DNA of 64,000 nucleotides. Source: Anthoceros angustus. Its lineage: Eukaryota; Plantae; Anthocerotophyta. A program made the position numbers and the translations under genes. The notes beneath the pieces were generated by a model, which was not told the DNA's origin, did no database searches, and saw only the letters and a list, made by a program, of their open reading frames with translations. The DNA is taken from NCBI GenBank assembly GCA_010909165.1, contig VJWM01000173.1, positions 1 through 64,000 on the forward strand, read 5' to 3'. Every line of letters starts with the position of its first letter. Positions within the stretch are counted from its first letter, which is position 1. This document shows positions 1 to 64,000 of this stretch, piece by piece.

Positions 1-459
1 TATGAGCTCACGAGAAAGCGTATTAATGAGCTCAAGGCCAAGGGTGCATTAATGTAAGGAATGCACACAGAAGCGGTGAATAAGGTGAATTATCTCTACA
101 AGAATGGCGGCCCACCGAGAAGAATGCTAACCAGCGATTACCTGCAGTTGCGGGCATAGGCTCAGAGCGTTTTGCGCGCCAAAATGATGCAAACCAGATG
201 CTCACAATGGCTCGCGCGGATCACGAGTATGCTCATGTTCTAATATCAACCCCATTAGAAGCTACCTTCATTACCAAGAAAAGGAAGCCTTGGGCCTCGA
301 GCATCATGATGAACTTCATAATGACATATATTTATGTGGACCCCTCAATCTTTGCCTCACTACTATGGATGGCACCAGGGAGTATACTTCTACCGCTTTT
401 GCATCCTCGATCAGCTGATAAGCCTCATCAATGCCCTTCGGTCTTCCAGATCCGAAGTT

Positions 460-898
460 GCGGTTAAGCCGGATGGTGGATCGACCGGATGGGGGACCGA
501 CTTCCTTGATGAATTTGGAATATCATGTAGCTTTCACAATTACATGCGGAGGATGGATCAAGATTGGATGGGGGACCGACTTCCCTTGATGAATTTAAAG
601 TATCATGTAGCTTTCACACCCCATTACTTGGTTAAGCGGGAGGGTGGATCAGTACCCGGATGAGGGACCTACCTCCCTTGATGAATATAACATATCATGT
701 AGATTTCACACCCCATTACTTGCAGTTAAGTCGAGAGGGCGGATCAGTACCTGAATGGGGGACCGACTTCCCTCCATGAAATTAAAATATAATGTAGCTT
801 TCACACCCCATTACTTGCAGTTAAGCCGGGAGGGCGGATCAGTACCCGGATGGGGGACTGACTTCCATAGATGAATTTAAAACATCATGTAGCTTTCA
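460..898 (+). repeat. Tandem array (~95-bp unit, 5 copies) resembling the 5S rRNA internal control region (A box, intermediate element, C box)
   Basis: The GGATGGGGGACC-type motif recurs at 487, 566, 658, 753 and 848 (periods 79, 92, 95, 95). The unit core GCAGTTAAGCCGGGAGGGCGGATCAGTACCCGGATGGGGGACC aligns by eye to plant 5S GCAGTTAAGCGTGCTTGGGCGAGAGTAGTACTAGGATGGGTGACC at about 34/45 positions. The 5' and 3' stems of mature 5S are missing, so this is not a functional 5S gene. Confidence 0.75.
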
Positions 899-1129
899 AA
901 GTGCCTTGGTTGCTACTTTGGATGTTGTAAGTTGAGAGTATAGATGATTTATTGAGGTGAAAGAACGATGGAAAGAGACCATCTAGGAAGGGACAACAAA
1001 TGGGGACCCGGGGGTCGGAGTGAAGAGGAGCAACTGAGCTCCCTACCTAAAGTGACCAATCGCACCCACAATGTCATATGCGTAGAATAAACGGCCCGCA
1101 AACCATGAGGAAGAGGAAAGGCATCACCC

Positions 1130-4100
1130 ACCGCCGCCGCCTTATGGAGAATCGCCGCTGAGAGCGCCGAAGAGCAATAGAAACCCACTGGCTATGGTAC
1201 GAGAGGACACGCACTATGCCTCACAAGATGGTAAGCTTTGGCACAAGACTTGATGAATTTGTCAAAGTCCTCCCATTGCCCCATACGCTTCTAGAGCAAG
1301 CGGATAAAGAGGTGGCCCGCTTGCATCCTCGCTATACTTATGGACCTTGAGAGCACGCAGCACCACCGGACTGGTGATGACTGAGCGAGGTGGCGCCACG
1401 CAAGAACTACTACATCCGCCACCACAACCGGTCGCCACGGACAAGGTATAAGTCCCCGATTGAACGACCAGTAAGAAGAGTATACTCCGCCTCCTCCAGT
1501 GCCATATAGCCACTTTCAGCAATGGCAAACATGACGCCACGGATGGCGCTGAGTGGCAATGCGATGACTCGTGGGACAACGAGCAAGGTGGACACCGAGA
1601 CGCTAAGAGCGAGCCGCACTCACAAGTGAGGAGCGAAGAAGCCACAGTGGAGTAGGCCGAGACGGAATCGCATCGCAGAGTGAAGGTGGTTGGTGCGGCG
1701 TGAAATCCCGTATGCATGGGCGGGCCAAGAGCTGCACACCGCCTCCCTTCCTGAACAAGAGCAAGCCGCGCCTAGTGGACTGGAGATGGAGGGGTCCCGG
1801 AGGATGACAAAAAGCTCGGCCGAGCCGCTCGAGCAGAGATGCCTGCAATCCCCTAAAGCCATCAGTGATAAATGTAGAGAAAGGAGGGAAGTCCTTCCGA
1901 GCATCCGCGATAACATGTCTCGGCCCGCCTCAAGGACGATTGAGAGAGAAGGTTCCCTCCTCCACACTTGATACGAGATCCTCGAGAAAGGGCTTGTCAT
2001 GGAGGATGAAACGGAAGCCAAGGCAGAGGGCCCAACTCCCAAGAAAGCCGCCGGGAAGAGACCTCGATGAGAGCCCCCACGCTCCAAATTGCAGCAGTGG
2101 GATGCTTGCCGGCTGTCGCCTGTGGCACTCAAAAGCCCCGAGCCCAAGATGTCCCCAAGAGTATCCATAATCAGATCAAACCCCGAGCCGGACAAAAGGA
2201 CCGAGACTGAGGCAACAGAAATGAGGTACCTGCCTAGCAAAAAAGGAAAGGATTCCAAAGGCCACCGAGCATCCTCCAAAGAAAGGGAGGTCTTCAATAT
2301 GGGAGAGGTCCTCGCAAGGGCCTTGTCCAGAAGCTCCCAATGAAGTCTGGGAACCAAAGGGGACCCCAAGAACTGCATCAAGAGCCGAGCAATCTCCCAG
2401 AAAACCGCAGAGTAGGCAGGATCCCCGACGGAGACCAAACGCGGCACTTGGACATCTTGACCTTCAAGCCCACCAACGAAAGCTCGGAAGAGAATATCTC
2501 AAAGGCCTCCTTGACTTTGTCCCCAGGCCCGAGGATGTGAGAATCGTCTGCCAACGAAGGGAAGACACACACATGGGAGAGGGCGGCCCAGACAGGCCCT
2601 ATAGTGAGCAATAGCGAAGAGAGCACCGCCTAGCGGTCGCCTTGCTCGTACTGCGGGCCGATTCCAAGACGAGACGGCGAAACTCAAGAGACGTTTCGCC
2701 GGGTAGTAGAGGTTGGAGGACCTCAGAAGCACCGGACAAAGGGTATAAGACTCTAGACGCCAAAGATCCCTAAGCTCCTCAAAGATGACGCCCGGAAATG
2801 GTATTGAAGGCGTTCTCGACATCCACTGTAAGACTACCCAATCCGGGTGGGTATCAAGGCAAGCTTTCACCCCTAGCACTGCACACAGCCGAGTGGCAAT
2901 GCCAAATTGAAGGGGTTGAAGTGCCTGGAGAAGGGAGCGACGGGCGAGGCGAGTAGCCGCATGAAGGCCTCCCCAACCGCGAGTGGGCGACGCCAGGGCA
3001 GCTTGTCCATAGCGACAAGCCTACTAGCCGCAACAACAAATCCGGTGAGGCATCTCTCCACGAGCCACCGCAGCAGGAGAAAAGAGCTGAAAGCCGCTAG
3101 ATGGATCTTGGGAGAAAGAGGTCCCTAAGGTGTTCGAACACCATTCCCGACAAACCGCATGAAAGACGAGGGGTTGTGGAGAGAGCCAGAGCAAAAGCCG
3201 CCCGGTCCAGGGAGAAGGGATCCTCTGGGACATAGTCGGATATGTCCGGGGAATGGCATCCTTAGGTGGCGGATGGAGGGCACGGAGGGCAGCAATTGTC
3301 TCTTCTGAAGCGGAGGCCAAAGGGACGGGTCGAAGAGCCCTAGCAGCGCGGGCATATTCACCCGCCTGGCCAAGCAACTTGCAGCGGCGTAGGTTTGTTG
3401 CATTACCCCACTGCTCCAACTGGCCGAGTGATTCCGCCGGACTTGGCAAAGACGCACGCCTCCTCAAGAGCCGCCTACCGCCACCAAAACGCAAGACGGC
3501 AACTTCACTGGGAAGCTCCCCTAGTGCAATGAAGACACCATCGGGGGAGAAGAAGGAGGAGACACCAAGCTAACTCATCCCGGGGATCGAGTGCAAGGCG
3601 ATCTAGGGGAAGACGAAATGCCAGACGGGCATCATCGTGAAGGTGCCGAGGAAGCCTGCGGAAGATGCGCGGACATGGAAAGCGGGTTTCGAACATCCCA
3701 AGGATGTGATCCAGCTGACTCCGCAACCATTCCCAGGAAGAAAGAGGCACCACAAGGAGAAAGCTACTGTGCGCCAAAGCCGGGGCAGCGGACGTGGAGG
3801 AGGTCGCAGCGTGCACTTGGGCAGCCCAGGTAGTCTGGTCGAAATCTTTATGCATGTGCCCGAGGTGAGTTTTCACCCCTTGACGCAGAGAGTTGAGCAT
3901 GATCGACAAGGAGTGTCCTCGACCACGGAGGTGTGGATCCCCATTGGATGGGGGACGAAAAGGGCCCGCAAGCGCTTGAAGGGCAGGTCAAGAGGTACCG
4001 GGACCGAGGGCAAATGACCCCTGACCGGACGGACATGTGAGTTTGAGTCGTATGGCGAACCCCAAAAGGCCGCCAAAGGGCCCCACCAAGAGGGGTGCAA

Positions 4101-4262
4101 CCCAGTGACCACCAACCACCAAACTAACGCCCACACTGAACTCAAGACTAAAAGCCGGGCGAGATCCTCAGATAAAGAAGCCCAACCGAAAAGCGATAAG
4201 CAAAGAATCAGAGATGAAAATGGACTCACGAACATGTAATAGAGCTCACAACAATCACACAA
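1130..4262 (-). mobile_element. Degenerate CRE-clade (R2 superfamily) non-LTR retrotransposon: zinc fingers, RT and restriction-like endonuclease
   Basis: Frameshifted minus-strand pieces occur in the expected order: C2H2-like fingers (LTCPSSAC; CRSC...HLGHMH, ~3850-4030), ARAARAL...LRALHP (3024-3494), RPLAVGEAFMRL (2873-3061), VDVENAFNTI (~2800-2830), LADDSHILG (2378-2626), the RLE motif LKVHKY...LYPLALEAYG (1262-1717) and a terminal QWVSIALRRSQ (~1150-1190). Confidence 0.8.
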
Positions 4263-4282
4263 TCAACCGAACCATCAATCAA

Positions 4283-4520
4283 TCGCAAACATCTAGGGCC
4301 TAGCCGCAACACCTAGGGCATAGCACTTCGCAACATCTAGGGCCTAGCATTCACCGCAACACCTAGGGCATAACACTCAACCGCAACATCTAGGGCATAA
4401 CATCAACCGCAACATCTAGGGCCCAAGACGCCCGCAACACCTAGGGCATAACACTCACCAACATCTAGGGCCTAGCATTCAACACACCGCATAACACTCA
4501 ACATCTAGGGCCTAGCCTCC
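4283..4520. repeat. Short tandem repeat (~20-35 bp, core CAACA[T/C]CTAGGGC) just 5' of the CRE coding region
   Basis: About 9 copies of caacatctagggc or caacacctagggc are directly visible. Confidence 0.85.
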
Positions 4521-5039
4521 AAGTAGCCAATATATAAAGATTAACTCGACATGTAATGTAGCACGCACTCAAAGCGCCAATATAATGAGCTTGTAATTGG
4601 ATAACATCCCTTATCTTCACCTCGATTCGAATGTGAAAATATCTTCCCAACCATTGGCTCATTCCATATAGCTTAAGAACCGCATGTCACCCAAGATGTA
4701 CCATGCCTTGTCAATCTTCACTTTATCCTCAAAAGGTTCTATGCCTTCGGATCTTCAATTTATCCGCCAACGACACATATTCCACCGAGGGTTTCAACCC
4801 CTCAACACAAAGATCCTCGGCTCCTTTTAAATAATAAGTTCATATGCTCCCTTGATATATAAGGCTTAACATCTTGAGGATAAAGGAGCCCTAGCCAAGA
4901 TCATTGCCCTCGATGACATAGCATAGAAGCTTTGTGATGGATATATGATATTTGAATATAGTGGAGCTCACATACATCAAGATTGAATATATAGATACGA
5001 GCGAAGAGAGCACCACAAAACCACTCCCAAGATAGGTAC

Positions 5040-5305
5040 TACACAGGAAGGAACACAACTCTCCACGGAAGGAGCACCACCACTCCACGAAGGAACACCA
5101 CCACTCTCATCAGGTGAAGGAGCACCACCACTCTCCACAGAAGGAGCACCACCACTCCCAGGGAAGGAGCACCACCACGGAAGGAGCACCACCACTCTCC
5201 ACTGTGAAGGAGCACCACCACTCCACAGAAGGATCACCACCACTCATGTGAAGGATCACCACCACTCTCCACAGGAAGGATCACCACCACTCTCCCTAGG
5301 AAGGA
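5040..5305. repeat. Minisatellite, ~22-24-bp unit GAAGGAGCACCACCACTC(TC)CAC
   Basis: About 11 imperfect copies are visible. They generate the repetitive ORFs at 4891-5243. Confidence 0.9.
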
Positions 5306-5629
5306 GCATTCATTCTTTCTGAAGTCAATTGGCACCAATTCAGAGAGTAAGTGAAGTTACAACATAGTGTGTTGTGAAGCTCATCGCAAGTCCAAATGTA
5401 CATCATGCCTGACACAAGGCTACACCAAGTTGGTGATCCGGTCTTGCCAACATGCCTGGTTTCCGGCTTGTAGGCGCCTATATGCCAATATTTTATTGTT
5501 CGCGGCCTTGGCTACCATATAGATTCGAACTGGTCCAGACTTAGCTTGGCACATGGGCTTAATGACGCCGCCTTTGTTATCATTATAACAAAATTGAGCG
5601 GAACGCGGGCTTCATTATGGATTCACGAT

Positions 5630-8620
5630 CCCATCCTCACACCCATCCCATCATCTCATCGCTCGGCCATGGGCATTCTTTCGCCATTTTAAAGTTTGGG
5701 GGAAAGCACAACCTCTCAATTCTCACGAGTGGTCGAGTTAACCACCCAGCTTGGCCACGACATGTGCTATCGACTTGCACCAACTTGTGCACTGCTTTGC
5801 CGATTCTTGTTCCTAAGGCGATTGACACACGGGCCGCCAATCACTTGCACTATTTCGGTTGTTGTGGCGACTTGCACCGAGCATGGCGAGTGCCGCGATT
5901 CCGTCTCACGAGGACACGAGTGAGCACTTTGCGGCACCCAAATGCCGGAGGAGAATTTCAAGAGCCCCATGTCCTCTTGAACGAGCAACTCTCACAATGG
6001 GCGAGAGAGTATGGAGAATAAGCACATGCGGAGATGGGCTTTGGTGGCGAAATGCCCAATGCACACCTAAAATGCATGTACTTGGTGCAGAGCATCGGAG
6101 GAAAAAGAAGCACCGGAGGAACAAGGAAAACATTTCACCGAGGCTCAAGCTAAGTGGTGCAAGGACTTGAGGGCCGGTTTATGAGTCCAGTGAATTGTTG
6201 TGCCTTTGAGAGCTGTAATAAGGACTATGCGTCCTTTGCTGGCTCGAAAGGAGGAGAGACATCCCTCCACCGCAAGATGGAAGTAATCCTTGCCTCTTTG
6301 GCCATTTTGCCCAAGGGATCTCCAACCGACAGGCTATAATCACCATCGGAGCCTTGAGGACCCGGATCTCCAAGCTTACTGTGAAGAAACCGATCTCGGA
6401 TGAATCGAATGGATTGGGAGACCTACCGCGGGTGTGATCATCTCTTTCTATCGTAAGTGGTGTATCTTATTTACTTTGACTCCTTTTAGGAAGATCTCAC
6501 TTTTCGATCTATGTGTTTCCTTAGGTGCCATGGAGCTTTACAATCGACACAAACAAAGGCCGAGATTGAGAAACACCGCGTTCCCATTTTGTAACAATGT
6601 GGAGTATGTTTCGAACAGATATGGACATGATGACGTGGACCTCACATGTGTTACCCACCCAAGTAGGGAGAGGGGAGAGACAGATTGACTGGATCCGTTG
6701 AGTCCCGACTAATGCGTGTCCTCATGTTGTCACGAGACTTGGGTTATCATGCCCTCATTTTGGTTTATCGAAATGCACCATTTTGTAGGTTCATAATCCA
6801 CCTCAAAGCATGTGTTTGTTTGACCATCAAGACATGTGAATTGAGGCAAACTGATTTGAAACGCAAACTACAAATGTAGCGCCATTTGTGTGCCTGCCCA
6901 TACAGCCCTGACCTAGCCCTGTCCAAAGATTTTGTTTCTGGATGGATTCGTCGGTATTTGTCCAGCCAATCAAACACTTTTCTAGATGTTTCATGTCTGC
7001 CTTCGGCCCAATCCTCGCATAACAAGAGCATGTGGCAGCTCGTATCAAGTCTTGAACATAATGGGTAAGGTTTTGTTATTGAGGTTTATAACATAAGTTT
7101 ACAGCGTAATATGTTGTAAAGCACATTTTTTTGCATTGTAAAGCACATGTCTTGAGACGTCCGTCACCTTGGGAAGCACGACGGCAAGGCAAACATTTTG
7201 AAACTACGGCTATTGTGGGAGGCACACGTGGGCACACTATGCGTGTTGGAGAGCGCCCTCGAGGTTAAGTGTGATGAGATGAGCCGCGTCTCGAGACGCG
7301 CGTGATGAGACAAGCCCGCTCCAACTCGCCCTGGGGTTGTTAGCGAGGCCATCCCCGAGCCTGCTCGCAATCTCTCCGCCGATCAAGTGGACGATGAAGA
7401 TGAGCACAAGATGTCCATGACTTCTTTGCACCTGGTTTGCAGAAGGACCTAGCGATGGAGGTTGCCGATCAAGTGGATGGCGAAGATGAGCATGAGACGT
7501 CCGTGACTTCTTCTGCAGAGGGTGGTTTGCATCATTAGAGGACTGGCGATGGAGGTTACTAGGAGGACTTGCGCAAGAGGTCGCCTACGAAGTTCCAACC
7601 ATGAGAGTCATAGTGTGCTTGCCCGGATTACTCGCATCGAAGGCGCTTTGAGACCGAGATACGGACTTTAGTGCAGCTTCTCCACCTTCCTTGCCTCATA
7701 CTGACCGAGGTGGACATTGATGAATTTGTCAATCTCCTCGTCGAGGAGGATGTCCTACGAGTCATTTCGCGAGGCCACCGCCATGAATATATTTGAGGTT
7801 TTGGATGGAGTTTGGCTGGAGGAACGTGAACATTTTAGGGAGCTCAAGGAAGCATTGGAGAGGGAAGCAAAGGAGAGGGAAGTCTCAAGAATCCTTGGAG
7901 TCTCGGCACTGGCATGGCAAAAGCTTGGAGATGTTGTGAAGGAATTGTGTGTAGCGTGGGACCGTCATGGGCAGTCCGTGGCAAGGAGCCTTTGGGATAT
8001 GGGTGTCGCTTATTGTTGCATTGTGTAATAAGCGTGTTCCTAATCCACGAGATGATTCACGACACGGTTCATGGGTTTTCGATTTCAAAGTGTCACGTTA
8101 TGTTGAATGAGATAATCAACTGGCATCACATGTGTGTCGCCATTTCTTCTACTCGATCGCAAAACAAGCATCACAATAACCTAATGGCTAACAGGACATT
8201 GTTATGAATCTTCCTTCCCGCCTTCACCCTTTGAAGTAGTCTCGGTGCCTCCTTGAGTGGACCCAAGAGACGCGCTTCATCTCCGACGTCCGCAGCATTG
8301 CCGTTTCTCCTCTGCAGTGATCGGTGATGGCTTACCCGCTGAGGCTGACAGACGGACTCGATCCGCCAAGCATGCGTATGTCTGGTGGTGGCGCTCATCC
8401 CAACTTTCTCCTTCCTCCGCAGATGGCTTGGAGGCACGTTTGGTTTTCTGCTTTCCTTGCTTCGCTTGGTTCTCTTGGTGTGCTCGTGGCCATTGCACAA
8501 CCATACTTGCGCCCGCCTCTCTCATTACGAGGCGCTATCGGTTGGATGACGGTGAAGGCAGCAAGTTCAAGCTTGGCGAGAGGTAGCGATGGATTGCCAT
8601 CTTTGCTAGCTACGGGCCGC
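5630..8620 (-). mobile_element. Degenerate Ty1/copia LTR retrotransposon pol remnant
   Basis: Minus-strand fragments in copia order: a possible gag knuckle (~8300-8400), a pre-integrase-like HGHL piece (7237-7431), RT-like KSL..GLYGQAHKW (6765-7031) and DMKHL (6827-7048), and an RNase H end KLVQVDST...LTRPLVRIERLC (5637-5840). Heavily frameshifted. The LTR pair could not be delimited. Confidence 0.6.
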
Positions 8621-9019
8621 GTGTGAGTGCTCGTGGGTAGCCTAAATCCATATTAGAAAGTCCACATGTTGGATTCATACCATGCCACTTGACACGTGGA
8701 TGTAACCCGTCTATAAATGCAATTTACAATCCTGTATGCTTGCTTGTATACATGCTTGGATACGTATGCTTGAACACACACGCTTGAATACGCTATAGTG
8801 GCACACATGGCTCACTAGTAGAATAAGTCATTTACAACGTCCATAACGCGTGCTTTACAACGCATGAGGTTGTAAAGCACATTTTGACGTAATATGTGCT
8901 CAAAATATACCGTATTGGTATACCGTATCCATATATGGTATACCATATCCATATGGTAATAGGCACATACATGCGACCGTGTGGCTCACCAAGCAAAGAA
9001 ATTGGTGGCTCGCCGCACT

Positions 9020-9260
9020 CGTGAGGCTCGCCAAAGAAATGGGCTCGCCGTGAGGCTCGCCAAGAAATTGGGCTCGTGAGGCTCGCCAAGAAAAATTGGG
9101 CTCACCGTGAGGCTCGCCAAGTGAATTGGGCTCACTGTGAGGCTCGTGTGGGGATCAAGCTGCCAGCTGGATTGGGCGGGCTGGCGGGGCTCACCATGGG
9201 GCTTGCCAGCGGGATCGCGTGTGGATTGGGCCGGATTTGGCGGGCTCGCCAAGCAAGGAT
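9020..9260. repeat. GC-rich GTGAGGCTCGCCAAG-type short repeats in the left arm of the CACTA element
   Basis: More than 8 copies of ggctcgcc/ggctcacc are visible. Confidence 0.85.
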
Positions 9261-9369
9261 CGGGCCTCGGATGCTCGGATTGCTAAGTAGGTGATCGGGA
9301 TTGCTATCGCCTCGAAATCAAGCACCATGAAGGAGAAAGGACTCGAATGAGTGAGTGGCCATTATCCTC

Positions 9370-9795
9370 TTAGGTCGACTGGTTGCCCAAGTCTTGATGG
9401 GAGTAGCAGCCCAATTCTTCCCAATTGCTATGTGCAACCAAGTCTCGATGGCAATAGCGACATAATCCTCCCCAATTCTTTGGAATTTGTGCTATGTGGA
9501 GCCAAGTCTCGATGGAAGTAGACTCAATTCTTCCCAATTCTTTCCGGAATTTGTGCTATGTGGAGTCAAGTCTCGATGGAAGTAGCTCAATTCTTCCCAA
9601 TTCTTCTCGGAATTTGTGCAACCAAGTCTCGATGATGTGCGACAATTCTCCCAATTCTTTCTAGAATTTGTGCTATGTGCAACCAAGTCTCGATAATAGC
9701 ATGACCTCCCAATTCTTCTCGAATTTGTGCTATGTGGAGTCAAGTCTCGATGGAAGTAGCACTCAACTCTTCCCAATTCTTTGGAATTTGTGCTA
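9370..9795. repeat. ~55-60-bp tandem repeat (AATTTGTGCTATGTG...CAAGTCTCGATGG...CCCAATTCTT), ~7 copies
   Basis: caagtctcgat and cccaattctt motifs recur directly. Confidence 0.9.
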
Positions 9796-9849
9796 TGTGT
9801 GTGTCTGTGGATATAATTAGTCTAATATGTATGTGGTCGTGTGCTAGGT

Positions 9850-11050
9850 TTTCTAGTGTGGGCGGCAAGGATTACACAATCTGTTGGTCTCTTCGTTGTT
9901 TGCCACAAAATCCAGCATTGGAAGGACACACTCTTGTGACACTCATCATGCCGGAGGTGGCCGTAAGTGCTCGACCAATGGTTCGATGCTTTTGAGAAAT
10001 GTAATTGTGTAAAGGGGCAAAGGACTATGCGGGGAATCAAGTCCGTATTCATGAGCGAATATATCGAGGCGCGGAGGGAGGCGCAAGTTCGGAAGAAACC
10101 CCGTGAAGTGAAGACTCACCGACGGCAAGTATATGACGTGAGTTTCTAACCCCTTTGGTTAAGTATTTGAGATGTATATTGAGTTTCTAACCACTATTTC
10201 GTGATACATTCAAGGTATATCATATTTAATATTAATATATATATTTATATTTTATTTAGTATATGCATGTTCCTTTTAAATGTGCATGATGTGTCATTGA
10301 TGCATGATGGTTTCGTAAGTTAAACGGTATGGTATGTAGTTTGTACTTATGATGATTATTTTTGTATAGTTGGCGAACTTCCTATAGAGGACCATGTTAG
10401 CACTCTTGATCCCGATGATGCGATGATGAGCACTGTGGACACATGTCTCTGGTAGGAAAAATTTGGGTGGAAAGGAGAGTCACGTGGACCTTTCCTTGAA
10501 CACCCTTACCACACGAGAGGAGAGGATGCAAACTCTCATGATGCGTTGTGTTATACAAGCGTCTTCTCAAAGGTGTATATCCCAAGGAGTGGGGAATGTG
10601 GGAGGAGGGGCCATTCCTATTAACAAACCATTTCCATATTGGGGTCTGGTGGATAGTGAAGGAGGCAACAAATCCAATAATGGGGTTGGGTTTGTTTGCC
10701 TTGGAAAAATAAGTGTTAGTCGTAGCCAAAAGAAAGGCGTTCCATTATTTGTGTTTGGTGGTCCCATGTATACACAGCAGTAGTTTAACAAGATTGCGAG
10801 TGGTGAGATTGCGAGTTTCAAAATATGCCTTAACTTTCAGATGTAGGCGTAAGAAGCTTACGTCACCTATAGTGTACTTGGATGGGCATGTGGCATATGG
10901 GAATGTGGCAGTTACATTAATAGCGTAAACAAGGTAAGCTCTATGGGAGGAAAGAGATGGGCATGAGCTATTGCATCATAGCCACATGATGTGGGTGTGC
11001 ACTTGGCGGCGGACCATTGAAGCGGTGAGGAGTTGTTTGTTGAGTACAAT
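9850..11050 (+). mobile_element. Ty3/gypsy pol fragment (RNase H to integrase) nested in the CACTA element
   Basis: ALEGHTLVTLI (~9915-9950) resembles RNase H YLEGxxFTLxTDH. KPFPYWGLVD (10463-10783) resembles integrase PFExWGIDF. LTSPIVYLDG (10713-10928) resembles FGxPxxIVSDxG. Very degenerate. Confidence 0.45.
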
Positions 11051-11499
11051 TGGTTTGACCCAAATTATGCGATAGCAAGAATAAAGGCTAGAAGTGAGTA
11101 TGCACATACTAAAGAGTATGTGCAAAGAGAGTGGAAGAAGATGAAGGCAAAGTTAATGCATGAAGACAGTGCGGATGCGGAGGAGTATGTAGATGCAGAA
11201 TATGCAAAAGGGAATGGGAAAAGATGAAGGCAAAGTTGATGAAAGAGGATGTAGATTTAGAGTAGTATTTGCATGACATGAATGATGTGAATATTAGTTT
11301 TTCCTTCCGTGTTTGAAGTTTGAACATAGTTTATCTCATGGTGATTGATATCCTATAATAAAGTATTATATATTTTATTTTATTTTATTTTATTTTATTT
11401 TATTTTCATAACATGTTATGTATGTTTGCTCAAAAATTCTAGGTTGAAGGGGAAAAATTCATGGTGAATCCATGCATGAGGAAGAAAACGAATACATTC

Positions 11500-14400
11500 A
11501 CCCTCATGAACAAGTGGCTATAGAGATGGTGGAGGCACTTGGTGGAGTAGCCGTATTGCCGACTTGATGAGGAAGAGGTAAATTCTTTGCCTAAGGAATT
11601 GAAGAGAATGCATACTGCAACCACATCTTTATGGACCGGAGCCAAAACAAATTTGCTGTCATTTACCTTATTATTGCTTAACGTCGGAGGAGGCATTGTT
11701 GGTCGGATGCATCCGTGAATACTATGTTGGAATTAATAGGAGCTTAGGACTCGACAACAAGTTGCCCAAGAATAGAGTGAGATAAGAAAACTATTGAAGG
11801 ATTTGGCCTGTCTTATAAATCTATACATGCTTGTCCAAATGACTTCTATTATTTCATGGCGAGCTACTCGCTAATGTGCTGCAAGTGTGGGGCAAATAGA
11901 TGAACGGATACAAAGGGCAAAAAATACCGTGAAGGTGTTGCGTTATTTCCCATTAATTCCTAGGTTGAAGCAAATGTTTAGGTGCAAGAAGCTAGCTAGT
12001 ATGATGTCTTGGCATGCAACATTTAAGTCTAGTGATGGGATCATAATACCATCGATGACCAAGCGTGGGAATATGTGGACCAAACATTTCCAGAGTTTGC
12101 TATGGAGACGCGCAATATTCGATTTGGGCTTGCTACTAATGGGATTAACCCGTTTGGACACTAGAGTTCTCAATATTCCATTTGGCGCTACTTGTCAATT
12201 ATAACTTGCTCCATGGATGTCCATACGCAATGGACATATATTATTATCAATGATTATTCTGGTCCAAGCAAGTGAAAATGCGACATTTATTTCCGACCGC
12301 TTATTGAAGAGTTGAAGATATTGTGGGAAGAAGGCATAATAGTGGACGATATTTCTGGAGATGGGAATGCTCAAAAACAATTTAGATTAAAAGCCTTATT
12401 GATGTGGACTATGCACGACTACCGTGATATACGGTCACTTCAAAGCTTCAAACCAAAGGGAAGCGGGCATGTCCAAAATGTTGGGATAAACTTGAAGCAC
12501 GATCACCACTAAAAAAATGACGTATGATAAAAATTCTAGAATGCACTTGCAGGAACACAGTTTAGAGTGGAAGAGAAGGACACATTTGATGGACGTCGGA
12601 TCGCAAGTGTTCTTCCGAGCGATGAACCTACGCAGCTATCGAAGAGAGAGTTTTTACGGAAAACCGCAACTAAGGCATCGTTAGGCCTTGGGGTGTCACA
12701 AGCAATGAACCTTCAATTTTTTGGGAGCTTCCATATTGGGAGGTAGGTGTCGATCCCGTTTTTTTATCCTTCACTTTAATATATCATAAAGTGATTATGC
12801 TTTTTAGAACTTTGTAGCACTAAATGCTTACAATTATCATCAATATGCATATGATGGCTGCAGGTGTTGCTAATTAGACACTTGTTTGATATCATTCACA
12901 TTGGAAAGAACGTTAGTGAACAAATTATGAGGCACATTTGTGGGAGTTTGAAACCCTTGCAGTCGAGATCTCGAACTATCAAATACCAAGCAGAATGGTG
13001 GCCCAAGGAGCCCCAACCTAAACCCAAGCCCAAGGGTAGGGCTAGGCTAGGCTAGGGCCATGGGCCATGGCGGCATGCCAAGCCCCAAGCCAAGTATGGG
13101 CCTAGGCCTAGGCAATCAAGGAAAAGGAAGAGAGGACAAGATGATGCATTTGATGAAGGAAACGCCGGGAACGTGTGCATATACTCCAAAGACCTTGGGT
13201 TCTTGGACATGGCACTAACTATTCTTATCCTAAAGCATTGGAGAAATTGAAGAGAAGGGTTTGCAACATCCGTATGCCCACCGGTATGGGTCCAACTTGA
13301 AACGTTGTTTTAAGAAAGGGACACGAGAGACAATTTCAGCAAGTCCCATGATCATCATCATTTGTTATGTGACATATGGCCAATTGCCTTGAGAGGGTTG
13401 ATACATCCACATGTGCATAAGGCTATATGTGATCTCGCTAACTAATGCGTTGGCTTACCGCAAAAAAGAAATTGTGAAGGATGAGATTCTCGCTATGAAG
13501 GTCAAAATTGCGAGGTGATGTGCATTTTGGAGAGAGTTTCCTACAACATTTCGACAAGCCGTCCATGTTATTCATCCGTGCGGAGGTTGAATTATGTGGG
13601 CCCACACGCTATCGTTGGATGTATTTTCTTGAACGACATATGAAAGTGCTAAAGAACCTTGTACGACAAAAAGCTCGACCGGAAGGAAGCATGGCTTTAG
13701 GATATCTAGCACAAGAGACAATGTTTTACTCTTCGAATTCTTTGGAAATATCCATAATGCAGCTCCGGATGTGGACAATGAAAGAAGATGTTACTCAAAG
13801 TGGGAGTTGTTACAAGGATATGGAAAGATAAAGCGCCGGATGTGGAAAGGAGTCAAGTGAGGAAAGTGATATTAGAGAACTGAGTGGACTAAGCAATGGA
13901 AGAAGTATATGATGACAATGAAATCAAGATCGCCTTTTGTGGAGTGGTTAATCGATGAGGTGGAAGCGATCTAAAAGGGGAGTGCATTAGAAATATATGG
14001 AAAGGAGGTGGTTGCACTTGTAAGAGGGCCATTTGAATCAGCGTTCTTATAGCATGATGTGGGCATATGGACATCATATTCAGACGGATCTTGATCTGGA
14101 AACAAACTTGTGATAGCATCATAACACAACTATATACATTTCTATGTATTGAAAACAGGGTGACTCGAACCCATTGCAGCTGTGATGTTGGAACAAGTGG
14201 AGAGGATTTATGAAGTTGATTTTGGAGTTACTACAAATATAAATGTGCTCAAGGTAAAGTGGTTCCACACCGGAATGAGGATAGGACAGAGAGAAAAGAG
14301 ATGACTCCACTGGTATGGTCATGTTGAATCCAAACAAAACGCGTTATCTCAAGAAAAGCTGAAAGACGAACCATTCGTTATGGTATCTCCGAAATTGGAG

Positions 14401-14500
14401 CGAGCTTTTATGCAAAATACCCAAAAATCTTGGAAACTTGTAGTTGGTACAGCCCCCGTGGAAGACGTGTAGTAGAATGTGACGATTTTGATGGAAGACA
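11500..14500 (+). pseudogene. CACTA Tnp2 transposase pseudogene (Transposase_21, DUF4218 and DUF4216-like segments)
   Basis: Motifs: LSYKSIHACPND (~11810-11845), VLRYFPLIPRLKQMF (11887-12204), LKALLMWTMHDY (12312-12512), DIIHIGKNV (12864-13055), KSHDHHHL (~13340) and CGPTRYRWMYFLERHMKVLKNLVRQKARPEGS (13508-13831). Many stops and frameshifts. Confidence 0.9.
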
Positions 14501-15200
14501 TGTCCATGAAGTGCTGGAATACAAGGATGACATGGAAGACGAGGATATCGATAGAAGACACGAAGTGGAAGATGATCATGAGCATATCGATGGAACTAGA
14601 TATGTAGTGGAAGATAACGATGAAATGGAAGATGAGGATATCGATGGAATATACGTTGTTGAAGATGACATGGAAGATGAAGATATTGATGGAAGACATG
14701 TAATCGAAGACGGTACATAGAAGATGAGGATATTGATGAAAGACATGTAGTCGAAGATGAAGATGACATGGAAGATGAAGACGACGGAAGATGAAGAGGG
14801 GAAGATGATGGTGATAGTGATGATGAGGATGACAAGGAAGATGGATGATGAGGAAGACGAGGATGCAGAGAGGATATCGATGAAGAGACTACGGAAGATG
14901 AGGAGGGTAGCGAAAATGAGAAGGACATGGAATCAAGACGAGGACGCCAACAAGGAAGAAGAGGAAGATGAGGACAACAAGGAAGAAGAGGAAGATGTGG
15001 AAAAGGGAAGATGAAGAGGAAAGTAAAGATGAGGATGATAAGGAAGATGAGGATGAAAGCAAAGATGAGGATGAAAGCAAAGATGAGGATGACAAGGAAG
15101 ATGAGGATGAAAGCAAAGACGAGGATGACAAGGAAGATGAGGATGAAAGCAAAGATGAGGACGAAAGCGAAGAAGGATGACAATAAAAAGATGAGGACAA
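14480..15200 (+). repeat. Acidic (D/E-coding) low-complexity repeats at the end of the Tnp2 region
   Basis: About 5 copies of an EDEDIDGRHVVEDD-coding unit, followed by GATGAGGATGAAAGCAAA-type repeats (DEDESKDEDDKE). Confidence 0.85.
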
Positions 15201-15659
15201 TAAATGAATGAGCTATAGATATCATCTTATTACATCGATGAGGAATTGAGAATGAGCGATACGTCATGTATGCGGTGTTAAAGGTTTTGAAATTTCAAAA
15301 TGTGATACAATGCTTGGGGTTTGAGTTTGGTCTTAATTATAACATATACAAGGCTTGCTTATAATGTGTGAATTATTTTTACGATGGTGCGGACTCGAAC
15401 CATGAGCCCCTTATAATCGAACATATATACTTCTAGTTCATTTCGTCGTAATGCCTTTGTCATTAAAGTGTTGATCTAGTTTCCTCCGGTACTTTTGCCA
15501 ACGATAGTAGCATGTACATCCTCGACTATTCCACTTGTCCTTTCTTTGGATAAACAAAGATAGTCAAACCAAACCAAACCAAACCCAAGCAAATATTAGC
15601 CTTCCTCATAGCAAACATCCTTTCCCGAGCTTGATGGGCCTTATGAAAGGAAAGGGTAC

Positions 15660-18480
15660 ATAGACGTGGGACAAGGAAACAATGCAAAGACATACTTATC
15701 CTTGAAGTAATCTCCGTAGATATTCAAGGAGGCCTTGAGCTTTCTCGGCACATGCTTTGTTAGTAAGAAATGTAATGAGAGCATGAATTCCCTAGAGAAG
15801 TTTAATCACGAAGTAAATTCGACCGGTGAGACGAGTGACTACTGCAGATCCAGAATCGACCAAGGCTAACTAGACGATTAGCAAACTATATGAAGGCATT
15901 AGAATTTCATATGGCCCACAAAAGGCGGAACCACCACCTCCCCATCAAAATCTAAATCCCCAATCTATTCACTAATATACGCTCATTCAAATACCGAAGC
16001 TGAACATATGGGAACTCGAACGATACGATGAGGCGGACTCGAACTATGAGCCTTTTGAACATACTCCCAATTGATTTGTGCACCTTAAAATGCCTTTGTC
16101 ATCCATCTAATTTCCTTGAGTACTTTTGCCAATGGTAGCGATGTAACTATGCCAAGCTATAGCTTGTCTAGCCTTTCTCGACAAAACAAAGATAATCAAC
16201 CTTCCAAGATGAAACGTTAACCCCAACTGTTTTAGTGAAAACCGCTCCCAAAATCACCCTTGTGCCCCAATCTATTCAATACTAATTGCAAGTAGCCTCC
16301 TCGCATCAAACATCCCTTGTTGGCTCTCTATGCAAGGAAAAGGTAGCATCTCCTAGAAGAAACGAGCTCCAATATTGTGCAAGAGATCAAGGGCCGTGTT
16401 GCTTGCCCGACAATATGACCGCCATACAATGGCGCCAAAGACCGACAATGTCTTGCTATACAATGGCGCCTAACGACAATGGCTTGCCATACAATGGCGC
16501 CTAATGCCCGAGAATGGCTTGCCATACAATGGCACAACGCCCAACAATAATGCCCATTAACGCCCAACTATGGCGCCCAATTAACACCCAACAATGGCGC
16601 CCAACGCACAACAATAATGGCGCCCAATTAACGCCCAACTGTGGCGCCCAAATAACGCCTAACAATGGCGTCCAACGCCCAACAATGGCGCCCAATTAAC
16701 GCCCAACAATGGTGCCCAATGCCCGACAATGGCTGGCCATACAATGGTGCCCAAATAACGTCCAACAATAGCGCCAACAATAATGGCGCCCAATGCTCAA
16801 CTATGACACACAATTAACGCCCAATAATGGCGCCCAATGCTCAACTATGACGCACAATTAACGCCCAATAATGGCGCCCAACGCCCAACAATAATGGGAC
16901 CCAACGCTCAACTATGGCGCTCAATTAACGCCCAAAATTGCCCAATACAATATGCCAAATTTAAAATACCCCACCGCTCTCCCGCCTTCCACCCCCATCA
17001 AAACTCTTCCTCGTTATCCCCGCCCCACTTCCCTAAAGGAAAGAGTATGTAGTCGAGAAAGCAACAATGCAAAGACATACTTATCCTTGAAGTAATCTTA
17101 GATTTTCCGAGGAACCGCCTAGAGCTTTCAAACATGCTATACTCTTTGCTAGTAAGAAATGTAATGAGGGCATGAATTTTCTAGAGAAGTTTAATCACAA
17201 AGTAAATTCGGTGAGACGAGCAGTGACTACAAGAAGATCTAATCTAGCCAAGGCTAACTAGATGATTAAAAGACTATATGGAAGCATTAGAACTTCATAT
17301 GGCCCAAAAGGCGAACCGCCACCTCCCCATCAAAATCTAAACCCCAATCTATTTACTAATATACACGATTCAAATTTCCAAGACGCTGAACGTGGGAACT
17401 CGAACATACGATGAGGCGGGACTCGTACTATGAGTCCCTTTTCAACATACTCCCAATTGATTTGTACACCTTACAATGCCTTTGTCATCATGATCCAATT
17501 TCCATGGGTACTTTTGCCAATGGTAGCAGAGTAACCATGCCAAGCTATAGCTTGTCTAGCCTTTCTCTGGATAAACAAAGATAATCAACCTTCCAAGATG
17601 AAAATGTTAACCGTGCTTGCGCCGACAAATATGATCGGCTATACAATGGTGCCGGCCAAGGGCTTGTCAACAATGGCGCCCAACGCCCAACAACAATGGC
17701 TTGTCATTCAATGGTGCCCAACGCCCAACAATAATGGCGCCCAATGCCTAACTATGGCGCCTGTCAATGGCTTGCCATTCAAAGGTGCCCAACGCCCAAC
17801 AATAATGGCGCCTAATTAATGCCTAACTATGGCACCCAATGGCTTGCCATACAATGGCGCCTAACGCCGACAATGGCTTGCCATTTGATGGTGCCCAACG
17901 CCCAACAATAATGGCGCCCAAATAACGCCTAACAATGGCGCCAATGCCCAATTATGGCCCAATTAACGCCCAACAATGGCGCAACGCCCGATGTGGCTGG
18001 CCATAGAATGGTGCCCAAATAACACCCAATAATAATGGCGAATGCCCAACAATGGCGCCTAATGCCCGACAATGGCTGGCCATACAATGGTGCCCAAACA
18101 AATAACGCCCAATAATAATGGCGCCCAACGCCCAACAATGGCGCCCAATTAATGCCCAACAATGGCGCCAACACCAACAATGGCGCCCAATTAACGCCCA
18201 ACAATGGCGCTTAACGCCCAACTATGGCGCCCAATTAACGCCTAACAATGGCGTCCAACACCAACAATGGTACCAAATTAACGCCCAACAATGGCGCCCA
18301 ATTAACGCCCAACAATGGCGCCTATTAATGCCCAACAATGGCGTCCTACTAACGCCTAACAATGGCGCCAAGTAATGCCTAACCAATGGCGCCCGCTTAA
18401 CGCCTCGACAATGGTGCCCAACGCCCAACAATGGCACCCAATTAACGCGCTGGCGCCCGACAATGGCTGGCCATACAATG
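15660..18480. repeat. Internal ~1.4-kb direct duplication (15660-16950 vs 17060-18480); each copy ends in an ATGGCGCCCAA satellite
   Basis: caatgcaaagacatacttatccttgaagtaatct starts both copies (15680, 17065) and colinear similarity continues. GGCGCC-rich ~24-bp unit arrays lie at ~16410-16940 and ~17620-18480. A partial third copy lies at ~15380-15600. Confidence 0.85.
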
Positions 18481-18769
18481 GCCCGCGAAAGGTAAGCATG
18501 TACGAACATGTACCATCGGGCAGGCGCACTTGCTTGTGGGCATAGAGGTGGTACCGCCACAATAAGAACACTAAAGAAAATGCTAAAGAGCGTGACGTAC
18601 TAGTATTAGAGCACTAGCGCCCCTCTCAACTTTTTCCCTCTCCATGCATGTGTGGGGATTAATGGAGTGCGAGCCGCCGAGTGGCACGCCCGCATTTGAA
18701 TGGACGCTCATCATGCCCCCACAAAATAACCCCAATCAAATTTAAAATAGCCTCCCGCCTCACATTTTG

Positions 18770-19470
18770 AAGAAAATGCTTTACAACGTAATCTACAACA
18801 AGGGAATCACGTCATCAATCGTTGTAAATGGCCTCCTATCATATTTTTGTGATTAATAACAATAATAAAGAGTTTAAAAAATAAAGAACACATTTTGAGA
18901 AAATTACTTTACAACGTAATCTACAAGGAGCCATGTCATCAATCGTTGTAAATGGCCTCCTATCATATTTTTGTGATTAATAATAATAATAAAGAGTTAA
19001 ACAAATAAAGAACACATTTTGAGAAAATGTTTTACAACGTAATCTACAACAAGGGAGCCATGTCATCAATCGTTGTAAATGGCCTCCTATCATATTTTTG
19101 TGATTAATAATAATAATAAAGAGTTTTGAAGAAATAAAGAACAAATTTTGAGAAAAAGGCTTTACAACGTAATCTACAACAAGGGAGCCAGTCATCGCAT
19201 GTTGTAAATGGCTTCCAATCATATTTTGTGATTAATAATAATAACAAAGAGTTTTGAAGAAATAAAGAACAAATTTTGAGAAAAAGGCTTTACAACGTAA
19301 TCTACAACAAGGGAGCCACGCATCGCATACCGTTGTAAATGGCTTCCAATCATATTTTGTGATTAGTGATGTTAATAAAGATTTTAGAAAAATAAAGATC
19401 AAATTTTGAAAAAGCTTTACAACGTAATCTACAACGTGGAGCCACGTCATCAATCCGTTGTTGTAAATGA
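18770..19470. repeat. Six ~127-bp subterminal repeats of the CACTA element, each with an inverted TTTACAACG...CGTTGTAAA pair
   Basis: ttacaacgtaatctac occurs at 18781, 18909, 19032, 19162, 19289 and 19417. Confidence 0.9.
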
Positions 19471-20289
19471 GCACCCAAAAGAGTGCCACATCATCCAACT
19501 AGAAACCCCGCTGTAAACCGAGTCTTAAAACTTGCCACATCAACAAACTCAAACCAATTTACAACGGAGGTGTTTAGACGTTGTAAAGATTGGGGATTTG
19601 CAAAAGGGTTTTGTAAAACACCCCTCTCCCTAGTAGTGCGGAACTGCCGCTGACAAAACAAGGAAATTGTCATCAGATGGTGATGATTGAGCACTTCCAA
19701 GTGGGTGGAGGTAGCTCGCCTCAAAGAACCTCATATTACACCAAGAGCCTTCCGCAGTGTGTACTAAGCAGACGAAGTTGTGGAGGTGCTCACGATCAAG
19801 GCAATGAATTCAGAGGAGAATTCCGACGTTGGATGTAAGTCCGATTGATCACAGGAGAACGCCCAGGGATCATCCTCAAGCTGATGGTTTGGCCAAAAGG
19901 TTGGTTCAGACATTCAAGGACGCCCTCAGGAAGTACTGCATCACTGTGGAACCCAAGTGCCGGATGAATTACTTCCTATATTGTGTTGGGTTATAGAGTG
20001 CGTGCAGATTGGGAAGCTTCCGCTTCATGTTGTTCTAAGGAATGCGCTTTGCCCAATGTGGTGCAAGATAAATATTCTACTCCTCAGATTGGAGTAGGAA
20101 TATGGAGGTGTGCTTACAAGTGCAAGCTAGAGCGTAAATGTTCAAGGATTCGCATGGCTATGGACAATCTATTGCACAAAGACAGAGACCGTGAGATATG
20201 CTCACACGCTGGGGCTCATGGAAGCCAAGGCCGTGAAATTCGCACTGTGAGATTATGTGTACACAACAGTACAAAGAAGCACATTAGAT

Positions 20290-23200
20290 GTCAAGACCGT
20301 AGGTTGATTCTCGTGGTGGTAAATGTGGGTGAGCAAGGAGTAGTGGAACTCAAGGACGGATGGCGTAAGATGCAAGGAGCACATGAAACATTTAGCTCCA
20401 TGTCACTTACCAAATCTTGATGAGAATTGTTCCTCAAACATGGGTACCACCAGGATTTGCCTTGTGAGGCATGCGGCACACCACGATGAAGAGCTTATGC
20501 TCTTATGTGCAACAGAGGCTATCATATTTTCGCCTAACACTGACGATGGAAATTCTAAGGAATTGGCTATGTGAACATTGTGATTCAACAAGTTTGCATG
20601 CGCCCATGGCTCTATCTACCGGAGTAATGAAGAAGCGTGCACACAGGCAGGAGTTGGAGCGTAACACTCCGGCCTGGCGTGTTGAAATGGGTACAAGAGG
20701 GCGAGAGGCGAATAGCGAGAGTAAATTGCAAGAGGAAAGTTAAATGCGGGCGTATCTTGACAACGATTCCTTGTTGCCAAGCGCCAACAAGGCAACAGCG
20801 AGGTGTGCTATTCTTGAGAGTGCTCCTCTTGGGAATCACTCACCGGTTCTGCAATTGTTCACTTCCTGAGAATTTGTGATGGTAAGACAGCGGTGTGGAA
20901 GACGGCACGGTGGCAGTCGGCTTTGCGGTGGAGAGTCTTCCTCGGTGGGGGCTCGACAATCCGAGGCAGTGTTCTCTTCTGAGGCGTGCAAAGTTGGTTC
21001 AAGTTGGATGGATCGAGTTCACGAACCATATGCGGGCGGAGGCGGACTACAAGCCCTAGCGCCAATTAGCGAAGAGGTGTCTGGAATTGGTCAGTCACCC
21101 AAGCGCAGAGAGGAGGCCGCAGCCAGGCCGGTGAAGAGGAGATGGAGGCTCACCAAGTTTGGCGGTGTGGGCAGGCCTGGCGAGGGCTAAGGAAGATGCT
21201 TCAAAACCTAGCGTGCAGGGAACACCTCCGTCATGCAGCGCCTGGCGTGAGAAGGAGGCGGTGCACTGGGACAAGGGCTCGGCGAGGGGACGGTTTGCTC
21301 CTCTGAGACACACAAGAATCATGAGAGCGGCATGCACGATCGTCGAGTTCTTTGTGAGGTAGTGCCACCAAAGGTGTGCAAGTGTGGCAACAGTGCGGCC
21401 CTCAACGGCGCGTTCCTCGACTCTGCGAACAGAGCCCGGCAAATGGGATCTCTGCGGGCATATCGGAGAGATTCCTCCGATTGAGTTTTAAGGAGCTCGG
21501 TGAGTTCACTGTATGTGGAGGCACCATGAGCGTGTCGGTGGAGTTTACCCAGACCACCGTGATTTGTTTGAGTTACGCAGAGGACTCCAGGCCATGTCCT
21601 GGACATGGACAGCCTATTGTGAAGGAGCCTGGCGCAAAATCCAGCACCACTTCTTCATGCATCAAATGTTTGACGGTTTGAGGTTGCCCAAGGAGTTGAT
21701 CATGTGGGAGGACAGGGTGCCACAGAGGTTAGTCTATCTGAAAGATTGGCTTCTGTTTTTCCATCACCTCAAGACAGGCCATACAGTTGTCGGATGGCCT
21801 AGGCAATTTTATCGTGTCATAGACAAGTTGAAGATCCCCATTGAGCGAGCATGTAATGGATTGAGGACGAGGAAGGCATTTCGTTCTTTGCAGTCGAGAA
21901 CCACACATGGTCATTCATTCAAAACTGTTTTGATTATCGAGCAGGAGGGTGACAGTCCGATTTTGGCAGTTTCTTGCTCTTGGAGTCAAGCTTTGAGAGA
22001 TCAAGCGAACACCTGGAAGAATCGGATGATGAGGATTTGGAGAGTGATGCAGATCCTCCACCTCGTCTCACACCTGCAGAGCGTCTGCAGAAAGGATGGT
22101 TTGGTTTCTGGTAAGTAGTGTTTTCAGCTACTGGATTGTGGCTGACAGTTTTGATGTGGAAAAGCTGTGGGTTTTTCACCCCCAGATTTTCCAGGGGGGC
22201 TGTTCGCGGTCGGAGGCTATTTTGCCTCCCTTTGCCTTTGTTCCTTGGCTAAGGCCAGGAACTTTGCTGCCCAAGGCCAAAGAGGAAGAACTTGGTGTCC
22301 TTCCCCAAGGCCAAGGGCAATTTTCTTCTTTGTGGTAGAGGAATGCAGGGTCAGCCACCAGCATGCGCCTATGCGCCATTGCGCGATCCTCATTAAAGGC
22401 GCCATAAAGACATCGAAATTCTGGCGATACTAGCCTGTGCACAATCAACTGCATGATCACATTTGTCCTTGTGCTCGCCCATGGTGGCATATTGTGCACG
22501 ACAATGTAACAAGCCATATGGATGTGTTTGCAGACCTGTGTCCAAATGGATTGAAGCCATCTGTGCACAATGCAAACCTCACATTTCGTTCCTCTTCCCC
22601 AAAGCCGTCCACGGCATCAAGAGCTGTCCAAGCTGGTGTGTCAGCCATGATGGTCATGTCCCCGTCCTGGCTCTGTTTGCCCACATACCATGTCATCATC
22701 TCGGCTGTATGTGGCATTTGAAACATTCGCGCCAGTCGTGCCTTCAACGGAAAATGCCAAAGCACCTTCCGCGGTATTTCATCCTCCTCATCAAACCCTT
22801 CCCTAAAACGTGTGACATTACGGGCAATGCGTGTAGTGGTACTCCCCTAAATAAACACGGTCCGCTCACGGCGGTGGATTTTCTCGTACCTTGGCCCAAA
22901 CATGTATAAAAGTGCCTTGGCCTCGTACATGTCTTTAGCAGTTCGGGTGGCGAATATCGGTGCCAATTAGCGCAAAAGTCTGTCATGGCGGCGTCATCGA
23001 TGTCATACATTGATTGCCAAGACAATATAAGAGTGTGGCGCTTAGCTGCTTTCCTTGAACCATGCCCTTGCGGATGTGGTACAAGGCGTTCACCGCCTCC
23101 CGACGCGCCCATCCTCCTCGCTTCCCCCGTTCGCCCGGCGGTTGCCGCCAACAACTCATCCTTTGTGCGCCTCTTTCTCCCGGGCTTGAGGAGGTGAGGG

Positions 23201-24350
23201 GTCCGGAGCAAGCTCTTGCCCTTCCTGCCGGGAGACTGCTCGGTGGGCCGCTGACCTCTCGCCTCCTTGGGCCACCCCTTTCTCGCCTCCTACCGCCTCA
23301 CCTCTTTGCCTGCAAGGTGGTGGGTACCGCACCTTCCGAGGTGCCAGGCGCGGCACCGCCTTCCGCCTCGGCCCCGCTGAGTTCGCCGGGGCTCAGCAGT
23401 GGTTGTTGGTCAGTCGTGCCGAGCCGCCAACGCCTCCCAGACGCCTCCTCCCGGCCGCCCGAGGGGGCACCAAAAGGAGGGAAGGGGAATCGCCTCCCAA
23501 ACTCGGGTGGTGAGGGGTTCGCCCACGATGGAGTCCGGAATCCTCCTCCGCCCTCCTCCCGAGTCCGCTTGGTCTTCAAGGACTCACCCCCACCTTGCAC
23601 GCCTACTCGTGGCCTCCCCTTCCCGAGCGCCTGCCAAGCTCTCCTCCTTCAGAGCTCGAAATGTCCCCATACATGAATCGGGGTATGGGTCACCGATGGC
23701 GAGGGCTTCGCCCTTAGCTTGCGTGTCCCGATCGAACCGGCTAAGATAATCCTTCCCACCGCCTTTTCCTCACCGAGCGCATGCAGAATACTAATAGTTA
23801 TCACCAAGGTGATCCACCTTGGTGAGTGTGTTCCAATGGATAATGATCCGGCTACCGCCTTACTCGACCGCCCGCAGATCGGATATCAACCATCCGCTGG
23901 TTGTCCTGCCTGTGCCCGCAGCCGGCTGGGGCCCTATCTTCCCTTCGCCTTAAGGGGCCTGCACCACACCCCTTCTTCCTCCTTCTAAGCGGTTAGGCCA
24001 TCCTCAGACCTCCAAGGTCCATCGCCTGGTCCTCCCGAGGTTCTTGGATCGACCTCCTTGTTGATCGCCGCCAAAGATTTTCCGCAAACTCCTGACTAGA
24101 GTGACGTTGTCAAAGGTCCGCACTATTTGGAACACGCCCATGCCACTCCGCACCAATCCTCGCCTCCACCAGGCCCAAGTCCGGATAGCGCCGGGTCACA
24201 ATGGTCCGTACCGCTGGCCCATGCCCTTGCATCACTTGGCGAAGGCAATGAACTCTGGAGACGTGAGCTGGAATACGGCCTCGCGACGCCTCCACGCACT
24301 CTCGGCAAGGGCTGAACATGTACACGGCATCTGCATCTCGTGGCATTCTC
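20290..24350 (-). mobile_element. Second, GC-richer CACTA Tnp2 transposase pseudogene on the opposite strand
   Basis: Transposase-associated domain FSPCRECV...HCL...EWHG (24110-24346), MTW...DGDM...AWTALD...FGEEERNVRFALCTDGFNPF (22457-22765) and APLMRIAQWRIG (22217-22405), plus weaker DUF4218/DUF4216-like pieces (20291-21606). Termini were not found. Confidence 0.75.
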
Positions 24351-26779
24351 CCCGCCTGCGTGACCTGTAGATGACGCGGAACAAGAACTAGCGGGAAGGA
24401 AGAACTTCAGTTAAAATAGAAGCGTTTCCCCATTACAAACAGTCGAAGCCAAGCACAACCCAAGGAAGTCTACCGCGTGCACAACAATAGCTGCTTTCCA
24501 CCATGGGCCCGCATTGGACTCACCTCACTCGACCTCGTGCCTCAGGCAGCACTCGAGGATGCGTCGGCTCGCAGTTAAAGCATCCACTATGTCGACAATG
24601 CAGCCTCGGCGGCACCTATGGGGATTCTCACGAGAATCACGCGTTGCGAGACATCACCAACACGTATCGCGCACGCCAAAACCCACCGCCAGACTCCGAT
24701 CCCGAGCCATGGAGTGACAAGGAACGCGACTGGTGGGTCCGTGATTGGATTACCGTCATGATCTCGCAGCCGACTGCCACGGGGAGGAGGAGTTCAGGGC
24801 TGCACACCGAGATGTCTTTCGGATGAACGCCCTCGGTCGTCGCCGGGCACACCATTCGCACTTCTCAGGTGAACGATGGGATAGAAAGGGATGACGGTGC
24901 GGTATCGATGGTCGGCGACAACGGTCGGCAACGGTCCGCATGCTTGTGAGTGACTCCGCTTCAGGCAACATTCAATGTCATATGTTTGGCGCCTTGATTG
25001 TCATGCCTTGTATGCCAACAATGCGATGAAAGGCAAAACATTTGAGGCGCCACCATCGCTAGTGTGCATAACCTCCTTTTAACTTTGTCTACGGCGGGGA
25101 AAGCGTGGAGCTCATGCTCGAAATCTCGGTGAGCTCCCAAGCGGCGAAAGCAAGCCCGGAAAACGGACACTGCACCCAATGGCTGCAAAGCGCGTCCCAT
25201 GCCGCTTCGTCCTCCCTCTCCTAGGTCCATGCCTCTGCATTGTGGATCTTCATCCACAGTGGGCGTGCATCCGATGTGAACCCTCCACATCTGCAGTTCA
25301 TTCTGTCCAGAAAAAGACGACTTAGTCTGCACAACATCTCCGACTTCGTGCACGGCCTCTGCAAATTTCCGATTCAGTCTCGGTGCCTCTTCTTCCCTGG
25401 AGTCTCATCACCTCGGTTCTTTGCACCGCAGAGCGAGCCCCGCCTCGCATTCAAGCACTGATTTCGTCTTTCCGACCGCATCACCGGGGACGATCGCCTC
25501 GGATGTGCTGCCCCTCGCGGTTCCCTTTGCCTTTGTCTTCCCTTTCGACCTCCCCTTCGTCCTTTCCTTCTGCGGCCTGCGGATATGAACTCCTTCCTTT
25601 CCTAACGGGTCCATGGGCTGCATCGAGACACACATTCCAGAGACTCGGTTCCTTTTAGCAGAGCGGTGACCTTGGGGCAGGTGTGGGGAATTAGTAGCCT
25701 TTGTTTAATTCATGTCCATCCTCACTATCGCACCGGAAGGCAATCACTTAACACGGAACAAACAGGGACGCGGGTGCTCGGTGTCCGCCGACTGCATGAG
25801 GCACCACTCCATACCCTCCATTCCGCCAACCTCACACGCCCGCTTTTATTTCCAGCCACATCAAGTGTACAGATTCCGCTGCCGGAAAGGACATTCCCAA
25901 GGCCCACATTACCTCGCCTCACCACCTCCGAGGTGTACACCTCCCTCCACCAGCATGTACCTGAAGAGAGACGGGAGCGAGGACCTGCATACCAGTCCTT
26001 GATGGCAGACGGGAGAGCAACCTTTCCGTCTGCCCTTCGGGCAATGGACGGAGAGCAACCTTCCGTCCATCGCCCTTGATGGCCATCGTGACGGGCCCCG
26101 CCGTCCAATCCTTCATAGCCATACTCGGTGCCTATCTATAGGAGCCCACAACCTCCGCACACACCGCAATGTTGGAAGGAAGATAGTTGAGCACGGAAGG
26201 AAAAGGCGGCCGATGCGTGAACCAAAAACTATTGAACGCAATGAGTGGTGAATCCCCGCGACACCTTGGGCCAAGACTGGTCATGGACGCAGCTTCACAC
26301 ACAACCAACCCTACCCCGAGATCCGGTGGCTGGTGGTGACACTAACTCTGGCTGGGAGGCTTCCACTTGGCCATTGGAACGGGGGTTCCAAAAAGGCGAG
26401 GATACACACGCCGGCACAGCCACGGGTCCTTGACGGGCCATCGACAGCCTGTGGAGGTGTCCAAAGTGCAAGCCAGCCGTGATGCCCAACCCATTCGATG
26501 TAGGAATGCGGGAAGTCAGACCGCCTCGGCACACATCCGTGGACACTAGGGACGAGGGCTCGGCATCTGCACTCCAAGCGGGGGCGGGGCGGAGGGGTGG
26601 GGGCGAGGAGAGGAACGGTGGAGACGGGGTGGGGAGGTGGAGGGGAGTGATGTGGGGTTCACGGGTAGGCCTCAAACCGCAGGGAGGAGACTTAAGCAAG
26701 AGCTGGAGCTTTTCACAGCATGCCGTGAGTTCGTGAAGAAGCAAATCTCGGGAGAAGAGCCGATTTCTACACGCAATCG

Positions 26780-28680
26780 TGGCCTCCGGAACATCGGTTT
26801 ACTGGGAGAATCGATATCGATCATCGTCCGCGGCGACAAGCTTGCAGGCGGTGCATTGACGGCCATGGGCCAAGGACAACTTTGTCCTTGGGCCATGGCG
26901 ACCTTTGGTGGTGTCGCCCGACGTGAGTAGCGGGGTTTTCGTGGAGGTAAGCATAATTAATAAAAGCAATGCGACATCGAACAAGCATGTGTATAAACCT
27001 TGACAATGGTGCAGCAGATGGAGCGGCCCTAGGATGGCGGCATCACCCCAAGTGCACGCTTTGTAATGACCGGTATGATGACACATATTCATTTCACACC
27101 CACGCTATCCACGATGCACACACCGCTTGCACCGAGGTGCGCTGGGTGACGACACGGAAACGCTGGCCTCGTGGTCACCGGGGATTGTCTTTGGTCCATG
27201 ATGAGTCAATGCATGTCATGGTCCTTGGATTGGGAAATGCCCATGTCCGTGCATGTCATTTGTCCTTCTGCCATGACATGTACATGCATGACATGGTCCA
27301 CGGACATCGCATGACTTGGGCCATGACATGTATATGCATGTCATGGTCTTGACCATGGCATGCATTTACATGTCATGGCCGAACATATATAGTCACGAAT
27401 ATCTCGCTCACACATATCGACGGCCAAGCACATTCACAGGCATTTCGAGGGCCAAGGACAAATGCGACCTCCTGTCATTGCACAAGGATTTATTTGTCCT
27501 TGGGCCTCGACATGCATGCATGCATGTCATGGCCCACGGTGTCATGTCCTTGGCCCATGACATGCATGCATTTACATGTCATGGGCCAAGGACATGATAT
27601 GACCATGACATGCATATGCATGTGATGGTCCAAGGAAACATTTTTCCTTTGACCATGAAATGTATATGCATGTAAATGTCATGCATGACATTTATATAAT
27701 AGGCATGGGCCAAGGACATTTATATAATTGCCATGGGCCAAGGACAAATTTGTCCTTGGGCCATGACATGTATATTACAAGGCGTTTCATGGGCAAGGAC
27801 AACTTTGTCCTTGGCCCATGGCAATGCATGGCATGGTCTTAACCATGACATGCATGTCATGTCCGTGGGCCAAGGACACATTTGTCCTTGGCCCATGACA
27901 TGTACATGCATGGCATGGTGTGGGGACATACATTTTTAGTGAAGGACAAATTGTCCCCGCCCAGACATGTAAATTCATGTCATGGGCGAAGGACAAATTT
28001 GTCCTTGGCCCATGGAAAGGCAAGGCACATATTGGTGTCTATATATGTATAGTAATCGATGAGTGTGGTGTAGACTTCATTTGGGAGGACATGCTATTAT
28101 GAGGACTTAAAACACAAGGAGCGCATGATGAGGTGGCCAAACATGCATGGGGATGGGCCTAGTTGTCATGGGCCAAGGACAACTTTGAGCTTGGCCCATG
28201 ACATGTAAATGCATGGCATGGTCTTAACCATGACATGCATACCATGGGCCAAGGACAAAGTTGTGCTTGGCACATGACATGCATATGGATGTCATGGGGA
28301 AAACTTTGTCCTTCGCCATGACATGCATATGCATGTCGTGGCGGACATGCATATGCATATATATGACATGACATTTATATACATGCCATGGGCCAAGGAC
28401 AAAGTTGTCCTTGGCCCATGACATGCATGTCATGCCAAGGACAACTTTGTCCTTGGCCCATGGCATGTATATAAATGTCATGCATGACAATGACATGTAT
28501 ATACATGACATGGTCCAATGAAAATGTTTCCTTGGACCATGTCATGCATATGCATGTCATGGTCATGTCCGTGGGCCATGACATGTATATGCATGTTATG
28601 GGCGGACATGACATGACCATGGGCCATGACATGGACGATACCGAGGCCCAAGGACAAATAGTTCCTTGGGCAATGACAAG
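26780..28680. repeat. Palindromic satellite CATGGGCCAAGGACAA-N-TTGTCCTTGGCCCATG interspersed with CATG-rich spacers
   Basis: Dozens of half-sites occur in both orientations. A near-perfect 17-bp-arm palindrome lies at 27732-27765. Confidence 0.9.
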
Positions 28681-28839
28681 GTGGCATATGTCCTCTCGAA
28701 ATGACTGAATGTTCTTGGCCGAAATGTGTGTGCGAATTTGGTGACTATATATGTCTACGATAAGTGTGGTCAGTTGATTAGGTCCCACTTGTTATAATGA
28801 GGAGTTGAGACATAAGGGAAGGCGATGAGGTGGCAAACT

Positions 28840-31600
28840 TTGAATGGCGACGCTGCGCGCATGGCGGTCAGTCGATCGCGCATCGCATGCGCGTCTTGAC
28901 ATGGCCTATTACTTCCGCGACCGTCACCGGTGTTACTTCCACTTGCATCTTTTCAATCGTCACCTTGCGGTTGCAATCGCTTTGTCTCGCTCGCCTCCTC
29001 GCTCAAGCTTTCGACTTTGCGTTACAAAGATGGTGTGGGACGTGGACTTGAGGATTTGGCCGTGGCCGCCCGCCTAAGTCGCACCGACTTCAACTGCCGT
29101 GACACACCGCCGGTGAAGATGGCGTTCGGCCAAGGAGGCGCCCGCCGCCCGGGCAGCAAGCGCAATGGCGACTATGGCGGGCGGGCTGTGGTGGCCGGTG
29201 GGCAAGCACTGCGGTGAAAGGGACCACGTGCGCGCGGCACACGGTCATGGAAGTGTCACGGCTCGGCGGTGGGAAAGCGGCGAGGAGGTGGAGGTGGACC
29301 CATAGGGGCGGCTCCATCCGAGAGGAGGCGTGGCGGAGGTGGCACGGTGACACAGACACAGGGAGCGCCACCATGAAGATGGGCAAGTGTCCCTTCCAAG
29401 GTTGGAGGAGGCGGTGATGGCGATGCCCAGCAAGTTGCCCCGCCGAGGTGGGGATGGGAAGGAAGATGCTTCCCACCATCAACCCCCGCTGGGAGGAGCG
29501 CGCCTCCTATGGGCCAGGGCTGCTCCAGAGGGTTTTGGTCCTGAGTGAGGTGGCCCTTCCGTGGAGCGTGGTGGGTCCCTGGGATGAACATCGGTCCCCC
29601 CTTGTGGCATGGATGCCCTAGCAAGTGCGCCCACGGGCCCCATCCGCCTCCAGAGGTGGGACCACTTGCCTATGCCGACGGCAATGCGAGCGAGGTGCAC
29701 GCGAGCCAAGGGAGGAAGGCATGCTCCCGACCTCCACCGTGGAAGAAACTGGATGTGGGAGATGAGGACAGGGTTGAGGGGCAAGCCCCGAGGCAGACGG
29801 CCGACTCAGGCGGATGGAAATGGCGAGGCGAGGACAATTGCGAGGATGAGGCCGAGGTGGGTGACATGGAAGAACGGGTGACAGTGGACGACGTCCCACC
29901 ACCGCAACTCCGGCGAGATAGGAGAACTCACCACAGGCCGGTAAGCAACTCGACGACGCTATTGTCAGACAGGCTCCACGGGCGGGAGGAGTGTTTATGG
30001 TCGGCCACCGCGATGGAGGTTGGGTCGAAAATGAGGATCGGCGGGGTGGAGGATGAAGAAGGACTGAGGAGGGCCTTCCATCGCGTGTCTTGGAGCTAAG
30101 ATGACGTTGATGGTGCCGTGGACAAGCCATGATGAGAGTTTGAGGTAGAGGCTGGTGAGTATGGTAGAGGTTGAGTTTCCAGGTATCGACAGGGATGAGA
30201 TTGTAGCAAGGTTTGCAGGTGCATCACGGACAAGGAACCACAACGTAGGAAGAAGGTGAGGCAAGCCGCATTGATATGGAGGGAGAAGGGCAAGGATGCG
30301 AAATGGCTCCATCCGCCAAATGTCACCACGAAGGCATGGAGGAAGGCCGTGGAGCAGGGGGTGGTTACGTCGCACAAGAATGGGGGGGTGTGGCCAACAC
30401 CTTAGCAAGCCGCAACGCCCTGCAAGGCGGCAAAGCATGATCAAGGGACCAATCCCTTTGGTCCACTAGGGGCGAAAGATTTTGAAAGGAAGTTCGTGCA
30501 ACGTGGGGAGGGAGCGCAGGTAGAGGAGCTGGGCAGCGAATGGCTTGGAGAACATGCCGAGTATTGGAGAGGTAAGGGAAAAGGCATGGCGGTGGCGGAG
30601 AGGGCAAGTGGGCGAGGCAACGCTTGTCGAATGTGATCACTGGAGTGGCATGTGGATGCTTGGAGACGGAATGCAAGAGGGAAGCAATGGATGAGGCGAG
30701 GACAAGACATGCAAAAGCGTTGAAGAGGGTGGGGGGACAACGAGGAGAGGGAGGGAAGATAGTTGCTGGTGGGCAGTGGAAGAAGGGGGACAACGGTGGA
30801 AGTGGTGGCACCGACACGGAGGATCACACGGAGCGGTCGAAAAGTGTAAGTGCAAATGTGTAACATGTCATGCAAATGGCGATGCAATGGGCGAACATCG
30901 ATCAGCTGCTTGTTTCATGGTGGTCGTAAAAGAAGGAAGCCAGGTGGAAGGATGTGTGGGAAACGCAGAGCCTGTGAGGCGTGAGCAAGGGAAGAGAAAG
31001 CGGGCACCAAGCATGACACCAACAAGCAAAGGAAGAAAACGGCGGGTGCTACACCTGGAAGAAGAAGAAGAATCTTCCGCTGAGGACAACCAATGGGTAT
31101 AGCGGTGTGTGCAAGAAGCCTAAGTAGCAAAGGATTTAGTTTTATGTAGGAAGAAAGTGAGGGCTTGATCGAGGAGTTAGCCATCTAGATGAATGTGGTT
31201 CGTGAGCGCAGTGTGAAGAAGGGAGAAGCTTGTGGCTGCCCGAATCGATGACTCGAATGCATAATTGTGACATTCTTTGTGACACAAGCGAATTCTGGTA
31301 GGTGTGGGTTGACACGATTGCTAGGTTTGCATGTGTGAAAAGACGACGTGCACGGGTTGGGGAAACGACGACGCCATTGCTCATGGGTACCGGACAAAAG
31401 CATGGGATTAGTCCTCATGTACCACCCTTTCCCAATGTGGACATCAAGGTATGTATGTATAAAGGAACCTAGTTGTCCATGCACTCCGCAGTGGAGTGGA
31501 GGTGATGGACGAAGCAGCGTGTTGCCGCTTAAGTCAAACGATTTTGCAACCGCAAGAACAAGAGGTAACACGAATGTGCAAGATAGCCGCACCAAGAAGA
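28840..31600 (-). mobile_element. Degenerate L1/Tx1-type LINE (RT region and probable endonuclease tail)
   Basis: TRHVLQAI...TSFQNL (30365-30817) resembles the KAPG.DG region. GDIWRMEPFRILALL...SIPGNSTSTIL (29995-30444) resembles NWRPISLL...FIPGRSI.DN. FLPRWRSGACLPPL (29479-29784) resembles RGLRQGCPLSP. The order is correct but the sequence is very decayed. Confidence 0.6.
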
Positions 31601-32427
31601 GCGATTGCCGTCACAAGAATGTGCGATATCCGAGAGAAGAGAACGATATCGTGTACCGGAAATAAAAATCAGATAATCCAAAGGTTCATGTACAAATACC
31701 TACCTACAAGTAGGTACCGTACGTATGAAGGTAAATCCGTATCTACAAGTAGGTGATATGAAGGTAATGTGTATTCTATCTCTACCGATATCGTGCAAAA
31801 GCCATAAACAAATAGTATACAAGCCAATAATAGCTATGGTAAGCCATAAACAATTAGTATACAAGCCAATAATAGCTATGGTAGGGAAAAAGGTTGATAT
31901 AGGAATTATGGTCAGTGGTAGAGGAAGGAGACAATTAATGAGAGACAATTAATGAGCATGTTAGTGTGATATCCGTGTTTGGGCCATTAACAATAGTTGT
32001 GAAGAGAGAGTGCAATGAAGAGCAATAGGAAAACATTAACTAATTGTACTTCCAATGGGGTGTAATAAAGAGGGGATAGAGAGAGAGAGAGGGTCCTTGT
32101 TACCATGTTGCATTTGCATGAGGGAATTCGTAAACAATGCGTATGAGAGAGGGGATGTAGTTAAGAGGGTGAAGTGGTAGGAGAGAGAGCAAGGTTCGTG
32201 TTAAGATTGTAGGCCTAATGCGGAAAGAAATGACAAACTTAATACCCAGCCTCCAAATGATGTTGCAAGTTACAAGTGTAACATAAAATTGCAACAACGA
32301 CTGTAACATAGGGGGCCATTTCTAGCACTTAGCTAAGTGCTTACTCCAGAGCTGCTAGTTGTAAATGCCATATGGGGTTACTCTAAATATTTTAGTCAAC
32401 CAGCCATTCATGAAACATCCATGTTTC

Positions 32428-33774
32428 TTAGGATTCATTTGTATCTTCAGAGTTTGATATAGTCGTCACATCTTCAGCTTTTGATTTAGCTTCTGCAAGT
32501 CGGCGATTTGCTTCGATGCATTTTAGAACTTTTGATTTAGCTTTAGCTTGTGCCGAAACGATTGGTTCAGGTTGTTTTTTCAAAGAAACTTGAGTCTTGC
32601 TCCTAACAGATAGGTTTTTAGCTTGAATTTTTCCTGAACCAATTGATGTTGCACTATTATGATTTAAAACAGGTTGTTCCATGTGCTTTGAACAAGACTT
32701 ATGTTCCATACGTCCTGTTGTTGAAGTAAATGTGTTCGAACTACCTAGATGTGGATGTATGAACTTTTCAAGCTTGTCATCGGGGTGTTCCATAGGTCCT
32801 GTTGCTGAAGTAAGTGTCTTCAAACTACTTATATGAGGATGTCTCCACTTTTCAAGCTTGTCATTTGGGTATTCCGTAGGTCCTGTTGCTAAAGTAAGTG
32901 TCTTTGAACTACTAAAATGAGGGTGTCTCCACTTTTCAAACTTGTCATCTGGGTGGTTCACAGGTCCTGTTGCAGAAGTAAGTATCCTCGAACTACCTTG
33001 ATGAGGATGTCTCCACTTTTCAAGCTTATCATTTTGGTGTTCCATAGGTCCAGTTTCTGAAGTAAGTGACTTCAAACTATCTACAATGTCATGAAGATGT
33101 CTCAACTTTTCAAGCTTGTCATCTGGGCATTCCATAGGTCCTGTTGCTGAAGGAAATGTCTTTGAACTACCTATATAAGAATGTCTCAACTTTCCGATCT
33201 TGTCATTTGGGTCTTCCGTAGCTCCTATTGCTGAAGTAAGTGTCCTTGAACTACCCACATGAGGATGTCTCAACTTCTTAACCTTGTCATCTATTTCAGA
33301 AATAATATCTGTCATAACTTTTACATATCTTCCTCGATGGAGTTTTATATTCGAACTATCAATGGGATTAACATTTGAATCTTCTACTAAGTTATCCCAC
33401 TCATAGCTTGTTTGTTCCATAATGTTCTCTAATGTTCCTTTATGAAACAAGAAAAAATCTTCAAATGTTACGGAGCTTCTTTCTTGCTCTTGTGTCTTTA
33501 GATTTTTAAATTTATTTTTTGAAATATCAAACATTGCTTCATATGAAAATATACTTCCTGGGTTCACATGTATACTTTCCTTTACAATATGAAGTAAATT
33601 TTCCTTGATCTTTTGAAAGATTTGAGCATGCAGCACTACATAGTGGTTAGAAATGTTGGCTAACTTGAAAACTTCTTCAGTTGCAAGTAAAAACTTATCA
33701 ACATTCTCTGGTATCAAAGAGTTACTGCGGTTAATGGCATATTCCAATATCCTTTCATGTTTAGATCGCGACAT
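32428..33774 (-). CDS. Intact 448-aa orphan ORF with seven ~28-aa repeats (DDKLEKWRHPHxxSSKTLTSATGPMEHP)
   Basis: An ATG-initiated 1347-nt open frame in AT-rich DNA, where long ORFs are unlikely by chance. The DNA period is 84 bp (ttttcaagcttgtcat at 32765 and 32849). The repeats diverge without disrupting the frame. No family was recognised. Confidence 0.6.
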   Translation of the reverse strand: MSRSKHERILEYAINRSNSLIPENVDKFLLATEEVFKLANISNHYVVLHAQIFQKIKENLLHIVKESIHVNPGSIFSYEAMFDISKNKFKNLKTQEQERSSVTFEDFFLFHKGTLENIMEQTSYEWDNLVEDSNVNPIDSSNIKLHRGRYVKVMTDIISEIDDKVKKLRHPHVGSSRTLTSAIGATEDPNDKIGKLRHSYIGSSKTFPSATGPMECPDDKLEKLRHLHDIVDSLKSLTSETGPMEHQNDKLEKWRHPHQGSSRILTSATGPVNHPDDKFEKWRHPHFSSSKTLTLATGPTEYPNDKLEKWRHPHISSLKTLTSATGPMEHPDDKLEKFIHPHLGSSNTFTSTTGRMEHKSCSKHMEQPVLNHNSATSIGSGKIQAKNLSVRSKTQVSLKKQPEPIVSAQAKAKSKVLKCIEANRRLAEAKSKAEDVTTISNSEDTNES

Positions 33775-35967
33775 CTTGATAGATAACCTTTCAACACATC
33801 ACATAAATAATTAATTAGATAAACTTCTCGTTAAAGTTATCTCAATTACTTTAAAGTGGAAAAGATAAATTGAACACAATAAATGATCTAAGATCTTCTA
33901 CTTGGTCTAAAATATGAAAGCTATGCAAATCAAACTGCATCTGTCATGGGATTTAGTGTCCAACCACAAAGGTAGGTGGTTCAAGCGTTTTCGAGCTAAG
34001 GTCAAAGATAACTTGGTAGAATCAGTCTTCAAACTTTGGGCTTTTCCTCCAATTGTCTTGTACTTATAGCTGACTGGGCTTCTTAATTAAGCTTCCACTC
34101 TTACACTGAAAAAATAAAAGGTACGTGAGTACTTATTATGTAGGAGCAAATATACATATAGTAATCATAGCAGGTCTTAACTAGATATAGAGATTAAATG
34201 AAGTAATAATATTATTAATCTTACTAGAACAATATGTAAAATTGAAATCAATTGAACATAACAAATGACCTAAGATCTTTTGTTTTTATCCTAAATATGA
34301 GAGGTATTATGTAATTATTTTTGGATAGTACAGCGCGTTACAATCCTTAACTGAACCTTTTTTATAAGGGAGTGGGCAACCCTATTTAAGAAGTTACTAT
34401 CATATAAAAAAATTCTACATTATGGATCTTTGTATAGCAATGTATCTCAATATCACTCACCTTAAGATAATACTTCTGGCATGTACCTGAAGAAAATTAT
34501 GGCATCAACCTTTAGATACTTATGGCATCGACAAGACTATCTCATGTTGTAGGCACCTCACAAAAGTAACCTGATGTGAACCTTGTTAGAAATGTAAGAG
34601 TTTAACAACACATCACTATTAGAATGTCATGGGGTGGAAAACCAAAGGCCATATAAACTAAGATCAAAGGTCAAGTAGTCCAAGTGAACAGGCTAGAGAC
34701 TAGGACTATATAAGTTAGTCTATGTAGTACCTAGCATGTAGTAGCAAGATAAGTTAAGTTGAGCTAGCTAGTTTAGAGGTTGAGTAAGTATTCTTTCAAC
34801 GTAGATACTTCTTAATTTTTTGCAAACCCAACCTCGACGCTTAAAGTATGGGCATTTGATTTATTATTACTTTAAAATTAATACGGACATACAAAACTTA
34901 TACATGTACATTAATTGATTGTTTAAATTCCGCAAATCATTGTTCTTGTACCCACGTTCACCTCGCCCAATCGATTGCAAGCCCGTCACTTGCGAGAAGG
35001 GTCTGAACTTTGAAGCTTCGGATCCGAGAGGGCTTTATAACAATCTGCAATCACTGCCCCGCAAGATACATTTCACTTGGCTTGGTTCGGATTTGCAGCT
35101 GTGTCTATATCCAAATCGAAAATGAGTGCCATAATGGACCGTCTTCGGGGTCCTTCGCGAAGAGGGTCCAAAATTAGTGTCCATCAAAAATCACACCACT
35201 GGACAAGTGGACTGGTGGCATGAGTTCCTCCTTTTCAAAGATCTCTTGATTTGATGAGCATCATGTACAAGTCGGGGTAACAGCCTAGGAGTTGTCACTA
35301 GGCGGGTTGTCTTCCCGTCTTTTCAACTCCAGCTTCAACGGTTATCGTATGGGAATTGTGGAGAAAGGAATCCGTTAAAGCTCACTGGGACAGACTGGGA
35401 CGCAGAGGTAGTGGAGGCATATCATGACGAGATTGCTTCCACTGAGGCTGCAGTGGCCTTTCCCATCCCAGTGCAGTCACACCCAGCTGAAAGGTCCTGT
35501 CACTAGGGCGCTACATGCTGAGATGAAAAAAATCGGATATTCCATCTGCAGTTCGTGAATACTTTTTCTCACCTTCAGCTGAATCTGCTGCAGGATGTTC
35601 TGCGGTGGATAATCTTGGATTGTGACAGTCCAGAGGAGAGGGAGATACCAGATCATTCATGGGGTCAGTGATTTCTGAAACACATTGGCAATGGCAGACT
35701 CCCTTTTTTAGCCGCTGCTCATTGGCAGGTATGCCAGTCTGGAGGTTTGTTCTTCTCTTCCGTTTCTTAACCTTGCGCCATGCACCAGCAGGTGCAGGCT
35801 GATATTAGGAAACTGAAGACAGATCTGCATGCACTTGAGACTGACGCTGTTAGATTGAAAGGAAACCGCTGAAGGTGGGCGGGGAAGAAAGCATGGAAGT
35901 CAACCTACGGTCCATGATAGTTTACCAGTGACCCATGGCAGCTTTGATATGCTCCCTCGGAGTCCAC

Positions 35968-37498
35968 TCAACAAAGAATCTTGTCGTAGACACTGAGCAT
36001 TGTGGCTAAGCGCTCATACTTCTCTTTTGATTCGATTCCCCAGTATCTGGCAACAAAATCGCCTGCTCGGTAATGGTTAAGCTCATCGCCACATGGACTG
36101 TTCAAGTGCCTGCATGACAAGTCCAGAGGGTTAGGGGAGTTCAAGTGCCTGCATGACAAGTCCAGAAGGTTAGGGGAGTAAGGAGAGTGCAGCAGGGAGG
36201 AAGGACGAGTCGATACGTACCAAAATGGAATAATTGCAACATGCTCGCTAAACTCGTCAAAATGCTTCTCCCTGTAAAGTTGGATGGCATCATCTTCAGA
36301 CAGCTTGAAAAACAAGGAAGTCCGGAAGTATTTACACATAACCTCCAAGTACGCCTGTGGAAGAGCAAGCAGGCAGATACCTCTTAGAGATAGGCAAGCA
36401 AGACGGGAAAAGCAAGAGAGGTTGAAGGAGCAGGACCGCAGACCTTGGACCAACTTGTGCTCCTGACAATGAAAACCCCGGTGTCTATTGGGCCATTCAT
36501 GCTGGGTTGAACGTCTCGACCACCCAAGAAGTCAGAAGAGTAGATAACATCTTTGGTCGTCAAGTTGTAATCAGGCGTATTTATGATGCTCTCTATTGTG
36601 ACGGATAGGTTGTGGATCAAAGCATCGGAGTGCATGTGTACCACAATATCAGCAAAGCTTAACACCAGCATCAACGCGTTGGTTTTTGTCCAAGGAACAG
36701 GTGAGAACAAATCCAGGATAGTTGAAACCTCACAATAACGATACCCATGCTTGTATGCATATCCAAGCCTGTTCTTCCGTAATTGCTCTAAGAAGGCCTG
36801 CCATGAACTGGTATCAAACTCACTCTGACGCTGAACAAAACACAGGCTGGCAAATTACGGGGTGGCACTGCCCCTGCCCCTAGCAGTGCAGCTGGAGCAG
36901 CGAGCTGGCTTCGGGAGAAATGCGGCCAGGTCATACAATCTCCTTAAGCTATTTTATGCGGAGCCACACGCAGAACAAGCAAGGGTCCTAACACATGGCA
37001 TAAAAACAAATGATTCGGTGACAGAAGGGCAAAGCAAGCAACGCTGGGCGTGGTGGCACCAGGAAGGCAAAAGTACACACACCTGAGGTAGCCCTGGAGT
37101 GATTGACAGAATGGTGACGTTGCCGATGCCATAACACAAGGAATCGGGCCTCTCAATCCATCTCTGCATCAACTGTGTGCGATTTTCATGATGAGCAGCA
37201 GCCACGCGGACCGGAGTGTAAGATGCACGATCTGATTGTATAAGGAAATCAGCATAAGGGGTCCCAAGCCGCGCCAGGTGCTCTGCAGTGTACATTTCAG
37301 CTCATCAGCCTTGGTTGTGTCAAGCAAAGGTTGTGGGTGGTAGGGAGACAGACCAGTGGCGGAGGGAGCCAGGCGGGATCTGAACTGAGCCAATACGAAG
37401 TAGGCAGAGGCCCCAAGGAGCACGATATAGATGGAGCGGTAGAAACAACGACGCCACAGCGGCCCTCGTGTGCGAAGTCTGCGTTTAGGCGACCCCAT
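35968..37498 (-). CDS. GT34-like (GMA12/MNN10-family) type II Golgi glycosyltransferase, 5 exons
   Basis: Proposed exons: 37294-37498, 37083-37231, 36444-36830, 36221-36354 and 35968-36109 (or -36148). All introns are GT-AG and the frame joins. N-terminal TM segment SIYIVLLGASAYFVLAQF; motifs KNRLGYAYKHGY, PWTKTNAL, HSDALIHNLS, DTGVFIVRSTSWSKAYL, EDDAIQ and YRAGDFV. The first (62-nt) intron has a weak donor. Confidence 0.7.
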
Positions 37499-37589
37499 GG
37501 CAAATGCCACAAGACAACTCCCTGCGTGAGCATTTTGCAACTTAGGGTTAGCTTTGTCTCGGTGACATTTGGTAGCAAGCTTGGAGGAA

Positions 37590-38660
37590 TCCATCTTCTA
37601 AGCTGTCTCCCCATGTACAGTTCATAGACGGCTTTCTTTGTCATTCAAACGCGCAGAGCATCTTCCAAAGGCATAAACGCTAGGATACCTCCTGCACTCG
37701 CTGCTTGTTCTTCTGTTCTCCGTACGACTGTAGTAGTCCATGCCTTCGCATCGTGGGATGTACATACAATGCCTTCGGGGTCCTGTCCTTGGTACATCAG
37801 TCCTTGGGTGAGTAGTTGCCATCGCTGACAGCGTCCGATGCAATGTCAGGAGTCCATGGATATGGAGTCCCTTACAAACGTAATTTCCGTAGCTAGTCTA
37901 GTCCATCTGAGGATGGTTCGCTCACTCACACATCTGGCTGTAGAGCAGTCGGCGCGTGCAGCATCCATGCTCACAGCATACTCTGACGCTGCAACTGTAT
38001 AACCACTAGGTACCAGCGAGGTGCAAATCAAAAGAATTTGGCTATGGCAATCGCTAAGCCTTCTGGCTGCCGATAGGTATGGTGGGAGCGTGGAAATCAA
38101 AACAAACCCGCGGAAGTGTCACAATCATCATGGGTCGATGATGACTCCAGACGTGGGACAGATCCCACTTTCAGTTTGGAAACTACCTTCTCACTCTTGG
38201 GATCCTTCTTTATCCCCAAACACATAAGTACACACTAGTGCGTGACTCCATGCCTGTCTTTCATTAGACCTCCATGACTGCATGTTGCTAGTACGCTAAG
38301 GTATGCCGTTGTGTGGTCCAGATCAAGCACCAGTTCACTGTGTGCTTCACTGGTGTAGCCTGTAACGAGTGCACTCCATTCGAGGAAATCTCTTGCGTTC
38401 ATCTCATCAAATACCTGCCGTGCATCAAGCGCGCATGCTCCCACACTTTCCTTACATGTTGATCAACCTGCAGGCTACCTTCGAGCTCGTTTTCTGTGAT
38501 CTCTGCATGTAACTGCAGCCTTCCCACATGCAAAGCCCCGCATGCCTGCAGGAGGCTCACAAATGTCACAGCATCGGGTACCGCGATGCCTTCCTTGCAT
38601 CCTTGCATAGCACTGTGACGACAGAGGGCCTCGTTTTCTCATGACCTCGTTCTCCGATCC
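37590..38660 (-). pseudogene. PLS-class PPR gene remnant with probable E/E+/DYW tail
   Basis: PDAVTFVSLLQACG (38399-38608) and ARQVFDEMNARDFLEWSALVTGY...YLSVLATCSHGGL (38235-38444) are PLS PPR motifs. TTHP...YIP and DKESRL*TVHGETA (37590-37843) resemble the DYW N-terminus and HSEKLA. Frameshifted. Confidence 0.7.
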
Positions 38661-38759
38661 GCACATCAAGCTGCATGCACAAAGTGATGCGGCGGGTACG
38701 GTTTAAAATGAAATTGTCTGAAATTTACATTTTACATCATGGTTTAGCTTAGTTCGGTC

Positions 38760-40060
38760 ATGTGGCAAGTTTGTTGCACTATCTTGCAACGCAAGTTATG
38801 GATTTGTATTATGCTTAGAAATATGCGTTGTCAACTTCCTACCGTGTCATTGTTAAAATACAATAGGTATTTGGATGAGGTCCTAAAATACAACAGGGAT
38901 TTGGGTGAGATCCTAAAATACAATAAGGTTTTGGGAGGGTCTAAATAGCTTAGGCAAATAGACACACATACTTTAAGAACGCCGTAGTTAAGCGCTCTAC
39001 ACTATAAGCGGGATCTAGATGGGGTACCTAGAGAGGAATGCCTCTAGTGCTAGTAGCCTAGTTTACTCCATGGAGCAAGTCGCCCAGAGTACCGAGTCCC
39101 ATAGCGGCATGCCCATCCAAATAATTTATTTGAAGTCCACTTTTAGTGGACTTCAAATAAATTGTTTGTTTGTTTGTTAGCTTGTTGTAAAGTTCGTAAT
39201 GCTATTTTAAAATTGTGAGTTTGTGAGTTGTTGAGATCGTAATTTTCAATTACAACATAGCATTTGGGCAAGTTCGTATCTAATAAACTTCAAAAGTGTA
39301 CTTTGCAACACCCATACCCATTTACTAAAGTTGTGTCCTATGCATGGGATAGATTTAAGAGGCCACTTCATTACCCAAATTTAAAAGTGAAATAATTTCA
39401 GGTTATATAATTATTTATACAAAGATTGAAAAAAATATATGTTTTCAGTATCCGTGGATAATGTGACAATAGGTTTGTGGTTGTGGTTTGAGAGTACAAT
39501 CACATACCCAATACAGTCGGCCTTCCCTAATTGGGAACTCTATACATGGGATTCCTCTCCAAATGGGACCTCCCATCCTACTCCCTTTAGTTTACAATGT
39601 AATAAATGGGACTTTTCCCTAAATGATAATTGGGACCTTTTGAAACATACATTCATGTTAGTTTCACCTCCCTAAATGGGATTTTTAATTTTTTTACTAA
39701 AAAAAGAAAAAAACAGAAAGAAAAAAGAATCAATTATTTCAGAGCACAATAGATTTTTAGGTGTGATTTGAAGACTCTTAAGCTAAGCTTTTTCCTTTAT
39801 GATAGGTAGAGGTTTTGATGTTGCTTAGAGAGAGTGCTAGCTTTCAAACAACTATATAGAGAAGTGGTAAAAGTTATTTTTAGTGAAACCTATCAATCAA
39901 AATTTTAATTTTTTGGGTATTTTTTGATTTTTTAGAATTTATAATATTTTTATGATTTTTAAATAGGGAAAATATAATCGGGACACCTCCCTTAATGGGA
40001 CCTCTAAAGGTACTCCGAACCAGTCCCAATTAGGGGGGGTGTATTTTGGTATACTCACAT
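38760..40060. other. AT-rich island, possible non-autonomous DNA transposon relic
   Basis: Sharp drop in GC. Three ~28-bp repeats at 38856-38945, an inverted 12-mer CCCTAATTGGGA at 39525-39536 and 40024-40035, and repeated AATGGGAC motifs. No TSD was identified. Confidence 0.3.
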
Positions 40061-40631
40061 ACGTACATACTGACCATTTTCAGCTGTGTACATAAATACC
40101 TATAGTATCTACGTGGGTGCCCAAGGGGGAGACATATGACAATTTGGCTGTCACTGTCGAATACGGAAAGCTATGACAGTTTGGCCTGTCACTGTCGAAT
40201 ACGATCGCCTCCCCGATGAAATATGCAGTACGTACGAATCCCAGTTTGCACGGATTCTCATAACAATGTCGTTCACTCCCGTACACTTTCACGTTTACCA
40301 GTGGAGAGTTTCCTCCGCATATTCATGAGAGCATGTGATCGCCAAGGCTCAGCTTGCAGTTTATAGATCTTTATTCGCTTTCTCCAGGAGCAGTTTTGTA
40401 ACGATTCCACCGACCTTTCCCACTTTCTTTCCAGCATAAAGAAATGCTAATCGTTGTCGTCTGAGATGTCATAAGCGGGAATCCGATCCAGGGTGGAACG
40501 TCCATTCGCTCCCTGGCGTTTGTGAGGTGGGATTTGTGTCGCAAACGCGCTTTTGATCGATCCACTTGGAGCCTCTGCTCTGGCCGCACGAAGCTGCTAC
40601 TTGCCGCGAGTCCGGCCAGCAGCTACACCAC

Positions 40632-42634
<2,003 letters not shown>

Positions 42635-42777
42635 CACAAAACAAACAGTCAGGCCTGTGCTGAGGGGATCGATAGAGCAATATCCACAAGAAGACGCAGT
42701 GATCATCAAAGCCAGAGCTCACCAGCCATAGCGGAGCTGCGATTGCTGCCAGTCGCTCGAGAGATTTATGTCGTTAC

Positions 42778-42926
42778 TAGGGTTTTGGGTTTTTCGCAAA
42801 GGTTTCCCAATGGCAGAAAACGCCAATAGGAATGGAAGTCCTCAGAGAGGGACGAACTCTCTCTTTGGTGTGCTTGCCTGATAGAAACTCGCGAGGGGAT
42901 TCGCATGTTCCCAGGGATTAGGGTTT
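42778..42926. promoter_or_regulatory. Two telo-boxes (TAGGGTTT) upstream of TRM8
   Basis: tagggttt at 42778-42785 and ttagggttt at 42918-42926, 144-292 bp upstream of the ATG. Telo-boxes are known in promoters and 5' UTRs of plant translation and RNA-processing genes. Confidence 0.55.
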
Positions 42927-44720
42927 ATGATGGTAAATCCCACACTCCTCCTGTGGAGACGGAGGCTGAACTATGCTGATGCTTATTTGTGAAAGCCGTG
43001 ACTGGCTGAGATGGCCTCCGCTGCTTATGCAGGCATGAAACTTACAACAGTGTCATGGCGAGGGTTTAGTGCGAGGCCAGTTTGCAACCGGGGCTGTGAT
43101 GCACATGTGGTTGAGCTCCGAAACATGACATGGTCTTCTGCTCGTGGGCCTGGGCCTGGCCTGGCACACAGTCTATCAGTGACTCTCGTTGCGCGCGTGC
43201 AGATGGTGCCGGAAAGAGAAGATGCCCTTGGCAAGTTGTTCAAGAAGAGAAGGGCTGCAGAAACGTGGGTCCCGTTGCAGTGAGCTTGGTAAGGAGTGGT
43301 GGAGCTCCGTCTCCAATGAAAGTAGGAGGAGATGTTTGACGAAGTGCCAGTTCCATCTGGACTGCGGCGGGGACGACGTGGGCGAGTAGGACGACGAGCG
43401 TCAGCGCCACAACTGACATGAGGGGTGGACGGTGGCCGCTGCCCATTGTACCTTCCAGGCGGACGAGCTGTTATGGATACCTATGAGATAATATCTGGAC
43501 AGGGCCAATATTTTATTATGATCGTATCTCTTTCTGAGAGGATACAATATTATTGCCCCTTCCACATTCTTCACATGAGGCCACCCAGCACAAAATCTAG
43601 ATTCTGTTGATTCGAGACGCGGAGCTCCTGCAACTGCTGATGTATGTATGTCAATCTATGTACATGCCCTCTAGCTGTAACATCTACTTTACTGACACAG
43701 TACGGACTACGGACTGACATATGGGCTCGACCCTGGGAGATAAATGGAGCCTGAAAGTTTTGATGGTTCTATCTACATACATGTACGTAGCTTTGAATCC
43801 GGGGAAGAAGTAGAAGTGAAGTAAATCCTCAGGGAGTAGCATCAGGCAAACCTGCTCGACCTTGATCATGCGGCACCTCTGGGAAGAGATTTGTGTCTCT
43901 CTTGAGGGAATGAGGGACCGTTTCTTCGTGCTGGTTGGGTTCACCGGACATAGACTGCCTAAGGTTCAGATCGCTAACTTGCGGTGTATCATGAATGCAG
44001 GAAGGAAATAAAGGCACCCAGATGAGCTGAAGGTGATCGGTGTGATGTGCCGGTGCAAGGATTTTAGTAGCATGTATGGGTGGTTGCACCTTATTGCTGA
44101 CATGGCGAGTTGGCGCTGGTTCACTACCAGCTCAGCTCAGGCTGAGAGATATCCAGTGCATCACAGGATTGGCTTGCAAAGCTGGCCAGAACGTACCCAC
44201 GCAGGACACTCAGGCGTTGACGCAACAGGCTACATACAACCCAGTCTCACATCACAGCAACCACCCAGGCCACCGGCACTTGAAGCTCAGATTGTGCCAC
44301 CCAGCTACAAATTTGTGAAACTTGTGTGGCAGCCATTCTCCATGATGAACTCAGCGAGCCGGCCCTCGCCTTCAGGACACAGCCTTACTCCAAGCCGCAT
44401 TGATGACTGCGCGCGAGAAAGCGAGAAAGCAGCAAATGCTCATGCCGGAAGGGCAGGACAAGCCTTTACACCTTACACATTCACTCACCGATGCCAGAAT
44501 GATGGCAGGAGCCCAAAAGCCGGCAGGCACCAGCCTCACGCATTTGACACCAGCATGACATCACTGAGTGGCCCTGAAGCCGTGCAGGACGAGACAAGCT
44601 GCTCCCTGGAGCTTCATAAGCTTGCCATCTGAACACTGAGCACTGAGAGAAGGTTCCCATCTTGCATCCAACACAACCATGAGGAAGCCGTCCACCAATT
44701 ATACCTCCGGAAGTGGTGCG

Positions 44721-44867
44721 ATGGCGAAGAAACGCACACTGCTGCTCTTGGGCCTGGCAGCGGCCCTGTACCTGATGCTCGTGGCGTCCGGCGAAGGGGC
44801 TCCCCGCGGCGGCAGGCTCCTGCCGAAAGCGGCAGCCTGCGTGCGATGGCGGCGATCGGGAATTTGA
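44721..44867 (+). CDS. Candidate small secreted peptide (48 aa)
   Basis: MAKKRTLLLLGLAAALYLMLVASGEG has a signal-peptide pattern (basic n-region, hydrophobic h-region, small-residue cleavage site), followed by APRGGRLLPK. No family was recognised. Confidence 0.35.
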   Translation: MAKKRTLLLLGLAAALYLMLVASGEGAPRGGRLLPKAAACVRWRRSGI

Positions 44868-45055
44868 GCTCCTTCCGTCGATTGAGGAGAAGCTCGTGCA
44901 AGCTACATAGCTGTTAGGTTAGCATGCAAGCAGCCCCCGCTGCATGCATGTACATATGTATATATGCTATGCCCGGATGATGTTATTCCGGGGTTTCAAC
45001 CAATGATAAACGAAAATTTCACTCGCTGAGAAAAAACTGTGTGAAGCGTCTTCTT

Positions 45056-45140
45056 GATTGTGCGATTGTGCGATTGTGCGATTGTGCGAGTCGAGGAAGA
45101 GGAAGAGGAAGAGGAAGAGGAAGAGGAAGAGGAAGAGGGA
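45056..45140. repeat. Compound microsatellite (GATTGTGC)n followed by (GAGGAA)n
   Basis: Directly visible. Confidence 0.95.
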
Positions 45141-45869
45141 GATGGCGCATGACGCGTGCCAGCTTCACAAGCATCACGACCGAGGGCGGAGTCCGGACAG
45201 GACAGGCGGTGTGGACTGGAGCGCAGACTGTGAGAACGAGGTTGTAGCAGTGGAGTCTGGCAGAGGCTCCGCCGTGCATTAGCGAGCAGCGGTGTGCGGG
45301 GGTTAATGGACATCATCAGGGGCCTGCTGTGCGGAGTGTGTCTGGAGTGTGGCTGGCACGCTGTACTGTACAGGCGTGCGGAACGGACGGTGTTCTGCGA
45401 TGATCCTGGCCAGTCCCGAGGCAGTCCTACTGTGGTACTTTGTTTGCTGGCCTTTGCCAGTTTGGCTGCCTGCGAGAGCTGTCTCCAGTGTGCTTAGGGC
45501 CTGGCAGTGGCAGGCGCAGGCACAAGCACAAGCACAAGCACAGGCAGCTACGGCCGGTGGCGTCACATGAATTGATTAGGCAGAGGGGAGGAGCATGATT
45601 GGCACTGGAGCTGCAGGCATGTGTGATGAGAGCGAGAGAGGACTGGAGTCTGGACTCGGACTCATGACCGACCTCCACTCACGGCCTCGTGTCAGGGTTT
45701 CAAGGTTTACCAGTCTTCGATGAGACACCCGGCATGGGGGGCATGTCGAGGCATGGCACAGGGCAAGGCATGGCATCCAAGTGCAAGAGAGAGGACATGG
45801 CAGGCAGCAGGCTCATCACGGGAGGAGACGGGGAAAAAGGGAAAGGGAAAGGGAAAGGGAATGTTCCCT

Positions 45870-46615
45870 CCCTCTCTCTCGCTCTTGGCTCCGAGTCCTG
45901 TTGTTTCCGCACTCGGGCTCTGCTTGTGTCGCTCCCGAGGTCCGCATGCTGTTGCACCGAATTTGGGTGTAGGCCACGTTTGTAGGCCCCGCAGCACAGC
46001 GCGCTCCTCTGCCTTTCTCTCTGATCTCGCACATACGCCGCGCCCGGCCCCCGCAGCAGTTGCTTTCCTTTCCTGTCTGCCGCAGGTGCGAGCCCGTGCA
46101 GCTGGGCGCACCACCAGACTGGCAGAGAAAGACCGGCAAACACCCGCCTTCAAACATGCCCACCACCAGCACCACCAGCATCAGGAGCTGGGCTGGAGCT
46201 GGAGCTGGAGCTGCGCCCTGCATCCTCCGCCCTCCACTTCCCTCTCTCTCGCTCTTGGCTCCGAGTCCTGTTGTTTCCGCACTCGGGCTCTGCTTGTGTC
46301 GCTCCCGAGGTCCGCATGCTGTTGCACCGAATTTGGGTGTAGGCCACGTTTGTAGGCCCCAGCACAGCGCTCCTCTGCCTTTCTCTCTGATCTCGCACAT
46401 ACGCCGCGCCCGGCCCTGCAGCAGTTGCTTTCCTTTCCTGTCTGCCGCAGGTGCGAGCCCGTGCAGCTGGGCGCACCACCAGACTGGCAGAGAAAGACCG
46501 GCAAACACCCGCCTTCAAACATGCCCACCACCAGCACCACCAGCATCAGGAGCTGGGCTGGAGCTGGAGCTGGAGCTGCGCCCTGCATCCTCCGCCCTCC
46601 ACTTCCCTCTCTCTC
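45870..46615. repeat. Near-identical direct tandem duplication of ~370 bp
   Basis: ccctctctctcgctcttggctccgagtcc starts at ~45870 and ~46240, with a third start fragment at ~46605. The copies differ only by a few small indels or substitutions. Confidence 0.9.
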
Positions 46616-46669
46616 ACACATTGCAGATCCCTTGTCTTCTCGTGTAGTGTGGTCTTGCATCGTGGATGG

Positions 46670-46672
<3 letters not shown>

Positions 46673-46716
<44 letters not shown>
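46673..46716. repeat. (TG)n microsatellite, ~22 units
   Basis: Directly visible. Confidence 0.98.
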
Positions 46717-46720
<4 letters not shown>

Positions 46721-47149
46721 GATACCAAAAGCGCGCCTCCTGACATGGACGGTGAGGTTTGGCAGAAAGGTGAGAAGGCAGCGAGCGGGCATAGCCAGTG
46801 CCACCAGGGCCATGACCAGGACCAGGTAGATGGGCGGGACACTCTCGCAACGGCCCGCCAAGGAAGTAAAGACGGACAACAACATCGCCAGCGATCTGCC
46901 CATCAGTGCAGCCCACCGGTTGAAACACAACCACCATCATCACCCGAACTCGTTGCAACAAGAAACTGCATCGGGATCGGTTTGGGTTGCTAATGCTGCC
47001 AGCCAGCCTCACGCTGCCTGCCTCGTCTGCCCTCTCTCCCGCCATGGCATCTTGTCATCACCTGCGCACAAGAATAATTAATTGCAGCAAAGGGGAATAA
47101 AGAGCAGCAATATAATATAACCCATTCTTCCAGCCAGTCAACCAATATC

Positions 47150-47475
47150 ACTCCTTCGTGCCTGCTCAAGCCTGCCAAACCATTTCTCAGCCTTTTGCTT
47201 ACGCACTTGTGACACAGACAAACTCCACTCCACAATGCCTGCTCAAGCGTACTAAACCATTTCACAGCCTTTGACACAGGAAAATCTCTACGCCACAATG
47301 CTTGCTCAAGCCCACTAAACCATTTCTCAGCCTTCTGCTCACGCACTCGTGTGACACTAGACAGACTGCACGCCACAAAGACAAATTCCACTCCACAATG
47401 TCTGCTCAGGCTTACGTCCTAAACCATTTCTCAGCCTTTTGCTCAAGCCCTTGTGACACAAGACAAACTCCACAC
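47150..47475. repeat. Degenerate ~60-110-bp repeats (TGCTCAAG...AAACCATTTC[T/A]CAGCCTT...TGTGACAC) overlapping the MAPKKK stop codon and 3' UTR
   Basis: aaaccatttc[t/a]cagcc occurs at ~47178, 47255, 47317 and 47421. Confidence 0.8.
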
Positions 47476-49369
47476 ACAAGCACCAAGATGCAACACCGCA
47501 GAAACTCAAGGGACACACACAAGCAAAACATGGTGCACGGGGAGTACGAAGACCAGTTTTAAACAGCCAGCGAAGCTGTGATATTATAAACAAGATAAGA
47601 ATACAGAGGGCGACTGCCCCAAATCTTTTCATCAACTTTCTACTCAGGGAGTAGCCACCCTGTAATAATTCTACAAAGAAACCAGGATGAGAATCTGTGC
47701 AAGCCCTGGTGAGTTGATGCACCAAGGACAAGACCCTCAACCCCAGGCTTCTGATCCAAGTACGTCTTTCAGCCACTTCGTCAATCCTGGTGATGGAGAT
47801 GTGGGAAGCAGTGATGGAAATGTGAGAACCCAGAGGATCCTTGGCGGAGTGGCATGCCTCGCTCAGACTCCTGCTGCTGCTGCCTCCACCGCTGCAGTCT
47901 TCACTTCTATTACTCATCTCGGAACAAGCCTGCGAACCAGAGGAAGCCTGGGCTTGCTTCGAGGCAGTGCGAGGCTCATGAGACACCTCTTCCAGTGGAG
48001 CAGGGAGGGGAAATTCCACAACCTCAGCCTCCTCATCACTGCTGCCGCTGCATGCCACTGCCAGCGTCGCCTCCACCACCTCTTGCTCCTCCTCCTCGCA
48101 GACTTGCTCAGCTTCAGGAGCAGGATGAGCGCCCACAAAGATGTTGGAGAAGTCGAGCACAGCCCTTGGGAAGTTGGAAAGAGGAGAGCTCACAGGAGAA
48201 GAAGCAGAGGAAGAAGGGCCCGGGCCAGGCAGTTTCGGGGATCGGACAGTGATCCACTGCCCCTCCTTGGGGCTCAGCGGCGAGCTGCACCACCAATCCT
48301 CCGCCTGCTCACTCCCAAAAGAGCCTAAACCAAATTCCAATTCCTGCTTCTGAGCAGAAGAAGAAGCAGGCGCAGGCGCAGGAGCAGGAACAGGCGCGGC
48401 CAAGGCCCCTGCCCGCTTGAGAGCCAAGATGGGAACCGAATTCACAATGTCCGACTCCGACCTGGACTGGCTGTCCCAGCCGCGAGGCCCCGCGAAATCC
48501 ATGACGCTGGTAGGAGACTCCGGCAGCGGCACCTTCTCAGCAGGCTCGGGGCAGCAGAACTCCCCGGTGATGAAGGGATGCGCCAAGAGCTGCTGCGCCG
48601 TCCACCGCACCTTGGCGTCCCGCTGGAAGCACTTGTCCAAGAAATCCCTCCCCTCCTCCGAGAGCGAGGCCGGCATGGGAGGCAAATCCTGGGTGCACCC
48701 AATGTGAAACATCGCAGAGAAGGCGTTGGGAAGGTGGTTCCAGGGCGCCTTCCCGCTAGCCATCTCCACAATTGTGCAGCCCAGAGACCAGATGTCCGAA
48801 GCCGGGCCCCGCTCCACCTGCATCACCACTTCCGGGGCCATCCAGTGCGGAGTCCCCTTGATGGATTCCAGGTGCTGCCCGCTCCCGGGAGCCGCAATCC
48901 TCTTGGCCGCCCCGAAGTCCGCCAACTTCACCCCCTTGGCGCCCACCAGCACATTCTTCCCCTTGATGTCCCCGTGCACCACCCCCTGGCCATGCAGGTA
49001 CCGGAGCCCCTCCAGAATGCTCCTCGAGTACGCCCGCACCAGGCTCTCGTCCAGCTTCCCAGCGAATTTCTGCATCAGATCCGCCACGCTCCCCCCGGGC
49101 ATGTACTCCATGAACACATTCCGCATCGACTTCCCGTTCTCCACACTCCAGTCACTCCCGTAGCAGGAAACCACATAGGGAGAATCCAGACTCTGCAGAA
49201 TCTGCACCTCGTTCTCGATGGCCTTCAACTCGCTCTCCGCCTTATCAGAACATTCGATGGACTTCACAGCAAACAGCTCTCCATTGTCCCTGTTCAAGGC
49301 CAAATTCACCTTCCCGTACGCCCCTGCGCCAATCAAGCTCCCCCTGATCCAGGACCTCACTCCCGCCAT
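47357..49369 (-). CDS. MAPKKK: Intronless MEKK-type MAP kinase kinase kinase (MAPKKK13-21-like group), 670 aa
   Basis: Starting at ATG 49369: WIRGSLIGAGAYGKV, FAVKS, MEYMPGGS, VHGDIKGKN, KLADFG, GTPHWMAPEV, SDIWSLGCT, FHIG and RWTAQQLLAHPF. The ORF track's start at 49417 is a TTG. Confidence 0.95.
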   Translation of the reverse strand: MAGVRSWIRGSLIGAGAYGKVNLALNRDNGELFAVKSIECSDKAESELKAIENEVQILQSLDSPYVVSCYGSDWSVENGKSMRNVFMEYMPGGSVADLMQKFAGKLDESLVRAYSRSILEGLRYLHGQGVVHGDIKGKNVLVGAKGVKLADFGAAKRIAAPGSGQHLESIKGTPHWMAPEVVMQVERGPASDIWSLGCTIVEMASGKAPWNHLPNAFSAMFHIGCTQDLPPMPASLSEEGRDFLDKCFQRDAKVRWTAQQLLAHPFITGEFCCPEPAEKVPLPESPTSVMDFAGPRGWDSQSRSESDIVNSVPILALKRAGALAAPVPAPAPAPASSSAQKQELEFGLGSFGSEQAEDWWCSSPLSPKEGQWITVRSPKLPGPGPSSSASSPVSSPLSNFPRAVLDFSNIFVGAHPAPEAEQVCEEEEQEVVEATLAVACSGSSDEEAEVVEFPLPAPLEEVSHEPRTASKQAQASSGSQACSEMSNRSEDCSGGGSSSRSLSEACHSAKDPLGSHISITASHISITRIDEVAERRTWIRSLGLRVLSLVHQLTRACTDSHPGFFVELLQGGYSLSRKLMKRFGAVALCILILFIISQLRWLFKTGLRTPRAPCFACVCPLSFCGVASWCLCVEFVLCHKGLSKRLRNGLGRKPEQTLWSGICLCGVQSV

Positions 49370-50164
49370 CTCCCCAATTCCTGGCCTCCAAATTCCAAAT
49401 CTCGATCCAAATTTCACAACCCACCACTACCACCCCCACCAAATCCGCACTACTAAACAAACCGCTCCGTGCTCCTCCAGCACTTCCACACAAACTCAAC
49501 CACACTCCACTCCGCCGCCCGCCGCAGCGGCAGCCTCAAGCAATTCCACCCACAAACACAGGCAAAGCTTCTACCAATCCCTCCTTCCCGCCTGCCAGCG
49601 GATGCAACCGAACCCAACACCGCACCGGCAGCAGCAACCGCACCGGTCTCTCTTTCTCTGAGGGTCGTGAAGGTTTCAGGACGCGCAACGTCCAGCCAGC
49701 GCCGCACAAGAAGAGGCGAAGGGCCTGAGAGACGAAGGATGATCACAAACCTGCCAACCCGGGAGCTTTAAAGCAAGCCAGACTCCGGAAGTGAGGGAAT
49801 GAATCCCGCCACCATCTCCCACCTCGCCTTCTCCTTCTCTCTCCGACGATCGTCGACCCCTCGCCCGACGGCCCGTCCCCAGCGGCCCCCGCCCTATACC
49901 TTCCCTACCGCCTCCTCTCCCCCCGCTGGCCCCCCGAGGGGAACCGCTACCCCGGGCGCCCCCTCTCTCTACGCCCGCCCCCTATACTGTACCATGAGAT
50001 TCATATACATGGCCTGGTGCCTGATTATATGCTATTTCACCTTTCCCCTTTGCCCTTTCCCTTCCAAGTGACTCTCCCTTCCTTATTTCACTTTCCCTGC
50101 CCACCCCTGAACCGTGACCGTCGGGGGATGTAACAATTTCGAACCACTCCACTTCAACTGCATG

Positions 50165-50210
50165 GAAACGGCAACGGCAACGGCGACGGCAACGGCAACG
50201 GCAACGGCGC
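50165..50210. repeat. (GCAACG)n hexamer microsatellite upstream of the MAPKKK
   Basis: Directly visible. Confidence 0.95.
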
Positions 50211-52589
50211 GACTTACTAACACGCAGGTACTATACCACGTAATATACGTATCTTTTCTTGATATTCTGTTGTATTTACACCAATCGCACACCCACATCA
50301 CCCAATATTATTATTCTCGTCTGGAGAAGCCAGCATACATAGTCATCGGACAGAGAACGGGCAACGGGGAACGGAGAGGCCCCGGTTAACGCTGCCGTTG
50401 CGGTTGCCGTGGGACGGAGGGACGGCCGTGGAGTTACGGGAGCATGATGGCGTCCGTTACACGGACACGGCGGGCGGTAGTACCCGTTACGAATCCGGGT
50501 GCGACGCAACGGGGCCCGTAACGCGGTCCCCATGCAGATGCAGATGGAGATGCAGGGCCGTACGGGGGGTTAGGGCGGGGCCCGGGAGTCCGGCCCGAAT
50601 CAGGCCGGGGAGTAACACGGAGCGGTCGGACAGGAGGGAGCATTATTGGTGCGCCGGGGACGGGTAGGCAGCCATAGGGTGGAGGGGAAAAGGGCGAGGC
50701 CGGCGGCGTGGTCCAATCCGGGCGCCTGCTGCCAGTGGCGGCAACATGCGGCTAAGCTTCCGGGGCGGCGTCATAACCGGGACCACTCCGGGTTAGAGCG
50801 GTGCCCAATAATGGGGCGGCCTCGCAAGTCGGCACTATTTCAAATTTTCACATGCTGGGTCTGCGCTTGTCAGGATTTTTTGAGTTTTAGCGCGACCCCA
50901 AGTCACGAGGGCGGCTTGGCTGCCATATGGCTCGGCTCCGGGATAATATAGTCGCGGTTGCACACATCGCTTCACCGCTGCAACCGCTCCTTGACCTCAT
51001 CCACACGCTTGTTCCGGCTTCAAGAATGGGCCAATTCGGTCGAAGTTATCGCCTACCGCCCTCTTCCTCCTCCGCCTCCTACTCCCGCTGCCCCCCTTTG
51101 AAACTTTCATCCATCCTGACGCGATTTCTTCGACCTAGGGACCGTACACCCTTGCAATGTCAATGTTATTGCTTTCGTGGAAGCCTCGGTTTCATGCACA
51201 TCCTCTCTGCATCTCGGCTGGGCCAGGTCGCCGGAGTGCCCTGTCGGAAGGCTCGGCGTAGGGGCATGTTCGCGTTGGTACATGGAAGACTAGGTGGGGG
51301 ATTTTGTGGGTTTTCACTCTCCTTCACGCACCTATCCAAATCTCCATGACCTTTGAATTCAGTACATACTGCAACGGGAATGCACAATCAAACGGACGTT
51401 CCACGGTTTCCTACACCATTTCCCTTCGACCACGAGAAACGACGGTGTGGGTTTTTGTGGGTTTTCACTCCACTACACGCACCAATCAGCATCGTCAAGA
51501 CTTGAATACGCGCTGGGACGGAAATCCACAATCCAACGACACGTTCCATGTAACTATCCGACACCTCTTACTTCTCTTGGTGGACGGCACCACACATGTA
51601 CATACTTCGAAAAACGACGGTGTGGGTTTTTGTGGATTTTCACTCCCTCGTACATGCATACACGAACGCTCCGAGGGTGAAGCGAGATCGGCACCCTGCA
51701 TCAGAGGCGGCCGAGTCCGTTCCGCTAATATGACGGGCCCTTGAATGACTCAAAACGCGATCAGCGCGACTCCACGGTACTACGAAGGAGAGCTTCCAGT
51801 GCCAGTCACCGACTTGGAGTTAAAAACAGCCCAGCCCGCCGGACGGGATTCAATTCCGCTCCGCCGCATCAGAGCGGAGCGGACCGGGCTCCAGGACCTA
51901 ATCCGATCCCTGCTCCCCTGGACACGCGCAAGGGACCTAATCCGATCCCGCCGTCAGATTAGGTTTCCCCGCAGGCAGAGCACGCAGCATTAGCGATGTC
52001 TTAGCAGCTTGTTATGCGGGGAAACGGGATAACGCCACACATGGCACGCACGCAGGCGCCAGGTGACGGAGCACCCATTCCGGGAGCCGGACCCGGTGCC
52101 GGTCCCGGACGGCACCCATCGCCGACTGCGAGACAAACAAGCACCGGAAGAGTCGCGCCGGCCCGGCACTGGCCACCGCTCCCCGCGCCCGCCACCCGGC
52201 GCGGCGGGCGCCCCGGTCTACCACCCGGCTCCGATTGGCCGGCCGGGTTGCCCACTCCCGGCGGAACTCCGACTGGCTGGCGCGCGCGCCGGCAGTCCCA
52301 GTCCGGCCCCGGCCCCGGCCCCTGGCCCATAACATGGGCCCTAACGTGCAACACAACGTTAACGTCCAGCTTTTCGGTGCCTCCTACTGGCGCATACCAT
52401 TTCCGGCGGAGGCCACCAAACCCCTTCCCCGCCACACCCTCCAATGCGCCAATCGGAGCCCCAACGCTAACCCGTCGCTAATCCGGCCTCTAATTCGTGG
52501 CCCCCGGATCGCGACCGAAATAACGGGCGGCCGACGATAAAATAACACAAGTCCGGCAACTTGCACAGCCGCAGCTGCACTGGCCTGCT

Positions 52590-52790
52590 AATCACGCACT
52601 CCCGCTCCACGAATGGGGTTAGCGATAGAGGTCGCGACGGTGCTCCGTCACGCGACCGGGATGGCCTTGCTAATCGCGCTTGGCGAATGGGGGCCGCGAT
52701 AAAGGTCCCGTCCGCGACCGGGATGGCCCTGCTAATCCGGCTTAGCGAATGGGGGTCGCGATTCTGGCTCCATATCGCGGACGGAACGGG
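52590..52790. repeat. ~60-bp degenerate tandem repeat (GCTAATC...GCGAATGGGG...CGCGACCGGGATGGCC), 3 copies
   Basis: gaatgggg occurs at ~52611, 52685 and 52747; cgcgaccgggatggcc occurs at ~52651 and 52713. Confidence 0.7.
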
Positions 52791-53875
52791 GGGCCCCTGT
52801 GGGCGGCACATGCCAACGGGGCCAATAATGCAATAATGGCCTCCCCCCTGACATGCATGCATGCGTAGTACCACCTCATGCCATGCCGGAGCCTGACACC
52901 CGACACTGCTGCGGGCGCCAGGCCCTGCCACGGCGTGCACTGCGCTGGACTATGTACATATGTACATACACACATATGTACATACATAGTTCCCGCTCTT
53001 TTTTTTAACAGGGCTTCGTGCTTCGTGCCGGCAACGAGGTCGCTAGCTAGCTATTTATATTTTTTCATATGTAAGGAGGGGAGGGGAGAGGAGAGGCGAG
53101 GCGGGCTCGGACACACCCGCATGATATGGAGGGAAGTTGGTATATATATATATCACCGTCCACGACGGGGCCAGTGGAATATGTATGGATGTCGGCTAAT
53201 AATAACAAAAAACGGGGGCAGGGAGGGAAGGAAGGAAGGAGATGGAACCGGGGCCCGGGCTCGGGCCCGGGGTTGACCTTCGGAAAGGTGGTAACGGAAT
53301 GTGAGGGGGAAAGTGGTGGGTGATTGACCTGCGGAAAGGTGCAGTTGCATACATATAATGCAAAATTCCCGAGAGGAAATGGGGCGTAACGTGAGGGCGT
53401 GAGGGCGTGAGGTCACGTTTAGCGGCGGCGCCAGGAGGAGAGTTGGCGAGGAGGGAGAGGGAATGGGGGAATGGAGGGATAGTCGTGCTTTGCTATTATT
53501 GCCGGGAGCCTCTTTCGGGCTGCCGTCTGAGGTCTCCCACCAAACTAGGAGGCCCTGGCATTGCCTATTATAGTGGCGGAGAAAGCCACTTCTTGTTGTG
53601 GAAGGGCATCTGGGCGCACGTCTGCTCTCCTGCGGGCACATGCTCCTTGTGGGGCTTTGGGCTGGTCGGTTGCGTTGAGGGAGTGATGGAGGGATGGTGA
53701 GGGGAGGGGAGGGTGTGGCCTTTTTCTATTATTGTTATTATTTTAATGGGTGTGGAGCCGGGGGGGTGGTACGAGAACAGTTGGGGGCACAGTCTCAAGA
53801 CGGGCCAATGCCAGAATATTCCCGCGAACAAAATGAGCCAGGTGGGCCAAACCGGCCTGGTGTGGCTTAGAAGAT

Positions 53876-53879
53876 GATG

Positions 53880-53908
<29 letters not shown>
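53876..53908. repeat. (GAA)n microsatellite
   Basis: Directly visible. Confidence 0.95.
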
Positions 53909-53910
<2 letters not shown>

Positions 53911-54786
53911 TTATTTAAGAATTTTTTAGGCGAAATGGATACACATTTATGAGAAACGGGGTTGTTGAAGCATCCTGCGCTTGGAACGATACTTGATGGG
54001 GTGCCTGAAGGGAGTGGATGCCGTTGGTGCAAGTAGTTTAGGCATTAGTTTAAGCGTGTACAAGTTGTGAAGTATGTATGTATGTATGTACAAAGTCCCC
54101 CGTGTCCAAGTGGACTGGAATATATTCGTTTTAGAGGAAAATTCCGGCCGAGGGGACTATAGTATAGTTCTTGGATGGTTTGTGTCGCTTCGTGGCTGTT
54201 GCGCGAGTCAACCTCCCGGGTGCCATGTGGAGGGGCGTGCTGGGTTCGGCATCACGATTCGGTTCGCGATTCGTGGGTTCAGGATTCGTGGTCCACGTGG
54301 GCCGCCACGTCGGCGCTGCCGCTGCACCTAACGCCCACCGCCAAGGGGCGATTGGATTTGGGAGTTCGGGCCCGGGCCCGGGAATTCGCAGGAGACGTCT
54401 CGTGGCGTCGCGTCTCAGGGCAGGGGCGGGCCGGGGGTTGGGGTTGGCGTCACGCTCACCCTCGAGCCCCGGGCCGGTGCGTGTCCTGGGGCACACACAG
54501 CGCATGACCATGGACAGCGAGAGGCCGCGGCCCGCGGTGCGCCGTGCACTGCATTGCGTCGGCCGCATCACCTCATACGGCACGGCACGGCCTCGTGTGG
54601 TGGAGCTCCGTGGAGCGGGGATGCTCGGGCTCTGCGCACTCCGTGCTTCCGATGCTGCTGATGCGTATGGGCCGGGTTTGTGATTCGTGGGTTATGTTGG
54701 GTTTTTTCCGCTCCACACGTTGGCTCTTGTGGGTGGTTGCATCTCGCGGTGGGATGGTTGCTTCTTACTTTGTCACTGCTCATTGC

Positions 54787-54947
54787 GGTCTGAGGTCTGA
54801 GGTCTGAGGGCTGAGGTCTGAGGTCTGAGGTCTGAGGTCTGAGGTCTGAGGTCTGAGGTCTGAGGTCTGAGGTCTGAGGTCTGAGGCCTGAGGTCGGAGG
54901 TCTGAGGTCGGAGGTCGGAGGTCGGAGGTCGGAGGTCGGAGGTCTGG
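54787..54947. repeat. Heptamer array (TCTGAGG)n grading into (TCGGAGG)n, ~22 units
   Basis: Directly visible. Confidence 0.98.
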
Positions 54948-55639
54948 GGAGGTGTCGACCATGCCCAGTCCGCCACCCGGAACCGTTAGGTCGCACCTCG
55001 CGCACATGTATCTACCCCGGTACCAGCACAAGAAGTTGTTGACTCGATTTGGACAACTTGGTTTGGCCATCCATTCCTCTTGTTTGTTCGCTGCGGGAGC
55101 GAAAGAGCCCAACCCTCTTTCCAGTTGTTGACTGGATCGCGACAAGTGTGCGATGCCAATGCGCGCATGCCAAGTCCGTCTCCGACCCCAAATCAAACTT
55201 CCTTCCTCACACGAATCCCATCGCCCAGATCGCAACGAGGCCAACAAGGAAGGCCGGGAGGGCCGGGACCGTCACCGTCACCGTCACCCTGCTCCTTACC
55301 TCCACCTCCATTTCCCAAACAGATGCATCTTGCATGCGCCCAAGGCCGGCCAGGTGGACCACCCACCATCGCTAACTCGCCTTTCATCAACCCACTGCCA
55401 ACATTTCTTAAGCCCGCTCATCCGCACCGTGCTGCGGCCTACAGGGCTTGTGCAGCCTGCGCCCAACCCCACCAAGGGAATCGAATCAACCAGGAATCGC
55501 CCAAAACCCTTCCTTCCCTGTTCCCTAACTCCCCACATTCCCCTCCGTAACTGTCCCGCTGTCTCCACTCTCCTCCTCCACCTCTCGTTACGTTATGAAC
55601 TTACGCACACTTTGCGTACATACATACCCCACTGAACTA

Positions 55640-57200
55640 ACACTCCTCACACAGTCAAAGTGAAATACAAGTTCGCACATTGCATACTATGAGTCAAAAT
55701 ATGCTAGACACTTTGAGAATGGATGAAATATTCATTTGTGTTTCCACTGCCGTATTTCCTAAAACCGTTGCAAACATTTGACTTTGCCGGTTTATCTTTA
55801 TCTTGATACAGATAAAAAGGGGTGAAAAAGCTACTTTAATATATGTTATTTAACTTATCCTTGAGTGTAGTATACATGTACGCACATCAATGTAAACTCG
55901 AGAAGGATTCCAAGTCCTATCAATGGAAACTCGAGAAGGATTCCAAGTCCACCTTAGAATCTTGTCTAGTATCATACTAGAATTATTGGAATCAAAACAA
56001 TATAAGTTGAGGTAATCCCAACTCCCAAGATGATTTCTATACACCGTTTTGATAAATTGGCACAAACACGTGGATTCCACGCGTGACGGTTGGAGAGGGA
56101 CCACATGTTTAAGCATCTTGTTTCATAACCAAATGGCCATATTTACATTTCCCAATGATTTTAGAATCTGGAATATGGAATCGACATTAAAGAGTGGTTA
56201 ATGAAGCTTGCGCCACAACTATTTTGTCCCTAGTGGAATCAATATGGGCAAATGTTCAATTATGCTAAACCAATAGGATGTGTTCCAAGAAATAATCACA
56301 TATATATTTGTCATCTACCTTGCACTTAGCTGTCGTGCTCACATCATGCTCAAGGTCATTCATGATGTCGCGAAGGAATAACTTTGGCCACACTTAAGAA
56401 TGGGTGGTGAATGAAGGCCCGTAACTCCTGAAAACCATGAGTTATCTGACCCGAATCACACACAAGCATCAATATTTCCTGTTTTTGCTGTAAGTCACCT
56501 AAAACCAGGGACCCCTTTTCGGCTTACACATAACGTGTTTTACGACATGCTTACATGTGCATGTGATATCACTTTATGGTACCGTGAGTCTTATGTGGTA
56601 CATGTAGAGATAGAGACAAAAATCAACAAGAGGGTAGATATTGTCTTGCACCATTTCTTGGAGAGAATCTTAAAAAGGTAGCAGATCTATTAGTCCCATA
56701 GAATAAAATGGATGAATTAATTAAAAAATGATAGTTGAAAATGTGAGATTCTTTTTTTTTTTTTGGTATAGTAATTAATGTACCATGAGTTGCAACAAAT
56801 TAAAATCATGAGCCTCTATTTTCCCGGTAGTTCAATGTGTGAGGTATCAAGATACTAACATAATTAGGTGACATGAGGAAACACAAAAACATCATGATTT
56901 GGAGCTATTGTAATGAAACCCCATCTCACGTTTACAAATACAAGTCCTAAGTGTTGTCATTTTGAACCCACCAGGCCATTAATCATTTTGTTGTACTTAC
57001 CAAAGTACAATTTGAAAGGATGATTATTCTAAAAAATTTATATTCTTGTATAGGTAATTTTTTTGATAATATAGATTTGTATCCGTTAATAAAGTCCTTC
57101 CAAAGTCAATGGTATGGAGAATAAAATACAATAAAGCAATGCCTATGCCTTTTTCCTATCCATCCACTTGTGTAGAAACGCACATTAAAGTGTGAACAAG
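55640..57200. other. AT-rich non-coding island, probable TE relic
   Basis: Abrupt drop in GC between two GC-rich blocks. It contains a 22-bp direct repeat actcgagaaggattccaagtcc (~55897, ~55929). No termini were identified. Confidence 0.3.
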
Positions 57201-58744
57201 TTGACATTGTTTGAATTTCCCTGTATCCTATGCAATAGCATACCTAGTGGCAGGAGTGGACAAGAAGGGCGCCTTCACATAAAGTGGGCAAGGTGGAACG
57301 AGCCCACATGTGGAGCTCGGTCAAGAATCGGGAGTCGGAGCAGTTGGAGAAAAACATCACCCAATTCGAGAAGGGACGGGTTGTCGTAAGATGGGGAGCT
57401 GAAAGTCAAAAAGAAATTCCTTGGTGTTGAGCACAGCCCAAGGGATGGTTAGAGCGCAGAGCAGGCAGCGGAGAACACCATGTGAGCATGGGATGGATAT
57501 GCCCATGGAGATGTGGGAGACGATAAAATGCCATTGGGTGATTCAAAGGCTTGACAGAAGGTGGCGGGATGTTGGAGGATGGGAAAGTGGGGAGGACAAA
57601 GATCGGGGCGGAGCTGGCCAGCGGGCCGTGCGTGGCATTGGAGGCTGGAGCGAGGCGGGCCGCGGGCCGCGGGAGGAGGGAGGAGGGAGTCTGCGAAGCG
57701 CGGAGCCGGAACGAGCACCACATGGTGTTTGTGTGTTTGTCAGGAGCGGAGTGGCTGGGGGCTGGGTGGCTGGGGGCTGGGGGCTGGCCACTGGCAGCCA
57801 GTTGGATTGCACTGTCCTGGCCAGTAGCAGTCCGGTTTGTTGGGCAGCGCCTGCGACTCCACACAGTGCAATGGTGCAATGCAGTGCAGGGCAGTGGGCA
57901 GGGCAGTGGTGCGGCAGCGGCTGCCAATGGCATGGCGCCCGGCCCATACTGGGAAAATGGCTCTGGCTCTGGCTCTGGCTCTGCACTGTCTGCCCTGCCG
58001 CGTCTGCTTCGCCTCGCGAAGCGGCGATCGTAGATTCCAAGGCCACTTGCGGGCTCTCTTTGCGGCTAACTTGGCCGTTTGCTGGCAGAATAAGCGGTGG
58101 GCGCCTCTTCTTGGGAAAGGCGAGGGCGAGGCCAGGCGGGCCGGGCAGCGCCTGCCTAGGGCATTTCTCGGCTGGGCTTGGCTGGGCTGGGCTGGGCATA
58201 GGCTGCATGCTCCGATACTGTATGGAGTTGGGGTGCAGAATCTTCGATGTGTGCTTGTGATTCTGCTCTTGCCGTTGCTGCCTCTGCCTCTGCCACTGCC
58301 CTTGCCCTGCCCTGCCCCTGCCCCTACCCCCGCCCTTTCCTGTGGTGGTTATAACTTATGCCGAATCTCTCATAACCGCAACAAACTAAGGACGGCCGTT
58401 TTGGCCTTGCTCCGGCAAGGGAAGGGACATGCCGTAACTTCCTTGCTTGCCTTTGCTCGCACAGGCACCGAAGGCCCCAAAGCCCTCGGAGCCTGCCCGG
58501 CCGAAGTGGCCATGCCCTGGGAGGCTGGGAGGCCCGAGGCGGGAAGCGGGCCGGGCCGCCACGGTTTTGTTTTACTCCGTGACTCCTTGCTGTCCCTGTC
58601 CGGTAGGGCTAGCGGTGTCCCCGTGGCCCGTGGGGAGTCCGGGGACGGAGAATATGTTTGTGTAGTCTTGGTATGTACATACTATGTAGGAGCAACCGGC
58701 GCGGCTGTTGATTGCTGTTGGGATACAGTGAGATTACTTCCGCC

Positions 58745-58815
58745 TGGCTTCTGGCTTCTGGCTTCTGGCTCCTGGCTCCTGGTTCCTGGCTCCTGGCTCG
58801 TGGCTCCTGGCTCCT
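58745..58815. repeat. Heptamer array (CTGGCT[T/C])n
   Basis: Directly visible. Further short arrays lie at 59421-59480 (CCCGAGG[A/C]C), 59968-60001 (TCTAG) and 60313-60337 (GTAT). Confidence 0.9.
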
Positions 58816-61317
58816 GCCCGACGGCCGGGCCGCTGCTGCTTGGTGGGTAGGTAGGTAATCATGGGCATATTCCATTTCTTGTTCCCATTTCCTCGGACGT
58901 GTTAGCGGACAAAGTGCAAATTCATGGGCATGGGGCAGGCAGGCCAGCACCCTGCTTTCGTACTTAAATATGGAATGCACTAGACTGGTGCAGGGAATGC
59001 GGCAGCCAGCCAGGGCCCAGGGCGTAGCTGCAGCCTGCGAAACCAAGGCAAAAGGCCACAACTGGGCACAGCACGCCCACCACATTTGGCTGAGTTTTAC
59101 TGTGTAAAGCTCAGCTGGATGTATGTGGACTCTAGGCAAGCAAGGAAAGAGAGATAGAAAGAAAGAAAGAAGAGACGTCGGGTCTCCGCGAGCGGAAGTC
59201 GGGACTCGGGGCCGGGCCCTGGGCCCCGGGCCGGCGCTGTGAAGTGTGCAGTCGCAACTTGCTGCCGCTTGGCGAACCAAGGCTAATAACTTGAAAGGCT
59301 GGCGTCGCTCCTCCGGGTCCGGACTCCGCTTTTTAGGCTCATTACAAGGGAAGGGAGAGTCTATGGGCCTAGGGCTAGGCAAGGCAAGAAAAGGAAAAGA
59401 AAGAAAAAAAGGTTAAACTGGCCCGAGGACCCGAGGACCCGAGGCCCCGAGGCCCCGAGGCCCCGAGACCCCAGGCCCCCATTGGGTCCCACGTTCGCCC
59501 TCCCTCCGATTTACCCTCCTCGACCCCCTTTTTATTGCAGTCTCAGCTGTCGGCTGTTGGCTGTTAACAGGCTGCGGGCTGCTGCATCTTTACTGGGTGC
59601 TGCCAGAAAGCGTACCTATCTTGCAATGCTCCAATGGGTTTGCGTTTCGGGGCCGAGGCCCTAGCTGGCTAGCTATATACGCGCGCTCTACAATCACTGC
59701 TATCAAGCTCCGGCTTCGCCACATGGTGGATACAGATACTATTGGCCACCACTGTATCCAATACTACTCTACTCAACATGCAAGAGTGGGAGTCGTAGGG
59801 GGTTTTGGATTGGATTGAATTGAATTGTGGTGTGCAATATCTTTGCTACAATTGGTGCCTATTTATGTCCATACAGACTTTACAAGGTATCACATTGAAG
59901 GGCAGGCCAGGCCATGCCAGCCAGGCTTTCAAGCTTCACGCGGAATCTCATCACGCCCGTGTATGCAGTCTAGTCTAGTCTAGCCTAGTCTAGTCTAGTC
60001 TACATCCAAACTTGCGAGCTAGGGCTAGTGAAAAAGAAAGGCTGGCCGTCGGTGGCAGCCTGGAGCCAGGATGGATGGAGGGGTGCACTGCACTGCACCG
60101 CACGCCTTGGTATTGCAAGCCATGATGCAGCACGCGGAGATGCCTTGCTTTTACCATCATTGCACCCGCTGCCTGCTGTTATGACAGGGGATCCGCTTGT
60201 TAGTTAAGCTGCTCCGGTCTCCTCATGACACACTCTTTCCTTCTTTCCTTTTGGCATATCCTATGTATGTATCTATCCGGTGTATGCATACTCCCGCATG
60301 ACATGAGCATCGTATGTATGTATGTATGTATGTATGTAGGTATGAAGCTAGATAAGATACGCAGGCAGCCAGTGGGGCGGGCGTCTGGTGGGGACCGGGG
60401 AAGAGCAGGAGCCCTGGGCCTATCAGGTGGAGGGCAACAGAAGGAAGGGAGCAGCCATGAAATCTGATTCCGAAGTACAACAATGTCTACAAAGAATGAA
60501 GCGAGCTGGTCTGGCGGACGGGTGACAGCCCAATCAGAAGCCTGCTAGAGCCAGAGGTCCGGAGTCAAGGCTGCGCTGCGCGTGTGAACATGTGCTGGAA
60601 ACGCGGAAACCTGGCCATCCATTCCGCGGCGACGAGGGACGGATATGCCATGCCCATTTGCCCACGCCCCCGCCAATTCCAACTGCCGCGCCACACTCTC
60701 GCTCCACCACCCTGGACGTGTCCTGACTTGTCGGCGTCTCACACATCCGCTGCGGTGCCTGCCTCCTTTGCCTTGCCCTTCGGACTTGTGCGTCCTGTAG
60801 CAACTACTCGCCGGGGACCAGCCTCCTCCGACACTCACACGCCAGCTCCAGTCGCTCATCCGTCCAAGCCGGGCAGCTCAGGTCAGGTCAGGTAACAACA
60901 GGTCGACGATGCCTCCCAATTTCACTCCTCCTCTTCACCGCCTTCCGCCGGGTAACCGTGTCTGTAAGGGTACACCACTCCCACACGGTTGGCCTTGTTA
61001 ACTCACGCGGGCTACTACGCAACGCCAGTCGGTGGGGAGTTGGTGCCTGACAAGCATGCAACACATGGACAAGCAACGCCTGCAACGTGGTTCCTCCTTC
61101 CCTCACATGCAATTGCAGACATATCACTACAGCACTGACTCCAGACAATCAAATGCTTACGATATATAATCTTCCGCTGACACAAATTCTTCATGGTACA
61201 CTGGCAGTTTGCCAATGCCTGTAGTACACATGTTGTCTCACTAGATAAATAAAACAGCTATAATCTGGAGCAAGAACACATTATAACCTACCACTGCCAA
61301 TCTACAGCTGGAAAGCA

Positions 61318-64000
61318 CTAGGAGGTGAAGTTAGAATTAGGGTTCTTTCCTGTTAGAATCTGCATGATATGCAGTCCCCTACTGAAAGCTTCGTTGAACA
61401 ACATTCGGGTCTGCATATTCTGGAAGCCAGGCAACCACGATAGGCATGCTACCGGCACCATGACCAACAGCCCCATTGCGTACTCATACAGGCGCGCAAC
61501 CGCTACTACTATTGGCCACACTTGAGTATTTCCCAGGAACGGATGTCTCAGTACCTGCGTACATCACTTGTTAAAACCAGTATGCACACTTCACCGCACT
61601 CGAAAAACAGCGCCAACAACATTGACGATGCAAGCACAACAGCAAGCAACAACCCACCTGGGCTATTTGAAGGAGAGCCCATCCAGTTGGAACAAAAGCT
61701 AGAAAACTAATGAAGACATCAACGAGCTTAAATTTTGTCACGGTCGACAGCAAAACGAAGATAAAGATCACACCCAGGGCGTATAACAGCTGAACCAGCC
61801 TGTATAAGCTATGCCGCGTGGCACTATACTTCTCCCGGAGCGTGTTGAACACTGCTACCAAAGAGGCTACACCGAGCACGTAGAGCCAGGAATACAGGTA
61901 CACACCTATGCTCTTGCTTTCACCAGCAATATTGAGGCGGTAAACAATTCCCCACTGCAAGAACAGAAACCGACAGTTGAGCAGAATTTCCGCTGCCTTG
62001 CCTATAAGCCCGGTGATCTCCAGATGGGCTTGTTCCTCATCCCACCACCTTTCCCAACTCACCTTACCGTCAGTAAATCCAACCTCTCGGAAGAATATCC
62101 ACTGATTGAAATCCTCCCAATCCTCCACTGTCTTCAGCCAATCAAATCCCGAGGGGTTGAAAACAAAAGGGGCCATTAACCATGTAAGTGCCAAGAACCA
62201 GCTGGAAAGTGTTATCAAGATATACACAACCGAGCTCCTGTTCACCCCAAAACACTCGTACACAACGAGAAGCAGAACAAGCTCCAGCCCCTTCACAAAA
62301 TGACTCCGAGAGTAGAAACGATAATTTTCAGCGAACTTCTCGTGAGTGACCACAAAGCCTCGCCCAGTGGCACGATACTGCACATGAGAGGATGACAGCC
62401 ATACATTAGTACCGCACAAACAGGGACTTCACCACATCAAAACGCCGCGAGGGCAGGCTTCTAGAAGCTCACTCTGGCCCCTCCATGCAGTATAGTGCGT
62501 CCAAAATAGTGAGCCCTCGTCCCCAAAGAGAACGTGAAAAATACGGATGACAACTGCAGCTGCATCAGAATAAACTGCCATACAGCCTGCCCAAATCCCT
62601 TTTCCAAGGTGTTCTCCACAACCATAGGAAGAGCTGAGAATATGCCCAGTTGGACCAGAAACTGTTGATTCAAGGACGCTGTGAGGGCCTTGTTATCAAG
62701 ATGCGCAATGGACGATTCTACTCCACTTAGAGCCAAATACACTCGACCCCAAAGAAAGGCATAAACGCAGAGAACTACAGTCATGTTGCTCACAAAGAAC
62801 CCCACTGTCGTGTAATAGAATGATAGCATCCGGAAGAAATCTAAATGGTGCCCAAGCCGGTAGACATCCCTGCTCAAAACCTGTTCCCCATTTCCACTTG
62901 CTACTTTACCCTCAAACATAGAGATTTGGTTCAATCCAACATCCCGGCCTTTCCCAACCTGCAAGTGCAGAACCAACGAAAATCTCCATCGTCAAGATGC
63001 CTCATCCAATTAGCTCAAGGAACCACCCAACCACTCAACCAACCAACTAATGAGGCCACAGCCAACTGTCTGCTGCCTTGGCACACTACGAGACTTACCT
63101 GAATGTACTCCTGGTGAGTGACATTTCCACCACGCTCAGTGCAGTTAAACCCTGCAAATATATCCTCGCTGATATTGATCACTTTGGAAGCCTTGCTGAT
63201 GCCACCCCGAGTCAAAAACCAGAGTCTGTCAAACACGTCCGGGTGGCCATAGTGCATACGCACTTTCAAAGGTGTTGCAAGTACACGCTGTCCCAGTGTC
63301 ACAAAGCTGGTCTCCTGAGCAGACATGAACTTGGCCAAGGACGACACTGCACCAGTGAAAACATGTTCCCTCACTCCTAGAATTGTCGGCACTTTTCTTC
63401 CATGGACAACGTGAAATTCTTCCAAAAGGTTGCGCATCTTCAAAGCCTCTTCGAAGTAGTTTTCCTGGAAACATGACCAAGGAAAATGATGTGAGTACTC
63501 CGGAGCAGTAAACATATGCAAACCAGTGAAGGACAGGTGTTGGGTTTGCACCTGGTTCATGTCAATCGTCTGTATTGCATCACCTCTTGTGAAGATTAAG
63601 GCATGATTCTGATTTTCTGGCTTTCCTTCTCCAAGAATCAAAGGACCAGGCAGTTCTACCCGGTAAACCTCCACCTCAGTCTGTGTGGCAGGGTCGTGTT
63701 TCACCAGAACCGAAGAGTACGATGCATTTCTGTAATCAACGTAAGCAACTCTCAGGCCTTCATAGGTCTTCAACAAGTACTGTATTTCTGCTGCTTTCTG
63801 TTCCTTCTTGGCCTTTTGCTCCCCGTACACTTGGCAGGCTGCAACATACGTGAACTTCATCGATGCCATTGCATGATATTTTTCCGCGGAGCTAGCAAGT
63901 CCTGTGTGACGCTCACTAAGTTCTCTCATGGACCTGCTGTCCGCAGCAGCACCTGACTGTTGCAGACCTCCTCCTTCCCGAGCATCCTTAAGTTGCAACT
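61318..64000 (-). CDS. CALS: Callose synthase (1,3-beta-glucan synthase, GT48), 3' portion; the gene continues beyond the window
   Basis: Exons >63998-63552, 63464-63099, 62958-62473, 62377-61658 and 61554-61318 join in frame. Motifs: KFTYVAACQVYG, GEGKPENQNHA, QTIDMNQ, MHYGHPDVFDR, SEDIFAG, VGKGRDVGLNQ, YRATGRGF, FNPSGFDWLK and QTRMLFNEAFSRGL. The SAQETSFVTLGQRVLA.PLKVRMHYG variant suggests the GSL1/GSL5 (CalS11/12) clade. Confidence 0.97.

What the first reader, a model, noticed from the sequence alone, without database searches (positions are those of the whole stretch)
460..1190. Tandem array of 5S-rRNA-like Pol III internal promoters abutting the 3' end of an RLE-type retroelement
Seen in the sequence: five ~95-bp units, each keeping the A-box-like (GCAGTTAAGC), AGTAC and C-box-like (GGATGGG.GACC) portion of 5S RNA while the remaining 5S sequence is replaced. 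The array ends about 230 bp from the last coding motif of the CRE element and is antisense to it. Established: R2-superfamily RLE elements are often sequence-specific for multicopy RNA genes (CRE/SLACS in spliced-leader arrays, R2 in 28S), and 5S promoter cores have been captured by Cassandra TRIMs and SINE3. Inference: this is a 5S-like target array for a site-specific CRE family, a captured Pol III promoter battery travelling with the element (possibly producing antisense RNA), or a 5S-derived satellite. I see no Cassandra LTR or PBS.
Basis: partly seen in the sequence, partly recalled or inferred. Interest (0 to 1): 0.75.

Follow-up and report, generated by a model that had tools for sequence, protein, structure and literature searches.

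The report
Short 5S-promoter-like tandem repeat, plant
A five-unit, 95-base tandem repeat in a land-plant genome carries the three short motifs of the 5S ribosomal RNA gene's internal promoter and nothing else of that gene; it looks like an old, decaying 5S-derived minisatellite beside a badly worn retroelement, and nothing shows it is a working promoter battery or a landing site.

Summary
The tandem array is real. It has five head-to-tail units of about 95 bp at 455-898, and the units are 73-88% identical to each other. Only units 3-5 carry all three 5S-like motifs (GTTAAGC, AGTAC, GGATGGG.GAC); unit 1 lacks AGTAC and unit 2 lacks the box A motif.

A profile built from 92 Rfam-verified 5S genes matches units 5 and 4 at E 8e-6 and 7e-5 per window, over 5S positions 33-96. 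Rfam's own 5S model finds nothing even at E 10, and outside the three motifs similarity to 5S is at chance. A 5S origin is therefore probable but not proven, and the match is borderline genome-wide.

Nothing supports promoter function:
- The motifs are no better conserved than the rest of the unit.
- The sense strand has no T4 terminator from 398 to 1500.
- The units do not fold better than shuffles.

The Cassandra definition is not met (no PBS, no LTR pair). The neighbour on the minus strand shows RT-like motifs in the right order across three frames. Tool support is limited to Pfam RVT_1 at E 0.1, with no relative among 1.84 billion proteins, so "CRE/RLE" could not be confirmed. No unit lies on its other side.

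First readers of this scan noted similar 5S-promoter arrays on other pieces of this genome, some apparently in windows that also hold CRE-like elements; these notes are unchecked. I could not fetch sister loci, so co-occurrence remains untested.

The parts
455..531 (+). Unit 1 (worn edge unit): has GTTAAGC and GGATGGGGGACC; AGTAC is lost
   Evidence: The unit profile built without it matches at E 7.8e-17; alignments
532..620 (+). Unit 2 (worn head): the box A motif is replaced (ATTACAT) and AGTAC is lost; GGATGGGGGACC is kept
   Evidence: the box C-only match to the 5S profile has E 0.15
621..715 (+). Unit 3: GTTAAGC 631-637, AGTAC 651-655, GGATGAGGGAC 658-668
   Evidence: 5S profile E 0.057 over 5S positions 51-94
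716..810 (+). Unit 4: GTTAAGT 725-731, AGTAC 746-750, GAATGGGGGAC 753-763
   Evidence: 5S profile E 6.9e-5 over 5S positions 39-96
811..898 (+). Unit 5 (last unit, truncated about 7 nt before the unit end): GTTAAGC 820-826, AGTAC 841-845, GGATGGGGGAC 848-858
   Evidence: 5S profile E 7.9e-6 over 5S positions 33-96
899..1264 (.). Non-repeat spacer between the array and the last coding-like motif of the neighbour. It could be the neighbour's 3' UTR, but no element end can be defined.
   Evidence: No unit-like match; no T or A run of 4 or more in 899-1264, so no poly(A)-type tail on either strand; folding is not exceptional; the flank's similarity to the unit is not above background
1265..3300 (-). 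Decayed RT-like coding remnant spread over three frames with many stops. Motifs occur in canonical order: RPLAVGE, QFGIATR, VDVENAFNTISG, QGD, SLADDSHILG, GLKVKMSKC, FLGSPL. A C-terminal part follows: IGDLYLV..., RPVVVADVVV, KVHKYSE...PLALEAYGAMG.
   Evidence: Six-frame translations. Pfam RVT_1 scores only E 0.1 at the ADD box. No other tool support.

Best explanation
The array is an old, decaying minisatellite. Its roughly 95-bp founder segment contained the internal control region (box A, intermediate element, box C) of a 5S rRNA gene, a 5S pseudogene, or a 5S-headed repeat of this plant. The segment was amplified to five copies by local tandem duplication (unequal exchange or replication slippage) and has since drifted without homogenisation.

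The three promoter motifs survive because all copies inherited them, not because they are used. Each unit lacks the rest of the 5S gene, a terminator and a stable fold. Sitting next to the worn reverse-transcriptase remnant is most likely coincidence in a repeat-rich region.

Shown: the array, the motif triad in 5S order and near-5S spacing, and the absence of preferential conservation, terminator and structure. Inferred: the 5S ancestry, the duplication mechanism and the lack of function.
For: - TRF: period 95, 85% matches. Five units are recovered by the profile. Pairwise identity is 73-88%.
- A 5S profile from 92 distinct genes, a subset of whose source loci was verified by Rfam at 56-121 bits, hits u5 at E 7.9e-6, u4 at 6.9e-5 and u3 at 0.057, all over 5S positions 33-96. 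The next non-array hit in the window has E 0.59.
- Rfam's curated consensus itself shows guUAAGc, AGuAc and gGgUGgGuGAcC, so the anchors are general 5S features.
- Spacing from box A to IE is 14 nt against 16 in all 120 true 5S hits.
- Outside the anchors there is no similarity above shuffles.
- Boxes have mean pairwise identity 0.70 against 0.735 for the rest of the unit, permutation p 0.76.
- No T4 run on the + strand between 398 and 1500.
- Fold z-scores lie between -0.9 and +0.7 on both strands.
- No other unit copy in the 64 kb.
- 5S-derived tandem repeats are a known kind: PcP190 in frogs (PMC11675491) and Cassandra arrays in plants (PMC7215508).
Against: - Rfam RF00001 gives no hit at gathering score, nor at E 10 on 1 kb or on a single unit.
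- The reference 5S set was fetched with a pattern partly shaped by the unit, so the profile E-value is somewhat optimistic.
- At 8e-6 per window the match is only borderline once about 2000 windows of this genome are considered.
- Against the independently published Cassandra/5S box query the units have 5 mismatches, which is chance level (about 8 such sites per simulated window). True non-vascular 5S genes also score 3-4 mismatches there.
- The species' own 5S gene was not available.
- First-reader notes on other pieces of this genome list tandem 5S-promoter arrays with ids next to those of CRE-like elements. If that holds, the adjacency is not a coincidence.
Confidence: 0.55

Rival explanations
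1. Chance resemblance. The array is an ordinary minisatellite whose unit happens to contain three short motifs like those of the 5S internal control region.
For: No Rfam hit at any threshold. No similarity beyond 23 anchor bases. Chance-level fit to the published box A/box C query. The finding was picked from a very large number of windows, so an E of 1e-5 per window is not decisive.
Against: All 23 anchor bases are in the right order with spacing off by only 2 nt. The 5S profile gives E 7.9e-6, while the best hit elsewhere in the window is E 0.59. The window holds a second, independent 5S-like head at 38960-39120, so 5S-derived sequence does circulate in this genome.
Confidence: 0.2
2. The array is an internal part of a mobile element. 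It could be the 3' region of the neighbouring CRE-like retroelement, carried antisense, or a tandem-repeat module of a DNA transposon or SINE-like element, and it travels with that element.
For: The array lies within about 365 bp of the last coding-like motif of the RT remnant, with no recognisable element end in between. Unchecked first-reader notes on other pieces report 'DNA transposon carrying three tandem 5S internal promoters' and 'tandem array of 5S internal promoters', with ids adjacent to notes on CRE-like elements. Tandem repeats also sit on the other side of the remnant at 4282-4493 and 5038-5294.
Against: No second copy of the unit or of the RT remnant exists in the 64 kb. The CACTA-type transposon in the window has its own subterminal motif, first seen at about 7.1 kb, well to the right of the array. 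The Cassandra PBS and LTR pair are absent. Units abut directly, without SINE tails or target duplications. The SINE-like head at 38.96 kb is unrelated to the unit by profile.
Confidence: 0.15
3. The array is the target of a site-specific RLE retroelement that inserted into or beside it, as R2 does in 28S rDNA or CRE/SLACS do in spliced-leader genes.
For: [quoted passage not shown] The remnant abuts the array.
Against: The RLE identity is unverified. A target-specific insertion should leave target sequence on both sides, but no unit lies beyond the remnant. Five worn units are a poor multicopy target. First-reader notes list CRE-like copies next to many different things (unchecked).
Confidence: 0.05
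4. The units are working Pol III promoters (TFIIIA/TFIIIC entry sites) that produce read-through or antisense RNA across the neighbouring element.
For: Units 3-5 keep box A, IE and box C in 5S order. From my own recall of Pieler et al. 1987, not checked here, the 5S control region tolerates some spacing change between box A and IE/box C.
Against: The boxes are not better conserved than the rest of the unit. There is no terminator for more than 600 bp downstream. Units 1 and 2 have lost boxes. There is no RNA structure.
Confidence: 0.05

Closest known systems
5S rDNA-derived satellite DNAs (PcP190 of frogs, PMC11675491 and PMC4201667; 5SHindIII of the wolf fish, cited in PMC11369246)
   Same: They are head-to-tail tandem repeats outside the 5S rDNA, and their unit contains a recognisable piece of the 5S gene next to unrelated sequence.
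   Different: Those satellites keep most of the 120-nt transcribed region, have units of about 190-360 bp and run to hundreds or thousands of copies. This array keeps only the control-region motifs, has a unit shorter than a 5S gene (95 bp) and has five copies at this locus. The host is a non-seed land plant.
Cassandra TRIM retrotransposons of vascular plants (PMC7215508, PMC12486564, PMC10946416)
   Same: A plant repeat carrying 5S box A and box C. Cassandra can also occur in tandem arrays.
   Different: Cassandra arrays alternate LTR and internal domain. This locus has no PBS TGGTATCAGAGC and no LTR pair, and its boxes differ from the Cassandra consensus at 2-3 positions each. Cassandra 5S domains carry a terminator (PMC12486564); these units do not.
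5S-derived SINEs (SINE3 and relatives; said to be unknown in plants in PMC10946416)
   Same: Only the 5S promoter part is kept and it is joined to foreign sequence.
   Different: SINEs are dispersed single copies with a LINE-type tail and target duplications. These units abut each other, have no tail, and are not related by profile to the SINE-like head at 38960-39120.
RLE-type site-specific non-LTR retrotransposons (CRE, R2, R4, NeSL; PMC4640811)
   Same: This applies to the neighbour only. By eye it has RT motifs followed by a C-terminal region with PD..D..K-like spacing, and it lies next to a repeat.
   Different: No tool confirms the RT class or the endonuclease. No target sequence lies on the far side. 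The copy is too decayed to place in any clade.

Membership tests
5S rRNA gene (Rfam RF00001) | Covariance-model score at or above the gathering score (38 bits) | tested here: not met
   No hit at gathering score or at E up to 10 on 1 kb and on one unit. True 5S genes score 56-121 bits with the same tool.
5S rRNA gene (Rfam RF00001) | Internal control region: box A, intermediate element and box C in order and spacing | tested here: met
   Units 3-5 carry GTTAAG[C/T], AGTAC and G[G/A]ATG[G/A]GGGAC. Spacing is 14 nt against 16, then 2 nt as in 5S. Units 1 and 2 have lost one or two boxes.
5S rRNA gene (Rfam RF00001) | Full 120-nt RNA with helices I-V and a downstream T-run terminator | tested here: not met
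   Only 5S positions 33-96 align. Flanking parts are at chance. Folding is no better than shuffles. There is no T4 on the + strand from 398 to 1500.
Cassandra TRIM | Box A RGTTAAGYRHGY, 15-25 nt, box C RRRATRGGTRACY (Kalendar 2020, PMC7215508) | tested here: not met
   Units fit with 2-3 mismatches per box and 5 in total, which is chance level for the window. The query is also imperfect for true non-vascular 5S genes (3-4 mismatches).
Cassandra TRIM | PBS TGGTATCAGAGC 5-200 nt after box C | tested here: not met
   No match with up to 2 mismatches within 16 kb of the array.
Cassandra TRIM | Two LTRs flanking a short internal domain | tested here: not met
   No direct repeat other than the 95-bp units around the locus. 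The left side is cut by the window start at 455 bp, so an LTR extending further left cannot be excluded.
5S-derived SINE | Dispersed copies with a LINE-derived or simple-repeat tail and target-site duplication | tested here: not met
   Units abut head to tail without tails. There are no dispersed copies in the 64 kb. The genome-wide count is not testable here.
5S-derived satellite or minisatellite | Head-to-tail tandem units containing 5S-derived sequence, outside the rDNA | tested here: met
   TRF period 95. 5S profile E 8e-6 to 0.06 for three units. There is no true 5S gene in the window. The 5S ancestry is probable rather than proven.
5S-derived satellite or minisatellite | High copy number or long arrays | not testable with these tools
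   There are five units here. The single metagenome scan returned only true 5S genes, and the window's ORFs are not in the protein collection, so other loci could not be fetched.
RLE-type (CRE-clade) non-LTR retrotransposon (the neighbour) | Reverse-transcriptase domain | tested here: inconclusive
   Canonical motif order is visible by eye over three frames. Pfam RVT_1 scores only E 0.1 at the ADD box. Nothing came from the word search, the 1.84-billion-protein HMMER search, PDB or the atlas.
RLE-type (CRE-clade) non-LTR retrotransposon (the neighbour) | C-terminal CCHC plus PD-(D/E)XK restriction-like endonuclease | tested here: inconclusive
   Motif-like strings are seen by eye at 1265-1620. 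There is no Pfam, PDB or atlas support.
RLE-type (CRE-clade) non-LTR retrotransposon (the neighbour) | Target sequence on both sides of the insertion at a fixed site | tested here: not met
   No unit-like sequence lies right of the remnant. Whether the junction is fixed across copies is not testable here.

The most novel reading that the evidence does not exclude
In this deep-branching land plant, short tandem batteries of 5S-type internal promoters are a recurrent partner of CRE-like RLE retroelements. They would be either the elements' preferred landing site or an antisense Pol III module carried at their 3' end. That would be a new kind of link between Pol III promoter repeats and a retroelement clade not established in land plants.
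Probability: 0.08. Interest if true: 0.7.

Novelty: new member of a known kind. Interest (0 to 1): 0.25.

Why it matters
Taken alone, this locus is a small, worn repeat of little consequence. Its value is as one data point in a wider pattern the scan keeps meeting in this genome: pieces of the 5S gene's internal promoter turning up in several kinds of repeats (SINE-like heads, tandem arrays). This is a plant lineage where a 2024 review states that no 5S-derived SINEs are known in plants (PMC10946416) and where the papers I read report Cassandra only from vascular plants (PMC7215508, PMC10946416). If a genome-wide tally showed that such arrays recur and are tied to one retroelement family, it would bear on how Pol III promoters are captured and spread. 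If not, this is ordinary repeat decay.

Tried and rejected
- Rfam at gathering score and at E 10, on 64 kb, 1 kb and 101 nt: no 5S hit.
- Viral-contig scan with the core pattern: nothing.
- The one metagenome scan returned 120 true 5S genes, all with 16-nt spacing, and no relative of the unit.
- Exact look-up of ten window ORFs in the protein collection: none present.
- Retroelement identity: Pfam on 21 pieces, two word searches, the exhaustive HMMER search, six PDB sequence searches and two atlas searches. The only signal was RVT_1 at E 0.1.
- Self-comparison of 1-6500 against the rest of the window by blastn and tblastx: nothing.
- CACTA-end hypothesis: rejected, because that element's own subterminal motif is first seen at about 7.1 kb.
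- tRNA-type origin: no tRNA-like gene.
- Extra 5S sequence in edge unit 1, and 5S similarity upstream or downstream of the anchors: not above shuffles.
- Inverted copy of the unit tail at 903-933, a possible terminal hairpin: fold z is -2.1, but the similarity is not above background.
- Left flank 1-455: no domain.
- Relation to the SINE-like head at 38.96 kb: none by profile.
Full report
OBSERVATION. Tandem Repeats Finder reports a period-95 array at 566-898 (3.5 copies, 85% matches). Alignment of successive 95-bp slices and a profile built from units 2-5 show five head-to-tail units: u1 455-531, u2 532-620, u3 621-715, u4 716-810 and u5 811-898. Unit 1 was not used to build the profile and is still recovered at E 7.8e-17. 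Pairwise identity among units is 73-88%. The 27-nt core occurs three times within 3 mismatches, against none in 100 shuffles. Neither the core nor the unit occurs anywhere else in the 64 kb. The claim that each unit keeps all three motifs is too strong. Units 3-5 have GTTAAG[C/T], AGTAC and the GGATGGGGGAC-type motif; unit 1 has lost AGTAC and unit 2 has lost the box A motif. The array ends at about 898, roughly 365 bp from the last coding-like motif of the neighbour, not 230.

IS IT 5S-LIKE? Rfam's 5S model finds nothing, at gathering score on the window or at E up to 10 on 1 kb and on a single unit. To get real 5S genes by reference, I scanned the metagenome collection with a degenerate core pattern. 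It returned 120 loci, all with a 16-nt spacer between GTTAAGC and AGTAC, where the unit has 14. In a subset of 20 of these loci, Rfam scored the 5S genes at 56-121 bits. A profile HMM of 92 distinct genes searched against the whole window hits u5 at E 7.9e-6 (5S positions 33-96), u4 at 6.9e-5 and u3 at 0.057. The best hit outside the array has E 0.59.

Two caveats apply. First, the reference set was fetched with a pattern that I shaped knowing the unit. Against that, Rfam's own consensus line shows guUAAGc, AGuAc and gGgUGgGuGAcC, so the anchors are general 5S features. Second, 8e-6 per window is only borderline across the roughly 2000 windows of this genome. Outside the three anchors the unit is no more like 5S than shuffles are: upstream, between the boxes and downstream, and with local alignment of the upstream part, including edge unit 1. 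An independently published yardstick, the linked box A/box C query of Kalendar et al. 2020 (PMC7215508), gives 5 mismatches for the units. That is chance level, about 8 such sites per simulated window. The same query also misses true 5S genes from other lineages by 3-4 positions, so it has little power here. My reading is that a 5S origin of the core is probable (about 0.7-0.8) but not proven.

IS IT A WORKING PROMOTER BATTERY? Nothing says so.
- The 22 box columns have mean pairwise identity 0.70 against 0.735 for the other 65 columns (permutation p 0.76). The motifs persist by common descent of the copies, not by visible selection.
- The sense strand has no run of four or more T from 398 to 1500. 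Cassandra 5S domains and true 5S genes do carry terminators (PMC12486564).
- No unit folds better than its shuffles on either strand (z from -0.9 to +0.7).
- No tRNA-like gene is present.

WHAT IS NEXT TO IT? Six-frame translation of the minus strand shows, spread over three frames with many stops, the canonical order of non-LTR RT motifs between about 3000 and 2370: RPLAVGE, QFGIATR, VDVENAFNTISG, QGD, SLADDSHILG, GLKVKMSKC, FLGSPL. A C-terminal stretch follows at about 1620-1265 (IGDLYLV, RPVVVADVVV, KVHKYSE..PLALEAYGAMG) that resembles the spacing of a PD..D..K nuclease. This is read directly from the sequence. Tool support is minimal. Pfam gives RVT_1 at E 0.1 on the ADD piece and nothing else. 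The word search found nothing for two pieces. The exhaustive HMMER search of the 292-aa open piece against 1.84 billion representatives found no protein at E 0.001. Six PDB sequence searches and two atlas searches gave nothing relevant. The neighbour is therefore probably a very old non-LTR remnant, but its assignment to the CRE clade or to RLE-type elements is unconfirmed. No second copy exists in the window.

IS THE ADJACENCY MEANINGFUL? RLE clades are mostly target-specific (PMC4640811), so the idea was worth testing. Here no unit-like sequence lies on the far side of the remnant. The 365-bp spacer has no tail, and its fold is unremarkable. An apparent inverted copy of the unit tail at 903-933 is not above background. 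The array is not an end of the CACTA-type transposon in the window (DUF4218, E 4.8e-16, at 13499-13828), because that element's own subterminal motif is first seen at about 7.1 kb.

Unchecked first-reader notes on other pieces of this genome mention 'tandem array of 5S rRNA internal promoters outside rDNA' (s1-662855), 'DNA transposon carrying three tandem 5S-rRNA internal promoters' (s1-313423) and 5S cassettes in a satellite (s1-655723). Two of these have ids adjacent to notes on CRE-like elements (s1-662857, s1-313431). Other notes put CRE-like copies beside many unrelated things. These are leads only, and they keep a recurrent association alive at low probability.

HOST. The window carries callose synthase exons and a MAPKKK-type kinase. 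The kinase's best relatives are lycophyte, liverwort and moss proteins at 50-58% identity. The host is thus a land plant from a lineage poorly represented in protein databases. This is compatible with the hornwort guess of earlier agents, but I have not shown it.

COMPARISON AND VERDICT. The closest known kind is the 5S-derived satellite (PcP190, PMC11675491; 5SHindIII). This array shares the tandem, extra-rDNA organisation. It differs in keeping only the control-region motifs, in a unit shorter than a 5S gene, and in having just five copies. It is not a Cassandra: no PBS, no LTR pair, boxes off consensus. It is not a SINE: no tails, not dispersed, and unrelated by profile to the SINE-like head at 38960-39120.

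Best explanation (0.55): a decaying 5S-control-region-derived minisatellite, made by local tandem duplication and lying by coincidence next to a worn retroelement.

Rivals:
- chance resemblance, 0.2
- part of a mobile element, 0.15
- RLE target, 0.05
- active Pol III battery, 0.05

Interest is low for this locus alone. The wider question of 5S promoter modules in this genome's repeats is better addressed with a genome-wide tally.

Noticed in passing
window 38960-39120 (+): A single 5S-like head (…AGAACGCCGTAGTTAAGCGC…GGGATCTAGATGGGGTACC…). It has 4 mismatches to the published box A/box C query, the same range as true 5S genes. It is not related to the 95-bp unit by profile. It is probably a copy of the 5S-headed SINE that earlier agents described in this genome.
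   Followed up: partly
window 11875-13828 (+), with motifs at 7098-7130, 8850-8879 and 18770-19392: A CACTA/En-Spm-type transposase fragment (Pfam DUF4218, E 4.8e-16, at 13499-13828). 'TTGTAAAGCAC' motifs lie in inverted orientation on both sides, and 124-130-bp tandem repeats lie at 18766-19392. This is probably one large DNA transposon.
   Followed up: partly
window 4282-4493 and 5038-5294: A 26-bp minisatellite (CCGCAACAYCTAGGGCATAACACTCA) and a 22-bp minisatellite (ACTCCACGGAAGGAGCACCACC) lie on the presumed 5' side of the RT remnant. They might be 5' monomers of that element or independent repeats.
   Followed up: no
window 47357-49417 (-): An intact 686-aa single-exon MAPKKK17/18-type kinase. 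Its best relatives are in lycophytes, liverworts and mosses at only 50-58% identity.
   Followed up: partly
window 61571-62419 and 63015-63998 (-): Callose synthase (1,3-beta-glucan synthase) exons, E 5e-31 and 1e-91. The gene runs off the window end.
   Followed up: no
window 32428-33774 (-): A 448-aa ORF with no Pfam domain that contains an 84-bp tandem repeat (32665-33292, five copies).
   Followed up: no
window 16400-18400: Dense 22-47-bp repeats rich in CAATGGCGCCCAA, in two blocks 1388 bp apart, flanked by duplicated 60-75-bp segments (15755-16179 and 17144-17567).
   Followed up: no
window 27271-28446 and 54756-54963: Palindrome-rich CCATGACATG repeats at the first site, and a GGTCTGA 7-bp microsatellite of about 30 copies at the second.
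   Followed up: no
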